DNA of 64,000 nucleotides from a virus (Duplodnaviria > Caudoviricetes). The stretch lies in IMG/VR virus record IMGVR_UViG_3300034166_000463, positions 6,642 through 70,641 of that record; one strand, written 5' to 3'. Each line of letters starts with the position of its first letter. Positions within the stretch are counted from its first letter, which is position 1. The notes beneath the pieces were generated by a model. It did not search any database and was not told the DNA's origin. It saw only the letters and a list, made by a program, of their open reading frames with translations. Shown here one piece after another: positions 1 to 64,000 of the stretch. Both the position numbers and the translations under genes were made by a program.

Positions 1-24
1 TGGCTTGCGTGATTTATCCTCTCC

Positions 25-140
25 CGAACGATTAAATCCTCCTGCAGCCCGTGAACGCCACTCCGCCACTCCCTGAGCCTCCTAGCCACGCCACCGCTGA
101 ACTGCGGGGCGGTGGGCATAGGTCTAGCGACTTGTTCGCC
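25..140 (-). mobile_element. attC-like site A (degenerate/composite)
   Basis: Left end CGAAC-GATTAA (25-35); right arm GGGCATAGGTCTAGC-GACTT-GTTCGCC ends at 140. The arms pair poorly, but GTTCGCCA is the exact reverse complement of TGGCGAAC (283-290) at the far end of this cassette. Confidence 0.6.
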
Positions 141-296
141 ATTGTCGCCAAATGGAGGAAAGATGCCGAGATGCACCGCAACTCATGCCGACTTCAAGAG
201 CAGGCAGGCAGGCGAGACAAAGCCGACAGGCACTATCAACGAAGCCTAGACCTCGACGCCTGTGCAAAGTGCATTGAGGATTTGGCGAACGCCTAG
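51..296 (+). CDS. cassette-borne hypothetical protein
   Basis: 81-aa ORF that starts inside attC-like site A. Its stop TAG is supplied by the next site (AAC GCC TAG). Confidence 0.6.
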   Translation: MNATPPLPEPPSHATAELRGGGHRSSDLFAIVAKWRKDAEMHRNSCRLQEQAGRRDKADRHYQRSLDLDACAKCIEDLANA

Positions 297-415
297 CTCT
301 GGCACCCTCACCACTAACTACGAAAAAACTATGCAAACCGAAAACGATACATCGAAGCCCGAAGACTCACCCCGACAAGAGACTGGTGAGGGTTGCTCAG
401 GAGCGACTTGTTCGC
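285..415 (-). mobile_element. attC-like site B
   Basis: GCGAAC-GCCTA-GCTCTGGCACCCTCACCA pairs with TGGTGAGGG-T-TGC-T-CA-G-GAGC-GACTT-GTTCGC, giving R box, unpaired spacer, L box and extrahelical G/T. The reverse complement reads like a canonical attC (AAC AAGTC GCTCC...GAGC TAGGC GTT). Confidence 0.85.
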
Positions 416-675
416 GTCTCTTCCGAGTGCAAGTGACCTTCGACACGGTGATCTACGCCGAAGACGAAAAGGCCGCAAAGCAAAAGGTGAAATACGGCAC
501 GGGCGAAATCGACGACATGCCCATATCGGTGCTGGCGATGCCGATAGAATCCCGCGACGGGCTACCCGCAGGATGGAACGCGGGATGCCTGCCGTGGGGT
601 GATGCTCCCGAAAACACGACCATCGGGGAAATTCTTAACGCGAACTTATTGTTCGGTTTTTCATATCCCTCTTAA
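331..675 (+). CDS. cassette-borne hypothetical protein
   Basis: ATG 331 lies in the loop of site B after an A-rich leader. The ORF reads through the cassette end (ACGCGAAC 638-645) into flanking DNA. Confidence 0.7.
   Translation: MQTENDTSKPEDSPRQETGEGCSGATCSRLFRVQVTFDTVIYAEDEKAAKQKVKYGTGEIDDMPISVLAMPIESRDGLPAGWNAGCLPWGDAPENTTIGEILNANLLFGFSYPS
643..656 (-). other. attI-like/secondary recombination target at array boundary
   Basis: AAC-TTATT-GTTCGG: inverted AAC/GTT triplets separated by a 5-bp AT-rich spacer, exactly where cassette B ends. Confidence 0.6.
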
Positions 676-782
676 ACGGGTAGGTGTCTCCATGAATGAC
701 ATCTGTGGCTAGCTCCAGCTAATCAGCTTCCATGAGTTTACAAACAAGGAAGCAGAGCATTCAACATCAACCAACCAAAACA

Positions 783-971
783 ATGCCATCAATGTCATAC
801 TGCCGCTTCGAAAATACGCTTGAAAACCTAAACCTTTGCCACATCGGTTTACAAGAAAGGGTTCACCGCAGATCAGATTTCAGCGAATCAGAACGCAAAG
901 CCTTACAAGAACTAGTTGATGTCTGCCGCGATATTGCAGACGAATTCTCCATCGAAGTGTTTTCATCGTAA
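783..971 (+). CDS. small phage hypothetical protein (MSYCRFENT family)
   Basis: N-terminal MSYCRFENTL motif common in phage early proteins. Confidence 0.6.
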   Translation: MPSMSYCRFENTLENLNLCHIGLQERVHRRSDFSESERKALQELVDVCRDIADEFSIEVFSS

Positions 972-1080
972 TCATTTCAAATAAAGCGACGGCAGAAAAT
1001 ACTCCTGTAATCGCAGAAAGTTAGCCATATCTAGTGTTCGATTATATTTTAGCCTCAACTAAACCAAAACAAATAAACAA

Positions 1081-1671
1081 ATGCAAAAAGCAGCAGACAA
1101 ACTAAGAACAATCCAAGTTGACCTCAACGCACCAAAAAACCTTGAGAACAAGTTTGGAAATTACAAATACCGATCCGCAGAAGGAATTCTTGAAGCCCTC
1201 AAGCCATTTCTTCATGCAGTGGACGCAATCCTAACCATCAGCGATGAAATTGTTGAAGTTGGTGGGCGGGTTTACGTAAAAGCTACAGCAACATTCACTC
1301 ATGCAGGAGAAAGCATCTCCACCACAGCATTTGCTCGTGAAGCTGAAAGCAAAAAAGGTATGGATGACGCTCAAGTGACGGGCGCTTGCTCCTCCTACGC
1401 CCGTAAATACGCCCTGAACGGCTTATTCTGCATTGATGACACCAAGGATGCAGACGCCACGGAAACCCACGGAAAGGGCAATTCTGATCAAAGTAAAGCC
1501 ACCTCGCAAAAAAGTGACGGAATGATGGACAAAATCATCAAATCCTTTAAGATCCAAAAATCCTTAGAGGATCTAAATGCCAAAATGGAAAAAGCCAGAA
1601 ACACTCCCTATGGGAAAGAACCACTCGTAGTCGCAGCTTATTCAGAATGCGCTTCAGTTTTCATTAAGTAA
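1081..1671 (+). CDS. ERF-family single-strand annealing protein
   Basis: APK...NKFGNYKYRSAEGILEALKP and AQVTGACSSYARKYALNGLF motifs. Confidence 0.9.
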   Translation: MQKAADKLRTIQVDLNAPKNLENKFGNYKYRSAEGILEALKPFLHAVDAILTISDEIVEVGGRVYVKATATFTHAGESISTTAFAREAESKKGMDDAQVTGACSSYARKYALNGLFCIDDTKDADATETHGKGNSDQSKATSQKSDGMMDKIIKSFKIQKSLEDLNAKMEKARNTPYGKEPLVVAAYSECASVFIK

Positions 1672-1699
1672 ACAACAAACAAACAAGAAAAACAAAAAT

Positions 1700-1993
1700 A
1701 TGGGACTTATTATTAGCGCCAGCATCAAAAAAGAAGACATCGCAAAACTCACCGAAGATCAAATGATCAAAGGTAAAACCGCCACATTCATTCCTTTGTC
1801 CATTTTTGTCGATGACAAGAATGACAATTATGGAAATAACGTATCCGTTCAGCTTTCTCAAAGCCAAGAAGATCGCGAAGCAAAGAAAACCAAAACCTAT
1901 CTAGGTAATGGTAAGGTTGTGTTTTCAAAAGGTGACATCAAAACAGCAAAAGAAATTGCAGCAAATAGCGGCAGTTCAGACGAAGCATTCTAA
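1700..1993 (+). CDS. small putative ssDNA-binding protein
   Basis: D-x-YGN...SQ...RE...YLGNGK pattern, acidic tail ending DEAF, and position after ERF. Confidence 0.5.
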   Translation: MGLIISASIKKEDIAKLTEDQMIKGKTATFIPLSIFVDDKNDNYGNNVSVQLSQSQEDREAKKTKTYLGNGKVVFSKGDIKTAKEIAANSGSSDEAF

Positions 1994-2464
1994 ATGAGCA
2001 CTCTCCACCAAGTAGCCTCGGCCAAAGATGGAGAGACATTCATTTCAATTGGCCCAGTAACCATTCACAAGCAGTTCAATCCCAAAACAGCAAAGAACAA
2101 TAAAATCTTCTCATCCGTAGTATTGAAAAGCGGATCAGACGAAATGTTCATGACAATGTGGGAAACAGCCGCTGAATGGAAACTACCACTAGGAGAAACA
2201 CTGACACTGCGAGGAAGGTTTACAAAAAACACCTTCAATGGATCAGCAAGTCTTAATTGTGATGAGCTATCAAAACCTGAAGGAGCAGTCGCAGTTAAGC
2301 CTGAAGACATCCAAAAGCCAGTTGAGAAGCCAACAATCAAAGAATGTCTTGAAACTGGACTGAGAGCAGCCGATTACATGATTCGCAAAGAACGCCCTGA
2401 ACTTTCAGAAGCAGCATTCACTTTCGCTGCCAATGCAATGCTTCAAGGCGCAAAAGCAGAATGA
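1994..2464 (+). CDS. putative OB-fold nucleic-acid-binding protein
   Basis: Beta-rich N-terminal half (MTMWE...GETLTLRG...FNG), in the recombination cluster. Confidence 0.45.
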   Translation: MSTLHQVASAKDGETFISIGPVTIHKQFNPKTAKNNKIFSSVVLKSGSDEMFMTMWETAAEWKLPLGETLTLRGRFTKNTFNGSASLNCDELSKPEGAVAVKPEDIQKPVEKPTIKECLETGLRAADYMIRKERPELSEAAFTFAANAMLQGAKAE

Positions 2465-3110
2465 TCTCTTGCTGTTGTGTTAACCGTGCAGCAGATAGAA
2501 CCAAGAGACTACGGTAAAACGAAAATACGAATAAATACCTAGAGTTGCATGGTGCTCTAAGGATTGAAACGGAACCGACGGAGCGTAATGCCGTCCCAGT
2601 AAACGGTAAGCTGGAAAATTTCTGCGTCGTCCCTGTATAAGCTCCCTTAGGATCATAAACAGTTACGCATAGCCGCAACGAGACGGAAGGCACGGCTCCA
2701 AAGCAAGTTTTGGTAAACGCGGAGAAACCAATTCTCCAGTAGCTTGTGTAAAATTGGGACACAACGGAAAGACGTTGCCTTAAGCATAAACTAAGAAACC
2801 CTCTGAGATATGTGGTATTTATGAAACCGCTAGTAGCGTCAAGCTAGCCCTGCATACGGTAAGCAGGAATCTTTACAGCAAATTCAGAAAGAGTCTTTCT
2901 GTCACCACAAGCAAGATGCTGACGCAACTGGTGAACTCATAAGCACATCTGCCCGTGGATGGTAGACTCACGCGGGAACCTTTCCCTGATGACAGCAAAG
3001 CTGAATCAGAAAACGTGCATACGGACTTCCAGCGCCTTGCGCCTAGCTCACTAGCTGAGTCGGACGGAACCGCTACAACGTCATGGTAGCGCCGGACAGG
3101 TAACTGGCTT
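2465..3110 (+). ncRNA. large structured non-coding RNA candidate 1
   Basis: About 650 nt with no credible ORF and many stems: 2465-2471/2502-2508, long-range 2531-2539/2814-2822, repeated GGTAA-loop hairpins at 2596, 2849 and 3091; followed by a T-tract. Confidence 0.6.
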
Positions 3111-3126
3111 TACTTTTTATTTAGGT

Positions 3127-3384
3127 ATGACTAAAACAAAACCACATCCACTCTGCGCAATGAATAAACCATGGGGAGTGATTCGCTTCATTCATTTCAA
3201 AGATGGCTCTGAACGCAAGTTCTACACCATGATCAACCAGATGAGCGGAAGTAGAATAAGCGCTTTTAATAATGATCCTCCGAGCACTGATGACTCTTTG
3301 CCATGGATTAAATCAGTGTTCAAAGACATCCGCAAAAAAGCAACCAAGGTTTTAGAATACCAAGGAACCAAGCACTTTGAATAA
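3127..3384 (+). CDS. hypothetical protein
   Basis: ORF in the co-directional gene run. Confidence 0.55.
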   Translation: MTKTKPHPLCAMNKPWGVIRFIHFKDGSERKFYTMINQMSGSRISAFNNDPPSTDDSLPWIKSVFKDIRKKATKVLEYQGTKHFE

Positions 3385-3607
3385 TTATCTATTAACTCAT
3401 CAAGTATCAATGTTCATTCCTATTAAAATCGTAAATAATAAATGGCAAAGCGACTTAGTTCATTTGCGTTCTATCTTCAGGCAACTAAGAAATGAAGCAG
3501 GACTTTCCGATAACAAGCCAGACCCGGAAGATGCCTACGATAAAATTCTGCAAATCGCAGGAAAATACAATTTGGGACTAGAAACTAACGTCTCGGAAAA
3601 CAACTAA
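3377..3607 (+). CDS. hypothetical protein
   Basis: ORF filling the gap in the gene run; start uncertain. Confidence 0.45.
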   Translation: MNNYLLTHQVSMFIPIKIVNNKWQSDLVHLRSIFRQLRNEAGLSDNKPDPEDAYDKILQIAGKYNLGLETNVSENN

Positions 3608-3615
3608 TTTTAGTC

Positions 3616-4029
3616 ATGGCTAAAAAATCGACAAAAAAAAGAACCAACATCGAACGACCTTACTGCAATGGAGAATGGACAGAAGCCAGATATACAAGCT
3701 TTATCAAAAGCGCCTTGCGAGGAGCTAGGTGGCCCGAAAAATACCGAGCCATCAACCTTGCCTTCGTCGAGCACGGAATCAACCCCGCCACTGGGCGCAA
3801 ATGCAAGCTACACAAATGCTCCGTATGCGGAAATCTATTCCCCCAAAACGCTGTTCAAGCGGATCATATTATCCCAGTTGTCGGATCAGAAGGATTCGTC
3901 TCATGGGATCGGTTTATTCAGAGGCTGTTTTGTCCCGCAGAAGGATTTCGTGTCGTCTGCAAAAAGTGCCACGGCGAAATAACAGCGCAAGAACGTATCG
4001 GAAGACAGTTTAACAAGCTGCTTTCATAA
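3616..4029 (+). CDS. HNH endonuclease
   Basis: CSVC...QADHIIPV...CKKCH Zn/HNH motifs. Confidence 0.85.
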   Translation: MAKKSTKKRTNIERPYCNGEWTEARYTSFIKSALRGARWPEKYRAINLAFVEHGINPATGRKCKLHKCSVCGNLFPQNAVQADHIIPVVGSEGFVSWDRFIQRLFCPAEGFRVVCKKCHGEITAQERIGRQFNKLLS

Positions 4030-4052
4030 AGCCCTTCGGGCTGGAGGTATTT

Positions 4053-4271
4053 ATGAATGAACTACATCTTCCTAATCATCTATCTTCAGAAGCACATGCT
4101 TTGTTCAGAGCATATCAAGAAATTTGGAGCATTTACGAACCCATCACACAACGCTTAGGCGAACCTTACTGGCAAGTAGCTAGAGCAGGAATTCACTCTA
4201 TCCTAGAAGCTATAATCATGCTAGATGATCCGGAAATAGGAAAACAAATAAAAAACAAACACTCTCAATAA
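4053..4271 (+). CDS. hypothetical protein
   Basis: ORF preceded by GGAGG. Confidence 0.6.
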   Translation: MNELHLPNHLSSEAHALFRAYQEIWSIYEPITQRLGEPYWQVARAGIHSILEAIIMLDDPEIGKQIKNKHSQ

Positions 4272-4298
4272 CAACAACCAAGAAAAAAACAAACGACA

Positions 4299-5306
4299 AT
4301 GAGCCACAATATAACTGAACGCGACATTCAAGCAGCATCTACACAAGCTTGGCACGGACTAACTACCATTGTAGATACGGTAACACGGGAAAACTCCATG
4401 CCATTCGACGTGGTAGAAAGCCCTATCTACTACAAAGTGCAAAAGCCACACGACACAATTCCTGACTTTTATCAGGACGTGATGATCGAATCCCCTGAGT
4501 TCAAGCAACTCATTGCTAATGACGACTTCCTCCCAATCGGAGAACCGTATGGTAGCAGCTACCACCCCTCCACGGTGGAGACGTTCTGGAGCGTCATCGC
4601 TAAAGGAATGGAGGAAATTCCGTTCGAGATTGCTTCCGCTGGCACGGTAGACAACCGCTGCAAGCTATTTGCCTCTCTTAAAGTAACAGATGGATTCAAG
4701 ATCGGTGATCGTGAGTTCAACGACTTTATCACAGTAATCGACTCCTACGACAAAAGCACCAGCTTCCAAGCCCGCTACACCAATATCTGCGTAGTTTGCG
4801 CCAATACGTTCGCAGCATCCATGCAAACCGGACAGACCATCGGTAAAGCCAAGCACACACTCAACCTTGATGTAAACATCGAACGGCTTGTTGTAGCCAT
4901 GAAAAACTTCATGGGAACAAGTAAAGTTTACCAAGAAGTCTTGAGTCAGGCTGATCGCACGGTATGCTCACCAGACGAAGCTCGCGCATGGCTCACTGGT
5001 ATCGAAGGGCGGAATACTGAAAATCTCTCCAACGGACTCAAACAAAAAGGAGCAAGAATGATGGAACTGTTCACTGGTGGACGAGGAAACGTAGGACGCA
5101 CACGCCTTGACGCATTCTCAGCGCTCACAGAGTTCCATAGTCATGAATCTTCCAACCGCAAAAGCAATGGCTCTCAATACTACTCCTCAGAGTGGGGAAC
5201 ATCGGCTCAAGTGAAAACGCTTGCTATTACCGCACTGGAGAAAGACTGGACACGCCATGTAAGACATGGTGAAAAGCTCCTTACCGAAGAAATGCTAACC
5301 GTTTAA
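4299..5306 (+). CDS. DUF932/DUF945-family protein
   Basis: MSHNI...AWHGL, SYDKST...VVCANT, KHT and TRLDAFSALTEF motifs. Confidence 0.85.
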   Translation: MSHNITERDIQAASTQAWHGLTTIVDTVTRENSMPFDVVESPIYYKVQKPHDTIPDFYQDVMIESPEFKQLIANDDFLPIGEPYGSSYHPSTVETFWSVIAKGMEEIPFEIASAGTVDNRCKLFASLKVTDGFKIGDREFNDFITVIDSYDKSTSFQARYTNICVVCANTFAASMQTGQTIGKAKHTLNLDVNIERLVVAMKNFMGTSKVYQEVLSQADRTVCSPDEARAWLTGIEGRNTENLSNGLKQKGARMMELFTGGRGNVGRTRLDAFSALTEFHSHESSNRKSNGSQYYSSEWGTSAQVKTLAITALEKDWTRHVRHGEKLLTEEMLTV

Positions 5307-5309
5307 ATC

Positions 5310-5579
5310 ATGAAGAAAAAAAAAGAATTTCCATGCGCTGATCTTCTTGGAGAAGCGAGACTAGACGGATATGATTTAATTCATGACTTATCGTTTATCA
5401 CAGCAAGTCTTCGCAATGCGTATAAAGCTGGCGATTTTGATAACAATGAAGAATTGTGTTTAAAAGAAGCTAAAGCCTCAAAAGAAGCAATCTGCACAAT
5501 GATTAACTCTTTAATGAAGATTAGAGACAAAATCACATTTTTTCAGGCATGGGCTGAAGACAACTCGCCACTTAAATAA
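5310..5579 (+). CDS. hypothetical protein
   Basis: Tightly packed ORF. Confidence 0.6.
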   Translation: MKKKKEFPCADLLGEARLDGYDLIHDLSFITASLRNAYKAGDFDNNEELCLKEAKASKEAICTMINSLMKIRDKITFFQAWAEDNSPLK

Positions 5580-5581
5580 TC

Positions 5582-5710
5582 ATGAGGCCACCAACCAACT
5601 GGGCAGCCATCAAAGCTTGGTGCATCGAAAACAACGCCTCAATATGGGACATCCTAGACTGGCGACCTGTTGATGGGGTGTATCGCTTAGCCACTAAACA
5701 AAAGCCATGA
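5582..5710 (+). CDS. small hypothetical protein (42 aa)
   Basis: MRPPTNWAAIKAW...; its TGA overlaps ATG 5707 (ATGA coupling). Confidence 0.5.
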   Translation: MRPPTNWAAIKAWCIENNASIWDILDWRPVDGVYRLATKQKP

Positions 5711-5715
5711 AAACC

Positions 5716-5832
5716 AACGCCTAGCTCTGGCACCGCGCCGGAAGCGCGTGCCGCAACTCACAAATCTATGAACCAAAATCAAGACTCCGACAACACAGCA
5801 AGCGCGGTTGCTCCAGCAGCGCCTTGTTCATC
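5716..5832 (-). mobile_element. attC-like site C
   Basis: AAC-GCCTA-GCTCTGGCACCGCGC...GCGCGG-T-TGCTCCAGCAGC-GCCTT-GTTCATC; left half nearly identical to site E. Confidence 0.85.
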
Positions 5833-6046
5833 CATTACGGTCCGATTCGTCGACGACACCCAAACTGGCAGATGCTGGTTCGAGGAAAAGCTCACAAATG
5901 GCCAGTGGGCGATGATCCCAGAAACCAAGATGACCTGCGAAGGCAACTCTCGGCACTCCCTCGCGGAAGTGATCGAGCGTCGTCGCCAGCAACGCCTGAT
6001 GATATTCCGCAACGTCGGCAAGGAGGAGGTCATTCCCATTCGATGA
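5768..6046 (+). CDS. cassette-borne hypothetical protein
   Basis: ATG in the loop of site C; GC-rich; ends at GATGAAC, the complement of GTTCATC. Confidence 0.75.
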   Translation: MNQNQDSDNTASAVAPAAPCSSITVRFVDDTQTGRCWFEEKLTNGQWAMIPETKMTCEGNSRHSLAEVIERRRQQRLMIFRNVGKEEVIPIR

Positions 6047-6169
6047 ACGATCAAATCCAGCCATGAGCCTTCCCAAAATCTGCACGTGCCCCACGGTCCC
6101 ATCTGCGGACTGCCCGTTCCACCACCAAGAAGCTCGTGGCTCATTGGCTGCGATGCCGGGTTCAGCTTC
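6046..6169 (-). mobile_element. attC-like site D
   Basis: AAC-GATCAA-ATC-CAGCCA-TGAGCC pairs with GGCTCA-T-TGGCTG-C-GAT-GCCGG-GTT, a clean stem with two extrahelical bases. Confidence 0.9.
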
Positions 6170-6587
6170 GGTTGACGCCATTTTGTCCAGCGACAGTGGC
6201 GACAGTTCGCTGATCCACAACCTCGCAACTCGTGCCCGCGAAATGGAGGCGCTTGCCACCACGCTGATGCGGACATGCTACGACGAAGCGAACAGGCTCG
6301 CGAACCACGGCAGCAGCGGACTTGAAAACAGGGTTATGTCTCAACTCTACGACGCCGCCAACGACGCGAAGAAGAAGCTGAACTTTATGTTCGACGTAGC
6401 TTTCACGGTCGAAGGACCTTGGGAGCTTCCTGAGGATGTCCCAGCAATCCAATTAATTGCTGGACTTCAAAAAAGAATTACAGATTTGACATTAGCCCAT
6501 GCAAATAAGTCAGAAGACATTACCGAAGCGTTTGGGTATTGCGATTCTTATAAAGTCGATGAACCCCCAGAAGTAAAATTCTTTTAG
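6063..6587 (+). CDS. chimeric ORF: cassette D protein fused in frame to the interrupted resident gene
   Basis: GC-rich part ends at GAAGCTGAAC (6374-6383). The remainder (FMFDVAFTVEG...) continues the orphan start ATG AAA ACC AAC at 5707. Confidence 0.75.
   Translation: MSLPKICTCPTVPSADCPFHHQEARGSLAAMPGSASVDAILSSDSGDSSLIHNLATRAREMEALATTLMRTCYDEANRLANHGSSGLENRVMSQLYDAANDAKKKLNFMFDVAFTVEGPWELPEDVPAIQLIAGLQKRITDLTLAHANKSEDITEAFGYCDSYKVDEPPEVKFF
6381..6394 (-). other. attI-like/secondary recombination target at array boundary
   Basis: AAC-TTTAT-GTTCGA, the same architecture as 643-656. Confidence 0.65.
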
Positions 6588-6601
6588 CCTTGACTAAAAA
6601 T

Positions 6602-6823
6602 ATGAGCAATACCATTACACTCCTCCCTCACATCATCGTAGATGGCTACTGGGTAGACGACCGCACCAAGTTCGAGGGGTATGTCATATCCCAATCCAAT
6701 GACATCGAAGAAGATGACGACAGCATCTTCTTCTACGGGTTAACCGAGTCCGAAATCGCTGAGTCACTTGGCAAAGAAACAAGTGAGGACTTTGTAATCA
6801 CCCATTATGAAATCGACAACTAA
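6602..6823 (+). CDS. small acidic hypothetical protein
   Basis: DGYW-DD...DDSIFFYGL pattern; very acidic. Confidence 0.65.
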   Translation: MSNTITLLPHIIVDGYWVDDRTKFEGYVISQSNDIEEDDDSIFFYGLTESEIAESLGKETSEDFVITHYEIDN

Positions 6824-6874
6824 ACAAACTGGTCAATGCCATATTGACCGTTTTTATTCTCACCAAAATAACAA

Positions 6875-7885
6875 ATGAACAAACCACTATATTACCAAAA
6901 CTGCCTTATCCAACCAGAAGATTTTTCCGATCTTTCAGAAAGATTCCGTGTTCCTTACGACACTGTTGCTGAAGTCATTGAGCAAATGCAAGAAGACGGA
7001 TTCCCAAATTGGGCTTCATACACAGGAACCATCCGACAAAGAATCGGCCAAATGGTAGATAACATTTCTCTTGAGCCAGAAAAGCCCTCTGAGGAAGCTC
7101 AAGAAGAGTCCGTGGTAGAAAGCCCCAAAGAAGAGCAAGAAAGCCTAGAACCGCTCCCTGTAAGCGAAGAAGACGACATTGTTGAACACGCTGCAATTTC
7201 TTTGATGCAAGCCATGTCCGAAACCAAAACTGGAAGCTTCATTATTACCGAAGATGGAATTTGCACAATTAACAAAAGCTCACCTCCTTCACTTATTGAG
7301 TCATACGAAGTAGTTGCAAACGTCTTGAAGCTACGCGACCTAGCTCCTAAAATGGAAGACAAGACCTCATGGATGCTTGGATCAATCATTGATGAGCTTG
7401 AAAATCTGCATGGAGAAAACTTCGAAGTAGGACAAGTAGCAGAAACCACAGACAAATCCTTGAATACCATCTGGACAACCGTTAGCGTCTATCGTGCATT
7501 CAAGAAAAAGCGTTACAAGCTGTCATTCTCATCCCACAAAGAAGCATTCCATCAAAAGATTCCAGATGAATCAAAGCATCTAATTCTTCACAAAGCAGAA
7601 GTGTTCAAGCTTGGACCAAAACCAATTCGCCACCTAGCCTGCATCGTCAAGACTATGGGAGACGATCAGGTGATTAAAAACATCCGAAGCAAGCAACAAG
7701 CAGAAGACCTTATTCTAGCGCACAAATCAAACAAAGTAACCTATCTTGTTTTTGATGATGGTTGGAGACGCATTAGCGGAACCGCATCATCTATCCCGCA
7801 AGGTAAAGTTGTAATCGACTTGAAGAACTGGACGGCAAGAGCAAATAACGGAGAACCTGTAGAAATCAAAAAAAGCAAAGCTTAA
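6875..7885 (+). CDS. putative DNA-binding protein (LmbU-like motif)
   Basis: WMLG...TIWTTVSVYRAF...R...LSFSSHKE resembles the LmbU-type pattern. Confidence 0.4.
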   Translation: MNKPLYYQNCLIQPEDFSDLSERFRVPYDTVAEVIEQMQEDGFPNWASYTGTIRQRIGQMVDNISLEPEKPSEEAQEESVVESPKEEQESLEPLPVSEEDDIVEHAAISLMQAMSETKTGSFIITEDGICTINKSSPPSLIESYEVVANVLKLRDLAPKMEDKTSWMLGSIIDELENLHGENFEVGQVAETTDKSLNTIWTTVSVYRAFKKKRYKLSFSSHKEAFHQKIPDESKHLILHKAEVFKLGPKPIRHLACIVKTMGDDQVIKNIRSKQQAEDLILAHKSNKVTYLVFDDGWRRISGTASSIPQGKVVIDLKNWTARANNGEPVEIKKSKA

Positions 7886-7891
7886 TTTCAA

Positions 7892-8251
7892 ATGTCAGAA
7901 TACATTCAAGAAGCTAATAAAAATGAAAGCTTTGAGGAAATGATGTTTGGAATGACGCAATTTACTCAAGCTATACAAAATGAAATTGCTATAGCTTTAG
8001 TGATGAGTCCAAAAATTAGGACTCGGATAGAAAAAATAATCAATAAGCCAGACCATGAAATCGTAGAAAGCTTAAATAAAAGCGTAAGAGATTTTATTGT
8101 TTCTATGGCTATAGCTGAAAGCTATGGAGTAAACATCATAATGAATGTAATTGCCACACATTCATCAATAACAGGCAATCCTACGCTCGCTGATTCAATG
8201 GTTATTGTAGGCGAGAAAATTCAACAAATCAACAACTCAACACATGAATGA
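7892..8251 (+). CDS. hypothetical protein
   Basis: ORF overlapping the primase start. Confidence 0.6.
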   Translation: MSEYIQEANKNESFEEMMFGMTQFTQAIQNEIAIALVMSPKIRTRIEKIINKPDHEIVESLNKSVRDFIVSMAIAESYGVNIIMNVIATHSSITGNPTLADSMVIVGEKIQQINNSTHE

Positions 8252-10079
8252 ACAAGAAGGTCGCTTCTACGACTTAGAAGAAATCAAAAGCGCATTAGCT
8301 AGCAGGATAGATGAATTTGTTCTTACCATTTACCCTAATGCAAAACGAGAAAGCCAAGGGTATCGAATTGGTAATATAAACGGTGAAAAGGGTGACTCAA
8401 TGCTTATTAGCACACGAGCTAATAATGCTGGTTACTTCATTGATTTCGCTACAGGGGAAAAAGGAAAAGCATGGAGACTTGTATCACTCAACAAGTCAAT
8501 GTCTTTCAAAGAAGGACTTCAATGGCTTGCTAACTTCCTTAACATCAAACCAATTCAATCCTTTGGAACTGTAAGTAAATCAAAAGACCCAGAAAAATTA
8601 GCTAAGGATATACGCACCTTGTCCCCATCTTGTATTGAATATGCAAAGAATCGCGGGATCAGTGAAGAAACATTGCTTAAGTATGGAGTAGGCACAGATG
8701 CTCAAGGGAAAATCTCATTTCCATATTATGACGCTTATGGAAGGCTTGGCATGATTAAGCATTGGGGACTTACGTTGAAACCAGATGGCAAAAAAGATAC
8801 ATGGACAAGCTCCGATCCTATTATGTCTTTGTTTGGAAAAGATGTTTGCGATCCAGATACCGGCATTCAGAAGCTAGTAATTACTGAAGGCGAATGGGAT
8901 GCAATGGCTTGTTGGGAAATGGGCATTCCAGCGGTAAGCATACCAATGGGTTGTTCTAATACACAATGGATCACAGAAGACTATCAATTTCTTTCTCATT
9001 ACGATGAGATTGTATTGTTGTTTGATAACGATCAAGCAGGTAAGAAAGCAGCAAAAGATGCAGCAGCAAGGCTCGGTCAAGAACGATGCCTTATTGTTAC
9101 ACTACCACTCAAGGATGCAAATGATATGATCCGCGCTGGCAGGGGTAAAGAAATTGCTACAGTGATCGAAAACACTGCACCAGAACCAATTGCTGAAATT
9201 GTTGATCCAACATCAATGCGAGAAGGTGTTCGCTCTTACATGAAGGGAGACCATCTTGTTGATGGCGATCCATTCTTCTTGCCTAATTTTGACCTATCAT
9301 TCAGAAAGCATGAGATTACTTTGTGGTTTGGTTTTTCTTTCCATGGTAAATCTGTTGCTGTGGCTAATCAAGTTGCATCACTTGCAGCGAAAGGAAAGCA
9401 AGTATGCGTTGCTTCATTTGAGCAACCACCTGAGCTTACCTTCTCTCAAATACTTACACAGTTCACAGCTTATCCCAATCTCCCATATACGGATGACTTT
9501 GAGTTGGCTTATGATCACCTGAGTAATTTAGTGTTCATGTATAAAAGCATGGAAAGGGCTGACCCAAAGCACCTAATATCAACATTCATCCATGCTCATA
9601 AACGTTATGGAGTCGATACATTTGTAATCGACAACGTAATGACAATGAACATTGACCGTGGTGATAATACAGCTCAAGCAGAAGCAATTGACGGACTGCG
9701 TGTATTTGTTTCCAAGTATCCAGTTCATTTAATGATTGTAGCTCATCCACGCAAGCCTCCCGAAAATACATCCAAACCACCCGGAATGGCAGAAATTCGA
9801 GGAGCATCAGAGTGGGGCGATATGCCACATAATATTATCACAGTATGGCGCGACATGGCAAAAAGTGAACGCATGGCTGAAATGACTGACAGTGACTTTG
9901 ACAGTTCTGATATTGAAAGATTCTTTGAGTCTACTCCATGCGGAAAATTAATTGTAAGAAAGCAAAGAACTACAGGAGAAACACCATTGACTAATTTTTG
10001 GTTTCACAAAGAAACAAAAAGGTTTACATCAAAACCATCTGGTCCAATGCCAATGTATTCTGAATGTCCTTGGAAATAA
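8244..10079 (+). CDS. T7-like DNA primase/helicase (Toprim + SF4 helicase)
   Basis: ITEGEWDAMA and LFDNDQAG (Toprim); GFSFHGKS Walker A, VIDN, AHPRK and IRGAS (SF4). Confidence 0.93.
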   Translation: MNEQEGRFYDLEEIKSALASRIDEFVLTIYPNAKRESQGYRIGNINGEKGDSMLISTRANNAGYFIDFATGEKGKAWRLVSLNKSMSFKEGLQWLANFLNIKPIQSFGTVSKSKDPEKLAKDIRTLSPSCIEYAKNRGISEETLLKYGVGTDAQGKISFPYYDAYGRLGMIKHWGLTLKPDGKKDTWTSSDPIMSLFGKDVCDPDTGIQKLVITEGEWDAMACWEMGIPAVSIPMGCSNTQWITEDYQFLSHYDEIVLLFDNDQAGKKAAKDAAARLGQERCLIVTLPLKDANDMIRAGRGKEIATVIENTAPEPIAEIVDPTSMREGVRSYMKGDHLVDGDPFFLPNFDLSFRKHEITLWFGFSFHGKSVAVANQVASLAAKGKQVCVASFEQPPELTFSQILTQFTAYPNLPYTDDFELAYDHLSNLVFMYKSMERADPKHLISTFIHAHKRYGVDTFVIDNVMTMNIDRGDNTAQAEAIDGLRVFVSKYPVHLMIVAHPRKPPENTSKPPGMAEIRGASEWGDMPHNIITVWRDMAKSERMAEMTDSDFDSSDIERFFESTPCGKLIVRKQRTTGETPLTNFWFHKETKRFTSKPSGPMPMYSECPWK

Positions 10080-10094
10080 AAAAAACAAAACTAT

Positions 10095-10292
10095 ATGGAA
10101 CCATACTACTACGTATTCAAATCAAGTGGACACCCGCCAAGCAAACGGCATGAATCGCTTGAATCCGCCCGCATCGAGTCATTACGCCTAGCCGCCCTGC
10201 ATCCAGGACAGTCGTTTGAAATCCTCTTGTGCATCGGGATAACTCAAGCCGCGAAAGCATCAACATTCTGGATGGACGGAATAGAACCATAA
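10095..10292 (+). CDS. small phage protein
   Basis: P-x-KRHESLESARIESLRLAALHPGQSF motif typical of small phage proteins. Confidence 0.65.
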   Translation: MEPYYYVFKSSGHPPSKRHESLESARIESLRLAALHPGQSFEILLCIGITQAAKASTFWMDGIEP

Positions 10293-10389
10293 ACAATTTC
10301 CTCGCGGATCGGGAGAACCCGACGAGCAGGGGCAAAGGGGGAGAACGCATCCCAAAAAACGTTCACCAATTTACTATAGAAACCAATCT

Positions 10390-10614
10390 ATGAGAACAAC
10401 AGTCACAATAATCCGAGAGGTTGAAATTGAAGTCGAGGCTCACTATGCCTCTGGCACACCTGCAACCCACTTGCAGCCGGAGGAACACGCTAACGTCGAA
10501 ATCATTGGGGCACACGTTGACGGCGATAGAATCGAGTTGACCGACGATGAGCGTGACGAGGTATACGAGATGATTATCCAAGACCCACCGCAGCGCGACT
10601 ACTACGACGATTAA
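10390..10614 (+). CDS. acidic hypothetical protein
   Basis: ORF in the gene run. Confidence 0.65.
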   Translation: MRTTVTIIREVEIEVEAHYASGTPATHLQPEEHANVEIIGAHVDGDRIELTDDERDEVYEMIIQDPPQRDYYDD

Positions 10615-10643
10615 AAGTATAACCAATTTCATTATCAATTAAA

Positions 10644-10868
10644 ATGAAACCAGAGAATAATATCAAGCGACCTGTAGGAAGGATTCCCGCTGATACAAAA
10701 GCATGGTTAGAAGTAAATGAAAAATGGACTGGTTCAGAAATTGCTATTTGCCTTTGTGGTAAATGGTATCATAAGATGGATCATCTTGCTCCGTATCACA
10801 CAGAAATGAACTGGTGTAAAAAATGCGGATACCAATGCCCCCCAGAAAGCAAAAATAACAATGACTAA
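10644..10868 (+). CDS. Cys-rich hypothetical protein
   Basis: CLCG and CKKCG motifs. Confidence 0.55.
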   Translation: MKPENNIKRPVGRIPADTKAWLEVNEKWTGSEIAICLCGKWYHKMDHLAPYHTEMNWCKKCGYQCPPESKNNND

Positions 10869-11118
10869 AAAAGAAAAGCATCAAAAGTTAAAAGCTTTAA
10901 TTAGTGAAATTCATTATCAAGCATACGAAGGAATTTCAACATGGGGTTATTGTGAAAAGAAATGTGGCAATAGCGCTCGCGGTAGCAATATTTGTTTAAG
11001 TTGTTTATCTCTTGAGCTTGAAAAGCTTGTAGGAATAAAAAACTCAGACAATTATGTATGCGCTTTAACAACTGCAAAAAAACTAGAAAACGAATTTAAT
11101 CAAAAATATGTTAAGTAA
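10861..11118 (+). CDS. hypothetical protein
   Basis: Overlaps its neighbours; CxxxC/CxxC motifs. Confidence 0.55.
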   Translation: MTKKEKHQKLKALISEIHYQAYEGISTWGYCEKKCGNSARGSNICLSCLSLELEKLVGIKNSDNYVCALTTAKKLENEFNQKYVK

Positions 11119-11557
11119 AACACACAACCTAGTCGAATCCATGACATACGCTTTAGGGCCTTTGTTTCATGAAGAGCCTGATTATAAAACTATCCAACAA
11201 GCAATAGGGCTAGTAATAGCTCGTATAGCAATGGCAACACCAAACCGTGGAAAAGAATTCTTAGAACTTTCTATCATACATGAATACTCCCAAAAAGCTC
11301 TCGAAGAACTTCTCAACATTGAAGCAGAGCAAGCAGCACAAAAAGCCCTCGTGGAACAAGGCATTGGGGGATTTGCTAAACTCTTCAGCCCAAGCGACGA
11401 AGAAACAGAAAAAGACCTCAAGGACTACTACCAAGACAGATGCACACTTGAAGACTTGCAAGCAAGACACGAGCGCAGAGCAGCGTTACATGACATTGAA
11501 ATCATCAAGGCCGAAGAAGCGAAGCAAGCCCACCTCGACACTTACAAGGAAAATTAG
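11108..11557 (+). CDS. hypothetical protein
   Basis: Helical ORF in the gene run. Confidence 0.6.
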   Translation: MLSKTHNLVESMTYALGPLFHEEPDYKTIQQAIGLVIARIAMATPNRGKEFLELSIIHEYSQKALEELLNIEAEQAAQKALVEQGIGGFAKLFSPSDEETEKDLKDYYQDRCTLEDLQARHERRAALHDIEIIKAEEAKQAHLDTYKEN

Positions 11558-11909
11558 CGATGCCGCTTGTAGGAGAGCCAAACTTGAATCCAATTACAGG
11601 GCAAGTGGTGCGCTGCTACCAACTGAAGCCATTTGTGCCGTCTGCGGGGTTAAAGCCCAGTCCTCCACAATGGAGCGCCATCACCCAGCGGGACGACGTA
11701 AAACGGCGTTCTGCTTCACCGTGCTGCTCCACAGCCAATGTCACCGCAAAGTCCATGAAGACCCCCTGTGGGCTCAAGAAAAAGGCCTCCTATGGAAAGG
11801 ACGCAATAGCAAAGTCTTCACCGAAGCAGACGCAGTGGGGTTGGTAGCTATGTGGCCTTTTCCATGCTCCTATCCTCTCATAATCCTAAAACAATTTAGC
11901 CCTGACTAA
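11490..11909 (+). CDS. HNH-like nuclease
   Basis: CAVCG...ERHHPAGR...CHRKVHEDPLWAQEKGLL; start inferred. Confidence 0.65.
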   Translation: MTLKSSRPKKRSKPTSTLTRKISDAACRRAKLESNYRASGALLPTEAICAVCGVKAQSSTMERHHPAGRRKTAFCFTVLLHSQCHRKVHEDPLWAQEKGLLWKGRNSKVFTEADAVGLVAMWPFPCSYPLIILKQFSPD

Positions 11910-12166
11910 TGAAAATCCTAAAAGATAAATGGACATGGATATTGCCTTATGGCGGGTATCTTGAATGGGACAATACAGTTTGCCCCTTTGTTTCCCCCGG
12001 TGCTGATTACGTAGGTCAAAATGACGGGTTTACCGTTTCGTTCCGCTACTTCGCCAGCAAAGGAGACTTTGGAGATCGCCGCTTCAAAAAGAAGTTCAGA
12101 ACTTGGAACGAAGCTCATCAAGCTGGAGAACGAGCCCTTCGGTTCATAAATAGAATCAAGCCATGA
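11909..12166 (+). CDS. hypothetical protein
   Basis: TAATG-coupled ORF. Confidence 0.6.
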   Translation: MKILKDKWTWILPYGGYLEWDNTVCPFVSPGADYVGQNDGFTVSFRYFASKGDFGDRRFKKKFRTWNEAHQAGERALRFINRIKP

Positions 12167-12420
12167 AATACGAAGGACCCCTCTACGGCAAAATCGGGAA
12201 GAAATACATCAAACTCAAGCTCTCCTCCGTGGAAGTGGATGAGATGGAAGCAGTGCATTCCCGTTGCTGGGAGTGGCTGCACATGTCAGACAGCGAGTTA
12301 CGTCTCCGAATGGGGGAACTCACCGCACAGGAAATCCGCAACTGCCGAGCTATGCTGAGGCCGATTATAGGATCACGCGCTTATCTCAAAAACGGAATAG
12401 AAACCAACCAGCAATTATGA
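12163..12420 (+). CDS. hypothetical protein
   Basis: ATGA-coupled ORF; LYGKIGKKY and LRLRMGELTAQEIR modules. Confidence 0.6.
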   Translation: MKYEGPLYGKIGKKYIKLKLSSVEVDEMEAVHSRCWEWLHMSDSELRLRMGELTAQEIRNCRAMLRPIIGSRAYLKNGIETNQQL

Positions 12421-12560
12421 AAGAATGGAACGGAATCGAATCAGTCCACTCATGGGCAGCAAGGGAGATGTTCAACTCAGACAATTGGCCTGACCAGCTA
12501 GCGCCATCACACACAAGTTTTAAATTTGACCAAATTAACCAAATAACAACAAAAACAAAA

Positions 12561-12848
12561 ATGAACACACAACAATACAAAGGAGAATGTGTAACAGAAT
12601 CCCAATCACCAGCAGAAAAAGCGTTTCGTGAAATCGACCACTCATTAACTATTCTTGCCGAAGCAGTTAATCGAATTGGAATAAAAACAGATAAAATCCG
12701 AATCACGCCCCCTGCTTATCCTACCACTGATAAAGATAAAAACCCATTAACTAATTCACAATTTGTAGAACGCCTTCTCGGAATTGCATCTGAAATCCAA
12801 CGCAATGTAGAAGACCTCAATATTTTTTCTGACGAAATCGAACTCTAA
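12561..12848 (+). CDS. hypothetical protein
   Basis: ATG after an A-rich leader. Confidence 0.6.
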   Translation: MNTQQYKGECVTESQSPAEKAFREIDHSLTILAEAVNRIGIKTDKIRITPPAYPTTDKDKNPLTNSQFVERLLGIASEIQRNVEDLNIFSDEIEL

Positions 12849-12861
12849 ACAATAAACAACA

Positions 12862-13245
12862 ATGACAACACAAGAACTAATCGAAGCCATCCGCACATGG
12901 GGTGAAGAACGTAATATTATCGGAGCTAATGCAAAAGCAACTACACAAACTCAATTTGTTAAGTTACTCGAAGAAGTCGAAGAACTCAATGTCGCGATTG
13001 CCATTCCTGACCATGATGAACTTGTAGATGCGGTCGGTGACTGCACAGTTGTTCTAATTCTACTTTCTGAATTGGCCGGAGTAAAGTTTGAAGACTGCCT
13101 CCTGAGCGCATACAATGAAATCAAAGAACGCACTGGCAAGATTGTAGATGGCGCATTTGTTAAAGACTCACCTGACGACGACTTTAATGATCCGCTTCCA
13201 GAACGCACTTGCACTGATGGTGAAGTGTGCGAATCCTGCCAGTAG
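12862..13245 (+). CDS. MazG-like nucleotide pyrophosphohydrolase
   Basis: WGEERNI...KLLEEVEEL...DAVGD...AYNEIKERTGKIVDGAFVKD. Confidence 0.88.
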   Translation: MTTQELIEAIRTWGEERNIIGANAKATTQTQFVKLLEEVEELNVAIAIPDHDELVDAVGDCTVVLILLSELAGVKFEDCLLSAYNEIKERTGKIVDGAFVKDSPDDDFNDPLPERTCTDGEVCESCQ

Positions 13246-13270
13246 TTTAAGGTAAAAACTTTTACCTTAA

Positions 13271-13346
13271 CGTAGAATGGCTCGAAAGGTTAGGCGCTTG
13301 GCAGCAAACTAAGAATATGTCGGTTCGATTCCGGCTTCTACGTCCA
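13271..13346 (+). tRNA. tRNA-Cys (GCA), atypical A33
   Basis: Acceptor CGTAGAA/TTCTACG, discriminator T plus CCA, T-arm GTCGG-TTCGATT-CCGGC, anticodon loop CA-GCA-AA. Confidence 0.85.
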
Positions 13347-13410
13347 ATAACTAAAACAGGTTAAAAAACATTTCAGTTAAATACCAAAATCTTAATACAT
13401 ACAAATATAC

Positions 13411-14067
13411 ATGAAATTAGAATTCAAAGGATTCCCTAAAATGCCGCGTCTTTTAAGGGAAGTAATCATAAGTGAAAAAATTGATGGAACAAATGCCTCA
13501 ATTATGATTTCTAAAACAACTGTTGATGAAAAAGGTTCTGAATCTTGGAATTCCCAAGGGATTATTGCTATTGTTGGCGATTTGACTATTCGTGCCGGAA
13601 GTCGAAATAGGTGGGTCACGCCAAGTGATGACAACTTTGAATTTGCCGCATGGGTAAATCAAAACAGAGATGAACTTATCAATCTTGGAGTTGGTCAACA
13701 TTTTGGCGAATGGTGGGGCCAAGGCATCCAAAGAAAATATGGGATGAAAACAAAACGCTTCAGCCTATTCAATACACAGCGTTGGGTGTTGCATGGAACC
13801 GAACCTAAACAAATACCAACTGCTGACCCACGCATTGTAAAAATGCAAGAAGTCCTTCCAGAGTGCTGTCATTTAGTCCCAGTTCTTTATCAAGGACCGT
13901 TTGATACATATAAAGCAGAGCAATGCTTAGAGCTTCTGAAAACAAATGGAAGTGTAGCAGCACCGGGCTTTATGAAACCAGAAGGAATCATTCTATTTCA
14001 TGTAGCAGGAAACATAGGCTTCAAGGCAACACTTGAAGGAGACGAACACAAAGGAATCAAACAATAA
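13411..14067 (+). CDS. ATP-dependent RNA ligase (Rnl2-like)
   Basis: Motif I EKIDGTN, SRNR, FGEWWG, FSLFN, PVLY and PEGII. Confidence 0.88.
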   Translation: MKLEFKGFPKMPRLLREVIISEKIDGTNASIMISKTTVDEKGSESWNSQGIIAIVGDLTIRAGSRNRWVTPSDDNFEFAAWVNQNRDELINLGVGQHFGEWWGQGIQRKYGMKTKRFSLFNTQRWVLHGTEPKQIPTADPRIVKMQEVLPECCHLVPVLYQGPFDTYKAEQCLELLKTNGSVAAPGFMKPEGIILFHVAGNIGFKATLEGDEHKGIKQ

Positions 14068-14085
14068 TTCAAATAAAATAAAACA

Positions 14086-14646
14086 ATGTCAGTAAAGAAA
14101 AAAGCAATGACCAAGGCCGAATCAAACAAACGTTACCTAGCCAATAAAAAAGCTAAAAAGGAAGCAGCAATGTTTAAAGAGGTTCTTGAAACACAACCAG
14201 TAAACGAAACCATAAAAGCAGCAGATTTTCAAAGTCATGATGACGATGGAATCCATTTGCCCCCACCAACAAATAGCAACCTAGACGCAGATGAGTGGGA
14301 GCCTTATGCCCCAAAAGCAAACAACGTGCCTCTAGCGCAAGGAGAAACCCAAGAAACTGCAATTAAACCCGGATACTGGCATTCAATTGATGATATTAAG
14401 GTTGTCGAAACAGATAAAGCAGCAATGTCCCTGGAAGAGTCTGTTGCTGAAGCTGAGGATGCCTCTAAAGCCAGTTCAATTCAATTCAGCTACAATCTAC
14501 CCAAAGACTCCGTAGAGCGCCTAGAACAAGCCGTGGACGCTATTAGATGGCTATCCAGAAAAACTAAAGACCTGCCTCCTAAAACAAAAGAAATCTTAAG
14601 TCTTCGGATTCTTCGCATCGAAGAACTAATTAAATTGATAAGGTGA
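14086..14646 (+). CDS. hypothetical protein
   Basis: Basic N-terminus, acidic middle. Confidence 0.6.
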   Translation: MSVKKKAMTKAESNKRYLANKKAKKEAAMFKEVLETQPVNETIKAADFQSHDDDGIHLPPPTNSNLDADEWEPYAPKANNVPLAQGETQETAIKPGYWHSIDDIKVVETDKAAMSLEESVAEAEDASKASSIQFSYNLPKDSVERLEQAVDAIRWLSRKTKDLPPKTKEILSLRILRIEELIKLIR

Positions 14647-14954
14647 AAAAAAAATCCAATTCCAAACGAGGTTCAGTTAAAAGATTGTTTGAACTTCTTG
14701 GATCTTCAAATGAAGTAGCTCCTATCAATATGGATGAGGCTAGAATGCTAGCTGAAATGGAAGGAGTAGAAATTGAAAAACAATCAGGAGTTCGTCTCGA
14801 CAACGAATGCAACAAAATGTGCTACTCAAGTGAGTCTCACGCAAAGGCTGGAGCCAAGCATAGACTTCGCAACTCAGCTAACGTAGACAAGCTTAGGCAG
14901 TATTTTTGCGACACTTGTAAAGCGTGGCATTTAAGCAGTTCTTTCCATAGGTGA
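14643..14954 (+). CDS. small Zn-finger phage protein
   Basis: C...LRQYFCDTCKAWHLSS. Confidence 0.6.
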   Translation: MKKKSNSKRGSVKRLFELLGSSNEVAPINMDEARMLAEMEGVEIEKQSGVRLDNECNKMCYSSESHAKAGAKHRLRNSANVDKLRQYFCDTCKAWHLSSSFHR

Positions 14955-14970
14955 TTTAGCCTAAGCTAAA

Positions 14971-17900
14971 TTACTGTTTCTCGTTTTTTACTGGCTCCCG
15001 CAATCTATCTTGCATAAAGCCTCTAGACTCACGAGTTCCCGGCAACACTTCAGACATAAAATAAAGCAAGCTGTCTTTAAGCGATATTCCTTTGTTGCTA
15101 GAAGCGTAATCCGTCATGTTGTAATCAAGAAGCAATTTAGCAGCAGCAGCGTAATCATAAGCAGCCGCAGTTGGAGCGGTAAATTCAGCCGTTCCTTCCA
15201 AAAAGCCCGGACGATATTCTCTGATATTTGCGGTATTTCGTTCAACATCCATAAACAATGCCGCAGCCTCTTCAGAACCGGGATTTGTAAAAGCCTTGTC
15301 AATCAAACCACGAACAGGAGAATAACCAAATGCAACACCCGCAAGAGGAATTGCTGTAATAGATTCCTGAGCAGTTGTGTTTAATATCTCCGCTAAAGCG
15401 GATGCCTGCGCTTCATCTACTGTTCCACGGTCTTGAAACAAAGGGCGATCCTTACCAAAGATCACCGCCATTATCGCACGATGGATGACATTTGAATCTT
15501 CGTTCGGGACAATAAGATCATTTGTCACTTGTTGCGCACGTAGCACTGCCTCGTCATCGTCATCGTCACCTGCTTTGAAAACTAAATACAACACGGCTGG
15601 AAGAAGCATCTTCAGCTTCATTGGGTAAAATAGGATGTTCTGGGTAAGCGTTGTGGCTACATTCTCCATCGCCTCCCTGCGACTATCCTCCGCATCTTTC
15701 TCGCTCACGTAGTAATAGTCCATTTCAGATAAGCCCCTTTCTTGCTGCGTAAACATGGTATGAGTCAGCACAGACGTATTACTAGATGTTGAAGCAGTAT
15801 GATTGCTAAACCTAACTAAGCTTTTCCAAAAAGCATTGAGGACAGGGCTTTGGTCACGTGTTTGGAAGAACCAGCTCTTCTTAGATTGGTCAGATTGAGC
15901 CATTACATCATTGACTTTTAGCTTAGCCTGTTGAGCCAATTCTTTTGTTACATCATTCTTGCGAAGCAAAACATCATCAACTGTTTTGACGTTCATCTTC
16001 TCAGCAAGTTCTATCATGAAAATTGTCCCCGCCAACATACGCTCAGGCTTTCCAATCGTAAAACTTAACGTTTTTTCAGCAAAGCGCTCGTAAGCCCTAA
16101 GGCCTCGTCCAACTTTAGCTTTTACTTGGCCCACTCCGTATCGCTCTTGTCCACGAATCATATCCTCTGCTACATCTTGACCGTCAGATGCGCGATAGTA
16201 AACATACGGACTTGTCTTCTGAATAAAGTCCCTAACCTCATTCCTGAATTTGCTGCTAGTTAGCATTTTAGATAATGTGGAAAAATACAAACCAACAGAC
16301 TTGGGCTTGTTTGCAACCAACTTGCCTACAGTGTAGCCAAAGCTAGGACTAACTGACTGATCCCACCATTGAAGAGGAGAAGCCAAAGCTCGCATAATAT
16401 ACATCGAGCTAAGAAATCGGAGTGTTTCAGCCCCACCAGTTTGAGCTGTTCCAATGGCAGAATCGTTCTGGACAATTGTCTCAAGCTCGTAAGCTACCGC
16501 CGCAAAAGCCGTATTAGCGTCTTTTTTCCATCTGTAATGCTCATTGTTGCGGGCATTTATTTCACGGATAGTTTCAAATTCGTCTAAGTTTTCCCCGAAT
16601 GATTGTAAAGTGTCCTCCATGTCTGAGTCTGTGATTTCAATCGGACCATGAGGAGCCCTTACTTTACCTATTGAATGACGCAATATTTCGTAAGAAGGAG
16701 TGACGTTAAGGCGGTAAATGGCATCATCAACCATTGAAAGAGGGGTAGATAAACCGTTTACCATAACAGGACGATAAACCCTATTGCGCTCAAACGGCTC
16801 ACCCTTAGCAATTCCACCGAAGAAAGCAGCTTCATCCAAAGCTACAATTTCAATCGGATCAGAAATGTAACGACCCTCTCGGCCTTGCTTGCGGGCAGTT
16901 GGGTCTTTTGCGTAGCCAAGACGCATCGGGACATTTGTTGCGGTTGGTTTAAACGCTTGGATGTCTGCGTGTTTCCATTTTGTTTTCTCGTCCAGTGCAT
17001 CAACATCCCTGCCTTTCTTGGATGACAAAGCTAAAGACAAGTGCATAGCTGCATCAATGTCAGCAAAAACACTAGAAAGGGTTTTGGCGTAAGCATCCAC
17101 CTCGGACTTCTTGTTGTCCTCAATTGCATCAATCAATGCCGACTCAAGATCAGCAATCGCTTTCTCTGCTTTTTCCTCAGCTAATGGATCATTGTTCTTG
17201 ATTGAAATAACACTCGTGGCTTTTCGCATGATTGCATCAATCTCAGTTGCAAGCGGCTGATCACGGACAAGATCAAGGTGTCCTCCGCTCCAGTATTTAG
17301 AAACCTTGTTTTTACCATATTTTTTTTCCTGCGCTATTACAAAGTCTTGTGATTGGCGATGACCAAAATTCTGCTGTGTTGCCCATGTAGTGTAAGCGTG
17401 AGCCAAAGACATGCCATGAGCGTCTTTAATTCCACGGATTTGAGCCAGTAAATAGCCAATAGCATGATTCTTAGCACTGCTGCCGACTTCTTTTGCTGAA
17501 TTACCTATTTCTTCCTTTGCTATCCTGCGTGAGGTTTCATAACCTTCACGGCCACTAACCCCATCAAAACCATGGTCAAGAATGCCAACCAAATGACGAA
17601 CAGCCTGCTTTGCTGAAAAACTCTTACGAAAACGGCTACGAATACGGGCATCATGATGGTGAGCTAACCTCATCATTGTAAGATCAGTGTTACTGTCAGA
17701 TACAGTCATACCTGCAACTATGCGCTTAGCAATCAAGTCAGCTTCCAATGCGGAAAAAACCAAAGAGAAAGTTTTTTCAATCTTGAAAAGCTGCATACTT
17801 TCAGTGACCAGCTTGCCAGCGTCTTCCATTTTGAACGTAAAGCTCCGAGGCATCCCGTTCTCCCCCTTGGTATCGGTATCAATATCGTCAATCTTCGCCA

Positions 17901-20900
17901 TGAATTTCATGACTTCGCTTTTAACGTGCATGTAACGATTGCCTTCAAGCTTTCCAGAGCTGTAAGCCAAAACGATCTGACGAATCAAAGACTTCGATTG
18001 GGACATGGCCGCTTTCGTAATCCGACCATCCATCTTGATCGTTTTAGCTTTGCCGTTTGAGTGGCGGTTTCGGATGTCTCCTAGCCATTTAGTGATGCGA
18101 GCCTCAAACTCGTCGGCAAAAGCGTCGGCTACTTCGGCGCGGGTCATGTCTGGCTTTGCAAGCCTCCATTCTTCACGCTTGTTTGTCACCTCGTTAAGCT
18201 TGTCGATGGATTTGAACTTAGCGTCAGTATCCTTGTTAACTTCCTCAAAGAAATAGGATGGCGTTTGCGTTCCTTGGGATTGGTTTCCGCTAAGCGATTG
18301 AGCCGCCATGGCGACATGGGCGATCTCACTGTTCACATTTTTTCTCGTAACCGTGGGGAATGCTCTGATCATCTCATCCGCTGCCGTAGTCGGCATCAGG
18401 ATCATCGACATTCCTTCTTCCTTGTGATACATCCCAATGCGTTCAAGTCTCTCCTCAAAGTTCTGCGGAAGACGGATTAAGTTGACGGTGTTCTTTTTGC
18501 TTCTCTTGAGAAGGTTGTAGCGGTTAGCGTCTTTCGGATCGGTGAGGATTGCCACCGCATTATCCATCATTCCACGGTAATTTGCCTCCGCCGCTTCTGA
18601 CTTAGCCTGACTAAAGTAGTCATCAAGAAGCTTCATTTCAATCTTCGCCATCTCAACAGATATCTCAATGGTTCCAAGTGGATCAAATTCCACAAAGTTC
18701 TCCTCGGTGTTTCGTTGGTCACGATAGACATCTTCAAGGCGCTCCTCCGCGAATTCGCTGAGAGCCCTCACAATGGCCTCTTTTTGCGCGTAGAATGCCC
18801 TTCTCTGGGCTTTCAAGCTCGCGCTGGAAGCCTCATCCATAGAGGGCTGATCACCCGTCCACGCCTCCCGTGCAGCAACGCCTGATTCAGTCAACCCAAG
18901 ACCCTTGGCAACCAATGTAATATTCACCCCAGCCTCACGGGTCATTGGCTCAATTCCCGGAAGAATTTGATTGTTATCCTGACCAACCGCTGGAACACCA
19001 ACAACTCCACGATGGTAAGTTTTTCCAATTGGCTGACTATAGTCAGTATGGTCGATTAAATCCAATGCCGCCTGATTCGCAGCCAAGCCACGAGAAATAA
19101 CATCCAACTGAATCTCCAGCTTATTGACAAGATCACGCTGCTCAGCAGTTTGTCCCTTGTTAATGTAGGAAGGATCATCGGTAGCAAGTGAGCGATCATA
19201 CAGCGCATCCTCTTCAGCAAAAGAAAGGTAAATGCTTTCAACGTATTCAGAAAAAGGCTTTCCGTTCGGATCGGTTTTTAACCGCTCGGTCATCATATCC
19301 AAAGCGGAAGTAATCTCACTAGCCAAATCGAAATTATCAAGATCGCGCCCCTCTTCCATCCGTTGACGGACAAGCTTGATGAAGTTCTTAACTTGGGCGT
19401 TGCGCCTAGTGTCCTTACCTACTGGAATGCTTTTTTGTTTAGTCTTGCCTGAAGACTCAGCAAGCTCTTGGGCGATGCTGTCAGCGAAAGCAGCCGCAAT
19501 GGTTCTTTCGGCATGTTGCATCAACTGCCCTTTGAACTTAGCGGTGCTATCCACGCCAAAAGACCTACGACGCAAGCTGATCAAATCCTGAGGACTAATG
19601 GAATCGGGATTTCCCAGAATATAAGGCAAGCGATAACCTTTGGTGGAGCCATCAATACCAATCAAGGCCATTCCTTGCTTGGTTATACTATCCAAAACAA
19701 GGTTAACAACATCCACGTTCGCGTTGTAAGAGCGGATTAAGTCACCAATGCGCGTCTCGTTTTCTTCGGGTGAAACTATTGTGCGGAAAGGATTAGCACC
19801 GCTTTCAATTAGAACCGTGTCTTCATTTTGCTCACTAAAAATATTACGAACAAAAAGCTCACGATTAATTGTATCAAGAAGCGTAGCCATCTGGTTGAAA
19901 GAAGCCTTAAACAAAGGATCGTTACGGAACTGTCTACGGACGAAAGAAGACATTCCTTTGGCAACTTGATCAACTTTGCCTTCCTCAAAAATCACGCTCT
20001 CTTGAAGCATATCAGCTAAGCGCTGAGCAAAGCGCTGAGGGTATCCCATCATATCGCTAACTTCCTTTGTTACTTTTCCGCGAGGAAAAGAAACTCTTTT
20101 TTCTAGTGCTTCATAAAGCTCGTAATGTTTCTTGGCTTGAGCCTTTGTCATTTTACTGACGTTTTTTTCAAGTCTTGCAATTTCATCTCTAACTTCTTGC
20201 TCCGCTTGATCCATGTAACCAGCAGGAAGAATGTTGCGAAGCTCTTCAATAATATCGTCGCTCATCTCAATCTCAAGATTGATTCCCTTGAATCTCTTAA
20301 GTTGAGAATAGTCCAGCGAGCTTTTGTTGTTAGCAGCGTCGATGCGGGTTTTCTCAAGGCTCTGACGGATGGCCTCCTCAGCCTTAAGTTTAATCCGCTT
20401 CTGGACGTAAGGGGAAAGCTGGAGAACATTAGCGTTCATGTTGCTAATTCGCCTATCAGCAAATCCTTGCGTAAGCGAAGTGCGATTACCCGGAAGTGAA
20501 GGACGACCTAGGTTCTTAGCCTCACCAACGTAAATCTTTCCAGCATTCTCCTTCCATGCAACCGGAGCTACTACAGGCTGAGCCAATTCATTTCCTTTAA
20601 TCTCATCTTCATCACGAAGATATCCGGGCTTCTCAAGCATCTCGCGAGCATCACGGCTAGGCTTTAAAGGCTGAACCCCTTCACGAGCCTTCATAGCCGA
20701 GGCAATAATTGAATTAAGACTGTTAAGCAAAACAATGTCAGCATCAGAGTAGAACGCGGACTTACCGGTGAAATAAGATCCCCCACCATTAGCCATTATC
20801 ATCCCCATAATTTCAGACTTTACCTTATCGGAAAAGCCAGAGGTGACTGAGAATATTGCGTCGGTAAGATTATCCTCTTCTTCAACAACCTCAATCTCTC

Positions 20901-23900
20901 CATTCAGTCTCGCTTCCTCCTCGGCATTAGCCTGAGCTAAACGCTCAGCCCTTTCTTGCTGACCTTCCTCAAAGCCTTGAATAGCTTCTTCATCGGCATC
21001 GGAACGCTCGATTACCGAAGACTCGGAAATCCAATCCGCTTCCGTGCCTCCAAGCTCAACTTCACCGGATCGTGCAATGTCCATCACAGCATTGATCAAA
21101 CTATCTCCAACAACATCAGGAAGGAAAGACGGGGCAAGCGACTCAATGCCGGAATACGCTTGGTCAAAAAACTGCTTGGCCTTGGAATTGGAAAAGATTG
21201 TTCCAACCAAAAGAAGATTTGCAGCAAAAGTTGCATCTCCACCGAAAAGAGCGATTTGGTCAGCGGTTAACTCACCAACCTCTAATTCACGAGCAAGCTC
21301 AATGGACTTGATGAACTGAGCTTTAACTAGCTCGCGGATTCTTTTTTGTTGAGAATCAGTAAATTCAACAGGAGAACCTTGAATCAAGCGCTGGAAGTTT
21401 GCTTCAATTGCTTCATTTGAAGTGGACGTATCAATGGTAGTCTTCCTCCATTTTCCAACAGGACTTGTCTGAGATTCAATTGACTCAGCCCTAATTACAG
21501 GATTAAGCGTGGCATTTACCTTCCCAGCTAAATCGTTTACCATGTCTACAATCGAAGCGTTTTTCTTGGATTGAATAGAAAGGCTGTGAGCAATTACCAT
21601 CGTAGCCTCATCCACCATGCGCTTGTCACGCATAGATACAGACTGAGGAACGTAGATAACATTTGGATTACCGTTTCTTCCCTCAAAGATTCGGATGCCC
21701 GTATCGGAAAGCTGGTGCTTGGCGGCAGTTGCCTCATCTGGAATCACCGCAATTGTATTACCGGGAAGTGTAAGAAGAAATTGCTCAATGATCGGACCAA
21801 CCGTAGAATTAAGAAAAGTAACTTTAGAAGCGTCGATCACTTGACGGCTGTTTTCGGGCTTCATTACCTCTGAGTGAGCGAGTCTCCAGATGTTCCTTGC
21901 TTCCTCGGATGAGGCGAAGGTGTTGTTGCCTTCGTCTAGGATTGGTTTGTTTTTTTTGTTTTTGTTTTTGTTGTTGAATTGGACAAGCGCGTCATCCGAC
22001 TCAAGCAAGGTAACATCCGCATACTCAATAATGGTTTGAAGAACCATCGAAGCAACCCCCTTATCTTTGACGATAGAGCGGTCAATCATTTCTCTTTCAA
22101 AACTCGCCTTGAACGAAGCCAAATCATGCAGGAACCTTTCAGAAGAAGTAAAGTTGTAGCCGTTATTGCTTCCATATTGCTCAAGGAATCCCTTCCTGAT
22201 CTCATCAAAGAAATCCTTACGAGCAGGATTGATGTTTGGAAAAATTCCTACAAGACCACGTTCAAGCAGGGACTTGTCACGCATTACCTTGAAGTAATTC
22301 CTAAGCTGAGTTTGATCCATTGCGTTTAGGTCATCCTCACTAAATTCCTCCAGCCTTTCAACCTGATCCTCAACGTAAGTGTCTTGAGTTCCCAAAAACG
22401 GACTTCCATCATCAACTCTACGGCTAACTGTCTCCATCCTGCTATATCTAGGAGCCGTCCCCATGCGGCGGCGATCCTCCAAAACTTCCTCTACGGTCAC
22501 AAAACCATCCTCGTCAGCCTGTAATAGATCGAAGTAGAAGACGCGCCCTGCGGTGGCGCTACGCCCTGTAGGAGTGTTTGAACCTATAAGTAAGCTCCAC
22601 TGTGCAACTAAGCGCTCGCGGGCTACCTGAAGGCTACTAGCACGGCGCTTAGCTGCCTCACGTTGACTGGAAGCTGCACCAGACTTCACTTCATCCATTC
22701 CCTCAAGAAGAGGAGAATCCTCGCCAGTAAGGAAAGGACGGGAGCGAACATCATCAAAGCCAGCTTGCTGAGAACTCACTACGATTTCATTGTAGTTGGT
22801 AAGCTGAGACTGTTTTCGATAAAAATAACGACCGTCCTTGTCTTGTTTAAGCTCAGAATATTCAGGGACATTTGGATGAGTAAGCGTTCCATCTTCTTTA
22901 GTTGTGACTAAATTGGCTACACTATCAGGCAGGTAAACATCATACTCTTCGGCTTCAGTATAAACATACGGCTCATATCCCTCCCCAAAACTAAGGCGAT
23001 CAAACGCCTCCTCCATCTCAAAACCGAAGTTGGCAGAAAACTGGTAGTCGCGCTCCTTCTCGAAATACTTCATCGCAAAAGACAAGTTCTTCAACGTCCT
23101 AGGACTAAGTGCCGTATCGCGGAGCTTAATGAGCTGTTCGTATTCTGGAACGTAAGCAGCATCCGTAACTGTCCGATTGCCCTCCTTCTCCACATTGCTC
23201 CTCCACTTACGATCCATGAAAGCCTTTGTCTGCTTGCGAACCAAGTTCACAGCCTGAACAGACTCATAAAGAGAACGATCAAACATCGCTTTTTGATTAC
23301 CCTCCCCTACAACTTTAATCAAATTTTCAGCAAGATCAGTAAGCTTCTTTTTGTCCACTCCAGCTTTGAGAACAGGAAGCCCGTTGCTTAAAACAAGCGT
23401 GTCGGCGCTTTTTAGATAGGCCCTATCCATCGAGACGTTCTTAACCTCGACGTATTCCATGACTTTCAGCATCAAGGCTTCGTGCATCCTACGAATTTGC
23501 AAATCCAAGCCATTAGTCAGCGTCCCATTATCTGTTTCATTGCTGAAGGCTTGGTCAAAGATTGGAAGCGAACGCCCAGCAAGTGTCTGCATTCCGCCAA
23601 TCCTAGGCATAAACTCAGAGCCTTGATATAAGCTCCTGATCTTGGTGGACCACTGGCGCATTTCTTCTAGGTAAGAGAAGAGATCGGCAACAACTTTGAT
23701 TGGGTCTTCGTTGTTATCGCCCCTGAATCCTCTCTTAAGTCTACGAAGCCCTCCTACAAGCCTGTTGAGCTTTTGGTGATCAAAGATCGGCATGGCCTCT
23801 AGTAAGCTTTCGTAGCGCACGGAGTCATCGTCAGGATTAACTGTCTTGTCGAATGAGAATCCAGCGGTCTGAGCGTAAGTGTCGATCATTTCGACATTGC

Positions 23901-26900
23901 GAATCGCTCCAATGTTTTCAGCAACAAAAAAGTCAGCAAAAGCATTACGTCCGGAAGCCGTGAAATTTGATTCAGTATCATGTCGATACCTTTCAAGCCC
24001 TGCATTCCACTCACGCTCCGCTGGGGTAAGTCCTTCATCTCCGGGTCTTTCCCACTTAGAATTGGGATCAAGCCCAATAGCTAATCCATCAGCTTCAGTT
24101 TGACCAACGGCAGATTCAGTTCTCTGAGGATAGATGAAGCGCGAAGAATACGAATAAGGAGCATCCGCGTTTGAATTATCGTATCCGTTCTGATGCTCGT
24201 ATGGAAAAATATTGGAGTAACCAACATCCTGAACAACATCAAGCAAATCATCTACCCCAGTATCAACTGGAGGAAGAGACGAGTAAGAATTAGGGTTTTC
24301 AGATTCAGGATTAATAGCCTGAACCTTAATCGCCGTTCCGAAGCCAACCGTCCTCAAGCCAAACTCACCGATAGCACGGTTCTTAGCTGTCTTCAGGGCG
24401 TAGTTGTAATCATCCACCGCACGGGTAAAAGCGATGACAGATTTGTAGTCATCTCCTAAGGAGTCCTTTTGTTCCAGCTTTGGAAGGATGTCGGAATTAG
24501 GAAGGTTTTTGGTGTGCTGGATTCTTGCGTTGTGTGCCTTGCGAATCTCTTGGATTTCTTCAATAACGCTTTGCTCTTTTGCAACATAGGCATCAAACAA
24601 AGACTTTGCTTCACCACGTAAGCCGTTGCCAAAATCATTCTTTTGATCACTAGCAGCCATCTCATCAGACCACATAGGAAGGCGCTGAAGAAGGAGCTTC
24701 AAATGGTTTTCCATCTTAACAGCCAACTCTTCAGGGGTAATCGTAGAATCCTGATCCGCAATGTAATCACGAGTCTCCAAATCTACACCTACCAACAAAT
24801 CCCTGTTTAGCCTGACTAAATCAATACTGTGTGGATTCAGCTTCATCGCTTTACTCCATTCAATAAGCTTACGCTTACCAGCAAACGTAGAAAGGTCTAA
24901 ACCATCAAGCTCTTCCCTTGCGTGATTTTCAAGCGCTTGATGAGCCATTCTTGCTTCGATGATACGTGGTTGGACACTAGACAGCATTGCTTGCTTGATT
25001 CTTTCGCTTCCGTCGATGACTTCAGAGTGAGAAACACTCCCAGTCATATCTTCAAATAGCTTAGTGAACAGCTTCTCACGATCAATGCGGGTGATGCCCT
25101 CACGATCCGGCTTCATCGCACCAGTCCACAAATCCATATCAGAGAACTGAGCGGGAAGGGAATCACGAAGCAACTGAAGCTTCTCCCACTTCAAAAAGAC
25201 TCCTGTGCGTATCTTCTTCATCGCAGGGGTTTGGTCTTCCGAGTAGCCACCCTTTCCATTCAGTCGGTCAAACTGATCATCAAGAGCCTTCATGTCGAAC
25301 TTCTCACGCTCTAGCAAAGCCCTGAATTCAGGATGTAACCCGATCTCCATCGTTTCAGGATCATGGACAATGGCTATATCAATCGAGATGCGATTGGATG
25401 CGGCAATCCGGTTGCGAAGCTGCCTCATCGGGAACGAATTATTCCTAGCGATGATTTGAAGTTCAGACTCCAAGCTCTTATTGTAAAGCTCCTCCATCTT
25501 TGTCCGCTGAGCTATCGTATCGCTATGAGCGTTCAAAACATCCACGTTCAATCCAGATTCCTTAGTAGCGTCAATCAAGCGTCTCAACGGCTCCTGAAGG
25601 TTGCTCGGAAGCATTCCACGGTGGGTGTTGATCCAAAGGATTGTGCGCATCCTTTCGGCGTAGCGACGAACCATATGACCAATCGCCTTCAAATACTTCA
25701 CCAAGCCTCCCTTTTCCCTTGCGTTGCTCTCATCAAGGATAATTGCCTGCTGAAGCATCTTGGATAGCTGTGACTGGCGTTCTGTCGTAGTTCCCGTCAA
25801 GGCCATCTGCACAAACTTACGCAATAGCTCTCCAGAGATTTCCTGACGTTGCTTCTCGGTTGCTCCTTTCTCATTGTTTGGATCTAGGCTTTTGGTAACG
25901 CCCCTCTCCGAAGCTACCTTTTTTAACTCCTCAAAAAGCGGGTGATCCTTGATCTTGCCTTCCGCAACACCTTTCGATTCTTGCTCCGTGCGAAACTCAT
26001 TGTTCAAATCCCAAAGATTGTCATAGTAGCTAAGAAGTTCTTTTGGGGTAAACGTCCCGTAAGTAACAATGTGGATTCCCTCTTCGCTTAAGACGCTTGT
26101 AATAAGAGCCGCAGCATCATACGCCAAAAGCTCTTGGGCAAATTGATTGCCCGTGTCTGAATTAAAATAAAGAGCAACTAGCTCCTTCTTAAGCTTATCG
26201 TAATCAACAACAATAGATGATGGTTTTTTGGAGCCTTTCTCAGCAGGTTCAGCAAAAATGTAACCATCCCCGTTAATCTTCCGTTGCACAACTTTGAAGT
26301 TATTTCTTGGCGCGACAACCGAAAGAAGTTCTTTAAAAATGGTCTCTACTTCAGCAATGGTAATTTCACCATTAGAGAAGCGGGACATCATAGGCACAAT
26401 ACTCTTGATCGACCTATCGAGAATTGAGCGTGTGTATCTAGCGGAGGTTTTGCGTAGCTGATCATTTAGCGAGTTCTGATTGGCAGCATCAAAGTCAATG
26501 TTTAACGCCTCAAAAATAAGCTCGCCATCCACAACCTTTTTCAGCATCAGAACCTGCTTGTCGTTGCCAGCAATCACAACCGTATCGCCAACACCCATTG
26601 TTGAAGCCATTCCCTTAGGGGGCATGTAGCCATAGCGCTCTTTTCCATTCTCAGAAGACTTGCGTGACCATTTGGCTCCAGCTGCGTCCGTGCCGCCTTT
26701 AAGGGTGGCTTCCTCAACAATGTAGGTTGTTTCAGGATCAAGTCCGTCAGTGATGCTTGGCGCGTCAGCAATAGCCGCTGCCCGCATCGGGACATGACCG
26801 TCTTCGCTCAGCTTTTGAATCGCTTTGATTGTATTGCTAACTCGGTTGCTCGGCCTGTCTGTTTCTGTCTTTGCGTATTCAGCAGCAATAAGTTCTGGCG

Positions 26901-29900
26901 TAGCCGCAATACCATCGCGATCAAGCCGTGCTGCAATGATCTGCTCCGGGGTTTTGGGTTCCTCTTTGACTTCCTCTTCTACTTGCAGCCCTTTGGTTTC
27001 GTCCCCTTGGTTTTCGGTTTGTTTTTCATTTGGTTGTTTTGTTTGTTGTTTTTCTATTTCTGCAATCTTTGGTTCTGCTTTAGTGGATGCTGGAGCGGGT
27101 GCTTCTGTTTTAGCTTGAACTAAAGATAGGCTGGAAGTTTGAACGGTTTTTCTTTTGTCGCCAACTTTAACAAAAGCCATTTTTGCACGACCAGATAAAT
27201 CAAAAGTAGAATCATCATACCCTAGAAACTCAACTTCCGATGGAGCGCTTCCATCAGAAGGAATGTAGGTAAGTTTATCTCCCGGCGCGGCTTTTACTGC
27301 TGCTGGAGAAGGTGCACCAGCGTCTGGCTGTCGTGTCTGCTCAGTCCCGCCATCGCCTGTAGTTCTGCTATCGCGGTCATCTTGGGGCGGAGCGCTATCT
27401 CTTGGACGCGTTTCGCTGAGAGGTGCGATTTGCTTATTATCTGCATCAACTGTTGTGCTTTGTTTACTGGTTTCATTTGTCCATTCATCATATTGTTGAG
27501 CTTTTTCGTCTGGGGTTGCGTTAACGATACGCTCTAGTTGGGCGGCTTCTGTATTCCTACCGCTGTCCTTAAGTTGTTTTTGAGCTTGCGCAGGAGTCAG
27601 ATAAGCAGGCTCGGAAGCCACTTTTTTACCAAGTCCCTTCTTAGTAATCCTTACCATCTTGAACGCTACGTTATCGTTGCGCTTCCCGCTTGCATCACTG
27701 ACAGCATGAATCGGAGTGAGTTCGTAGCTTCCTTCTTTGTCCTTGTAGGTGGCCTTGCTTCCCTCAACAGTTTTAGAATCACGCGACCACTCGCGACCAG
27801 CAGGAGCCTCCTCGCCAATGCTTTGCATTACCTGACCCAGCGAACCTTTTGGATAAGCCCTCTGAGAGGCCGCTGAAGCCGCCTGTGTTGAACTAGGGGG
27901 GGTAGTGCCAGAAACGTTGGAGGGAGGCGCTTGAGTGGAGGCGGAAACCAAAGAAGAAGGCATCGCTTGATAAACACCAATACCTCTTGCTGCACGGACA
28001 AGCATTGCTGATTTTTGCTCAATGTCCTTTTGTGGATCTGAATCAAGCTCAGTAGCCATAATTTCGGAAAAGTTCATAGCCTTCCCGCTAACATCCATTA
28101 TACCATTATCTTTACTGAAATTCCCAACATTTGTCTCAATTGCCTTCCACTTGTCGCTCATCGCATTGAGAGCATCAGACTTGCCGAAAACCGATGGAGC
28201 ATTAGTAGCTGCTCCAATGCTAGCACCCATGCCGCCACCAATAGCGCCAAGAACACCCGCCTTAACATATTCTTTCCAATTCTCACCAATGTTTCCCCAG
28301 AAATCTTCTTTCCAAGTTTTGGAATCGTCGAGCATTGCGCTAATCGAATCCGAAATAATTCCGTCAGCCGCCTCTTCCACAGCCTCAGCGCCAATGTTGC
28401 CAGCAACACCAATACCTTTCAGCCCCATTTTCCTAGCCGCATCATTCATCTCCTGAGCAATGTCCCTAGCAAACTGCTTTCTAAGACCAGCGCCAGCATC
28501 ACCAGCTAAATGCTCAAGAGCATCTTGAGTGGCTTTCATTCCTTCTTTCTGAACAACCCGATTGCGAAGGTTCTGAATTAGGCTTGTTCCAACTCCCTCA
28601 TCCCCCATGCCAAGCGCCTTACCCATACCCGGAGCAACACGGTTCATTACCCCAGTGGCAATCATCACAGCAAGGCCATTAGAAATGCCTTCGATATTCG
28701 CAGCCTTTAAAGCCTCGTCACGGTTTCCAGTCCTTTCGTAAGCTTCGTTGAACGCGTTTCCAAAACCCATTCCAGTAGCTTGAAGCGATCCAATGTAAAG
28801 CTCTGGATCAGTGGCAGCAGCCTTCAGCCAACCACCCATTTTAGCAGGAATGCTAATTTTAGGCAAAGTTCCACCAGCCTTCAGCAAGTCTTTAGCCGCA
28901 GCTAAACTCGTTGCTTTTGCTGTCGCTGACTTCAAAACAAGATCACCTCCAGGTCCTGCCGCATAACGACTTGCTCCTACCGCACCAGCTTTTGCTAAGC
29001 TCTTCCCAGCCAAGGCTCCCATGCCACCCATCGCAACAAACGAACCAACCTGACCAGTAAGCTGGGTTAAGTCCCTACGAGTGATGTCTATCCCAAAAGC
29101 TGAAAACTGAGTTGTGTTACTGTAGGCCTTTGCAGTATCTTCAGCTAGTCCACCAAACGCCTCAGCAGGAGAAGTGTAATTCCCAAAACTGGCTAACCAC
29201 AAAGCACCAGTTCCAGTTGCCATCACCGCATCACGAAGAGTTCCAGCAACCTCAGAAGCCACTCCATATGAATCTTTACTGAACCTCTCCTTGCGAGCCT
29301 TGATAAACTCGTAAGCGGAGGCTCCGGGCTTGCTCATCTCTTCTGCAAATTCATCACTTAAAGGACGACTAAACATGGAGCCAATCACCCCAGCATCGGC
29401 AGCCGCAAAAGCATTTACTATTTTGCCAGCATTGGCTTCGACCTGCGAGCGATAATCACCAAGCAAAATCTTTTTATCAGCAAGAGACAACTCTTCATTT
29501 GAATTGATGGCATTTTCCATCTTATCAATCTCAGAATAGTTCATGGAATTAAGAACCCATTGACCTCCAACTTTCTGCATCATTACGTCTTCACCTAAAG
29601 TTTCAGGCGTATACAATTCACGAGCCATCCTTTGAGACCATTGTTTCTTAAGCTCCTTGTTCTCTGGATCAATCTTTGCTTCGTCGCTTTTTACATTCGA
29701 ATTTGCATACGAAACAAAATCCTCCCAAGCTAAACTAGCTGTCTCATCTTCGGTTGCGAGCGCATTCTTTTCAGACATCCAATTTTGAAGATCACTAAAA
29801 GGATCAAACTGTTTTTGCCTGTCAAGTATTGGAGATAAATGCTGAGGAGCTACGAATTCCTGATCAAACCGATCCCACTCCACGCCACCAGATTCATCTT

Positions 29901-30267
29901 CAGCAGCAGCAGCCAAGTAAGAGCGTTGTTGCTGTAACCATTCCCTACCTGTTGCCGTCCAACTTTTATCAGGATTGAGCAATGGCATATCCTTCACTTC
30001 ACCTCGCCTATTGGTCCACGTAATCTTTCTGTCAGGATTCTTTTCCGCCGATTCAATCAATCGGGTAAAAGCAAGATCAACTGTCTTTCCTCTTTGGGCA
30101 GGAGTAGCCTTCCTCCACAAATCACTCTTAACAACCCCTAACGCGCTACCGTAATCAATCTGAACTGGTTGAGTAGGGCCATCATCAAAAGAATCAGACC
30201 CTCCGTATGGAGAGTCGTATTTTAATGCCGAGTAATCTGATCCGTAGTCTTCGGTGTCGTATTTCAT
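14971..30267 (-). CDS. giant internal virion/ejection protein (5098 aa)
   Basis: 15.3-kb uninterrupted ORF at the end of the structural operon; Gly/Ala-rich N-terminal helices (GAIGGGMGA); no Cys found by eye. Confidence 0.8.
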   Translation of the reverse strand: MKYDTEDYGSDYSALKYDSPYGGSDSFDDGPTQPVQIDYGSALGVVKSDLWRKATPAQRGKTVDLAFTRLIESAEKNPDRKITWTNRRGEVKDMPLLNPDKSWTATGREWLQQQRSYLAAAAEDESGGVEWDRFDQEFVAPQHLSPILDRQKQFDPFSDLQNWMSEKNALATEDETASLAWEDFVSYANSNVKSDEAKIDPENKELKKQWSQRMARELYTPETLGEDVMMQKVGGQWVLNSMNYSEIDKMENAINSNEELSLADKKILLGDYRSQVEANAGKIVNAFAAADAGVIGSMFSRPLSDEFAEEMSKPGASAYEFIKARKERFSKDSYGVASEVAGTLRDAVMATGTGALWLASFGNYTSPAEAFGGLAEDTAKAYSNTTQFSAFGIDITRRDLTQLTGQVGSFVAMGGMGALAGKSLAKAGAVGASRYAAGPGGDLVLKSATAKATSLAAAKDLLKAGGTLPKISIPAKMGGWLKAAATDPELYIGSLQATGMGFGNAFNEAYERTGNRDEALKAANIEGISNGLAVMIATGVMNRVAPGMGKALGMGDEGVGTSLIQNLRNRVVQKEGMKATQDALEHLAGDAGAGLRKQFARDIAQEMNDAARKMGLKGIGVAGNIGAEAVEEAADGIISDSISAMLDDSKTWKEDFWGNIGENWKEYVKAGVLGAIGGGMGASIGAATNAPSVFGKSDALNAMSDKWKAIETNVGNFSKDNGIMDVSGKAMNFSEIMATELDSDPQKDIEQKSAMLVRAARGIGVYQAMPSSLVSASTQAPPSNVSGTTPPSSTQAASAASQRAYPKGSLGQVMQSIGEEAPAGREWSRDSKTVEGSKATYKDKEGSYELTPIHAVSDASGKRNDNVAFKMVRITKKGLGKKVASEPAYLTPAQAQKQLKDSGRNTEAAQLERIVNATPDEKAQQYDEWTNETSKQSTTVDADNKQIAPLSETRPRDSAPPQDDRDSRTTGDGGTEQTRQPDAGAPSPAAVKAAPGDKLTYIPSDGSAPSEVEFLGYDDSTFDLSGRAKMAFVKVGDKRKTVQTSSLSLVQAKTEAPAPASTKAEPKIAEIEKQQTKQPNEKQTENQGDETKGLQVEEEVKEEPKTPEQIIAARLDRDGIAATPELIAAEYAKTETDRPSNRVSNTIKAIQKLSEDGHVPMRAAAIADAPSITDGLDPETTYIVEEATLKGGTDAAGAKWSRKSSENGKERYGYMPPKGMASTMGVGDTVVIAGNDKQVLMLKKVVDGELIFEALNIDFDAANQNSLNDQLRKTSARYTRSILDRSIKSIVPMMSRFSNGEITIAEVETIFKELLSVVAPRNNFKVVQRKINGDGYIFAEPAEKGSKKPSSIVVDYDKLKKELVALYFNSDTGNQFAQELLAYDAAALITSVLSEEGIHIVTYGTFTPKELLSYYDNLWDLNNEFRTEQESKGVAEGKIKDHPLFEELKKVASERGVTKSLDPNNEKGATEKQRQEISGELLRKFVQMALTGTTTERQSQLSKMLQQAIILDESNAREKGGLVKYLKAIGHMVRRYAERMRTILWINTHRGMLPSNLQEPLRRLIDATKESGLNVDVLNAHSDTIAQRTKMEELYNKSLESELQIIARNNSFPMRQLRNRIAASNRISIDIAIVHDPETMEIGLHPEFRALLEREKFDMKALDDQFDRLNGKGGYSEDQTPAMKKIRTGVFLKWEKLQLLRDSLPAQFSDMDLWTGAMKPDREGITRIDREKLFTKLFEDMTGSVSHSEVIDGSERIKQAMLSSVQPRIIEARMAHQALENHAREELDGLDLSTFAGKRKLIEWSKAMKLNPHSIDLVRLNRDLLVGVDLETRDYIADQDSTITPEELAVKMENHLKLLLQRLPMWSDEMAASDQKNDFGNGLRGEAKSLFDAYVAKEQSVIEEIQEIRKAHNARIQHTKNLPNSDILPKLEQKDSLGDDYKSVIAFTRAVDDYNYALKTAKNRAIGEFGLRTVGFGTAIKVQAINPESENPNSYSSLPPVDTGVDDLLDVVQDVGYSNIFPYEHQNGYDNSNADAPYSYSSRFIYPQRTESAVGQTEADGLAIGLDPNSKWERPGDEGLTPAEREWNAGLERYRHDTESNFTASGRNAFADFFVAENIGAIRNVEMIDTYAQTAGFSFDKTVNPDDDSVRYESLLEAMPIFDHQKLNRLVGGLRRLKRGFRGDNNEDPIKVVADLFSYLEEMRQWSTKIRSLYQGSEFMPRIGGMQTLAGRSLPIFDQAFSNETDNGTLTNGLDLQIRRMHEALMLKVMEYVEVKNVSMDRAYLKSADTLVLSNGLPVLKAGVDKKKLTDLAENLIKVVGEGNQKAMFDRSLYESVQAVNLVRKQTKAFMDRKWRSNVEKEGNRTVTDAAYVPEYEQLIKLRDTALSPRTLKNLSFAMKYFEKERDYQFSANFGFEMEEAFDRLSFGEGYEPYVYTEAEEYDVYLPDSVANLVTTKEDGTLTHPNVPEYSELKQDKDGRYFYRKQSQLTNYNEIVVSSQQAGFDDVRSRPFLTGEDSPLLEGMDEVKSGAASSQREAAKRRASSLQVARERLVAQWSLLIGSNTPTGRSATAGRVFYFDLLQADEDGFVTVEEVLEDRRRMGTAPRYSRMETVSRRVDDGSPFLGTQDTYVEDQVERLEEFSEDDLNAMDQTQLRNYFKVMRDKSLLERGLVGIFPNINPARKDFFDEIRKGFLEQYGSNNGYNFTSSERFLHDLASFKASFEREMIDRSIVKDKGVASMVLQTIIEYADVTLLESDDALVQFNNKNKNKKNKPILDEGNNTFASSEEARNIWRLAHSEVMKPENSRQVIDASKVTFLNSTVGPIIEQFLLTLPGNTIAVIPDEATAAKHQLSDTGIRIFEGRNGNPNVIYVPQSVSMRDKRMVDEATMVIAHSLSIQSKKNASIVDMVNDLAGKVNATLNPVIRAESIESQTSPVGKWRKTTIDTSTSNEAIEANFQRLIQGSPVEFTDSQQKRIRELVKAQFIKSIELARELEVGELTADQIALFGGDATFAANLLLVGTIFSNSKAKQFFDQAYSGIESLAPSFLPDVVGDSLINAVMDIARSGEVELGGTEADWISESSVIERSDADEEAIQGFEEGQQERAERLAQANAEEEARLNGEIEVVEEEDNLTDAIFSVTSGFSDKVKSEIMGMIMANGGGSYFTGKSAFYSDADIVLLNSLNSIIASAMKAREGVQPLKPSRDAREMLEKPGYLRDEDEIKGNELAQPVVAPVAWKENAGKIYVGEAKNLGRPSLPGNRTSLTQGFADRRISNMNANVLQLSPYVQKRIKLKAEEAIRQSLEKTRIDAANNKSSLDYSQLKRFKGINLEIEMSDDIIEELRNILPAGYMDQAEQEVRDEIARLEKNVSKMTKAQAKKHYELYEALEKRVSFPRGKVTKEVSDMMGYPQRFAQRLADMLQESVIFEEGKVDQVAKGMSSFVRRQFRNDPLFKASFNQMATLLDTINRELFVRNIFSEQNEDTVLIESGANPFRTIVSPEENETRIGDLIRSYNANVDVVNLVLDSITKQGMALIGIDGSTKGYRLPYILGNPDSISPQDLISLRRRSFGVDSTAKFKGQLMQHAERTIAAAFADSIAQELAESSGKTKQKSIPVGKDTRRNAQVKNFIKLVRQRMEEGRDLDNFDLASEITSALDMMTERLKTDPNGKPFSEYVESIYLSFAEEDALYDRSLATDDPSYINKGQTAEQRDLVNKLEIQLDVISRGLAANQAALDLIDHTDYSQPIGKTYHRGVVGVPAVGQDNNQILPGIEPMTREAGVNITLVAKGLGLTESGVAAREAWTGDQPSMDEASSASLKAQRRAFYAQKEAIVRALSEFAEERLEDVYRDQRNTEENFVEFDPLGTIEISVEMAKIEMKLLDDYFSQAKSEAAEANYRGMMDNAVAILTDPKDANRYNLLKRSKKNTVNLIRLPQNFEERLERIGMYHKEEGMSMILMPTTAADEMIRAFPTVTRKNVNSEIAHVAMAAQSLSGNQSQGTQTPSYFFEEVNKDTDAKFKSIDKLNEVTNKREEWRLAKPDMTRAEVADAFADEFEARITKWLGDIRNRHSNGKAKTIKMDGRITKAAMSQSKSLIRQIVLAYSSGKLEGNRYMHVKSEVMKFMAKIDDIDTDTKGENGMPRSFTFKMEDAGKLVTESMQLFKIEKTFSLVFSALEADLIAKRIVAGMTVSDSNTDLTMMRLAHHHDARIRSRFRKSFSAKQAVRHLVGILDHGFDGVSGREGYETSRRIAKEEIGNSAKEVGSSAKNHAIGYLLAQIRGIKDAHGMSLAHAYTTWATQQNFGHRQSQDFVIAQEKKYGKNKVSKYWSGGHLDLVRDQPLATEIDAIMRKATSVISIKNNDPLAEEKAEKAIADLESALIDAIEDNKKSEVDAYAKTLSSVFADIDAAMHLSLALSSKKGRDVDALDEKTKWKHADIQAFKPTATNVPMRLGYAKDPTARKQGREGRYISDPIEIVALDEAAFFGGIAKGEPFERNRVYRPVMVNGLSTPLSMVDDAIYRLNVTPSYEILRHSIGKVRAPHGPIEITDSDMEDTLQSFGENLDEFETIREINARNNEHYRWKKDANTAFAAVAYELETIVQNDSAIGTAQTGGAETLRFLSSMYIMRALASPLQWWDQSVSPSFGYTVGKLVANKPKSVGLYFSTLSKMLTSSKFRNEVRDFIQKTSPYVYYRASDGQDVAEDMIRGQERYGVGQVKAKVGRGLRAYERFAEKTLSFTIGKPERMLAGTIFMIELAEKMNVKTVDDVLLRKNDVTKELAQQAKLKVNDVMAQSDQSKKSWFFQTRDQSPVLNAFWKSLVRFSNHTASTSSNTSVLTHTMFTQQERGLSEMDYYYVSEKDAEDSRREAMENVATTLTQNILFYPMKLKMLLPAVLYLVFKAGDDDDDEAVLRAQQVTNDLIVPNEDSNVIHRAIMAVIFGKDRPLFQDRGTVDEAQASALAEILNTTAQESITAIPLAGVAFGYSPVRGLIDKAFTNPGSEEAAALFMDVERNTANIREYRPGFLEGTAEFTAPTAAAYDYAAAAKLLLDYNMTDYASSNKGISLKDSLLYFMSEVLPGTRESRGFMQDRLREPVKNEKQ

Positions 30268-30286
30268 CTGATGGGGTATTTACTTA

Positions 30287-31753
30287 CTATGCGTCAGGCA
30301 AGTCAAGACCTCCGTCTTCAAAACCAGAAGCGTCTAGCGCTGTTTGAATTACCGAAAGAATCTCTTCATCTGTTTTGCCTGACATCATCTTGTCTTGCTT
30401 TACGGAAAGAATAGCCTTGAAAATAGCAAGGCTTCGTTGCTGGTCAAGCCCTTGCCTGCGAGCATCTAAAGCAAGTTGCTTGAATGCTGGGTTTTGAGCA
30501 TCGAGACGAATATCTTGAGCTAGCTTTTCGTTACTTAGGGCTTTTTTCCTCAAGTCCATAAACTTCTCATCTTGCAACATGCGTTGCTGCTTCACACTAT
30601 AAATCGAATTAATTTCAGCATTGAAAGAAGAAAGGTTTAGTTTGAGGGTTTCAAGCTTTACCATATAATCGCGCTTTACATCATGAGGTGCATCTTTGTT
30701 AGGCACTGAATCAGACAGTTGCTTGATCGCTTGCGCTATTGCGGCACGTTGCCCGTAAATACTGGAAATCTCAGCATCTTTATCCAATCCCTCTTCATAA
30801 AAAGCAATAGACCTTCGATTTTTTTTGTTGATTTCTTCATTGCTTGTGTTTGTTGGATATTGACTTTTAATCCATTCGTTAGCTTTGGCCAAAGCAATAG
30901 CTTTCTCCTCCGGTGTCCTGGCCGCATCAAGATCAATTCCCGGATTAAACTTCAATTTGTCTTTTGTTTCTTTTGCTGCCGCAATCCCATCAGAATTCAC
31001 AGACTCATAAGCAGAAGCCTTCGCATAAGACTGAGCCAAGTAATTAAACTCATTCTTAGTTTCCGCGTCCCCATCAAAAGAAAGCTTTGTCCAAGCAGTG
31101 TTTAACGCCAATGCAACTTCATCAGTCTCGGGAGTCTTTAAGGACTTTATTCCATAAAGCATTGCTCCCCATGCCTCTATTTTCTTGTTTTCATCCCCCA
31201 TGTCACCCTCCTTCAAAAGCTTGTCATTTCGCTCAATTTGAGAAAAAGCAGTTTTTGTTTGCAAGCGGCTAAGCTCTTCACGTTGTTGACGCTCAGCCTC
31301 CAAGAAAAGAATGTCTTTTGATTGACTAGCCTCTTGTTTTGCCTTGAAAACACCAGAATTAACCGCATTCATATTTGAAGCAGCAGCTAAGACATCACGA
31401 TTATGAGAAAACATTGAAGCTCCTCTTGCGGCTGTCTGAGCATTCTTTTCAGGATTGTTTGGATCATACTCATCACTCATCATGCGACTAAACTGATCTA
31501 ACTCGTCATAAGACTTTTTGGCCATAAAGTCTTCACTTATTGATTTTCTAGTAGCCATTGAATCGCTATGAAGCGAAGCTCTTGCTTGCATTAAGGCAGC
31601 TACGTTTTTGTAGTCGTTGCCCATAGAATCCATCATTGCTTCGGAGGCTGCAAATGCGGAGCCCCCGGGAGTTACTCCGGGACCAAGTTTGAATTTATCA
31701 AGCTCAGCTGCAAACTGAGAATCTGAATCGTTTGTGTATGATGGATATTCCAT
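30287..31753 (-). CDS. putative internal virion protein
   Basis: Helical, Cys-free; lies upstream of the giant protein. Confidence 0.6.
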   Translation of the reverse strand: MEYPSYTNDSDSQFAAELDKFKLGPGVTPGGSAFAASEAMMDSMGNDYKNVAALMQARASLHSDSMATRKSISEDFMAKKSYDELDQFSRMMSDEYDPNNPEKNAQTAARGASMFSHNRDVLAAASNMNAVNSGVFKAKQEASQSKDILFLEAERQQREELSRLQTKTAFSQIERNDKLLKEGDMGDENKKIEAWGAMLYGIKSLKTPETDEVALALNTAWTKLSFDGDAETKNEFNYLAQSYAKASAYESVNSDGIAAAKETKDKLKFNPGIDLDAARTPEEKAIALAKANEWIKSQYPTNTSNEEINKKNRRSIAFYEEGLDKDAEISSIYGQRAAIAQAIKQLSDSVPNKDAPHDVKRDYMVKLETLKLNLSSFNAEINSIYSVKQQRMLQDEKFMDLRKKALSNEKLAQDIRLDAQNPAFKQLALDARRQGLDQQRSLAIFKAILSVKQDKMMSGKTDEEILSVIQTALDASGFEDGGLDLPDA

Positions 31754-31768
31754 AAGATTTTAGTCAGG

Positions 31769-33436
31769 CTAAACTTCTCTTTGATCGAATGATAAGCCAA
31801 ACAAAATATTGTCAGCTCCTTTAAAGGCTTTTTCGTATGATTCTTGAATCTTTCCTGTATTGATAGATGCTTGTGAGGATAGACCCTTCTTGACTTCCGG
31901 TTTCTTTTTTTTCCCAGTTAGATAACCTCCAATCGCATCTGCAAAATTCATTGCTCTGCTCCCCTCTTTTTGTCTTGAGGACTCAAGTGTTGCTTCTAGC
32001 CTTTGCAGGGAAACTTTGTCAAGCTGTCCGCTAATTACATTCGCAACTTTATTTGCATCACCAAGAAGGCTATTGCCCCAATCTGATTCATTAATAATAT
32101 TTTGGCGATCAGCAATCACACCTCCATCATTTCTCTGAGTATCCTCAATCGGCCCAATCGGATCATCTAATGAATCCATGAATTGATTTAACGAAGGACG
32201 ATTAGCGTCCACTTTCCTGCGTTGGCTCTCTTCCGCCCACATACGACGATCCTCATCCGTAGCTTTCGCAACATCCTTACCCCCTACGAGCATTGGTTTT
32301 TCAGATAGTCTTTTTGAGCGAGCATCTTTAAATCCTTCTCTTGTGGCTGAGGCATCATCAGCTTTTTCCACGAAAGCATCAAATCTATCCAAAGAATCTT
32401 GAACTTCTCTACCTGCCCGATCCCCTTTTGCTTTTGCACTAGCAATCTTTTCTCCAGCATTTTCTTTGCCTTTTGCCAAAGCGTCTTTTTTCTGCTGAGG
32501 AGTGAGCCCTTCTAGCATTGCTTTTTGATCAGGATACTTCTCAAGAAGCTTAGCCCATTGCTTATCACTCTCCTCAAATTCCTTCTGATAAGCCTCGTTT
32601 TTTCTTCCTTTAGCTCGGCCAGCAATAGCCTCAGGAGAAAGCTCGGTTTGTCCGTCCAATGTTTCCTGTATCTGCTGAGGGGTAAGGCCAAGGGCCGTTC
32701 CACGAGCTTGAGCTTGTTCTTTTTCTTTAGAGGTCATTCCGCCCTCTTTGCGGCGAAGAGTTTCAACAGTATCAACAAACGCTTTTCTGCCAGAAGCCCT
32801 TTCTTCAAAAAAAGACTTGGGTTTTGCTGGAGCTGATGGTTGGCCTCCTGTTGTAGTAGGAGGTGCAGGGGTGGGGTCAGGCGCGGCTGGAGTAGCAGGT
32901 GCTGGAGCGGGAGGTGTGCCAGTCGCAGGAGGTGTGCCTACATTCACCCATTGGCCACCACTAGATCCCTGTGCAGCGCTTCTGGGGTTCTCTGGGGATG
33001 TCCCAGCAGCTTGCTGTGCGTCTAGTTTTGGCGTAATACTGCCATCAAGACGAGAAGGTATTTGTGCGTCCAGTCTCGGCGTGGAACTGGCATCTAGGCG
33101 AGATGTTGGTTGTGCGCCTCCTGCGGGTGGCTGTCCGGGGCCAACTCCACGATCACCCCAAAATCGTCTTTGATTAACTGCTTCAAGATAACGTGCATTT
33201 TTATCATCTACATTTTCTATCCCACGGTTTGTATAGCCAGCGCTTACCGCCGCTAAATAAGCATTAATGTCGCCATTTCTTTTTGCATCACGAGCTAATT
33301 TCCCAATGTCTCGCTCTTGATTCCGCGCAAATTTAATCGCTTCTAATTGATCATTAGTAGGTAGACCTATAGGCTTATCAAGTTTAGAACCTGCTTCATC
33401 AAAACGAGTTTTTGGTTTTTTATTTTTCTCGGACAT
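31769..33436 (-). CDS. putative internal virion protein
   Basis: Pro/Ala-rich linker and short RLD repeats; position in the ejection-protein cluster; start inferred. Confidence 0.6.
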   Translation of the reverse strand: MSEKNKKPKTRFDEAGSKLDKPIGLPTNDQLEAIKFARNQERDIGKLARDAKRNGDINAYLAAVSAGYTNRGIENVDDKNARYLEAVNQRRFWGDRGVGPGQPPAGGAQPTSRLDASSTPRLDAQIPSRLDGSITPKLDAQQAAGTSPENPRSAAQGSSGGQWVNVGTPPATGTPPAPAPATPAAPDPTPAPPTTTGGQPSAPAKPKSFFEERASGRKAFVDTVETLRRKEGGMTSKEKEQAQARGTALGLTPQQIQETLDGQTELSPEAIAGRAKGRKNEAYQKEFEESDKQWAKLLEKYPDQKAMLEGLTPQQKKDALAKGKENAGEKIASAKAKGDRAGREVQDSLDRFDAFVEKADDASATREGFKDARSKRLSEKPMLVGGKDVAKATDEDRRMWAEESQRRKVDANRPSLNQFMDSLDDPIGPIEDTQRNDGGVIADRQNIINESDWGNSLLGDANKVANVISGQLDKVSLQRLEATLESSRQKEGSRAMNFADAIGGYLTGKKKKPEVKKGLSSQASINTGKIQESYEKAFKGADNILFGLSFDQREV

Positions 33437-33440
33437 GATC

Positions 33441-34103
33441 TTACATGAATTGAGTTGGACGACGGCGTAGACTTGAGTCCATGCCGATGTGGTATTTTTT
33501 AGATCCTTCAACTTGCCTTTCGGAAAGTTGCATTAGTTGAGTAAATTTACTCCAATTGAATTGAGCTCTTTCATCATCATTCACATACTCATAACTAATT
33601 GCTATGATCGCAGCCTTCAAAGCTCCAATTGAGTGAATTGGAATAATAGTATTATGCAGAAGTGCAGGAGCTTCCAGCTTCATTAACGCGTAATAAGGTC
33701 CACCAGATATGGTAAATCCAAGAGGCATACGGTATTTCCTGCGTAAAACAAGCTGGGAATCAACAGTGATTTCAACCTGTCCCATGTCAATCAGCGACAT
33801 ATCGCCTCCATTCAATTTATTCAAATAGAGAATGCTTTGATCCATGATTGACCAACCCCTATTCTTGTTACGGAAACCAATCATTCCATCGTAAAGAGAA
33901 TCATCCAGATACAAAAACATCAAATCATCTTCATTAACAAAATCTCCATCACTAAAAGAAAGTTCGCGAATGGTGCCGGGGTAACGACCCATTTCATAAA
34001 TGCGAGTAACCGCCTCACGAATTGCATCTTCAATTTCTACCCTTGTGGAAACAAGCGGCCCAAACTGAACAATCGCTTCTTCTAATGTAATTTGCTTTGC
34101 CAT
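33441..34103 (-). CDS. putative tail adaptor/tubular protein
   Basis: Size, position and the EAVTRIY...GALKAAIIA...DERAQFNW pattern. Confidence 0.5.
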   Translation of the reverse strand: MAKQITLEEAIVQFGPLVSTRVEIEDAIREAVTRIYEMGRYPGTIRELSFSDGDFVNEDDLMFLYLDDSLYDGMIGFRNKNRGWSIMDQSILYLNKLNGGDMSLIDMGQVEITVDSQLVLRRKYRMPLGFTISGGPYYALMKLEAPALLHNTIIPIHSIGALKAAIIAISYEYVNDDERAQFNWSKFTQLMQLSERQVEGSKKYHIGMDSSLRRRPTQFM

Positions 34104-34231
34104 CTTTTGAGAAATAGTAATTACCCCTTGCTTAAAAGACAAGAGAAGATTAAAAATAATTAAAATCCAATAAAGCTTTAGGGATTGTCATCCTATTTTA
34201 TTTGTTTGCAAGAGCAGATTACGCGAGCGTG

Positions 34232-34762
34232 TCAAACAGGTGGCCCGAATGTCACATCTTCGATGGTAATCACAATCTCGCCGTTGTATTCCTCTGGATA
34301 ATCAGCCTCGGCATAAATTGACCAAAGATTGCCGCATGCCTGCCCCATCAATCCGAGATCGTTTAGATCAACCACGATTTCGATGGTTCCATCGCCCGTC
34401 AAAGTTTCTTCTTCGATTAGCACGTCGTTAATTTCGACTCTAATGGTAAAAGTTGTGCTGTCCGCCCCGGGTTTACCAAAAAGAAAAGCGGGGTTTTGAG
34501 CAACGATGGTGGCTTTCCAGACGCAACATGTCGCAAACTCAATCGTGCCTGATCCGCTTGTATGGTCGGGCGCTCCTTCGCCGTTTAGAATCCAGTAATC
34601 CCTGTCGTCACCAAGGGGATCTGGTAAGATGTCACCATCTATAAACTCGACTGTCCGCCATTTCGGGGAATAATCAGACTGCTCAAAAACGTAAGCGCCT
34701 CCCCAGTTACAGCAGTAGAGCGTCCCGTCAATGTCGATAGGCTGGATCAGGTGGTTACTCAT
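34232..34762 (-). CDS. virion-associated hypothetical protein
   Basis: Beta-rich acidic ORF coupled to the upstream gene. Confidence 0.55.
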   Translation of the reverse strand: MSNHLIQPIDIDGTLYCCNWGGAYVFEQSDYSPKWRTVEFIDGDILPDPLGDDRDYWILNGEGAPDHTSGSGTIEFATCCVWKATIVAQNPAFLFGKPGADSTTFTIRVEINDVLIEEETLTGDGTIEIVVDLNDLGLMGQACGNLWSIYAEADYPEEYNGEIVITIEDVTFGPPV

Positions 34763-35877
34763 GGCGGTGGTGTAGGTATCCCAAGGATGGTGTATTCGGT
34801 CGGTAATCCATCTATGCAGATGTTTACCGTAACCTCGTCGTATTCAACCCATTCTGGCGCGGTGCCATCATGGTGCATGACCCAGCGTTTGCCGGTATCG
34901 GGGGCAGCAGGGGCAAGCAGTAAAATCCATACCTCGGCAGTGGCGTCCCAATACAGCATATCGCCGTCTGTCTCTCCGTCCGGGATTCCGTCCGGGGTTC
35001 CGGTAGAAAAATCATACGTTGGATCTATCTCTATATTAACGGTGTCGGCGTTTTCGGTAATCGTGACGCCATCTCCGGCAGTCAAGTATCTGAACTCCCA
35101 AACCCCCGTGGATGCGTTCCACCGCTTCATCACACGCGCTTCTCCCGTGCCCGGTAATGTCGTAGTGTTTTCCAGCAGCTCTGGCTGAAAATGGTCAATG
35201 TGCCCAGTGTGGAGTTGGTTGCTAATCAATGGCGGAGGTGTTGCCGTGCTTTCAGGGTCGGCGACGATCTCAGCAATGCGGATGTGTCTCTCACCTTCCG
35301 TCCCTGACTGGTCATCGCCGCCGATAAGCTCGGGAGGCAAGTCTTCCGGCCATTCCTGACCGCTTTCAAAATCTGCGTATGTGCATTTGCCGCCTGCATC
35401 AATGGTCAATTTGACCCAGAGTTTATTCCCTGCGGCAACAGCAAGCGGCGCGTCGGGTGTCGGTAGTAATGTAATCTCGATTGGAGCGCCCGTCTCATCA
35501 CTGGCGTTATGGCGAGGCACGACATGACCGAACTCGGCATAGGCATTGTATGTAATCGGATCGTCATCAACTATGCGCAGCGTGATCCATAGCGGGGGCT
35601 TGATACCCTCGTCCAACCCGCTCCCGCCGCCGAATAGAAGGGTGTCACCTATTATTCCTTCCGGCTTAGGTGCTACGGGCGGTGGGGGGTCGAAACGCAT
35701 CTCTGTAACACGCTGCTCAAGCTGTGCAGGTTGACGGTAGTTTGTCTGGCTTGACGCTTCAACCGTAGTATTGATCGGTGGTAGTTTTTTATCCTGCTCA
35801 GCCAAGCGGCGGTTCGCTTCATCCGAGGCGGACTTCAGCGCTTCGTCTATGATTGCTTGTAAGTTTCCTGCGTCCAT
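34759..35877 (-). CDS. putative tail protein
   Basis: FRYLTAGDGVTITE and GDMLYWD motifs seen in tail-fibre-type proteins. Confidence 0.55.
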   Translation of the reverse strand: MDAGNLQAIIDEALKSASDEANRRLAEQDKKLPPINTTVEASSQTNYRQPAQLEQRVTEMRFDPPPPVAPKPEGIIGDTLLFGGGSGLDEGIKPPLWITLRIVDDDPITYNAYAEFGHVVPRHNASDETGAPIEITLLPTPDAPLAVAAGNKLWVKLTIDAGGKCTYADFESGQEWPEDLPPELIGGDDQSGTEGERHIRIAEIVADPESTATPPPLISNQLHTGHIDHFQPELLENTTTLPGTGEARVMKRWNASTGVWEFRYLTAGDGVTITENADTVNIEIDPTYDFSTGTPDGIPDGETDGDMLYWDATAEVWILLLAPAAPDTGKRWVMHHDGTAPEWVEYDEVTVNICIDGLPTEYTILGIPTPPP

Positions 35878-35881
35878 GGTG

Positions 35882-38053
35882 TTAGGGGGCTAGAACTGAG
35901 AGATCCACAACCACTGCGGTAACGCGCACCATTCCGTAGCCATAAATGCTTGCGGAACTAGATTTAATGAAGCGTCCGTATTGTATTTCTGAAGGAGATG
36001 TGGCTTCTAAAGTATTAGGTGATACAATCACTTCAGCATCAGTGGGATCAAAGTCGGTTTTGAGGGTCAAAGTGCTATCAATAGTTTCTAGCTTCGTCAG
36101 TAGGAATTGCTTTTGTAAGGGCGTTACTTCTTCCCCCGCATAAGTTGGAGGAATCGCTTCAAGAGCATCGCGGACAGCTTGAACACGCGCTTCATTGGCT
36201 GCAACAATCGCTGCCCAAGTCGCGTCTAGTAGCCCTGCTGGAGATGTGAAATCGGAGTATGTTACTTCAATTCCCAGTGTACCGTGTAGAGTTGCAGGCA
36301 GCACGCCTACATTTGTAAATGCAGAAACCGAAGAACTCTCACTGGCCGAGGCCGAATTATCCGATATGCTTTCTGAGAAAGATCGTTGCGCTCCGTTGCC
36401 AGAGATGACGATGCGAGATGAGATAGGCCGATACATTGGCCACGGTTCGGCATTTACCGCAGCCAGTATATCTCCCGGAGAAGATCCACCTAACGGTAGG
36501 AAAAACACATGAATCTCGGAAGCAACTGGCCCACTATACCCCTCTTCAATCTCGTAAGTCAGATCGGCACTGACGGCTAACGAGCTAGTGTTTGACCCGC
36601 TGTAAGAGTTACCCCATCCGTAAGAGTTGCCGTTACCTACCGAACGAGACGCTAAAACCGAAACGCTCTTTAGGACATTGGGGAGTTGGATGTTCTCCTG
36701 AGATGGCAGGGTGAGATGAATCCCGGCTAGTGCAGCTTGGACAGCGGAGCGGTTCACGGTGCGCTCCTTAGAGCGGTATTCGTCAATAGGTTCAGTGTCA
36801 CTACCCGGACTATTAGTCCCCGCAGGAACAACTTGCTCGGTAAATGGCAGGTCGATGTCGAGATCGGTGTCATACTTGGAGCCTGATAATGAAGGGAAAG
36901 AATCCATCGTCCCAACTTCCTCAATGAACTTACCTTGACCAATCGGTGTGACTTTGCTTTTGATAATGCTAAATCCACCTGCGGCATTCTTTCTTTCAGA
37001 TGCGAGTGTTTCCTCCGTAGTCAGGATTCCTCCGCCAAAAGCTGCAACCCACTCAGTCCCCGTCAAAGGGTTATCCGTGTCGATTGTCTCCGTTGTGATC
37101 TTCTTTTCGTATCGGTAATCATTGATCTTGGTTACTTGAACCTCCACCTCATCGCCGGTAGGTGTAGCGGGTGCCGGAAGGTTGTCCACGTTGGCCGCCG
37201 CGAGATCAATGGGGGTGGTGGTCTGCACTACATTCGTGCTTGCGCGGAACTTCTGTGGAGTAGGGTTTTCTCTGGCCTTACTCTTGACTTGCCCAATCGG
37301 CCAATCATCGGTGAGTGCCCCGCTAGTTTCGCGCTTGAGGGTGATCTGCTGCTCAATGACGGCAAACCAGTTATCGGAAAGCTGCTCGCCAGAGCGAGAA
37401 ATTTTGAGGTTTACTTGCATTCCCCAATAGGGGTTCTTGTCGTCGGCCACTAGTGTCTCGATAGCGACTCCGCTAACCGTCTCGCCCCGGTAATACAGGG
37501 TGGTGGTGCGGGAAAGGTTTACGCCGAGCGCTTCGTTAAAACCGTTGTCGGTGATTGTTGCCCTTTTCACATAGACGTGCGTTTCCGCGACGTAGAGAGA
37601 ATCGAGTTCCTGCTCACCGATACGAGTCTGCCGTTTCTCGGCGAGGACGTAAGCTCCAGTAAAAAGGGACTCAGGGTCGTTCGGCATAGTCGCCCCCATT
37701 GCCGGAGTGTCTGGGGTGAACGCTGAACGGAGCGTGACGTAGGTGCGAGCTACAGCGTCGAATCTCGTGCCACCGATGTCGGCCTTTGTATAAGAGAAGT
37801 TGTAGTCGTCCTGATTCTCACGCTTAGCAGCATACCACCATTGTTGTTCCGCGCTTGGATTAGAACCTTTTACAACAGGAGTAACAAAAATCAATTCATG
37901 GTCTGGATACCTAGTTTTATTAGGATGTGGATCTCCATAATTCCAATTCTCATTCCTAGGAATGTTTGAATCTTTTATTTCATAGAATAAAAGATCAGAA
38001 GGAACTGGAGTTGGAAAAGACTTAACTTGTTGCCATTCATTTACGATAGCCAT
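35882..38053 (-). CDS. putative tail structural protein
   Basis: 723-aa Thr/Ser-rich ORF in the tail module. Confidence 0.55.
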   Translation of the reverse strand: MAIVNEWQQVKSFPTPVPSDLLFYEIKDSNIPRNENWNYGDPHPNKTRYPDHELIFVTPVVKGSNPSAEQQWWYAAKRENQDDYNFSYTKADIGGTRFDAVARTYVTLRSAFTPDTPAMGATMPNDPESLFTGAYVLAEKRQTRIGEQELDSLYVAETHVYVKRATITDNGFNEALGVNLSRTTTLYYRGETVSGVAIETLVADDKNPYWGMQVNLKISRSGEQLSDNWFAVIEQQITLKRETSGALTDDWPIGQVKSKARENPTPQKFRASTNVVQTTTPIDLAAANVDNLPAPATPTGDEVEVQVTKINDYRYEKKITTETIDTDNPLTGTEWVAAFGGGILTTEETLASERKNAAGGFSIIKSKVTPIGQGKFIEEVGTMDSFPSLSGSKYDTDLDIDLPFTEQVVPAGTNSPGSDTEPIDEYRSKERTVNRSAVQAALAGIHLTLPSQENIQLPNVLKSVSVLASRSVGNGNSYGWGNSYSGSNTSSLAVSADLTYEIEEGYSGPVASEIHVFFLPLGGSSPGDILAAVNAEPWPMYRPISSRIVISGNGAQRSFSESISDNSASASESSSVSAFTNVGVLPATLHGTLGIEVTYSDFTSPAGLLDATWAAIVAANEARVQAVRDALEAIPPTYAGEEVTPLQKQFLLTKLETIDSTLTLKTDFDPTDAEVIVSPNTLEATSPSEIQYGRFIKSSSASIYGYGMVRVTAVVVDLSVLAP

Positions 38054-38112
38054 TGAATTGAATTTGTTTAAATTGTTAAATTATAATTAAATTAAATCTA
38101 ATTGAAATCAAG

Positions 38113-38343
38113 CTATTTTGCTTTTTTGTAAACATTCGCTAGCGTTCCGTTCAATGTGACTTTTCGCTTCGTCAATTCGCCGCTTTTGCACATCCTTGCT
38201 AGGCGGCAGCGAACTGACGAGTTAGTCGTCTTGGTTTTCTCCATGACCATTTCCGCCGTGAACTCGTCAGGCTCCATTTCTTGCTGGCTGAGTTGCTCAA
38301 CAATCCAGTCCATGCCGCTAACTTTCGGGATGCTTTTTGCCAT
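38113..38343 (-). CDS. small winged-HTH-like protein
   Basis: EFTAEMV...SVRCRLARMCKSGEL; coupled to the phosphoesterase. Confidence 0.5.
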   Translation of the reverse strand: MAKSIPKVSGMDWIVEQLSQQEMEPDEFTAEMVMEKTKTTNSSVRCRLARMCKSGELTKRKVTLNGTLANVYKKAK

Positions 38344-39143
38344 TATGGTATGTATTTACGTTGGTGAAATAGTGGAAGGTCGCCCTTGTCGGTCGTTCTT
38401 GCGTCTAGAATGATGCAGGAGGGCTCTACAATAGCGTCTGGGACTACTTTGTAGCCGTGGCGGGTCAAGCCCTGCCATGCGCCCGTGATAAGCGAGGCTT
38501 GGTTGCCGTCCGTCCAGATTCCATGCCGATGGCGATGCGCCCGACAAATCACCGATGGGACACGCTTGCCAACCCTAGCGCGGGTGTGGGTGATTGTCCC
38601 AAGTGCGATAGAATGCGCTCCAGCTTCAAGATACGGGCGGGAGGTAGCTGAGATATGGTGGGCGAAGTTGATAAGCGTCCCGTTGATTTCAATGTCGAGG
38701 TTGTCCCAAGCGTTTTGCCCGTTCTCTGGGTTTTTCGATGCTCCTAGAACTTTGCCCAACCGAATCTCGTCATTGCGCGTGTGGCACTCCGTTCCTTTGA
38801 TGATGTGGACTGCGGATGCCTTGCTTGTCACGGGTTCAAGAATCTGAATTACAGCGGAAGATTGATCCCCAATATCGGCACTCATCACTTGGGTCGTCCG
38901 GTGGTGGATTCCTTCAACTAGGTCTCCGTTGATTACCAACTCGTAAGGCTCATCCCCTACGGTTTTGACTATCCACTCATGGCAGTCTTTCCAGCAAGCC
39001 CACAGCCATTGCTGGAATGCGTTTTGCCCGATGGGGACTCCTTCGGTGGATACGAAATCAGATGGCCATAGCCCGACAACTGAGCCGATATGCAAGTCGG
39101 ACAAGAGGACAATGATTTTAGACTTGCTTTTCAGTGGTTTCAT
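38343..39143 (-). CDS. calcineurin-like metallophosphoesterase
   Basis: SDLHIG, NGDLVEG, GTECH, AHH and AHRH motifs. Confidence 0.85.
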   Translation of the reverse strand: MKPLKSKSKIIVLLSDLHIGSVVGLWPSDFVSTEGVPIGQNAFQQWLWACWKDCHEWIVKTVGDEPYELVINGDLVEGIHHRTTQVMSADIGDQSSAVIQILEPVTSKASAVHIIKGTECHTRNDEIRLGKVLGASKNPENGQNAWDNLDIEINGTLINFAHHISATSRPYLEAGAHSIALGTITHTRARVGKRVPSVICRAHRHRHGIWTDGNQASLITGAWQGLTRHGYKVVPDAIVEPSCIILDARTTDKGDLPLFHQRKYIP

Positions 39144-39199
39144 TTGCGTGTAATGTTGCTCAAATCAGACGGAATCCCCGCTTTTGCGCGATTGTTTGC

Positions 39200-39697
39200 T
39201 CAAACGTTAAATCGAATGCGTGAACGAATTCGGGAAATGTTTCGCTTTTTTAAATAAACACCACCGCCCTCGCGTGATCCAGCGTCGTCAGTATTTCCTT
39301 CTGCAACAGTAACATTGCCCTTCTTGTCGGGTGAGGATACCGCGATGCCGATATGGGAGAAGGTGAAGATCACAATGTCACCAGCCATAATGTCTTTGCC
39401 TGGAGACCGCCGCAACCAAGTCGTCGAGTCTTGCGCGATAGACCAGTTCTCAAAATCCCATGCGCCAGCGGTTCTCGGACGCTTGAACGTCTTTGTCTGC
39501 TTCGTGTTGGATGATGCCAACGCCTCGCGGATCACCCAGCAGACGAAAGCCGCGCACCACGGCCATCCCTTGTTTGGGTTCAGCCATGTCGCCGCCTTGT
39601 ATTCGTTCACGCGAACGCCGCAGTTTGTATTACCGACTTCACGAACGCCGACTTCCGCCTTGGCGATACGGATAATTTCTGTTATAAGGTTTTTCAT
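39200..39697 (-). CDS. CHAP-domain endolysin
   Basis: PWCAAFV, SHIGI and EGNT catalytic motifs. Confidence 0.9.
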   Translation of the reverse strand: MKNLITEIIRIAKAEVGVREVGNTNCGVRVNEYKAATWLNPNKGWPWCAAFVCWVIREALASSNTKQTKTFKRPRTAGAWDFENWSIAQDSTTWLRRSPGKDIMAGDIVIFTFSHIGIAVSSPDKKGNVTVAEGNTDDAGSREGGGVYLKKRNISRIRSRIRFNV

Positions 39698-39960
39698 TTC
39701 CAGATTTTCATTATGATTGCCAGAGCAATTCCGCCGATGAAGTTAAGTATCAGAATCCCACCAAGAAAGCGAGCTTGATTTTCCTCTAGGCTACGGACGC
39801 GGCTTGCTAAATCCTCATGCCTATCAACAGGGGCGAACTCGTTGCGGATTTTCCCAATCTCCACAAGAACCATATCCAGCTTTTCGCCATTCTTCCGCAT
39901 TTCATCACGGACGGATTGCCGCCACTCGCGGGAAAGCTCTGCTGTTTCGTTGTCGCTCAT
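39694..39960 (-). CDS. putative holin-like membrane protein
   Basis: Coiled coil plus a C-terminal TM helix, coupled to the endolysin; start inferred. Confidence 0.55.
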   Translation of the reverse strand: MSDNETAELSREWRQSVRDEMRKNGEKLDMVLVEIGKIRNEFAPVDRHEDLASRVRSLEENQARFLGGILILNFIGGIALAIIMKIWK

Positions 39961-40358
39961 TCTGGTTGGAAGTCGTCTTGTAGTTTGCTTTTCTTGTAGC
40001 CTTTCCATCCGCCAAGGCGAACGGCACGGTGGATCATACGGCGGGTCAGCCAGCCGACACCAAGGTCGTGCATCGCGTCGAGGAAGATTTGATCCGCCTC
40101 TTCACGGGTAATGTGAAACGAACTAGCTTTGGAGTAGAGATAGTCGTGAATGAGTGCGGCGGGGAAGTAAGTACCGAACGGTGAAAAGATGTTCCAGAAC
40201 ACGCGTGGGACTGACGCTCCGTCCGTCTTGAAGCCAGTAGGTAGCTCAATCCACCCGATACGGGAGTAGTATCGGAACGGCGCAGTGAGTTGAAAGATGC
40301 GTGAGTCGCCCCGCATCCCTGCGTCTTTGAAAATGGCGGTGTCGGGAAACTTGGTCAT
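39957..40358 (-). CDS. DUF1353 family protein
   Basis: GFKTDGASVPR...AALIHDYLY...ADQIF...AVRLGG. Confidence 0.9.
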   Translation of the reverse strand: MTKFPDTAIFKDAGMRGDSRIFQLTAPFRYYSRIGWIELPTGFKTDGASVPRVFWNIFSPFGTYFPAALIHDYLYSKASSFHITREEADQIFLDAMHDLGVGWLTRRMIHRAVRLGGWKGYKKSKLQDDFQPE

Positions 40359-40398
40359 GGCATTATGTTGTTACGGCTTTGATGACTACGAAGGCATT

Positions 40399-42096
40399 TC
40401 AAAGAATCGCTTCGGCAATCAGCCTAGCTCTTTGCGCTGTTATGTTTTGTGTTGCCGAGTGGTTCGCCATGTAAACAGCAACCTCTTCGTTATTTGCGAG
40501 GGAGATCATCCATGATGTGACCAACTTGGCGGCATCATTAGCGGAATTGGTGAAGGCGCGGCACTCGGTTTCAACTCTCGCAGACAAACTCCCAGCCACA
40601 CCCGCGTAAAGCATGATCCCAAGTATATCGTCATTGCTTGCGGTAGCATCTACGCTGGCATAAACCCGAAACACTCGGGTCACGCCTGACGTATTCTTGA
40701 TGGAGAAAGTGCTCGCAGCTCCGAGAGACATGTTTGAATTAACTCCGGTATCTAAAGTTCCTGCGTTTGTAAGCGGGTAGTAGGTTCCAATTACCGAAAC
40801 AGTCACGGCGGTGAAAGCTGTCATGCGGGAAATCTGACCCCTAACTAGGCTTACTTGATTAGTTCCGCCATTCGCAACGGGCAGAGTTCCAGTGACGCCA
40901 GTAGTTAGAGGCAAACCAGTGCAGCTAGTAAGCGTTCCAGAAGTGGGCGTGCCCAAGATCGGCGTGACCAAAGTCGGAGAAGTAGCCAGTGCGTTAGCTC
41001 CACTTCCTGTCGAAGTAGTCACACCAGTTCCGCCATTCGCAACGGGCAGAGTTCCAGTAACACCAGTGGTTAAAGGCAGACCAGTGCAGCTTGTGAGTGT
41101 GCCGGAAGTAGGCGTACCCAAGATTGGTGTAACTAAGGTCGGGGAGGTAGCGAAGACAAGCGCACCTGATCCTGTCTCACCTGTAACTGCCGCAGCAAGA
41201 TTCGCACTTGAAGGAGTTGCGAGGAAAGTTGCTACTCCAGTACCGAGTCCAGAAACTCCAGTGGATATGGGTAAACCAGTGCAGCTTGTGAGTGTGCCAG
41301 AAGTGGGCGTTCCTAAAATCGGTGTGACAAAAGTCGGAGAAGTAGCTAGTGCGTTGGCTCCACTTCCGGTCGAAGTAGTTACGCCAGTGCCGCCATTCGC
41401 AACGGGTAGAGTGCCAGAGACGTGAGTGGTTAGTCCTATTTTTCCGTAGGCTGGGGCTGTGCCAATACCGCCAGAAAGTAGAGCGTTACCAGTAGCAACA
41501 TCGGCAAGTTTTGACAAAGCCGTAGAGCTGCTGGCGAAGGGGATGTCTCCGATAGCGTAAGAGGACTGTCCAGTTCCGCCATTTGCTGCTGGGAGAGTCC
41601 CGGAGACGTGAGTGGTAAGTCCTACCTTTCCGTAGGCGGGGGCTACTCCTACTCCGCCGGAGAGGAGAGCGTTGCCCGTGGCGGCATCAACTATGCCCAA
41701 GGTGGATCGTGCAGACGTCGCATCAGCCTGCTTCAAGAATCCAGTAGATGCGTCCAGCATGAAAGTGGAAGACTCAATTTCCGCAACGTCCCCCGACCCT
41801 GAAGTTGGTTTGCCTAGGATAGACAAGCCTGCCACGTTCTGCATCTTGGCGAAGGTGACGGCATCGTTGGCAATGGTCGCTACGCCAGTATTCGATACAG
41901 TGACATTCCCAGTAAGAGCTACTGACGTAGGGACGTTCGAGCCATTACCGACTAGGATGTTTCCGCTGGTCAGGGTCGCCAGCTTACTAAACGCAATCGC
42001 TGCGTTGGATGCAACGGATGTATTTGTAACAGAACCTGCGGATGGCGTGCTAACGCCAACGTCGGAAATGGTTAAGGTATAGGTGTCTGATGGCAT
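40399..42096 (-). CDS. tail fibre protein with internal repeats
   Basis: Repeated GTLPVANGGTG and TPILGTPTSGTLTSCTGLP units. Confidence 0.85.
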   Translation of the reverse strand: MPSDTYTLTISDVGVSTPSAGSVTNTSVASNAAIAFSKLATLTSGNILVGNGSNVPTSVALTGNVTVSNTGVATIANDAVTFAKMQNVAGLSILGKPTSGSGDVAEIESSTFMLDASTGFLKQADATSARSTLGIVDAATGNALLSGGVGVAPAYGKVGLTTHVSGTLPAANGGTGQSSYAIGDIPFASSSTALSKLADVATGNALLSGGIGTAPAYGKIGLTTHVSGTLPVANGGTGVTTSTGSGANALATSPTFVTPILGTPTSGTLTSCTGLPISTGVSGLGTGVATFLATPSSANLAAAVTGETGSGALVFATSPTLVTPILGTPTSGTLTSCTGLPLTTGVTGTLPVANGGTGVTTSTGSGANALATSPTLVTPILGTPTSGTLTSCTGLPLTTGVTGTLPVANGGTNQVSLVRGQISRMTAFTAVTVSVIGTYYPLTNAGTLDTGVNSNMSLGAASTFSIKNTSGVTRVFRVYASVDATASNDDILGIMLYAGVAGSLSARVETECRAFTNSANDAAKLVTSWMISLANNEEVAVYMANHSATQNITAQRARLIAEAIL

Positions 42097-42100
42097 TTTA

Positions 42101-42463
42101 TTAGCTGATTGGATCTATTGGAACCCCTCTAGTTATGTTGGCTCGCGCAGTCACTGAACCATAAAGCAAACGCTCTGTCGAGCCACTTCGAATCATAAAT
42201 ATGTCATAACTGTATCTACCGTCAGGACGAAGTAATAGCGTATTTGCTTCCGTGAGGTTAAACGATACCTGTCCGTTTACTCCACTATCAAGAATAACAT
42301 AAGCAAAAGAAACAGCTTCTGTATTATTAACTAAATCACGAATGTCAGCGTAGAACGCAACACTACCAATGTTCACGGCGGTTCCAGCCTGATTCTGGAT
42401 CGTCAGCACGAACGTGTATTCGGCTGCCCGATCAATCGTGATGTTGTAGTTGGCGGCGAGCAT
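42101..42463 (-). CDS. BppU-like Ig-fold virion protein
   Basis: YNITID...FYADIR...GQVSFNL...YSYDI...RLLYG. Confidence 0.65.
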   Translation of the reverse strand: MLAANYNITIDRAAEYTFVLTIQNQAGTAVNIGSVAFYADIRDLVNNTEAVSFAYVILDSGVNGQVSFNLTEANTLLLRPDGRYSYDIFMIRSGSTERLLYGSVTARANITRGVPIDPIS

Positions 42464-42555
42464 AGGATAGGCTTCTCAGTTAAACAGTCAAACTCCCGCC
42501 AGCGAGCCTAGCAGGCTGCGGGTGTCGCGTGGGCGGGGCGGGTGTTTGGGGTGGG

Positions 42556-44358
42556 TCATGGCTTCTGCAATACCTGGCGGCCACCTGCTACGCGGTAAAG
42601 GCTACCGGAAATCAGCGCGGCGTCCGCATCGGCGGCGGCGTCGTCGGCATAGTTGGGGAGTGCGCCGAAAATGATTTTTGTTGCGGGTGTGATTATTTCT
42701 GTTGTAGTCGGTCCGCCAAGAGTCACCTGATTCGCACGGCTGGCCTGCGCCTCATACCCGAGAACCACTACGTTGGCAAAATTCAGGGTCGTGCCATCCC
42801 CGTCCGTTTGTGGGCCGGCACTCCTCCCGATGAATGTTGCCTGCGCGGCCTTGTTATATCTCCCGGCGTTGTGGCCGATGGCCAGAGTGTAGCCTCCGGT
42901 TGCCGCGATGTTTGACCCCGCGTTGTATCCGATACCGATAGATCCCGGTGATAGATCAGATGTGAGCGAAAGCGCCCCGACGCCGACTTTCTGCGCTCCG
43001 GTGATGGCTGACTTGCCCGAATCTACGCCGACATACGTGTTGTTGGTTGATGTGTTGCCTTTGCCTGCCTCATCACCGATGGCGGTCAGGCTGCCCCCCG
43101 TCGAGTTCTGCCCCGATTGGTAGCCGATTAAGGTTGACGATCCTCCAGTGTTGGATTGTCCAGCACTAGCACCTACAAGCGTGCAATTTACGCCGGTATT
43201 GTTTATTCCTGACGCATATCCTATTGATGTTAGATTGTTCGCGGTGTTGTTTTGCCCAGCAGAGTATCCAACGCATGTCGGAAAGGTGCCGGTGTTTTCC
43301 TCGCCCGCCCGCGCACCGACCGCGACGGCGTAAGATTGGGTGTTGTTTTCTAGGGCCAGCCATCCGATGCCGATAACATCCGATCCGGTGTTGCCCATGC
43401 CGGATTGAACGCCCATGAGGACGTTCTGCGTGCCGCTGGATGATCCCGCCCGCACGCCCGCGAAAATGTTTGTCCCTGCGGTGCGGAGGTTGGTGGCTTC
43501 GATGGAGTATCGCGGAGCGGTCAGATATGCCGCCGCCAAGCGTAAGCCTATGTCGGCATGTCCCGGAAGGGTGAAATGGATGTTGTCGCCATCGATTGCC
43601 GCTTCAGTGGTTGGCACGCTGACCCTCCATGGCGATCCATTTCCAATCTGGATCTGCGCGGATCGAATCGCGTTACCGTTGTAGCCGTCTGAAACGCGAG
43701 GAATCAGGACGCGGGTTTTCGCCTTGTCAAACCATGTCTCGGCGTCAAGTTGGGTGATGAGCGTTTCAAAATTGTCGACGTAAGTCGTGGAGTTGCTGTC
43801 TGCCTCTCCCTGCATCCAGATGAATGCGTCGATGGTGGATTTTGAAAGTCCGGTCAGTGTTGCGCTTGCAATCGCGCCGTCAACCAGGGCTTTCATGGCG
43901 ACGTAGCGGGCGGACGATGCGCCGCTTCCGACCCAGCCTGAAATGGCCGCGCCCGATAGACCGGAGATGACGCAGTAAACATCCCGCCCGGTGACAGCGG
44001 CGAGTTGTTCGGCTGCGCGGATGACCATCGCGCCGACGGTGGATGCGCCGTTGGTGATCCATGCGCTGCCGTTCCACGCGAAAACTTTTGCCGACTGGAT
44101 GGTGGTGGTCGTGTAGGTCGCGCTCGCCATGTTGGACTGCCCATCGCCAACCAAAAGCATCGGGGATTGGATCTGCGGAGTGGCTTGTGCCGCGATCTTC
44201 GCATCGGCTCCGGCGGGGGTTTCGGCTCCTAGTGCAGCGATCTGGGCTGCTGCATCTGCCGCCATGAGCAATGTCCGGCCTGCGGCGGTGGAGTCCGTGA
44301 TGTCGGCGGCGGTGATGTCTGCAATTGACAAAATTCCATTTTTAAGTATTAGGCTCAT
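42556..44358 (-). CDS. tail-associated SGNH (sialate O-acetylesterase-like) hydrolase with beta-helix repeats
   Basis: GQSN, WMQGEAD and DNIH motifs, followed by GxxAGxxNT repeats; GC-rich. Confidence 0.8.
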   Translation of the reverse strand: MSLILKNGILSIADITAADITDSTAAGRTLLMAADAAAQIAALGAETPAGADAKIAAQATPQIQSPMLLVGDGQSNMASATYTTTTIQSAKVFAWNGSAWITNGASTVGAMVIRAAEQLAAVTGRDVYCVISGLSGAAISGWVGSGASSARYVAMKALVDGAIASATLTGLSKSTIDAFIWMQGEADSNSTTYVDNFETLITQLDAETWFDKAKTRVLIPRVSDGYNGNAIRSAQIQIGNGSPWRVSVPTTEAAIDGDNIHFTLPGHADIGLRLAAAYLTAPRYSIEATNLRTAGTNIFAGVRAGSSSGTQNVLMGVQSGMGNTGSDVIGIGWLALENNTQSYAVAVGARAGEENTGTFPTCVGYSAGQNNTANNLTSIGYASGINNTGVNCTLVGASAGQSNTGGSSTLIGYQSGQNSTGGSLTAIGDEAGKGNTSTNNTYVGVDSGKSAITGAQKVGVGALSLTSDLSPGSIGIGYNAGSNIAATGGYTLAIGHNAGRYNKAAQATFIGRSAGPQTDGDGTTLNFANVVVLGYEAQASRANQVTLGGPTTTEIITPATKIIFGALPNYADDAAADADAALISGSLYRVAGGRQVLQKP

Positions 44359-44651
44359 TGGGCGTGACGGATAAGATTAAAAGAAGCACGAATTGAACTA
44401 CTCGTGCCGCCAGAAACAGTAAGACGAATAACTGAACCAGATGGAATCAAAGTTTTTTCTGTTTCAGCAGTCCAAGATCCACCAATAACATCATCAAAAA
44501 CACTATTGTCAACATCGCTTCGAATAGTCATAACTACTGTAGCTCCGCCAAAATTACCCTTTAAGGTAAAAAGGTAAAAATTACCAGAATCAACTTCTAT
44601 GTCATAAAAGCCATCAGCAGTAATTGGATTATTTCTGTATAAATCAGACAT
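44355..44651 (-). CDS. small virion protein
   Basis: Beta-sandwich-like GNFGGATV pattern. Confidence 0.55.
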   Translation of the reverse strand: MSDLYRNNPITADGFYDIEVDSGNFYLFTLKGNFGGATVVMTIRSDVDNSVFDDVIGGSWTAETEKTLIPSGSVIRLTVSGGTSSSIRASFNLIRHAQ

Positions 44652-44748
44652 TAGTTAATTTTTTTAGTTGTTTTAGCCCCGACTAAATAAGGAGCAATTA
44701 AAGAAAAAGTAGCTCACCCCATAAGAAATATGAGGCGAGCGTAATTAT

Positions 44749-45177
44749 TTAGGCATCATTAGACACATGATACCAACGAGTTCCGTCAGACAGCAGCCTT
44801 GCAGCTTTTGCTGTAGCAATAACAACGTTTGCTGCGTCAGCAGTGCCAGTCAGAATCACTTCAGAGCCAGAACCATCAACAGTGCAGTTTCCAGAAGCAG
44901 TGTTAAGAATGAAAACTTCACGAGGAAACGCAGCAGCAAGCGGAAGAGTTACAGTTGGAGTTGTCCCAACCACTACATTCAAACGCTTATTGATAACGTC
45001 ACCATTAGCTACAGATGAATCAACATCGCTAGCAGTGAGTTCATTAACACCATGGATATTACCCTCAGCATCTCTTGTTGCCAAAACACTGTCAACAAAA
45101 CCAAGAGCCTTGCGACCTTTGTTAATGTAACGCCATGTGGCCTTAGTTGGAAGAACGAGTGAAAGAATTGTTTTCAT
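44749..45177 (-). CDS. putative head decoration/minor capsid protein
   Basis: TVTLPLA...SDGTRWY motif, directly after the capsid gene. Confidence 0.55.
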   Translation of the reverse strand: MKTILSLVLPTKATWRYINKGRKALGFVDSVLATRDAEGNIHGVNELTASDVDSSVANGDVINKRLNVVVGTTPTVTLPLAAAFPREVFILNTASGNCTVDGSGSEVILTGTADAANVVIATAKAARLLSDGTRWYHVSNDA

Positions 45178-45199
45178 ATTTTTATCGAGTTACCCATTA

Positions 45200-45240
45200 A
45201 GAAGAAAACCCCGGCCCGAATGGGCGTTCGAACCGGGGCT
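45200..45240 (-). terminator. intrinsic terminator after the capsid gene
   Basis: GC stem CCCCGG/CCGGGG followed by TTTTCTT on the minus strand. Confidence 0.6.
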
Positions 45241-45249
45241 TAAGGTTAC

Positions 45250-46800
45250 TTACAGACCAAGAGAGTCGCCGGGATTAACTCGGCCATCTGGACTTGGAAC
45301 AGCAAGGTGACGAATAACAACACCATACTCAGGATTAAGCGGCTTAGTTCCACTTGCAAGAACAGCGCGGAATTGTCCGATGGTTCCATCAGGGTTATCC
45401 GACTTGTCATCGTAGTTAGTCCACTTAATCTCACCAGCATAGTTGACGGCATCGAATTGAGCCTTGCCAACCGAAGTGATTGGACGAGGAACTTTCGAGC
45501 AAACAACGTCTTGATGGAAGATGAAGGAATCTTCCCAAGTGCCTTCAAGCCAATCTGGATTAGGAATCCGCTTGGTTCCAGCAATGTTCATAACGAACTG
45601 AGGAATACGAAGCCATGCTTTAAAGTAGATGTCATCAGTTGCATCGTTTGCAGAGAACACTGCACCATCAGCGCGTTTAACACGATAGGTAGTAGCAGTA
45701 AGATACTTCACAACAATAAGTGGAACACCACTGTAAGTCCCCGAAGACGGAGTGATTTGACTTCCCGGGAACAGACGAGTCATGTAGGTAGTGCCAAGAA
45801 TGGTATTCAGAGTCGTTCCCGAACTAAAGCCAGAGTTGACAGTGATAACAGCCGTCTTGTTGCCAGCGTCACGAGTAATGTCGTCGATGTGACGAGTATC
45901 ATCCGCGCCAGAAGCTGCGGTATGATATTTCTCCCAACGACGAATCCGGTCATCATTGATGTGACTAAATCCGTTGTAAGTCCACTTTTGCCCCATAGGC
46001 CCAAGAAGCTTTTCATTCATGCTAGAATAACGGAAATCCTCACGGATATCGGGATCAGCCATGATGAGGCGACGGGATTGGCGAGCGGAAGTAACCAGTC
46101 CATAAACAGGACGGTTTTCAGCCATGCCAAGAGCACCCTCAGCAGCACCTTGGAAGTTCAGATATTCATAAACGGAATCAAGGAATCCATTCGTCAGAAT
46201 CGAGGAATCAGTTCCAGTTGCGGAAGGGAAGCCGTAGCTATCATAATCACCACCAGTAAGGTTGAAACCAGAATCAAGAACAATAAGGTTGTCCGAAACA
46301 CGCTCATACTCAGAACGCTTACGCTCAATCCAGAACTCACGCTCTTGCTCGGCCATAGCCTTTACGCAAGCATTCATTTGTTGGACGCGAACGAACTTGT
46401 CGCGAAGGTTGTTTGTGTTCATTGGAGGACCCCAAATAGCTTTGTGCTTCAGATTGAAGTCACGAATGGTTTGCGAATAAGCAACGAAGTCAGCGGGTGG
46501 AACACCACCAGTGCTGTCAGCAGCTTGCGAATACGCACCGTTGTTAGTGTCAGATGCAGCAGTGCTCATGTCTGCCCAATCCACAGGATCGGTAGTTGCA
46601 GCATTTGCGCCATTCTCATCTGTCAGCATTACGCGGTCGAATTGGAATGTCTTTTGCACGGAAGATTTTTCATCCTCCCACATTTCTTGACGATAGAGCG
46701 TAATCCACGGAGTGGGTTGGCTCATCATTTTTTGGTTAATATCAGTTCCGATTTGCGGAGCTTGTTCGACTAGGAAGTCGTTGATTGTTGGAGCAGGCAT
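45250..46800 (-). CDS. major capsid protein
   Basis: Follows portal and scaffold; strong codon bias; terminator downstream. Confidence 0.75.
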   Translation of the reverse strand: MPAPTINDFLVEQAPQIGTDINQKMMSQPTPWITLYRQEMWEDEKSSVQKTFQFDRVMLTDENGANAATTDPVDWADMSTAASDTNNGAYSQAADSTGGVPPADFVAYSQTIRDFNLKHKAIWGPPMNTNNLRDKFVRVQQMNACVKAMAEQEREFWIERKRSEYERVSDNLIVLDSGFNLTGGDYDSYGFPSATGTDSSILTNGFLDSVYEYLNFQGAAEGALGMAENRPVYGLVTSARQSRRLIMADPDIREDFRYSSMNEKLLGPMGQKWTYNGFSHINDDRIRRWEKYHTAASGADDTRHIDDITRDAGNKTAVITVNSGFSSGTTLNTILGTTYMTRLFPGSQITPSSGTYSGVPLIVVKYLTATTYRVKRADGAVFSANDATDDIYFKAWLRIPQFVMNIAGTKRIPNPDWLEGTWEDSFIFHQDVVCSKVPRPITSVGKAQFDAVNYAGEIKWTNYDDKSDNPDGTIGQFRAVLASGTKPLNPEYGVVIRHLAVPSPDGRVNPGDSLGL

Positions 46801-47032
46801 AATTTTATTTTAGTTAGAGTTTTGGTTTGTTAGTTAGCGTTAATATAGTGACGTATCACTACGAGGAAAACAGAGTTTGTCCCAGATGGGATTACTCAGA
46901 AAATGCTTTCAATTAGAACGCACTAACACGGCGAGCGGGTGAATCTGGTCTGCTTTTAGAACCTGCCAAATCTTAGGTTCGTAGAAACAATTGCCGAATT
47001 CACCCGCTTTGTCCAGAAAAAAATTAATTTAT

Positions 47033-48280
47033 TTAACCAGAGAAATCCATGTCTCCAAACTTCTCTACAAAGCTTCTACTATCACTTGAAGATGAAGATG
47101 CCTGACTGGAATTAATACTATTTCCAGTATTAGCCCTAGCCTTAATTGCCTTCTCATCACCAACTTCATACTCATGAAGTTTTTGACGGAGGTTGTTAAT
47201 CTCTCCAGCGAGATGTTTTACCATCACTCCAGAAAAAGAAGCAAGAGCCATGTCACGAGTCCCAGCCCTAGAGAAGTCCAAAGACATTGTTTTGTTTCGC
47301 ATCTCTTTGAATACCTCTGTTTCTTTGCCATCCTCTCCAACCAAACCCGGAATCTTCTCCTTGTATTTATCCCATAGGGTTCGGAGATGAGTTTGATAAA
47401 CCTTCCTGTTTTCTTCCAATGCTTTTTCAGTTTGCATTACACGGTCAGCTTCAATCTTCTGAATGTATTTTTCAGCATCTTGAAGCATTTCCTGACGCTT
47501 ACCAAGAAGTCTTGTAAGGTCTTGGCTAATGCGATAAACTTCAGACTTATCATAATCTGAAAACTCACTAAGATGTTCCTTGATTAGTTCATTTTGCTTC
47601 TTGCGATCACCCTCAGAAATAATAGACCACAGCACTTGGGGATCACCTTCATACAACTTAGCGAGCTCTTCGCTCTTATCATAAAGATCATCAACAGGCT
47701 TTCTGATTTCCCTTTTAAATTCTTCAGATGTTTCAACTTTAATTTTTGCGCTTTGGTTGGAAAGCTCAGCAATTTGCTGCCTCAAACCCTCAGCCTCCGA
47801 AGCTTTTAGCTCCAAGTCACTTAGTTTTTGCTGAACTTCTGGGCTTATTGTATTCTGCTTGGCTTCTTTAAGCTCATTACGCAAAGCTTTGAACTTGTCG
47901 CCAGCCTTAGCTTCCATGCCCTGCACAGCTTCTTCTGTTTCCTTATCAAATGATTCTTCGTCAAAGCCAACTTTCTCTTCAGCCTTCTCTTTAATCGGAG
48001 GGGTTTCTGCCTCTAGGAAATCGTCATCAAACTTAATATCGTTTTCTTTTGCCTCCTTTTTGCTCTCCACGGCTTCGCTAGAGGGCTTTGCTTCCTTTTC
48101 TTGAGTCTTTGTAGGCGCAAGAGCTACCTCCTTATCAGGCGGGGCTGAGGGCGCAGCATTGTCTTCCTGCTTATCAAAGAGCTTTTCAAAAGCATCATTG
48201 ATTCCTCCGATACTTGGATCGGCCCATTTTTGGCCTCCAGTCATAATTTCTTCCGACGTTTTTTCTGTTGTTGCTGACAT
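47033..48280 (-). CDS. capsid scaffolding protein
   Basis: Acidic disordered N-terminus plus coiled coil, between portal and capsid. Confidence 0.7.
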   Translation of the reverse strand: MSATTEKTSEEIMTGGQKWADPSIGGINDAFEKLFDKQEDNAAPSAPPDKEVALAPTKTQEKEAKPSSEAVESKKEAKENDIKFDDDFLEAETPPIKEKAEEKVGFDEESFDKETEEAVQGMEAKAGDKFKALRNELKEAKQNTISPEVQQKLSDLELKASEAEGLRQQIAELSNQSAKIKVETSEEFKREIRKPVDDLYDKSEELAKLYEGDPQVLWSIISEGDRKKQNELIKEHLSEFSDYDKSEVYRISQDLTRLLGKRQEMLQDAEKYIQKIEADRVMQTEKALEENRKVYQTHLRTLWDKYKEKIPGLVGEDGKETEVFKEMRNKTMSLDFSRAGTRDMALASFSGVMVKHLAGEINNLRQKLHEYEVGDEKAIKARANTGNSINSSQASSSSSDSRSFVEKFGDMDFSG

Positions 48281-48295
48281 TGTATTTTCTTTGTT

Positions 48296-48550
48296 TTACT
48301 GGCGATGGATCAATCTTTTAGGCAGGACTTGCGGGTTCGCCTTTATATCCGCATATCCAAATAGAGTTGCAATTACATCACGAGCGCCTTCTTGATAATG
48401 GAAAGCCAAGGCAGATTGCTCAATTGTTTCTGAGCCAGACTTTTTCCTGCCAATCTCCATAAGAGAAAGTTGAATGCCACGATGCAGTAGCGGAGAATTA
48501 AATAAATGAGCTAGTTGCTCTTTTTCGATTTCAGTAAATGTAAGATTCAT
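48296..48550 (-). CDS. small head-assembly protein
   Basis: FHYQEGARDVI motif; position after the portal. Confidence 0.55.
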   Translation of the reverse strand: MNLTFTEIEKEQLAHLFNSPLLHRGIQLSLMEIGRKKSGSETIEQSALAFHYQEGARDVIATLFGYADIKANPQVLPKRLIHRQ

Positions 48551-48562
48551 TTTTAGTCAGGA

Positions 48563-50899
48563 CTAAATTTGCGTGGACTTAAGACGAGTCATTTTTGCTT
48601 GTGTCTCAGCGTCTCTTGTAATAATTGAAGACATTGCTTTTTGAGCTGCTTGAACTTGCGTCTGAGCCCCTATCTCTTTAATCATCTGAAGCTTGGCTAC
48701 ATGAGCCTCCATCATTTGTTGGAGTTTTTGCTTATGAAGCATATCCTTTTCTTGAAGCTTTGCTTGCGTTGCTTTTGCTTGGGCTTGTAGAGCTGCATCA
48801 TCTGGACTCATTCCATCTTGAGCTTTCTGTGGATCTTCCATTTCACCGTCTCTAACCTTTTTCTCCATTGCTTTCATGCCATTTACGACAATCTCGCCAA
48901 TTTGCTGAACCAGTTCTTGATACTTGTTCAATTCAGGTTGAATACCCTTATAGACAGTAGTAACTGCCAATGTGTCAACGCAATGCTTGTAGAGCATTTG
49001 ATACTTCATTGTCCATTCGATCAGATCAACTTCACCAGTTTCAACGCCTTCCAAACCTGCTTCAAGAGCCGGAATGTGAGCAGATAGATGCACCATATGA
49101 TTCTCTCCATCCGTAGGAGCAATGTAATCACTCTCAAGAAGCTCCATGTTTTCAAGCTCTGCAATCTTGAAATCGTAAGGAAGACGCTTCTCATTTGGTT
49201 TCCCTGTGTATCGCTCCGCCTTATCAACTCCTAAGAGCTCAACAAGGTAATCATATTCAAAGTTGGAACGACCAACTGCATCAAATGTAGAGTATAGTTG
49301 CTGAACTTGATCAAGCAACATGATTCGACTTGCACGAGAACCCGTCCCAATAATCCGAGTTGCTTTAACTCGTTTGAAATCAATCTTACCAAAGGCGTCA
49401 GCAGGAACGCCACGAGCGACACATCGAGCCTTCATTTCATTAACCCGCTTCCTAGCTTGCTTGTCTTTCTGCCTAACAGTGAAAGCACGTTTAACTTTCT
49501 CCCTCATGATTTTATCATACGGGCCATAAAAAAGATTGATTGCAAAACTGTTTAGCTTGTTAATGTAATCTAACTGCGAACTCACTTCTAGCTTCGTCCT
49601 GCGATCTTGCTCTGGATTCATTACCATATTACCAGAAGCCAAACCACCAGTGGCGCGATTCAAAATCCTTCGACTTTCTTCAATTGCAGGAATCAATGAG
49701 TTGTTTAGGTTCTGGCTCATCTGCCGTTCTGGAATCTTCATTGTTGGAGGCAGACAAATAAAGCCGCCAGCATCAATCAATTGAGAATCCTGAAGGTCTT
49801 CAACGCTCGAAGGCTGAACAATAAGCGACGATCCAATCCTAGCATTGTCCAGAAGCTTACAGTGCATTACATCCATTGCAGTGCAAAGCTGGTAGATAAG
49901 ATAGCCAAGACCACGAACTGTATACAAAAGTCCACCATTGCCTACATTAAAGGTGAAAAGTTGAAAAGCCTCGTCAACGGAATCGTAGAAATCACGTTGC
50001 TTAAACAAAAATTCTTCTTTGCCCTTTCCTCCTTCAGCAGCGTCCAATGTGGTAATGTAAAAGCTAATTTTCCCATTGAATTCTTTTACCCAAAGGAAAA
50101 TAACCTCGACTGGTTCAGCCACAGTGGAAACATAAACCTCATTGGATTTAATGTCTCGCTGGACTTGCTCCCAGTTACCCCATGTCTGGCTTTTGATTTT
50201 GGATGTAGTGTTAACAATAGCCCTCTTTACGGCTTTTTCATTCCATCCATCAAGAGCGCCTTCTCCAATTTTCCCATACAAATCAGTTACAGTCATTGTT
50301 CCTGAAGCGGCTGCAACCTCAACGCCACTTGAAACAATACCAGTGCTTCTTGGAAATTTGAATTTATCAAGTCCAGCTACTGAGTATTGCATCGTTTGCT
50401 TATCGTCAAAGAAAGCAACTCCAACTCCATGAGTGACATAAGTGTCTGATAACTGCAAATGCAACGGAAGGCTTTTGTCATCGCTACGATCCATCGTAGT
50501 AAACTCTTCAGCCATAATTTGAGACCACGTATCAGCGTAGTTCTCATCTATTTCTTTTGAAAGAGGAATTTCCGCCAGAGTTTTTGGATTGGCGTAAATA
50601 TCAAGATAGGCTGAAACAGCTTCGTTCTTGATTGCTGGACCTTCCCCTGTAGTAATATTGAACCTATCAGACTGCCCTTTGTTCTCTAGCTCTTCTTCAT
50701 CATGCGGAGGAATGAAATCCATTAAGCCCTGAACCAACGAGCGATTAAAGGAACCTGATTCATCATCAGATTCCATCTTCCTAAAGATTCCACGAGCAGC
50801 TTCAGGAGTGCTTATTCTTTCTGGTGGCGCTTCTAGTGTTTCGTCATCAAGCAACTTGAGATCGTCCAAAGCTTGTTCCGTATCTGAAAATAGAGCCAT
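48563..50899 (-). CDS. portal protein
   Basis: 778 aa downstream of TerL; ENHMVHL motif and Gln/Ala-rich C-terminal barrel. Confidence 0.8.
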   Translation of the reverse strand: MALFSDTEQALDDLKLLDDETLEAPPERISTPEAARGIFRKMESDDESGSFNRSLVQGLMDFIPPHDEEELENKGQSDRFNITTGEGPAIKNEAVSAYLDIYANPKTLAEIPLSKEIDENYADTWSQIMAEEFTTMDRSDDKSLPLHLQLSDTYVTHGVGVAFFDDKQTMQYSVAGLDKFKFPRSTGIVSSGVEVAAASGTMTVTDLYGKIGEGALDGWNEKAVKRAIVNTTSKIKSQTWGNWEQVQRDIKSNEVYVSTVAEPVEVIFLWVKEFNGKISFYITTLDAAEGGKGKEEFLFKQRDFYDSVDEAFQLFTFNVGNGGLLYTVRGLGYLIYQLCTAMDVMHCKLLDNARIGSSLIVQPSSVEDLQDSQLIDAGGFICLPPTMKIPERQMSQNLNNSLIPAIEESRRILNRATGGLASGNMVMNPEQDRRTKLEVSSQLDYINKLNSFAINLFYGPYDKIMREKVKRAFTVRQKDKQARKRVNEMKARCVARGVPADAFGKIDFKRVKATRIIGTGSRASRIMLLDQVQQLYSTFDAVGRSNFEYDYLVELLGVDKAERYTGKPNEKRLPYDFKIAELENMELLESDYIAPTDGENHMVHLSAHIPALEAGLEGVETGEVDLIEWTMKYQMLYKHCVDTLAVTTVYKGIQPELNKYQELVQQIGEIVVNGMKAMEKKVRDGEMEDPQKAQDGMSPDDAALQAQAKATQAKLQEKDMLHKQKLQQMMEAHVAKLQMIKEIGAQTQVQAAQKAMSSIITRDAETQAKMTRLKSTQI

Positions 50900-51013
50900 T
50901 TTTCTTGTTGAATTTAATTTACCTGCCAGATGTTCTTAGAACATATTTACTAAATCAAAATTAGTAAGTTGCTGATTGAATCCCTTAATTCAACCAAGTT
51001 GTCAAGAATATCT

Positions 51014-52792
51014 TTATCCAATTCTCATTTTCCTACCACATGAACTTCCGAGAGCTCTTGTTGCTCCTGCTTTAGCCCACCCATTATTCACCATACGCGC
51101 AACTTGCTTAACTTCAGAACTATTAAAGCGCCCTAGCGTAATTGCTTTTTCTACAAGCATATTGAATACGTCAGCGCGGTCAGGACTTCTCTTTAGTCTT
51201 TTCTTTGCCTCCTCTTTGCTTTCAACCCTTAGAGCCTTTATTTCTTTTTTGTGATACTCACGTTCAATTAACTCGGCCATCGTTTCTTTGGACAATCCAC
51301 TAATCTGTCTACCTCGAATAAACTCCTTTGGCTGTATCCACAATTCACTATTCTTGTTGTAGAAAGGCGTGTTCTGCTCTCGAAACACAACTGTTCTGTC
51401 ACTAGCTTTCCCTTGGAAGTTGACTTTCTGAACGGCTGGACTCCATAGTTTATCTACAATGTGGCCAAATGCCTGACCTCCACCAGTGTTGTCCATAATA
51501 GCGTGGTTTGGATTAACTCCAAAATCCCCCGCCAGCTTCATCCATTGATCTACAATCTGGAATGTATGCGGTGTTTCTTTGTTATTTACGTCTTCTTCTA
51601 AAGCGCCCTCATAACAAAAATGCAAATGGTCAACACTGTTAACCTTACCTAATCGAGCAAAAGCGCAGAATGACCTATCCCCTTCCCTAGAAAAGCTCTC
51701 ATCCAAGGCTGTCAAAACTATTGGCCTGTCATCCCATGAAGGCTCATCTTGATCTAATACCCCATGATTCAAGAACTCTAGCTCTGAATAAATGGAATTT
51801 GTCGCACCGTCAGGACACCAGAAAGCTTTAATAAACTGGTAATAACCACGGGAATCCTTGCCGCCCCGCTCCTCCGCTACCAAATCGCACAATTCTTGAT
51901 TGGGTTGCCAGAAATACTTATGCCTACCCCTCGCATCAACCAAGTCAGGATTCATAATCCTTGGACTTTTTTCAGCATTCAACCGAATACACCTTCCATA
52001 CTTCGTCTTCCAACTCTCGTCTTCCTCTGTAATCGACTTCCAGCCATTTTCTGGCTCACTCAAATCTCCAAAAGAATCACTAATCCTATCCGGGTTACTC
52101 ATTCCACAAAAGGTTAGCCGCTCATTCGACGTAAGGTTCTGTCTGGATGTTCTCAATATCCCCTCACCCAAGTAAGCAAACTCATCCGCCGCAACCAAGA
52201 AGTTAGGATTTTTTAAGCCCTGCAAGTCCTTACAAGCCGTTGCAGCCTCTGTTCCCCCAGCCGCCATCAAAATAATACCACTATTCCGCGTCAACTGACC
52301 CTTGGCGTTAATCCCCTTAATGTATCCATCTGAATCAATCAGCTTGCCCGGACATCCTTTCTCAACAGCCTGACTCCAAAACTGATTGATACTCTTCCAT
52401 ATCCGCCCCCGCGCCGACAATTTTGTCGTGCTCATTACAATAAAGTAAGTGTCCGTTGGCCGACTCCAATAACTCATCAGCCCATACAACGCCACCGCAT
52501 CACTCTTTCCCGACGAAGAACAACCAGCCAGCGACAAAAACTGATGATTCGACCAATCCCCTATCAACTCCCTCACAATCCACTCAGTCCACTCATTCCA
52601 CACAACCTCCCTAATGCTCCCCTCACAGTTGAACGCCAAATCAACAGCCCTCTTAAAACAATCAAATCTTTGATCAGGACTTATCTCTCCCCTCGAAAAC
52701 ATCCACAAATTAGCATCTATCTCTGAACTCCCCAAAGGAAACTCCATCCCACAAACAACAGGCCCCCTCACAGCATTACTATTAACACTCAT
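51014..52792 (-). CDS. terL: terminase large subunit
   Basis: GCSSSGKS Walker A, VAADE Walker B, ALD...GD and SPDRAD nuclease motifs. Confidence 0.9.
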   Translation of the reverse strand: MSVNSNAVRGPVVCGMEFPLGSSEIDANLWMFSRGEISPDQRFDCFKRAVDLAFNCEGSIREVVWNEWTEWIVRELIGDWSNHQFLSLAGCSSSGKSDAVALYGLMSYWSRPTDTYFIVMSTTKLSARGRIWKSINQFWSQAVEKGCPGKLIDSDGYIKGINAKGQLTRNSGIILMAAGGTEAATACKDLQGLKNPNFLVAADEFAYLGEGILRTSRQNLTSNERLTFCGMSNPDRISDSFGDLSEPENGWKSITEEDESWKTKYGRCIRLNAEKSPRIMNPDLVDARGRHKYFWQPNQELCDLVAEERGGKDSRGYYQFIKAFWCPDGATNSIYSELEFLNHGVLDQDEPSWDDRPIVLTALDESFSREGDRSFCAFARLGKVNSVDHLHFCYEGALEEDVNNKETPHTFQIVDQWMKLAGDFGVNPNHAIMDNTGGGQAFGHIVDKLWSPAVQKVNFQGKASDRTVVFREQNTPFYNKNSELWIQPKEFIRGRQISGLSKETMAELIEREYHKKEIKALRVESKEEAKKRLKRSPDRADVFNMLVEKAITLGRFNSSEVKQVARMVNNGWAKAGATRALGSSCGRKMRIG

Positions 52793-52801
52793 AATTTAAA
52801 T

Positions 52802-52875
52802 TGGTTGCGCAGACGAGAATCGAACTCGTAACTCAAGCTTATGAGGCTCGCATGATACCTTTTCAACACCGCGCT
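52802..52875 (-). tRNA. tRNA-Met(CAT), initiator-like 1:72 mismatch
   Basis: Minus strand AGCGCGG...CT-CAT-AA...GTTCGATTC...CTGCGCA-A-CCA. Confidence 0.85.
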
Positions 52876-52878
52876 AAA

Positions 52879-52911
52879 ATTATATACCAATCCACAATAC
52901 CCGCCGTCAAG
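52879..52911 (-). promoter_or_regulatory. sigma70-like promoter upstream of tRNA/terL
   Basis: Minus strand TTGACG-N18-TATATAAT. Confidence 0.45.
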
Positions 52912-52943
52912 CACTCTTAATTTTTTTTCTGCTTTTTAGACAC

Positions 52944-53026
52944 TTTATTTTTTCCCGCAAGATTTTATTTTTTCCCACGAAGTTTTATTTTTTCCCTCAC
53001 AAAGTTTTATTTTTTTCCTCACAAAG
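52944..53026. repeat. four degenerate ~21-bp tandem repeats
   Basis: Units of the form AAG(T)TTTTATTTTTTCCC(N)CAC. Confidence 0.8.
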
Positions 53027-53243
53027 AACCCTTTCAGTTATGTGCGTCGAGTGAAACGAGTTGGTCAGCGCCTACCCCCCCCGTGGCCCCTCTGGAGTAT
53101 GCCTAGCTAGTGTTCATATCACTTAGTTAGTAGCATACAGCTAGAGACCAGCATCACACTCTCAGTAGTAACTGCATCACGTTGATGTAGCCTACCATCG
53201 AGCAACACAGCAGCGTAGCTCACTGCAATAGAAAGACACACAC

Positions 53244-53414
53244 ATGAAAGAAACATTGATTGAACTATGGTTCGTAGTTATGCGAATCTTCTGGTTGGCA
53301 GTTTGTGCTGCCGCCTTGGTTGGGCTTGTGCGCACTTGCGCTTGGGCAGACACGGGGATTCGTGGAGAATCACCCATCATTACTAACCCTAACCCATTTG
53401 GTAAACATGAGTGA
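53244..53414 (+). CDS. small membrane/secreted protein (56 aa)
   Basis: ACACACAC-ATG leader; hydrophobic N-terminus. Confidence 0.5.
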   Translation: MKETLIELWFVVMRIFWLAVCAAALVGLVRTCAWADTGIRGESPIITNPNPFGKHE

Positions 53415-53661
53415 GTGGCCAAGGTTGGATGATCCTGCATGGACTGACCATGCTATGTCGGTTGTTGCTGACGTAATGGTTAGTGATGAACCTCACAAGG
53501 ACTGTCCTGTATCTCCGGGGCTATTCGTAGCCAAGAGATCAGGTCGTCGTTGCTCAGTCGTCTGGGTAGCTAACTGGACTCTAGGTGTTAAATACCGAGA
53601 GGACGGGGAATGCTACACTAGGGCTATTAAGGAGTTTTTAACTCTCTACGAGCGGGTCTAA
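53407..53661 (+). CDS. hypothetical protein
   Basis: Overlaps the previous ORF; followed by a hairpin at about 53673-53705. Confidence 0.5.
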   Translation: MSEWPRLDDPAWTDHAMSVVADVMVSDEPHKDCPVSPGLFVAKRSGRRCSVVWVANWTLGVKYREDGECYTRAIKEFLTLYERV

Positions 53662-54200
53662 CACTCGAACCAAGAGCCATCGGTCGTAACTGATCGGTGG
53701 CTCTCATTCGGGAGTTAGAGAAACCTCTCACATCCCATCCCCATCATACCGGCAGATTGTTTTTCCGCACTCAATCGTTGGGTTGCCTTCGGTGATTTTG
53801 GTCTTATTGTATTTAATCTCCGTTGTGGGCTTCGCTTGATGCTTTATTAAGATAATAACAATCAAACTTTGTTATCTTATCTGATGATTCAAACACCTTT
53901 GTCACCCTCAGACGGAGAAATCTTGATGCTTTTATACCTCAGAGATGATTCTTTTGTGAGCTTTTATGTCACGAAAATGGCTTTAAGACTATTTATGGCT
54001 ACTTAAGGCTCGTTTGGGGCTCCTTTGGGGTGATTTGGGCTCATTTTGGGTGATGGTGAGCGTAGGGTTTAGCAATGGGCTAAATCTGAGGTTTGGCTAC
54101 ATATTCTATTCACTGTCTTCCTCTCTTCGATTTTAAAGAGAGGTGGAGAAAAAAGTAAAGCATAAAAGTTAAAAAAGTAACTTGAGTGGATTACTAAGGA

Positions 54201-54728
54201 TTAGATGTCGATGGTCGGGCGGGGAGAGAAGCCTTGAGTTGCAAGGATGTTAACGGTTGTAGAGCCGTTAGAGGAAGCGGAGCCTGAGGGATCAATAGCA
54301 TCTTTCATTAGCTTATTAGCGGTTGCAGCTTCAGCGAAAGTTTGTGGGACGGGTGACATGGCGAAGAAGCGAGCGAGAGCTTTCTGAGCGCCTTGATACA
54401 CTTGTTCACGAGCGTCTTGTTGCCTTGTCTCCCACAGGCCTAATACAGCGGCAGTTGCAGGATCGGAAGCAATGGTCTCGTTTTTAGTCATGGCTAAACG
54501 CTGTTTAGTGAGCCATTTCTCTTTACAGGAGCGGGCGCGGATGAGTTGGGCGGTGACACCATAGTTCTTAGCGAGCTCTCCATAGGTTACTCCCTTCTCA
54601 GCCAGAGAGCGTATGACAGGCCAGTCAGAGTCCCTTACCTTCTTGTGAGGCATACGGGACAGAAGCATTTCAGGAGCCGCTTGTGGGGCATCCTGAGGCG
54701 ATTGAGGGGGTGGTTGTTCATCGGACAT
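54201..54728 (-). CDS. terminase small subunit (HTH)
   Basis: DWPVIRSLAEKGVTYGELAKNYGV...RSCKEKW N-terminal HTH; same strand as and upstream of terL. Confidence 0.7.
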   Translation of the reverse strand: MSDEQPPPQSPQDAPQAAPEMLLSRMPHKKVRDSDWPVIRSLAEKGVTYGELAKNYGVTAQLIRARSCKEKWLTKQRLAMTKNETIASDPATAAVLGLWETRQQDAREQVYQGAQKALARFFAMSPVPQTFAEAATANKLMKDAIDPSGSASSNGSTTVNILATQGFSPRPTIDI

Positions 54729-54812
54729 GGTGGACAAATACAATTTCGACTCGTCAGAGTCAAACACGAAAGGGCTACGTGCATTTAGCCTGACTAAAAT
54801 ACACACATTGAA

Positions 54813-55304
54813 ATGAAAACACACACAGGGCTCATCACCCATTTGAACGATGATGAAGTGTTCGTCTTTGGAGCAAACCTAGATGGATTCCACGGCGCGG
54901 GCTCAGCGGGCTATGCGTCGTTTGGCGAAGCTGGCAATCTCTGGCGCAAACATAACTACGGGTCTTGGGCAAACGGAACCAAAGGCAAATGGAACGTAAA
55001 GGGCAAAACCGGACCGATGCAAGGAACCGAAGGAAAGTCCTACGGCTTACCTACGGTGACACGCTGCGGAGCGAAGAGATCGCTGGAAATCGACTTCAGT
55101 CCGCTCTTTGAATGCTGCTCCCGCAACCCACAATGGACGTTCTACTTCGCCCAAGAGGGCAAGGTTGGGCTCAACGGCTGGACACCGGAGGAAATCGCCT
55201 CATTCGCAGCCAAAGCCGGGGAATGGCCTGCCAACCTGATTCCGAGCGAGTCGTTCGCTCCATACATTTCAAGGCGCGAGTGCGTCAAGACGGGAAAGGA
55301 CTAA
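54813..55304 (+). CDS. A1S_2505-family (macrodomain-like) phage protein
   Basis: EVFVFGANLDGFHGAGSA...GKSYGLPT motifs. Confidence 0.75.
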   Translation: MKTHTGLITHLNDDEVFVFGANLDGFHGAGSAGYASFGEAGNLWRKHNYGSWANGTKGKWNVKGKTGPMQGTEGKSYGLPTVTRCGAKRSLEIDFSPLFECCSRNPQWTFYFAQEGKVGLNGWTPEEIASFAAKAGEWPANLIPSESFAPYISRRECVKTGKD

Positions 55305-55337
55305 CCCGTGTTTAGTCCAAACTAAAACATACACACT

Positions 55338-55712
55338 ATGAACACACCAAAGATAACCGTGGGGAACGTCCGTAATGGACTTCTCCCCAATCACGACATT
55401 CACCTGTATTGCGGGCGCGGTAACGCTCCTGCGGGCATGGTGAATGCAAGGCTAGGCAATCCGCACCACATGAACGGAGAGTCACAGCGACACATAGTTT
55501 GCGAACTGTATGAAGCTGATCTCGTTGATGATGCTCACCCACACTGGAAGCTCATTACAAGGATTGGAGAGAGGTTAGCAGAAGGGAAGAGCATCGCGCT
55601 CTACTGCTTTTGCGCTCCGAAACGCTGTCATTGCGACACTATCAAAAAGAAAGCGCAGATTCAGTGCGCTTTGATGCGTGATCCGATGAACCCGTTCATA
55701 CCGGCTCGCTAA
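55338..55712 (+). CDS. DUF4326 family protein
   Basis: YCGRG...LGNP...LYCFCAPKRCHCD. Confidence 0.85.
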   Translation: MNTPKITVGNVRNGLLPNHDIHLYCGRGNAPAGMVNARLGNPHHMNGESQRHIVCELYEADLVDDAHPHWKLITRIGERLAEGKSIALYCFCAPKRCHCDTIKKKAQIQCALMRDPMNPFIPAR

Positions 55713-55831
55713 ACCTAGTCCGTTCGTCTCTTGGTTTACACTGAGAGGCGATAGGACTGGGTTTCGAGCGCTTCGCGCTTGAGATACCAGCGTCCATGCG
55801 AGTGTATGGACAAAATAGAAAGGATGATAAC

Positions 55832-57559
55832 ATGACAAAATCAGTTACAACATATCCTAACGCCGCAATTGACGCTCTGGCAGAGAATAGCGTCACCCCG
55901 TATGACCTTGTATGCGAGCTTGAAGAAGCATTCGCAGCCAACTTCATTAAACCACAGCCATTCATTCAGCTTGCACCAAAAGTGCCGTTGAATGAATTGG
56001 TAGCCAACGACCCAATAATGGGGCTAATGGCTAAGCAGATGTCTGAGTTCGCTCAGTCCCGTGTATTGGCGAATGCCGTATGGCAACAAAAGCTAATGAT
56101 CTATCGCAACTTTGGCCGTTACGGGCTGGAGAAAGATGAGATTGCGCTAATTGACCGCGCCAAGGAAGGGCTTGAAAGCATCGAAGACAGACTGGCAGCA
56201 GCTTGCTATGCGGTTGAGTCCGTTAAGTCACGCAAAGCTTGGAAGAAAGAACAAGCCAAGCACCAAGACCCATCCAACTACACTAATTTAGTTCAGGCTA
56301 AAAAAGAGAAGGTTGGGGATCGCTTCCAATGGGTTGATTCGGTGATTCACGAGTTGCCACCAGCAGTTAAAGGAAAGGCACACGCTGAAGCCTACTATGC
56401 GATGAAGCTCCCAGATGGCCGTGTGGTCAACCTAGGGGCTTCGCAAGGCTCCTTGGCTCCGATACTGAACAAGTATCCGTCAAGGGCTCTTAGAAACGTC
56501 GCTACGCGCCTAGGAATCGCGCCTGTAGGTGGAGACACCGCAGTCCTCAATCAAATCCTAGAAGCACCGCTCATTGAGTGGACAAACGACAAGGGTGAGA
56601 TTGAGCAATGCTACAAGTGGCTCCCAAGCTACACATCGGCATGGCAAGGCAACGTCTGGCTGGTTTACATCGGCTGGAGGTTGAATCCAAAATGCACACC
56701 ATCTAGCTATTGGGTTGATGCGAACAACGAGCTTACACAGGACAACCCCAACAAAGGTATTCCTGAAGGACACGAGGCGTATCAGGCTCCATTAAGCCTT
56801 TCACAGCTTGATTACCACTTACTCAGCGAAAGCTCAGACTTGGCAATTGAGAACGAAAACGGCGAAGTTGTGGACTTCATGAACGAAGAAGAAGAATTCC
56901 TAACCTGCTTCCCGCAGCGTGAGGACGATCAAGTCTTCATTGATATGTCCAAGTTCGCTGAAGACGATGAAGAGCTTGAACTACTGAATGCAGTTTCTGG
57001 CGTTGTAGAACGCTCTGAAAGCGGCATCACAATTGGTGACGCGCAATCCAAAGCCTTTACGGAAGAATACCTCCACAAAGGCATTGTGAGCGCGCAAAAA
57101 ACCATCGAGCGTTGCATGAAGCAAGAGCCTAACGAGCTTAGTCAGAAAATCATCGAATGGATGGAACAAAAGATACAGCGTCTTACACGCCTTACAACGC
57201 TCCATAACGCATTCATGACAGAAGACTCATCCCACAACCTTGTAGAATACTGGTATCCCAAAGTTCACAATATGTGGACAATGGGACGCAGCGAAAACTA
57301 CGCAAAAGAGCCTGTAAAGACTCAGCCGTGTATGACAATCGCACCAGATAACAACATTGAACCTAAAACCACGTTCATCATGTCGCCATCACGCTACATG
57401 AACCGCAAAGTGATTTCATGCACCTTAGATGATGCAAAACAGCTTCGCCGTCGCAAAGCAGTAGAAAACAGCATCACTCATAACCGCTTCGGCATGCTCA
57501 TTCGTGAAAAAGCCGCAGCAAAAGAATTCGCCTCTACACTCGACGCACTCCTGAGTTAG
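55832..57559 (+). CDS. large early hypothetical protein
   Basis: 575-aa ORF flanked by two copies of a hairpin motif; no recognised domain. Confidence 0.7.
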   Translation: MTKSVTTYPNAAIDALAENSVTPYDLVCELEEAFAANFIKPQPFIQLAPKVPLNELVANDPIMGLMAKQMSEFAQSRVLANAVWQQKLMIYRNFGRYGLEKDEIALIDRAKEGLESIEDRLAAACYAVESVKSRKAWKKEQAKHQDPSNYTNLVQAKKEKVGDRFQWVDSVIHELPPAVKGKAHAEAYYAMKLPDGRVVNLGASQGSLAPILNKYPSRALRNVATRLGIAPVGGDTAVLNQILEAPLIEWTNDKGEIEQCYKWLPSYTSAWQGNVWLVYIGWRLNPKCTPSSYWVDANNELTQDNPNKGIPEGHEAYQAPLSLSQLDYHLLSESSDLAIENENGEVVDFMNEEEEFLTCFPQREDDQVFIDMSKFAEDDEELELLNAVSGVVERSESGITIGDAQSKAFTEEYLHKGIVSAQKTIERCMKQEPNELSQKIIEWMEQKIQRLTRLTTLHNAFMTEDSSHNLVEYWYPKVHNMWTMGRSENYAKEPVKTQPCMTIAPDNNIEPKTTFIMSPSRYMNRKVISCTLDDAKQLRRRKAVENSITHNRFGMLIREKAAAKEFASTLDALLS

Positions 57560-57672
57560 TCGGGAGCGCTTCGCGCTAGAGGTTAAAGTGTCTAAAGGAT
57601 ACGACATAGGACAAGCAGTGGGGTGCGACACAACGACAACGCACAATCTAAAACAAACAAAAAGGAGAAACA

Positions 57673-58125
57673 ATGAACACTGAAACTACAGAACAAATCG
57701 AAACAGCAGCCGCACCTAGCATAACCAACGCACCATTCATCGGGCTTATCAAGCCGGGCATTCACAATGCAGTGGTAATTGGTGCAGCAATGCGCCGTAA
57801 TCGCAACGGTAAGCTCCACCTTGCCCTTGATTGTGACACTGGCACACGAATCGTAAACCACGAAATGTATTGCTCGACACCACCAGCCGCGCAAAACACA
57901 GCAAAGCAAGTCAAAGAAGCATTCGGCATCGAATCCTTCAAAGACGTTGCACAAATTGTGAATCAGAAATGCGCACTACGCATCGAGCACGAAGAATACA
58001 ATGGACGCATCCAAGCAAAGGTTCGCTATGTCGGTCCAGACAACAGCACAGAAGCTGAAGACGTTGATCTTGACGAGTTGGACGCAGCTTTCACAGCACC
58101 AACATCGCTTGACGTAGCGTTCTAA
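57673..58125 (+). CDS. DUF669-like ssDNA-binding protein
   Basis: PGIHNAVV...IEHEEYNG...VRYV plus an acidic tail ending in F; AAGGAG RBS. Confidence 0.6.
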   Translation: MNTETTEQIETAAAPSITNAPFIGLIKPGIHNAVVIGAAMRRNRNGKLHLALDCDTGTRIVNHEMYCSTPPAAQNTAKQVKEAFGIESFKDVAQIVNQKCALRIEHEEYNGRIQAKVRYVGPDNSTEAEDVDLDELDAAFTAPTSLDVAF

Positions 58126-58132
58126 TCATACC

Positions 58133-58178
58133 TAGCTCCACCCTTGACAAAATCTTGGGTGGAGCTATCACTTTTTTT
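58133..58178 (+). terminator. intrinsic terminator
   Basis: TAGCTCCACCC/GGGTGGAGCTA stem followed by a T7 run. Confidence 0.7.
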
Positions 58179-58195
58179 AACCATCTCAATCTTAC

Positions 58196-58552
58196 GGGGC
58201 TGTAATGGTTTCGACACAACGCGATAGAATACATAAGCAAGTAGAGGTTGATCGGCTGGCCTCTTTAATAAGCCGCTCAAAACAAACAAATGGCAACAAC
58301 GTCATTCGCGGAAACTTCGGAAGCAACACAGTTGCTCTCGTAGCCTAAGCAAAACACGCCCTCCGAAACGCTCGCTCTACGAAGGGAAACAAAACGAGCA
58401 AAAAACGCAACTCAGCGGCGTAAAGACTGAGTGGTGGAGGATGCAAAGCGCAAGCCAAGCGTCCCTAACGATTGACTGCCATAAGTAGTCTAAGCTTGTA
58501 GAAAATGTATTTAACAGCGTTGTGAACGGGGGTTCGACTCCCCCCAGCTCCA
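58196..58552 (+). ncRNA. ssrA: tmRNA
   Basis: 5' GGGGCTGTAATGGTTTCGAC; 3' GGGGGTTCGACTCCCCCCAGCTCCA with G3:U70; tag ORF 58292-58348 GNNVIRGNFGSNTVALVA*. Confidence 0.93.
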
Positions 58553-58600
58553 GTTCCAAATTAAGACTTGCATCAAACCCTTAATCAAGTAAGTTTGAAC

Positions 58601-59140
58601 ATGTCTAAAACAAAAGAAGCAATCAGAATAGCGTTCAAGAAAGGCTATCGAGTAATGAATGATGGAAGTGTATGCAATGCAATAGGAAAAACCCGAAAAC
58701 TACAAATCACAAAATCAGGAACAGGACAAAACCCAATCCCGTATTATGTTTTCAACGTAGGAATAGGTAATTCCAAACGCTACCCAGTAAAAGTGCATCG
58801 ACTACTAGCTTTTCAGCTATTTGGCGAAGATGCTTTAAAAAATTCCATACACACAAGACATCTTGATGGGAACTCCCTAAATAACACTCCTCAAAACATC
58901 CGCTTAGGAACAGGATCGGAAAATGCAATGGATAGATGCCCAAAAGAAAGAAGACTTCACGCACAAAAAGCATCAAGATCAGCAAGCCGTCACACAGATG
59001 AAACATGGGCGGAAGTTCGAGCAGATCACAAAGCTGGACTCGGATACAAAAAACTAAAATTAAAATACGGAATTAGCCCTTCATCACTATCTTACCAATT
59101 GTCAAAAACCGGAAAATACAGAACTCTTACCAATAGGTAA
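58601..59140 (+). CDS. HNH homing endonuclease
   Basis: KVHRLLA...RHLDGNSLNN...NIRLGTGSEN and a C-terminal HTH. Confidence 0.9.
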   Translation: MSKTKEAIRIAFKKGYRVMNDGSVCNAIGKTRKLQITKSGTGQNPIPYYVFNVGIGNSKRYPVKVHRLLAFQLFGEDALKNSIHTRHLDGNSLNNTPQNIRLGTGSENAMDRCPKERRLHAQKASRSASRHTDETWAEVRADHKAGLGYKKLKLKYGISPSSLSYQLSKTGKYRTLTNR

Positions 59141-59175
59141 CTCTCCCATCTCCACTTTTTTTAAACCTATCAATC

Positions 59176-59388
59176 ATGATAAACCTAATAAAAAACAGCG
59201 ATCAAATTCAAATCAACGCAGAATGGAATCCGCCGTTCAAACAAGAAGAAACTCCCCGCGAGCGTCAAGACAGGCATGAAAAACATCAAGCCATGTTGCA
59301 AGATCACAAAGAACGCAAAGCACTTGCGCAAGAAAAGCACAAAGCTGGATGGCATAAATTCAAATTTGCTCCAAACACTTTGTTCTAA
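59176..59388 (+). CDS. hypothetical protein
   Basis: Short charged ORF. Confidence 0.5.
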   Translation: MINLIKNSDQIQINAEWNPPFKQEETPRERQDRHEKHQAMLQDHKERKALAQEKHKAGWHKFKFAPNTLF

Positions 59389-59394
59389 ACAATC

Positions 59395-60180
59395 TGGGAT
59401 AAATAAGTGAGCCTACAAAAAACATCACTTCGATTGACTGGCGTAAGCAGTCACCACATTTCAGCCTTTGCAGTAAGGGCATGACCTGACGATCTTACTT
59501 GGGGTAAAAGAGAACACTTGCCAGCCCCATTCAACCCACCTTGGCAAACTGATTAGCTATCAGTCACAACATGTAGGCAGAGGTCTGATACGTGAGCGAC
59601 CTGACCAAAGGTTGAGATGTGGTGCTTAAATGAGGTCATGGCTAAAGAGTGAGAAATATCCATGGAGTATGCGCCCTCGCAGCCACGCAAAAAATACTCC
59701 TCCCACACTGACGCTTAACAACCGTTTGAGCATAGTCGTTACGACTTGCAGCCGTAAGCTGCTATCTAAAGGTCTTTGTCAGTGAGTCAGCATCCGGTAG
59801 TCACGATACGGAGCGGGTGCAAAGAGCCAAATAAGTATGATAAGCTCTTTGGTTGCTGTGTAAAACGTAGGCGTCTCCACACGCCAATTGCTGACAAAAA
59901 CTGCCACTTTCAAAAACGTAATGAATTTTGGTTGTAAAGTGAAAACAGTAAGGGCGTATGCCAGTGAATACTAGATGGTGCAATCCCACTCTTGGAGACG
60001 TAACTTGTATAACCAAAACCCGTTTGCTTCGTAGGCAATAAGTAGACTTTAGCAGCAGTCACTAAGCCTCAGGTTGAGCCATGCTAACTAGAACATGGGC
60101 GAAGCAATCAATTTGCCGCTGGAGATGGAACGAATGAGTGAGGCGCAAGTAGCTCGCCCTCTGTCTCCAGTGGCAATCAC
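59395..60180 (+). ncRNA. large structured non-coding RNA candidate 2
   Basis: 19-bp helix 59452-59470/59606-59624 (2 G-U pairs), 17-bp helix 60113-60129/60160-60176 (3 G-U pairs), and crossing pairings 59480-87/59633-40, 59872-79/59993-60000, 59926-36/60008-18. Confidence 0.75.
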
Positions 60181-60446
60181 TTTCTCAGTGTGTGTGTAAA
60201 TGTCTCCTCTAGCAATTCGAATTCCCTAGTTACTGGGTTTTTAGCCTCGGCTAAATAAAGAATTTCTAGGGGAGACGCTTTCCCAAAACAATATAATATG
60301 ATAACTCTAACATTCGCATTAACAGGAATGCTAATACTAATACTGCAACTAATGATTGAAGATACAAAACTATTAATTCAATCAATAAAAAAAGAAATCT
60401 ACGAATCTTTTGATCACGACACAAAAATACACCAAGACTACCAACC

Positions 60447-60902
60447 ATGAACGGATTCCCCGAAGAAGATGATATGGGTCTGGCCAAAGAGCACAAACTC
60501 CAGCAAGAGATCGACCAGCAAAACAGCAAATCTGCGATCAGAATAGCCATAGCAGAAGCGTGTGGGTGGACTCGTGAATACGCCGATGTCCCAACGTGGA
60601 ACGCCTCCCTTAATAGTTACCAAGGAGGATACGAACCAGTTCAAACCCTGCTTTTTCGCAAAGAAGAAAAATGCTTCGTTGTAGAAAACTTACCCGACTA
60701 CCTCAGCGACCTCAACGCCATGCACGAGGCAGAGAAGTCATTGAACCCAAGCCTAGCAGGATGTTACGCAAGAACGCTTACATCAATAGCATGGCAATCA
60801 GAACAACCTGTTTTTGCTCCAATGACAGCAACCGCCGCCCACCGAGCAGAAGCTTACCTCCGCACGATTGGAAAGTGGACAACCAACCCGAACGAACTAT
60901 GA
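60447..60902 (+). CDS. phage ABA-sandwich-like protein, paralogue 1
   Basis: RIAIAEACGW...LPDYLSDLNAMHEAEK...ATAAHRAEA. Confidence 0.6.
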   Translation: MNGFPEEDDMGLAKEHKLQQEIDQQNSKSAIRIAIAEACGWTREYADVPTWNASLNSYQGGYEPVQTLLFRKEEKCFVVENLPDYLSDLNAMHEAEKSLNPSLAGCYARTLTSIAWQSEQPVFAPMTATAAHRAEAYLRTIGKWTTNPNEL

Positions 60903-61246
60903 ATAAAGAACAACAACGTATCGCCATTGCGGAGGCGTGTGGGTGGAAATTAGTTACGGATAATCCAGAATATGAGCCATACTGGGAAGATCCAAAAGGA
61001 AATATGGTTGCTGTTAACAACGGTGTTCATAGACTTCCCAACTACCTCAACGACCTCAACGCGATGCACGAGGCGGAAAAGGTGCTTTGGGAAATGGACT
61101 GGAGCTTCCGAAGTATTTTTAACGACCACTTAGCCAACATAATAAAAAGGCGAAAAGTAAATCGTAACGAATGGGATGCAGAAACTTTACTTGACGCAAC
61201 CGCCGCGCAACGCGCAGAAGCTTTCGTAAAAACTCTTTCCAAATAA
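60899..61246 (+). CDS. phage ABA-sandwich-like protein, paralogue 2
   Basis: The same three motifs; ATGA-coupled. Confidence 0.6.
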   Translation: MNKEQQRIAIAEACGWKLVTDNPEYEPYWEDPKGNMVAVNNGVHRLPNYLNDLNAMHEAEKVLWEMDWSFRSIFNDHLANIIKRRKVNRNEWDAETLLDATAAQRAEAFVKTLSK

Positions 61247-61268
61247 AAACAAAATAAAATCAAACAAT

Positions 61269-61727
61269 ATGAATACAACACTAATACCGCCAGACAAAAT
61301 CCAAAAAACACAACCTAAACCCACCAAATCTCAACTTATCGAAGCTTTAGTTGTAAAAGCTAAGGAAAAGTTCAACAAACAAAAAGAAGAAGCCAACATC
61401 AAACAAGAAAAAATCAGAGAAGAAATCAAAGAAAAGGCAATAATCGCTATCCCAAAGCGACTAAACGAACTTCAAGTAGAAGTAAATTACAGGGGAGACG
61501 TAAGTATCAGATTTGTTATGAATGACTCGTTGTTCAATAAACTTGGACAAAAATACCAAGAAGCTGATTCAATTGGATATTTCGATAAAAATGAAACCAA
61601 AAATAAAATTAAAGAATCATTAAAAAGTCCTAACCCATTGCTTGATAACCCAGATGTTTCAATTGCTTTAGAAAATCTATTGGAATCCATTTTCAATTCA
61701 AAAGAAAATTTAGTTATCGAAGGATAA
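61269..61727 (+). CDS. hypothetical protein
   Basis: AT-rich, Lys-rich ORF. Confidence 0.6.
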   Translation: MNTTLIPPDKIQKTQPKPTKSQLIEALVVKAKEKFNKQKEEANIKQEKIREEIKEKAIIAIPKRLNELQVEVNYRGDVSIRFVMNDSLFNKLGQKYQEADSIGYFDKNETKNKIKESLKSPNPLLDNPDVSIALENLLESIFNSKENLVIEG

Positions 61728-61749
61728 TCTCAATAAAGAGATAAAGGAG

Positions 61750-62061
61750 ATGAACGTACAACCAACACCTGAGACGGATGCTGCATGGGCTTGTTTCAAA
61801 GGCTACATGGAACCGCTGCAAGATGTTCAAGATTTAAGCCGTAAACTCGAACGCGAACGGGACGATGCACGGGAGCAGTTAGCCGCCGCCCGTGCCGAGA
61901 TTGATGAAATTCACGCAACAGGTGGGTGTAGCTACATCGAACTGCACAAAGTCACCGCACAGCGCGACAGGCTGGCGGAGGCTTTGGAGAAAGTTTACAG
62001 ATCATGGAATTATGCCGAAGTCGCTCGCGAAGCCCTCCAATCCCTAACCCATAAACCATGA
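61750..62061 (+). CDS. TPETD/KLERE coiled-coil family protein 1
   Basis: TPETDA...RKLERERD...VTAQRDRLAEAL. Confidence 0.7.
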   Translation: MNVQPTPETDAAWACFKGYMEPLQDVQDLSRKLERERDDAREQLAAARAEIDEIHATGGCSYIELHKVTAQRDRLAEALEKVYRSWNYAEVAREALQSLTHKP

Positions 62062-62615
62062 AAACTGACACACCTGAGACAGACGTATGGGAAGCATACT
62101 GCGATGAATGCTACTACCACATGTGGAGACTGCGCCGCAAAACTGACAGAGGATGGTATGATGGATTCCACATTCATACAGGGGAAGAAGCAAAAGGGCT
62201 TTGCGAGACGCTGAACAAACTCGAACGCGAACTCAACGAGGCACGGGCGGAATCAATCCGATGGATGTCCATAGCCGAAGGGCGGGGACGCTGTACATTG
62301 CGCGGCGGCCCCGACGCATGGGTTATCGGAGCGTGGGGAGACTCTATCACAGTGACCACCGCCGAAGACGTAATGCGCGAAGTGCGAGACTTCTTAGACG
62401 ATGGATGCAGGACAATCACCATCGAGCGACAAGGCGCGCCCGATAGAACGGACGGCGGATGCACGCCAATCGTTTCCGAAGATCAACTCGCCACCGTCAC
62501 CGCACAGCGCGACAGGCTGGCGGAGGTGTTGCAACAATGCCGCGAAGATTCCGTTGAATTAGTCACCGAGCGCGACCGCATCAATGCCATCATCAATACA
62601 TTCTCCAACCAATAA
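62058..62615 (+). CDS. TPETD/KLERE family protein 2
   Basis: Same motifs with unique inserts. Confidence 0.7.
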   Translation: MKTDTPETDVWEAYCDECYYHMWRLRRKTDRGWYDGFHIHTGEEAKGLCETLNKLERELNEARAESIRWMSIAEGRGRCTLRGGPDAWVIGAWGDSITVTTAEDVMREVRDFLDDGCRTITIERQGAPDRTDGGCTPIVSEDQLATVTAQRDRLAEVLQQCREDSVELVTERDRINAIINTFSNQ

Positions 62616-62619
62616 AAAC

Positions 62620-63126
62620 ATGAACGACACACCGACACCTGAGACGGATGCTCTTTACAGAGATGACCACCGCCCAAATCTTATTGAACACGCCCGTAAA
62701 CTCGAACGCGAGCGGGACGAGGCGCGGGAGTATGCAGACAAATTAGCCGAAGGGCTACCAGACGGGATGCTCCCGAAGGATGTCGAGGTGCTGCGGGAGG
62801 CGAATCTTGGGCTGGCTACCGAACTCGCCACCGTCACCGCACAGCGAGACGAAGCGCGGGAAACAATCGCCACGATGGAAATTCGTCATGCCGCTGTAAT
62901 GCTACACACTCAAAGCATTGTTGACGAAGCCAATCAATTTCGAGAGCAGCGCGACAGGCTGGCGGAGGCTCTGCGATACTGCCGCGAGGACTCAGCCGAA
63001 CTACTCGGCGAGCGCGATTGGTGGCAATCCGAGCCGAGGTGTGATTATGCTAAGAGATGGCAAGAAACCCACGATAACCTGACCCGCGCCGACGAAGCCC
63101 TCCAATCCCTAACCCTGAACGCCTAG
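62620..63126 (+). CDS. TPETD/KLERE family protein 3
   Basis: Same motifs; stop supplied by attC-like site E (AAC GCC TAG). Confidence 0.7.
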   Translation: MNDTPTPETDALYRDDHRPNLIEHARKLERERDEAREYADKLAEGLPDGMLPKDVEVLREANLGLATELATVTAQRDEARETIATMEIRHAAVMLHTQSIVDEANQFREQRDRLAEALRYCREDSAELLGERDWWQSEPRCDYAKRWQETHDNLTRADEALQSLTLNA

Positions 63127-63232
63127 CTCTGGCACCGCGCCGAGAGCGCGTGCCGCAACTCACAAATCTATGAAACCAAAATCAGACTTAAACAACACGG
63201 CGGGCGCGGTTGCTCAGGAGAGACTTGTTCGG
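63118..63232 (-). mobile_element. attC-like site E
   Basis: AAC-GCCTA-GCTCTGGCACCGCGCC...GGCGCGG-T-TGC-T-CA-G-GAGA-GACTT-GTTCGG. Confidence 0.85.
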
Positions 63233-63433
63233 GGTGTTTGGAATAACCTAGCGGCTTCGCTAATATGCACGCCCTTGCTCGGCGGAATCACCGTGTTTAC
63301 ATGCGGACTAGGCGGTCATGCCGACTTGGTTTCGTGGTGCGCTGCTGCACTCGGACTGTCCGTTGGATGGATGGCGGGTCTGTGTGGTGCGCTCGTGGTA
63401 ATTTCTTCACCGAACATCACTATCACAAAATGA
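63170..63433 (+). CDS. cassette-borne two-TM membrane protein
   Basis: ATG in the loop of site E; two hydrophobic helices; cassette ends at CCGAAC 63410-63415. Confidence 0.65.
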   Translation: MKPKSDLNNTAGAVAQERLVRGVWNNLAASLICTPLLGGITVFTCGLGGHADLVSWCAAALGLSVGWMAGLCGALVVISSPNITITK

Positions 63434-63500
63434 CAACGAAGAAAAAGACTCCCGCAAAGAAGAAAGCCCCGCCGGTTGCCGCTGCCGCGCCTTGTTCGGC
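63413..63500 (-). mobile_element. attC-like site F (left arm decayed)
   Basis: Right arm GGTTGCCGCTGCCGC-GCCTT-GTTCGGC is intact; GTTCGGC complements GCCGAAC 63552-63558. Confidence 0.6.
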
Positions 63501-63585
63501 GTCTGAGCTTGCTGACCGAATCGCCAACGAAATCGGACAAGGATTCCGTCTGCCGAACGCCTCTGTGGAGGCACGCCAAAAATAA
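63430..63585 (+). CDS. short, probably truncated cassette ORF
   Basis: MTTKKKTPAKKKAPPVAAAAPCSAS...PNASVEARQK. Confidence 0.45.
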   Translation: MTTKKKTPAKKKAPPVAAAAPCSASELADRIANEIGQGFRLPNASVEARQK

Positions 63586-63640
63586 ATCTATGAATACACC
63601 AACCAACTCCGAGGCGTTGCCTCTCACGAATTGTTCTCCG
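63556..63640 (-). mobile_element. attC-like site G
   Basis: AAC-GCCTCT-GTG-GAGGCA-CGCC pairs with GGCG-T-TGCCTC-T-CAC-GAATT-GTT; GTTCTCCG complements CGGAGAAC 63783-63790. Confidence 0.85.
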
Positions 63641-63973
63641 TCTTTTTTGTGCCGCGTGATCGGCCATCACTGGACATGTAAAAAGGTGGATGAGCAAACA
63701 TCCCCCGGATACCGGATTACGACCAAGGAAATGATCTCTCACTGCCGCCGATGTGGGATGCCGAATCCGATCTATTTTCATTCGGAGAACAGCGGCATGG
63801 GTGACGGATACTGCCCGATCTTCGATAAATTCACCGATCCTGACCACGGCAAACGCTGCACTGCATTTCAGCCGAACGTCAAAGGCCATGCGTCGCCGGA
63901 ACACGCGCCCAAAATTGATCAGACGGCTTCCTCGGCGTCGCATGTGCCGACTTGTTATCCATCTTCCGATTAG
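63590..63973 (+). CDS. cassette-borne DUF1660-like Zn-binding protein, reading through into the following remnants
   Basis: LCRVIGHHW...CRRCG; ATG in the loop of site G. Confidence 0.6.
   Translation: MNTPTNSEALPLTNCSPSFLCRVIGHHWTCKKVDEQTSPGYRITTKEMISHCRRCGMPNPIYFHSENSGMGDGYCPIFDKFTDPDHGKRCTAFQPNVKGHASPEHAPKIDQTASSASHVPTCYPSSD
63875..63960 (-). mobile_element. attC-like site I
   Basis: AAC-GTCAAA-GGC-CATGCG-TCGCCG pairs with CGGCG-T-CGCATG-T-GCC-GACTT-GTT. Confidence 0.85.
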
Positions 63974-64000
63974 TTCTCAAGCGCGTCACCTGCGCTTGAG

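Follow-up and report, generated by a model that had tools for sequence, protein, structure and literature searches.

The closest described systems to the locus reported here are GOLLD and ROOL, phage-encoded structured non-coding RNAs that often lie beside tRNA genes; GOLLD was found in lake metagenomes and combines a conserved part with a variable part (PMC12286853). We analyzed a stretch of phage DNA of 64,000 nucleotides (the window) and describe an RNA that shares their context only. It too occurs in lake phages beside tmRNA and tRNA genes and joins a conserved scaffold to variable parts, but it matches neither RNA in sequence or structure. Its conserved unit measures ~135–230 nt, versus 580–800 nt or more for GOLLD and ROOL, and its variable part sits inside a constant rod rather than in the 5' half. 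Unlike for GOLLD and ROOL, covariation gives no evidence of intermolecular contacts.

Two other groups are useful for comparison. In Y RNAs the paired 5' and 3' ends form a conserved rod, a protein handle, which carries a modular apical domain. T7 R1.1-type RNase III sites and HK022 put RNAs are structured elements on the gene strand of phage early transcripts; they are 60–70 nt long, recur at multiple places within a genome or stand just after a promoter, and contain no large conserved core. Such elements take the shape of an irregular hairpin around a conserved internal loop. Like Y RNA and YrlA, the window RNA has a rod that closes the ends, presumably as a protein handle, and a modular apical domain; two features of its core, a T-loop-like run and a hairpin with a 7-nt loop, are reminiscent of tRNA. 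Like the early-transcript elements, it lies on the gene strand and has an irregular rod with a conserved internal loop, but it differs from them in its length of 135–230 nt, its single locus per genome and its ~45 invariant unpaired bases.

A structured stretch behind the phage tmRNA gene

The stretch that follows the tmRNA gene is a real, strongly structured non-coding RNA locus on the + strand. Its setting is as follows.

58196–58555, + strand: phage tmRNA gene (Rfam RF00023, 120 bits; ARAGORN)
58568–59140, + strand: HNH endonuclease gene between the tmRNA and the RNA (Pfam HNH_3; PHROG HNH families)
59389–60297, + strand: ORF-free, highly structured non-coding stretch, a mosaic of RNA modules (ORFs, AT skew, Rfam, copies)

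The tmRNA matches the RF00023 model end to end (1–374). Searches of the ten neighbouring ORFs against Pfam and PHROGs identified the HNH endonuclease only, a 190-aa protein of the HNH_3 homing-endonuclease type. Its gene is probably a mobile insertion; there is no room for it in L083 and L147, where only 7 nt separate the tmRNA end from the RNA, or in L095. Between the stop of a 70-aa ORF (59388) and the ATG at 60298, neither strand contains an ORF longer than 71 aa; with an ORF threshold of 75 aa the gap spans 59141–60265. The AT skew is 0.10–0.13 over ~59350–60100 and falls to about zero by 60250, while that of the flanking + strand genes is ~0.3.

Three contigs (L002, L119 and L130) contain a copy of 59389–60297 that is 98.6% identical, and this identity persists in lake metagenomes sampled from 2016 to 2024. 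The neighbouring genes of L002 are conserved equally well, so the identity does not indicate an extra constraint on the stretch. Four DNA runs over the stretch yielded only the two known haplotypes and one intermediate, and no joints. A blastn search of 50,697 GenBank phage records with 59300–60350 and with the L111 copy gave no match.

An earlier note on this DNA had read a ~780-nt RNA in this stretch, with long helices, closing stems and pseudoknots. The helices are present, a few bases away from where the note had placed them: 19 bp between 59452–59470 and 59606–59624, and 17 bp between 60113–60129 and 60160–60176, with G-U pairs as the sole imperfections of both. A G-U-tolerant helix of 19 bp arose in 0/200 dinucleotide shuffles of 59414–59635 and in 1/200 of the full 909 nt; for the 17-bp helix, 1/200 shuffles of 59897–60297 reached its length. 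The two closing stems (59706–12/59778–84 and 59786–92/59889–95) lie where the note had placed them, and both are perfect Watson-Crick helices. A single 7-bp stem is by itself close to chance. Counted together, such stems number 29 in the whole region (19.9 ± 4.7 in shuffles, 8/200 equal it) and 5 in the 265-nt piece 59636–59900 (1.26 ± 1.06 in shuffles, 1/200 equal it). Loops with CGUAA, corresponding to the GTAAG-type loops of the note, cap the hairpins 59436–52 and 59748–62.

The folding-energy z-score of the whole region is −2.96 for the + strand and −4.54 for the − strand, so folding energy by itself cannot choose the strand. By piece, the values are −3.28 for 59436–59630, −2.24 for 59897–60297 and −0.87 for 59636–59900. 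The + strand is assigned because G.U pairs are conserved in helices P2 (one pair, 29/30 copies) and P4 (one pair, 21/21). Together with the covariation described below, they bear out the note's reading of a structured RNA encoded on the + strand close to the tmRNA.

The constant rod and its variable core

The 5' part of the stretch (59436–59624) belongs to a phage RNA family not described before and known only from uncultured phage and metagenome contigs. A full-text literature search, with supplements outside its scope, returned no description of the scaffold RNA. The window copy is built as follows.

59436–59452, + strand: P1 hairpin, 5-bp stem, with a G bulge or a 7-nt loop, with CGUAA (covariation)
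59453–59470, + strand: 5' strand of P2, pairing with 59606–59623 over 18 bp (19 bp with 59452/59624)
59473–59484, + strand: rod above P2, 5' side, with near-invariant GAGGGCA (covariation)
59500–59529, + strand: P4 (59500–05/59524–29) around P5 (59510–12/59517–19) (covariation)
59520–59545, + strand: candidate pseudoknot, GCCA 59520–23 with UGGC 59542–45, crossing P4 (putative pairing)
59548–59564, + strand: P7 hairpin, 6 bp with a 5-nt loop, or 5 bp with the 7-nt loop UUAGCUA (covariation)
59590–59605, + strand: rod, 3' side: 3' strand of P3b (59590–93), invariant loop GAGCGA (59594–99), CCU (P3a), G, AC
59606–59623, + strand: 3' strand of P2 (helix and covariation)

The scaffold thus runs from the P1 hairpin through P2, an end-closing helix of ~18 bp with one conserved G.U, to a CA bulge, P3a, an internal loop and P3b. 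On its 5' side the rod reads GU (paired with 59604–05), G, AGG (P3a, paired with 59600–02), the invariant GC 59479–80 and P3b (59481–84). The internal loop is asymmetric and invariant, GC standing opposite GAGCGA, and the short P3b beyond it covaries. The rod sequence is CAUUCCAGCC...GAGGGCA on one side and UGAGCGACCU...GGUUGGAAUG on the other. The rod of GAGGGCA and UGAGCGACCU is constant; the cores that it encloses differ in sequence and in length (~23 to ~120 nt), and the RNA units measure ~135–230 nt.

We scored pairing in 30 copies. Across the scaffold 97.8% of 864 cells are paired, and 22/29 pairs changed on both sides (compensatory). P1 is paired in 97.2% of cells with 5/6 pairs covarying and P2–P3a in 98% with 17/23; the conserved G.U of P2 stands at CAG/UUG. 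No shuffle in 500 equalled any measure, and slid controls were 34–45% paired. The alignment (A8) was fitted to the model and therefore favours its structure. Helix 3 of the first model, only 61% paired, was replaced by P3b. A blind covariation scan was dominated by clade-level correlations and yielded the corrected register of P3b only, with no extra pseudoknots.

The family model (R1) was built from seven sequences. It finds full-length copies in 21/21 member loci with E below 1e-39 and, counting the shorter-core variants, 30 copies in 27 loci. These counts and the diversity of the family are biased to look-alikes, since members were collected by sequence patterns taken from the family itself. 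The window (59414–59635) falls within the family as defined, scoring 209.9 bits (E 2e-64), partly by construction because it belongs to the model seed; independent members score 132–190 bits. Among bacteria and archaea, sampled at one genome per species (185,579 species), a strict pattern selected 10 contigs, of which 0 passed the model, a search whose reach is limited by the pattern.

The core found in the window is the commonest type and comprises P4/P5, P7, the candidate pseudoknot and an invariant run that includes a T-loop-like sequence. In 21 sequences of this type, aligned with MAFFT and not fitted to the model, 96.0% of cells are paired, 25/50 pairs are compensatory, and 0/500 shuffles equal the core on four of five measures. 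P4 is 98.4% paired (3/6 pairs covary), P5 95.2% (3/3), P7 93.7% (4/6) and the rod helix P3b 95.2% (3/4); GGGG/CCCC of the P4/P5 region is replaced by GAAG/CUUC in other members. Helix 6 (CCAC/GUGG) is weak, at 91.7% paired with one pair in only 16/21.

About 45 unpaired bases of this core are invariant. The candidate pseudoknot spans one such run, AUU.AA.C.ACCUUGGC, which includes the T-loop-like UUCAAYC. Because GCCA and UGGC are themselves invariant in 21/21 sequences, covariation neither supports nor refutes their pairing. Of the three pseudoknots proposed in the earlier note, this one candidate is left. The other long-range pairings, of 12–13 bp (59807–19/60021–33 and 59639–50/59844–55), match the mean longest helix of shuffles (12.6), and each has one partner in a segment that the relative L114 lacks. 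A kissing-loop dimer through the palindrome of the P7 loop is unsupported, the palindrome being broken in 4/21 sequences without a paired change.

Genomic neighbourhood, modules and competing readings

The family RNA lies within 1.5 kb of a same-strand tRNA or tmRNA gene in 9/27 loci; in the other 18 none is found within that distance, several of those loci being short. The tmRNA is 859 nt away in the window and 7 nt away in L083. The tRNA distances are 46 nt in L266, ~175 nt in L177 (tRNA-Arg) and L217 (tRNA-Thr) and ~417 nt in L218 (tRNA-Thr), and a tRNA-Met follows the RNA at 0.65–1.4 kb in L085, L086 and L074. Directly 3' of the RNA, L109 and L113 show T-arm-like minihelices. Each genome has one RNA locus, in six cases with tandem copies (L074, L085, L086, L125, L177 and L217).

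No neighbouring protein conserved across all loci was found. A tie to the neighbouring AIAEACGW-motif protein was rejected: R1 finds nothing in 78 loci that encode this protein, so the RNA is not linked to that gene. P1 as a virion RNA polymerase promoter hairpin was rejected as well, the exact motif being absent in three genomes and present as a single copy in each of G000 and G002.

Could the RNA be a cis-acting element of an early transcript, such as a processing site, a 5' stabiliser or a put-like processive antitermination element that would carry RNA polymerase through the many small early genes? We consider this possible, though on balance unlikely. All neighbours of the RNA share its strand, and promoter-like sites, judged by eye, directly precede P1: an A-tract with TTGACA-17-TAATAA in L088 and L125, and TTGACG in L111, L117 and L121. 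In L117 and L111 an ORF begins ~30–90 nt 3' of the RNA, so the RNA there would be an mRNA leader. By eye, a clear intrinsic terminator is missing 3' of the RNA in most loci, and the long, irregular P2–P3 rod, whose internal loop is conserved, may recall the layout of T7 RNase III sites. However, the ~45 invariant unpaired bases and the multi-helix core exceed what a processing site or a stabiliser needs. What directly follows the RNA is non-coding, with no gene: a second copy, a tRNA-like minihelix or, in the window, 650 nt more RNA. In L083 the RNA comes immediately after the tmRNA. The genes downstream vary from locus to locus and are mutually unrelated, which also argues against a gene-specific riboswitch, and processing sites usually recur within a genome, whereas this RNA has one locus.

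The whole ~780–900 nt might instead be a single large ornate RNA that folds as one, a functional analogue of GOLLD and ROOL that perhaps forms RNA-only multimers. The stretch is free of ORFs and rich in stems throughout, it is kept at high identity across years of lake sampling, the 5' and 3' domains are adjacent in L114, and the context resembles that of GOLLD and ROOL, which occur in phages, often near tRNA islands (PMC12286853). Comparison with other contigs shows that the stretch is a mosaic of separate RNA modules and not one co-evolving ~780-nt RNA. The modules beyond the 5' domain are the following.

59637–59700, + strand: module with a conserved loop and hairpin 59664–70/59694–700, start of the lineage-specific insert (homologues)
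59642–59896, + strand: insert with two stem-closed domains (59706–12/59778–84, 59786–92/59889–95), absent from L114
59897–60115, + strand: 3' domain common to L114, ~93% identity (comparison and predicted fold)
60113–60176, + strand: 17-bp hairpin module (60113–29/60160–76), independent repeated element (recurrence with covariation)
60193–60285, + strand: terminal long hairpin with a three-way top, common to L114

Other contigs have the conserved 5' domain (~190–225 nt) without the window's downstream parts. In L114 the 5' domain is joined directly to 59897–60115 and 60188–60297, so that the 255 nt of 59642–59896 and the 72 nt with the 17-bp hairpin are missing. The first 60 nt of the insert recur independently in other phages, the 59637–59700 module having homologues in L271 (8786–8843) and L272 (E 3e-5) with the same loop and another stem. 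Variation in 59642–59896 is limited to four single substitutions. The 3' domain has a predicted helix 59926–40/60003–18 around a junction beginning CAGUAAGGGC, then 60024–32/60099–107 with two hairpins; 6/7 predicted pairs that vary among three sequences remain paired. Homologues of the 17-bp hairpin (L130/L151, L152 and L153) show compensatory stem changes around a conserved inner part, and in L002 two of its G.U pairs have become Watson-Crick. Within the terminal hairpin, an inner hairpin (60225–37) is followed by a terminator-like UUUUU.

Covariation is thus strong for the 5' domain, but the single ~780-nt unit of the earlier note does not hold. A single large RNA is improbable in our view: its modules recur separately, the pairings that would connect them are of chance length, the sole candidate for a kissing contact is the broken P7 palindrome, the identity reflects no extra constraint, and neither GOLLD nor ROOL is matched even at E up to 10.

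That the RNA is a strongly diverged representative of an established class, such as a Y-RNA-like RNA with a tRNA-like module, a small RNase P- or group I-like ribozyme or a riboswitch, is highly improbable. The paired ends and modular apical domain might recall Y RNAs, the core has the T-loop-like UUCAAYC and the 7-nt-loop hairpin, and the many invariant junction bases are ribozyme- or aptamer-like. The cmscan search that the earlier note had proposed found no Rfam family. At the gathering score, Rfam 15 gave no match in the stretch when the whole window was searched; at E up to 10, 59000–60500 gave only the chance-level eukaryotic SMAD5-AS1_4 (E 1) and mir-1270 (E 7.4). In the window as a whole and in 31 other member or related loci Rfam found tRNA and tmRNA only, and two members, L109 and L113, gave at E up to 5 only a mascRNA-like match (E 3.1).

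Class by class, GOLLD (RF01998) stayed below threshold, with no match in the window, in 59000–60500 at E up to 10 or in the 31 related loci, and the ROOL model had none in the window or in 59000–60500 at E up to 10. The note had offered a divergent GOLLD/ROOL member or a new class; the new class is what remains. The GOLLD/ROOL-type context does exist (the RNA occurs solely in viral and metagenome contigs, and 9/27 loci have a tRNA or tmRNA within 1.5 kb), but it does not define membership. OLE, HEARO (the IscB omega RNA), raiA and all Rfam classes of RNase P had no match in the window or in 59000–60500, and the adjacent 190-aa HNH protein is presumably too short for an IscB. Group I and group II introns had no Rfam match either; the RNA is flanked by ORFs or RNA genes that are complete and unrelated, and it interrupts no gene, so it is not an intron. 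Y_RNA and YrlA had no Rfam match in the window or in 59000–60500, a Ro/TROVE gene was found in 0/3 complete phage genomes (control, 2/14 genomes), although a host might encode Ro, and to our knowledge the rod sequence is not a Ro-binding helix. A retron msr-msd would come with a reverse transcriptase, and RVT_1 was found in 0/3 complete phage genomes (control, 3/14). Downstream genes that are unrelated across loci speak against a classical riboswitch; on inspection by eye, neither a terminator nor a sequestering helix recurred consistently.

We give hardly any credence to a DNA-level or selfish element (a small mobile element with variable cargo between terminal inverted repeats, or else a signal for replication or packaging, with the structure as a by-product): constant ends, variable insides, tandem copies, a patchy distribution among phages and the HNH homing endonuclease gene that adjoins the RNA in the window would fit it, but the scaffold pairs show compensatory changes and an all but universal G.U, which is a mismatch in DNA, transposase-bound inverted repeats conserve sequence and not complementarity, no transposase, reverse transcriptase (0/3 genomes) or other enzyme accompanies the RNA, and there is one locus per genome.

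A proposed role and what it would mean

Taken together, these results favour a + strand modular non-coding RNA locus whose 5' domain is an RNA of the stable-RNA island, with the rod as handle and the core as working part. We put the probability of this joint reading at about one half. The RNA would be transcribed early, from the strand that its neighbours also use and within an island of stable RNAs (tmRNA and tRNAs). Enzymes that trim tRNA and tmRNA may cut it free, and its paired ends would protect it. The constant rod may serve as a handle that a single shared partner, probably a protein, recognises, and the work itself would fall to the variable core, as a pocket that binds some molecule of the host or the phage. 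In this lineage the locus would have gained further structured modules: the 59642–59896 insert, a second rod-like domain, the repeated 17-bp hairpin and the terminal hairpin.

A more specific version, which we regard as speculative and rather unlikely, is 'RNA display'. Here a nuclease-protected constant rod, bound by a single partner, would present interchangeable cores that bind different targets. The cores may act as decoys or sponges that take up host factors or defence signals, with phages exchanging them as cassettes, and the window locus would be an array of cassettes and accessory hairpins in a stable-RNA island.

Phages invest in elaborate non-coding RNAs, and GOLLD and ROOL have no known function; a well-supported new class is a further handle on why. 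The scaffold RNA is compact (135–230 nt), combines a constant part with swappable cores and sits beside tRNA and tmRNA genes in abundant lake phages, and it therefore lends itself to structural studies, to pull-downs of partners and to phage genetics. It is also a ready candidate for inclusion in Rfam as a new family. For annotation, the ~900-nt 'empty' stretch of these phage genomes is best read as an array of RNA modules, neither a single gene nor junk. If RNA display were true, the scaffold RNA would represent a new functional class of phage RNA, beyond a new family.

Genes around the RNA stretch

The window spans positions 6642-70641 of an IMG/VR virus record of 70.6 kb, whose completeness is rated 100%. 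Near-identical DNA was listed in 24 metagenome runs from lakes and freshwater, with dates from 2016 to 2024. The phage belongs to an uncultured lineage, since its primase-helicase reaches a best identity of only 31% to cultured phage proteins.

Features around the RNA stretch
upstream of the tmRNA, + strand: 587-aa ORF, then 150-aa ORF
58196-58555, + strand: tmRNA gene (Rfam, 120 bits)
58568-59140, + strand: HNH endonuclease gene (HNH_3), between the tmRNA and the RNA stretch
59176-59388, + strand: 70-aa ORF
59389-60297, + strand: ORF-free stretch of 909 bases (no ORF >71 aa)
downstream of 60297, + strand: small ORFs

The AT skew drops from ~0.3 in genes to 0.10-0.13 over ~59350-60100. The related contig L002 (also L119, L130) has the entire stretch, 98.6% identical and with 13 changes; because the flanking genes are equally similar, this identity reveals no special constraint. 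Most changes lie in predicted loops, and two convert the G.U pairs of the 17-bp helix described below to Watson-Crick pairs. The tmRNA is near-identical in L002 save one 150-nt bin (58350-58499, 59% identity with indels); ARAGORN gives 357 nt in the window versus 392 nt in L002, with identical tag peptides. The HNH_3 gene is 100% identical in L002 over 58650-59099 with varying flanks, and is probably an inserted, free-standing homing endonuclease.

Further along, two tandem genes (60447-60902 and 60899-61246) encode one very common phage protein family (motifs AIAEACGW and NAMHEAEK) that matched at least 598 stretches in one viral scan and nothing in Pfam or PHROG. Elsewhere, a single 5098-aa ORF occupies 14971-30267 on the - strand (no Pfam match in its first 1756 residues), an RNA ligase family gene (PF09414, 13411-14067) adjoins a tRNA-Cys gene (13271-13346), and a tRNA-Met gene lies at 52802-52875 on the - strand. 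At a 75-aa threshold there are two other ORF-free gaps: 2763-3126 (364 nt; + strand MFE z-score only -1.48), which may be the "RNA candidate 1" of an earlier note on this DNA, and 53662-54200 (539 nt), which separates - strand and + strand gene blocks.

A constant rod with exchangeable cores

Contig L074 matched the window more weakly, over 59429-59627 only, and already displayed compensatory changes. We collected relatives of this RNA (59436-59624 in the window) by scanning three collections with patterns drawn from invariant runs, the verdict resting with R1, the family covariance model. One pattern scan of viral contigs gave 25 stretches and 12 loci passing R1, including two near-identical pairs (L002, of the same lineage as the window, and L091/L093). 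In metagenome contigs there were 25 stretches, 11 of them passing; among bacteria and archaea (185,579 species, each represented by one genome) there were 10, none passing. Two rod-only patterns added three full members as well as a group of variants whose cores are shorter or of another kind. At E below 1e-8, on a rough E-value scale, R1 found 30 copies in the 27 loci supplied. These counts are lower bounds biased to look-alikes, since the patterns derive from the family itself. The six genomes or records searched in full had one locus each, and several phages carry tandem double copies.

Elements of the family RNA
P1: hairpin in every copy, loop often CGUAA
P2: ~18-bp helix joining both ends of the RNA, every copy
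above P2: CA bulge, two further pairs, G opposite G, every copy
P3a: AGG/CCU, every copy
internal loop: GC opposite GAGCGA, invariant in the 21 window-type copies and nearly all short-core variants
P3b: short helix in every copy, register corrected by eye, then confirmed
P4/P5 (window core): GGGG/CCCC or GAAG/CUUC, depending on the member
invariant run (window core): GCCAGC...AUU.AA.C.ACCUUGGC
rest of window core: hairpin P7, GUCA.A.CA.G, variable purine-rich linker, UGAGCGACCU

In the 30-copy scaffold alignment, which was fitted to the model and so favours its structure, 97.8% of cells are paired and 22 of 29 pairs changed on both sides. None of 500 shuffles matched these figures, and pairing fell to 34-45% when the partner was shifted by 1-3 columns. 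A model-independent MAFFT alignment of the 21 window-type copies gave 96.0% paired, with 25 of 50 pairs compensatory. Covariation is thus strong for the 5' domain. The same rod bears different cores, of ~23 nt in L267, 35-95 nt in L266, L268, L269, L271 and L217, and ~116 nt in the window type. Where three pseudoknots had been proposed, one candidate could be defined: GCCA (59520-23) can pair with UGGC (59542-45) across P4. This pairing never varies, so that covariation is neutral on it.

Against shuffles, folding energy was low for either strand (z -2.96 for +, -4.54 for -) and thus does not pick the strand. Conserved wobbles do: one G.U in P2 (29/30 copies) and one U.G in P4 (21/21) would be mismatches on the opposite strand, which places the RNA on the + strand, along with the neighbouring genes and as the earlier note had proposed.

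The family RNA often lies in islands of stable RNAs. In a 76-kb phage with a complete genome (L083/L147) the tmRNA ends 7 nt before it, with no space for an HNH gene; in the window the distance is 859 nt, and the HNH gene and a small ORF intervene. L266, L177, L217 and L218 have tRNAs of various identities on the same strand, 46-417 nt upstream, and L085, L086 and L074 have tRNA-Met 0.65-1.4 kb downstream. In total, 9 of the 27 loci have a tRNA or tmRNA within 1.5 kb; the other 18 have none in the sequence available, which is short for some. A T-arm-like minihelix directly follows the RNA in L109 (1704-1762) and L113 (~3660-3745). Both minihelices have an acceptor-like stem and a T arm with loop UUCGAAU or UUCAAAU; ARAGORN and the Rfam tRNA model do not call them, and that of L109 weakly matches mascRNA-like (E 3.1). 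By eye, promoter-like sequences precede P1 in L088/L125 and L111/L117/L121. No reverse transcriptase or Ro/TROVE gene was found in three complete phage genomes.

Taken together, the conserved, end-closed + strand fold, the rod with swappable cores, the phage-only occurrence and the stable-RNA-island site suggest a stable RNA. It would be released by tRNA and tmRNA processing, the rod serving as a handle for a common partner and the core as a working pocket; we give this reading a probability of about 0.5. The main rival, a less probable one, is that the RNA acts in cis on the early transcript, in processing, stabilisation or antitermination. Loci with an ORF close after the RNA would suit such a role, whereas the large and invariant core and the loci with only other RNAs downstream speak against it. 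Downstream genes are unrelated from locus to locus.

A mosaic of RNA modules

The earlier note had read the stretch as one ~780-nt RNA. A script enumerating all helices recovered its two long helices imperfect only by G-U pairs, of 19 bp (59452-70/59606-24; reached in 0 of 200 shuffles of its own domain) and 17 bp (60113-29/60160-76), and both 7-bp closing stems. A single 7-bp stem is near chance, and 59636-59900 is enriched (5 versus 1.26 expected). The relative L114 joins the 5' domain directly to 59897-60115 and 60188-60297: it has neither the insert 59642-59896, in which both stem-closed "multiloop" domains lie, nor the 17-bp hairpin. Copies of this hairpin lie between other genes in L130/L151, L152 and L153, where the stem has changed in compensatory fashion and the inner part is conserved. 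L271 and L272 carry the first 60 nt of the insert 3' of the family RNA, with the same loop on another stem. Pairings between modules are no longer than in shuffles. Thus, 59389-60297 is a locus of RNA modules and not a single co-evolving fold, and one giant RNA is unlikely.

The 3' domain (59897-60115) is common to the window lineage and L114 only (~93% identity); 6 of 7 predicted pairs differing among three sequences remain paired. It opens with CAGUAAGGGC, the motif starting the upper part of the rod, and so may represent a second copy that has decayed, comparable to the second elements of L074 and L125; R1, however, gave no score there.

The ~65-nt hairpin (60113-60176; L130:7079-7152, equal to L151:12782-12855; L152:7335-7417; L153:10324-10396) stands just upstream of differing genes in related lake phages. 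Its outer stem covaries (GGAGAU/GUCUCC versus GGGGGC/GCCCCC) around a conserved inner part, GGAACG..GAG..AAGUAGCUC.CCCUCUG, and it looks like a separate small RNA motif or mobile hairpin. Another shuffled module is a conserved element of ~50 nt (..CUGCCGCCUCGUCAGAGCGGACACCGGAUCAGUAACCGGA..) containing two small hairpins. It recurs 3' of the family RNA, immediately ahead of the next start codon: 20-110 nt after the RNA in L089, L095 and L121, and at ~8630-8670 in L271. In L091 (560-610, - strand) two copies of a 22-nt direct repeat, AAGUAAAACAACGGAUGAUUAA, directly follow the family RNA.

Relation to known RNAs

At gathering score, Rfam 15 found the tmRNA and two tRNAs in the window and nothing else; at E up to 10, 59000-60500 yielded only two chance-level eukaryotic matches. 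The GOLLD and ROOL models were silent in that search, against the suggestion of a divergent member, as were those for OLE, HEARO, RNase P and introns. A search with blastn of 50,697 GenBank phage records found no match. A hidden member of a known RNA class and a DNA-level or mobile element both fit less well than a stable RNA and are very improbable.

PMC12286853 characterises GOLLD and ROOL as RNAs of phages and prophages, unknown in function and often close to tRNA islands. They are the nearest known systems by context, but the scaffold RNA is unlike both in sequence and fold. Titles and abstracts returned by a full-text literature search held no earlier description of it. We conclude that the scaffold RNA is a new family within a known kind, the structured phage RNAs of tRNA islands, with an unusual design in which a constant rod carries a variable core.
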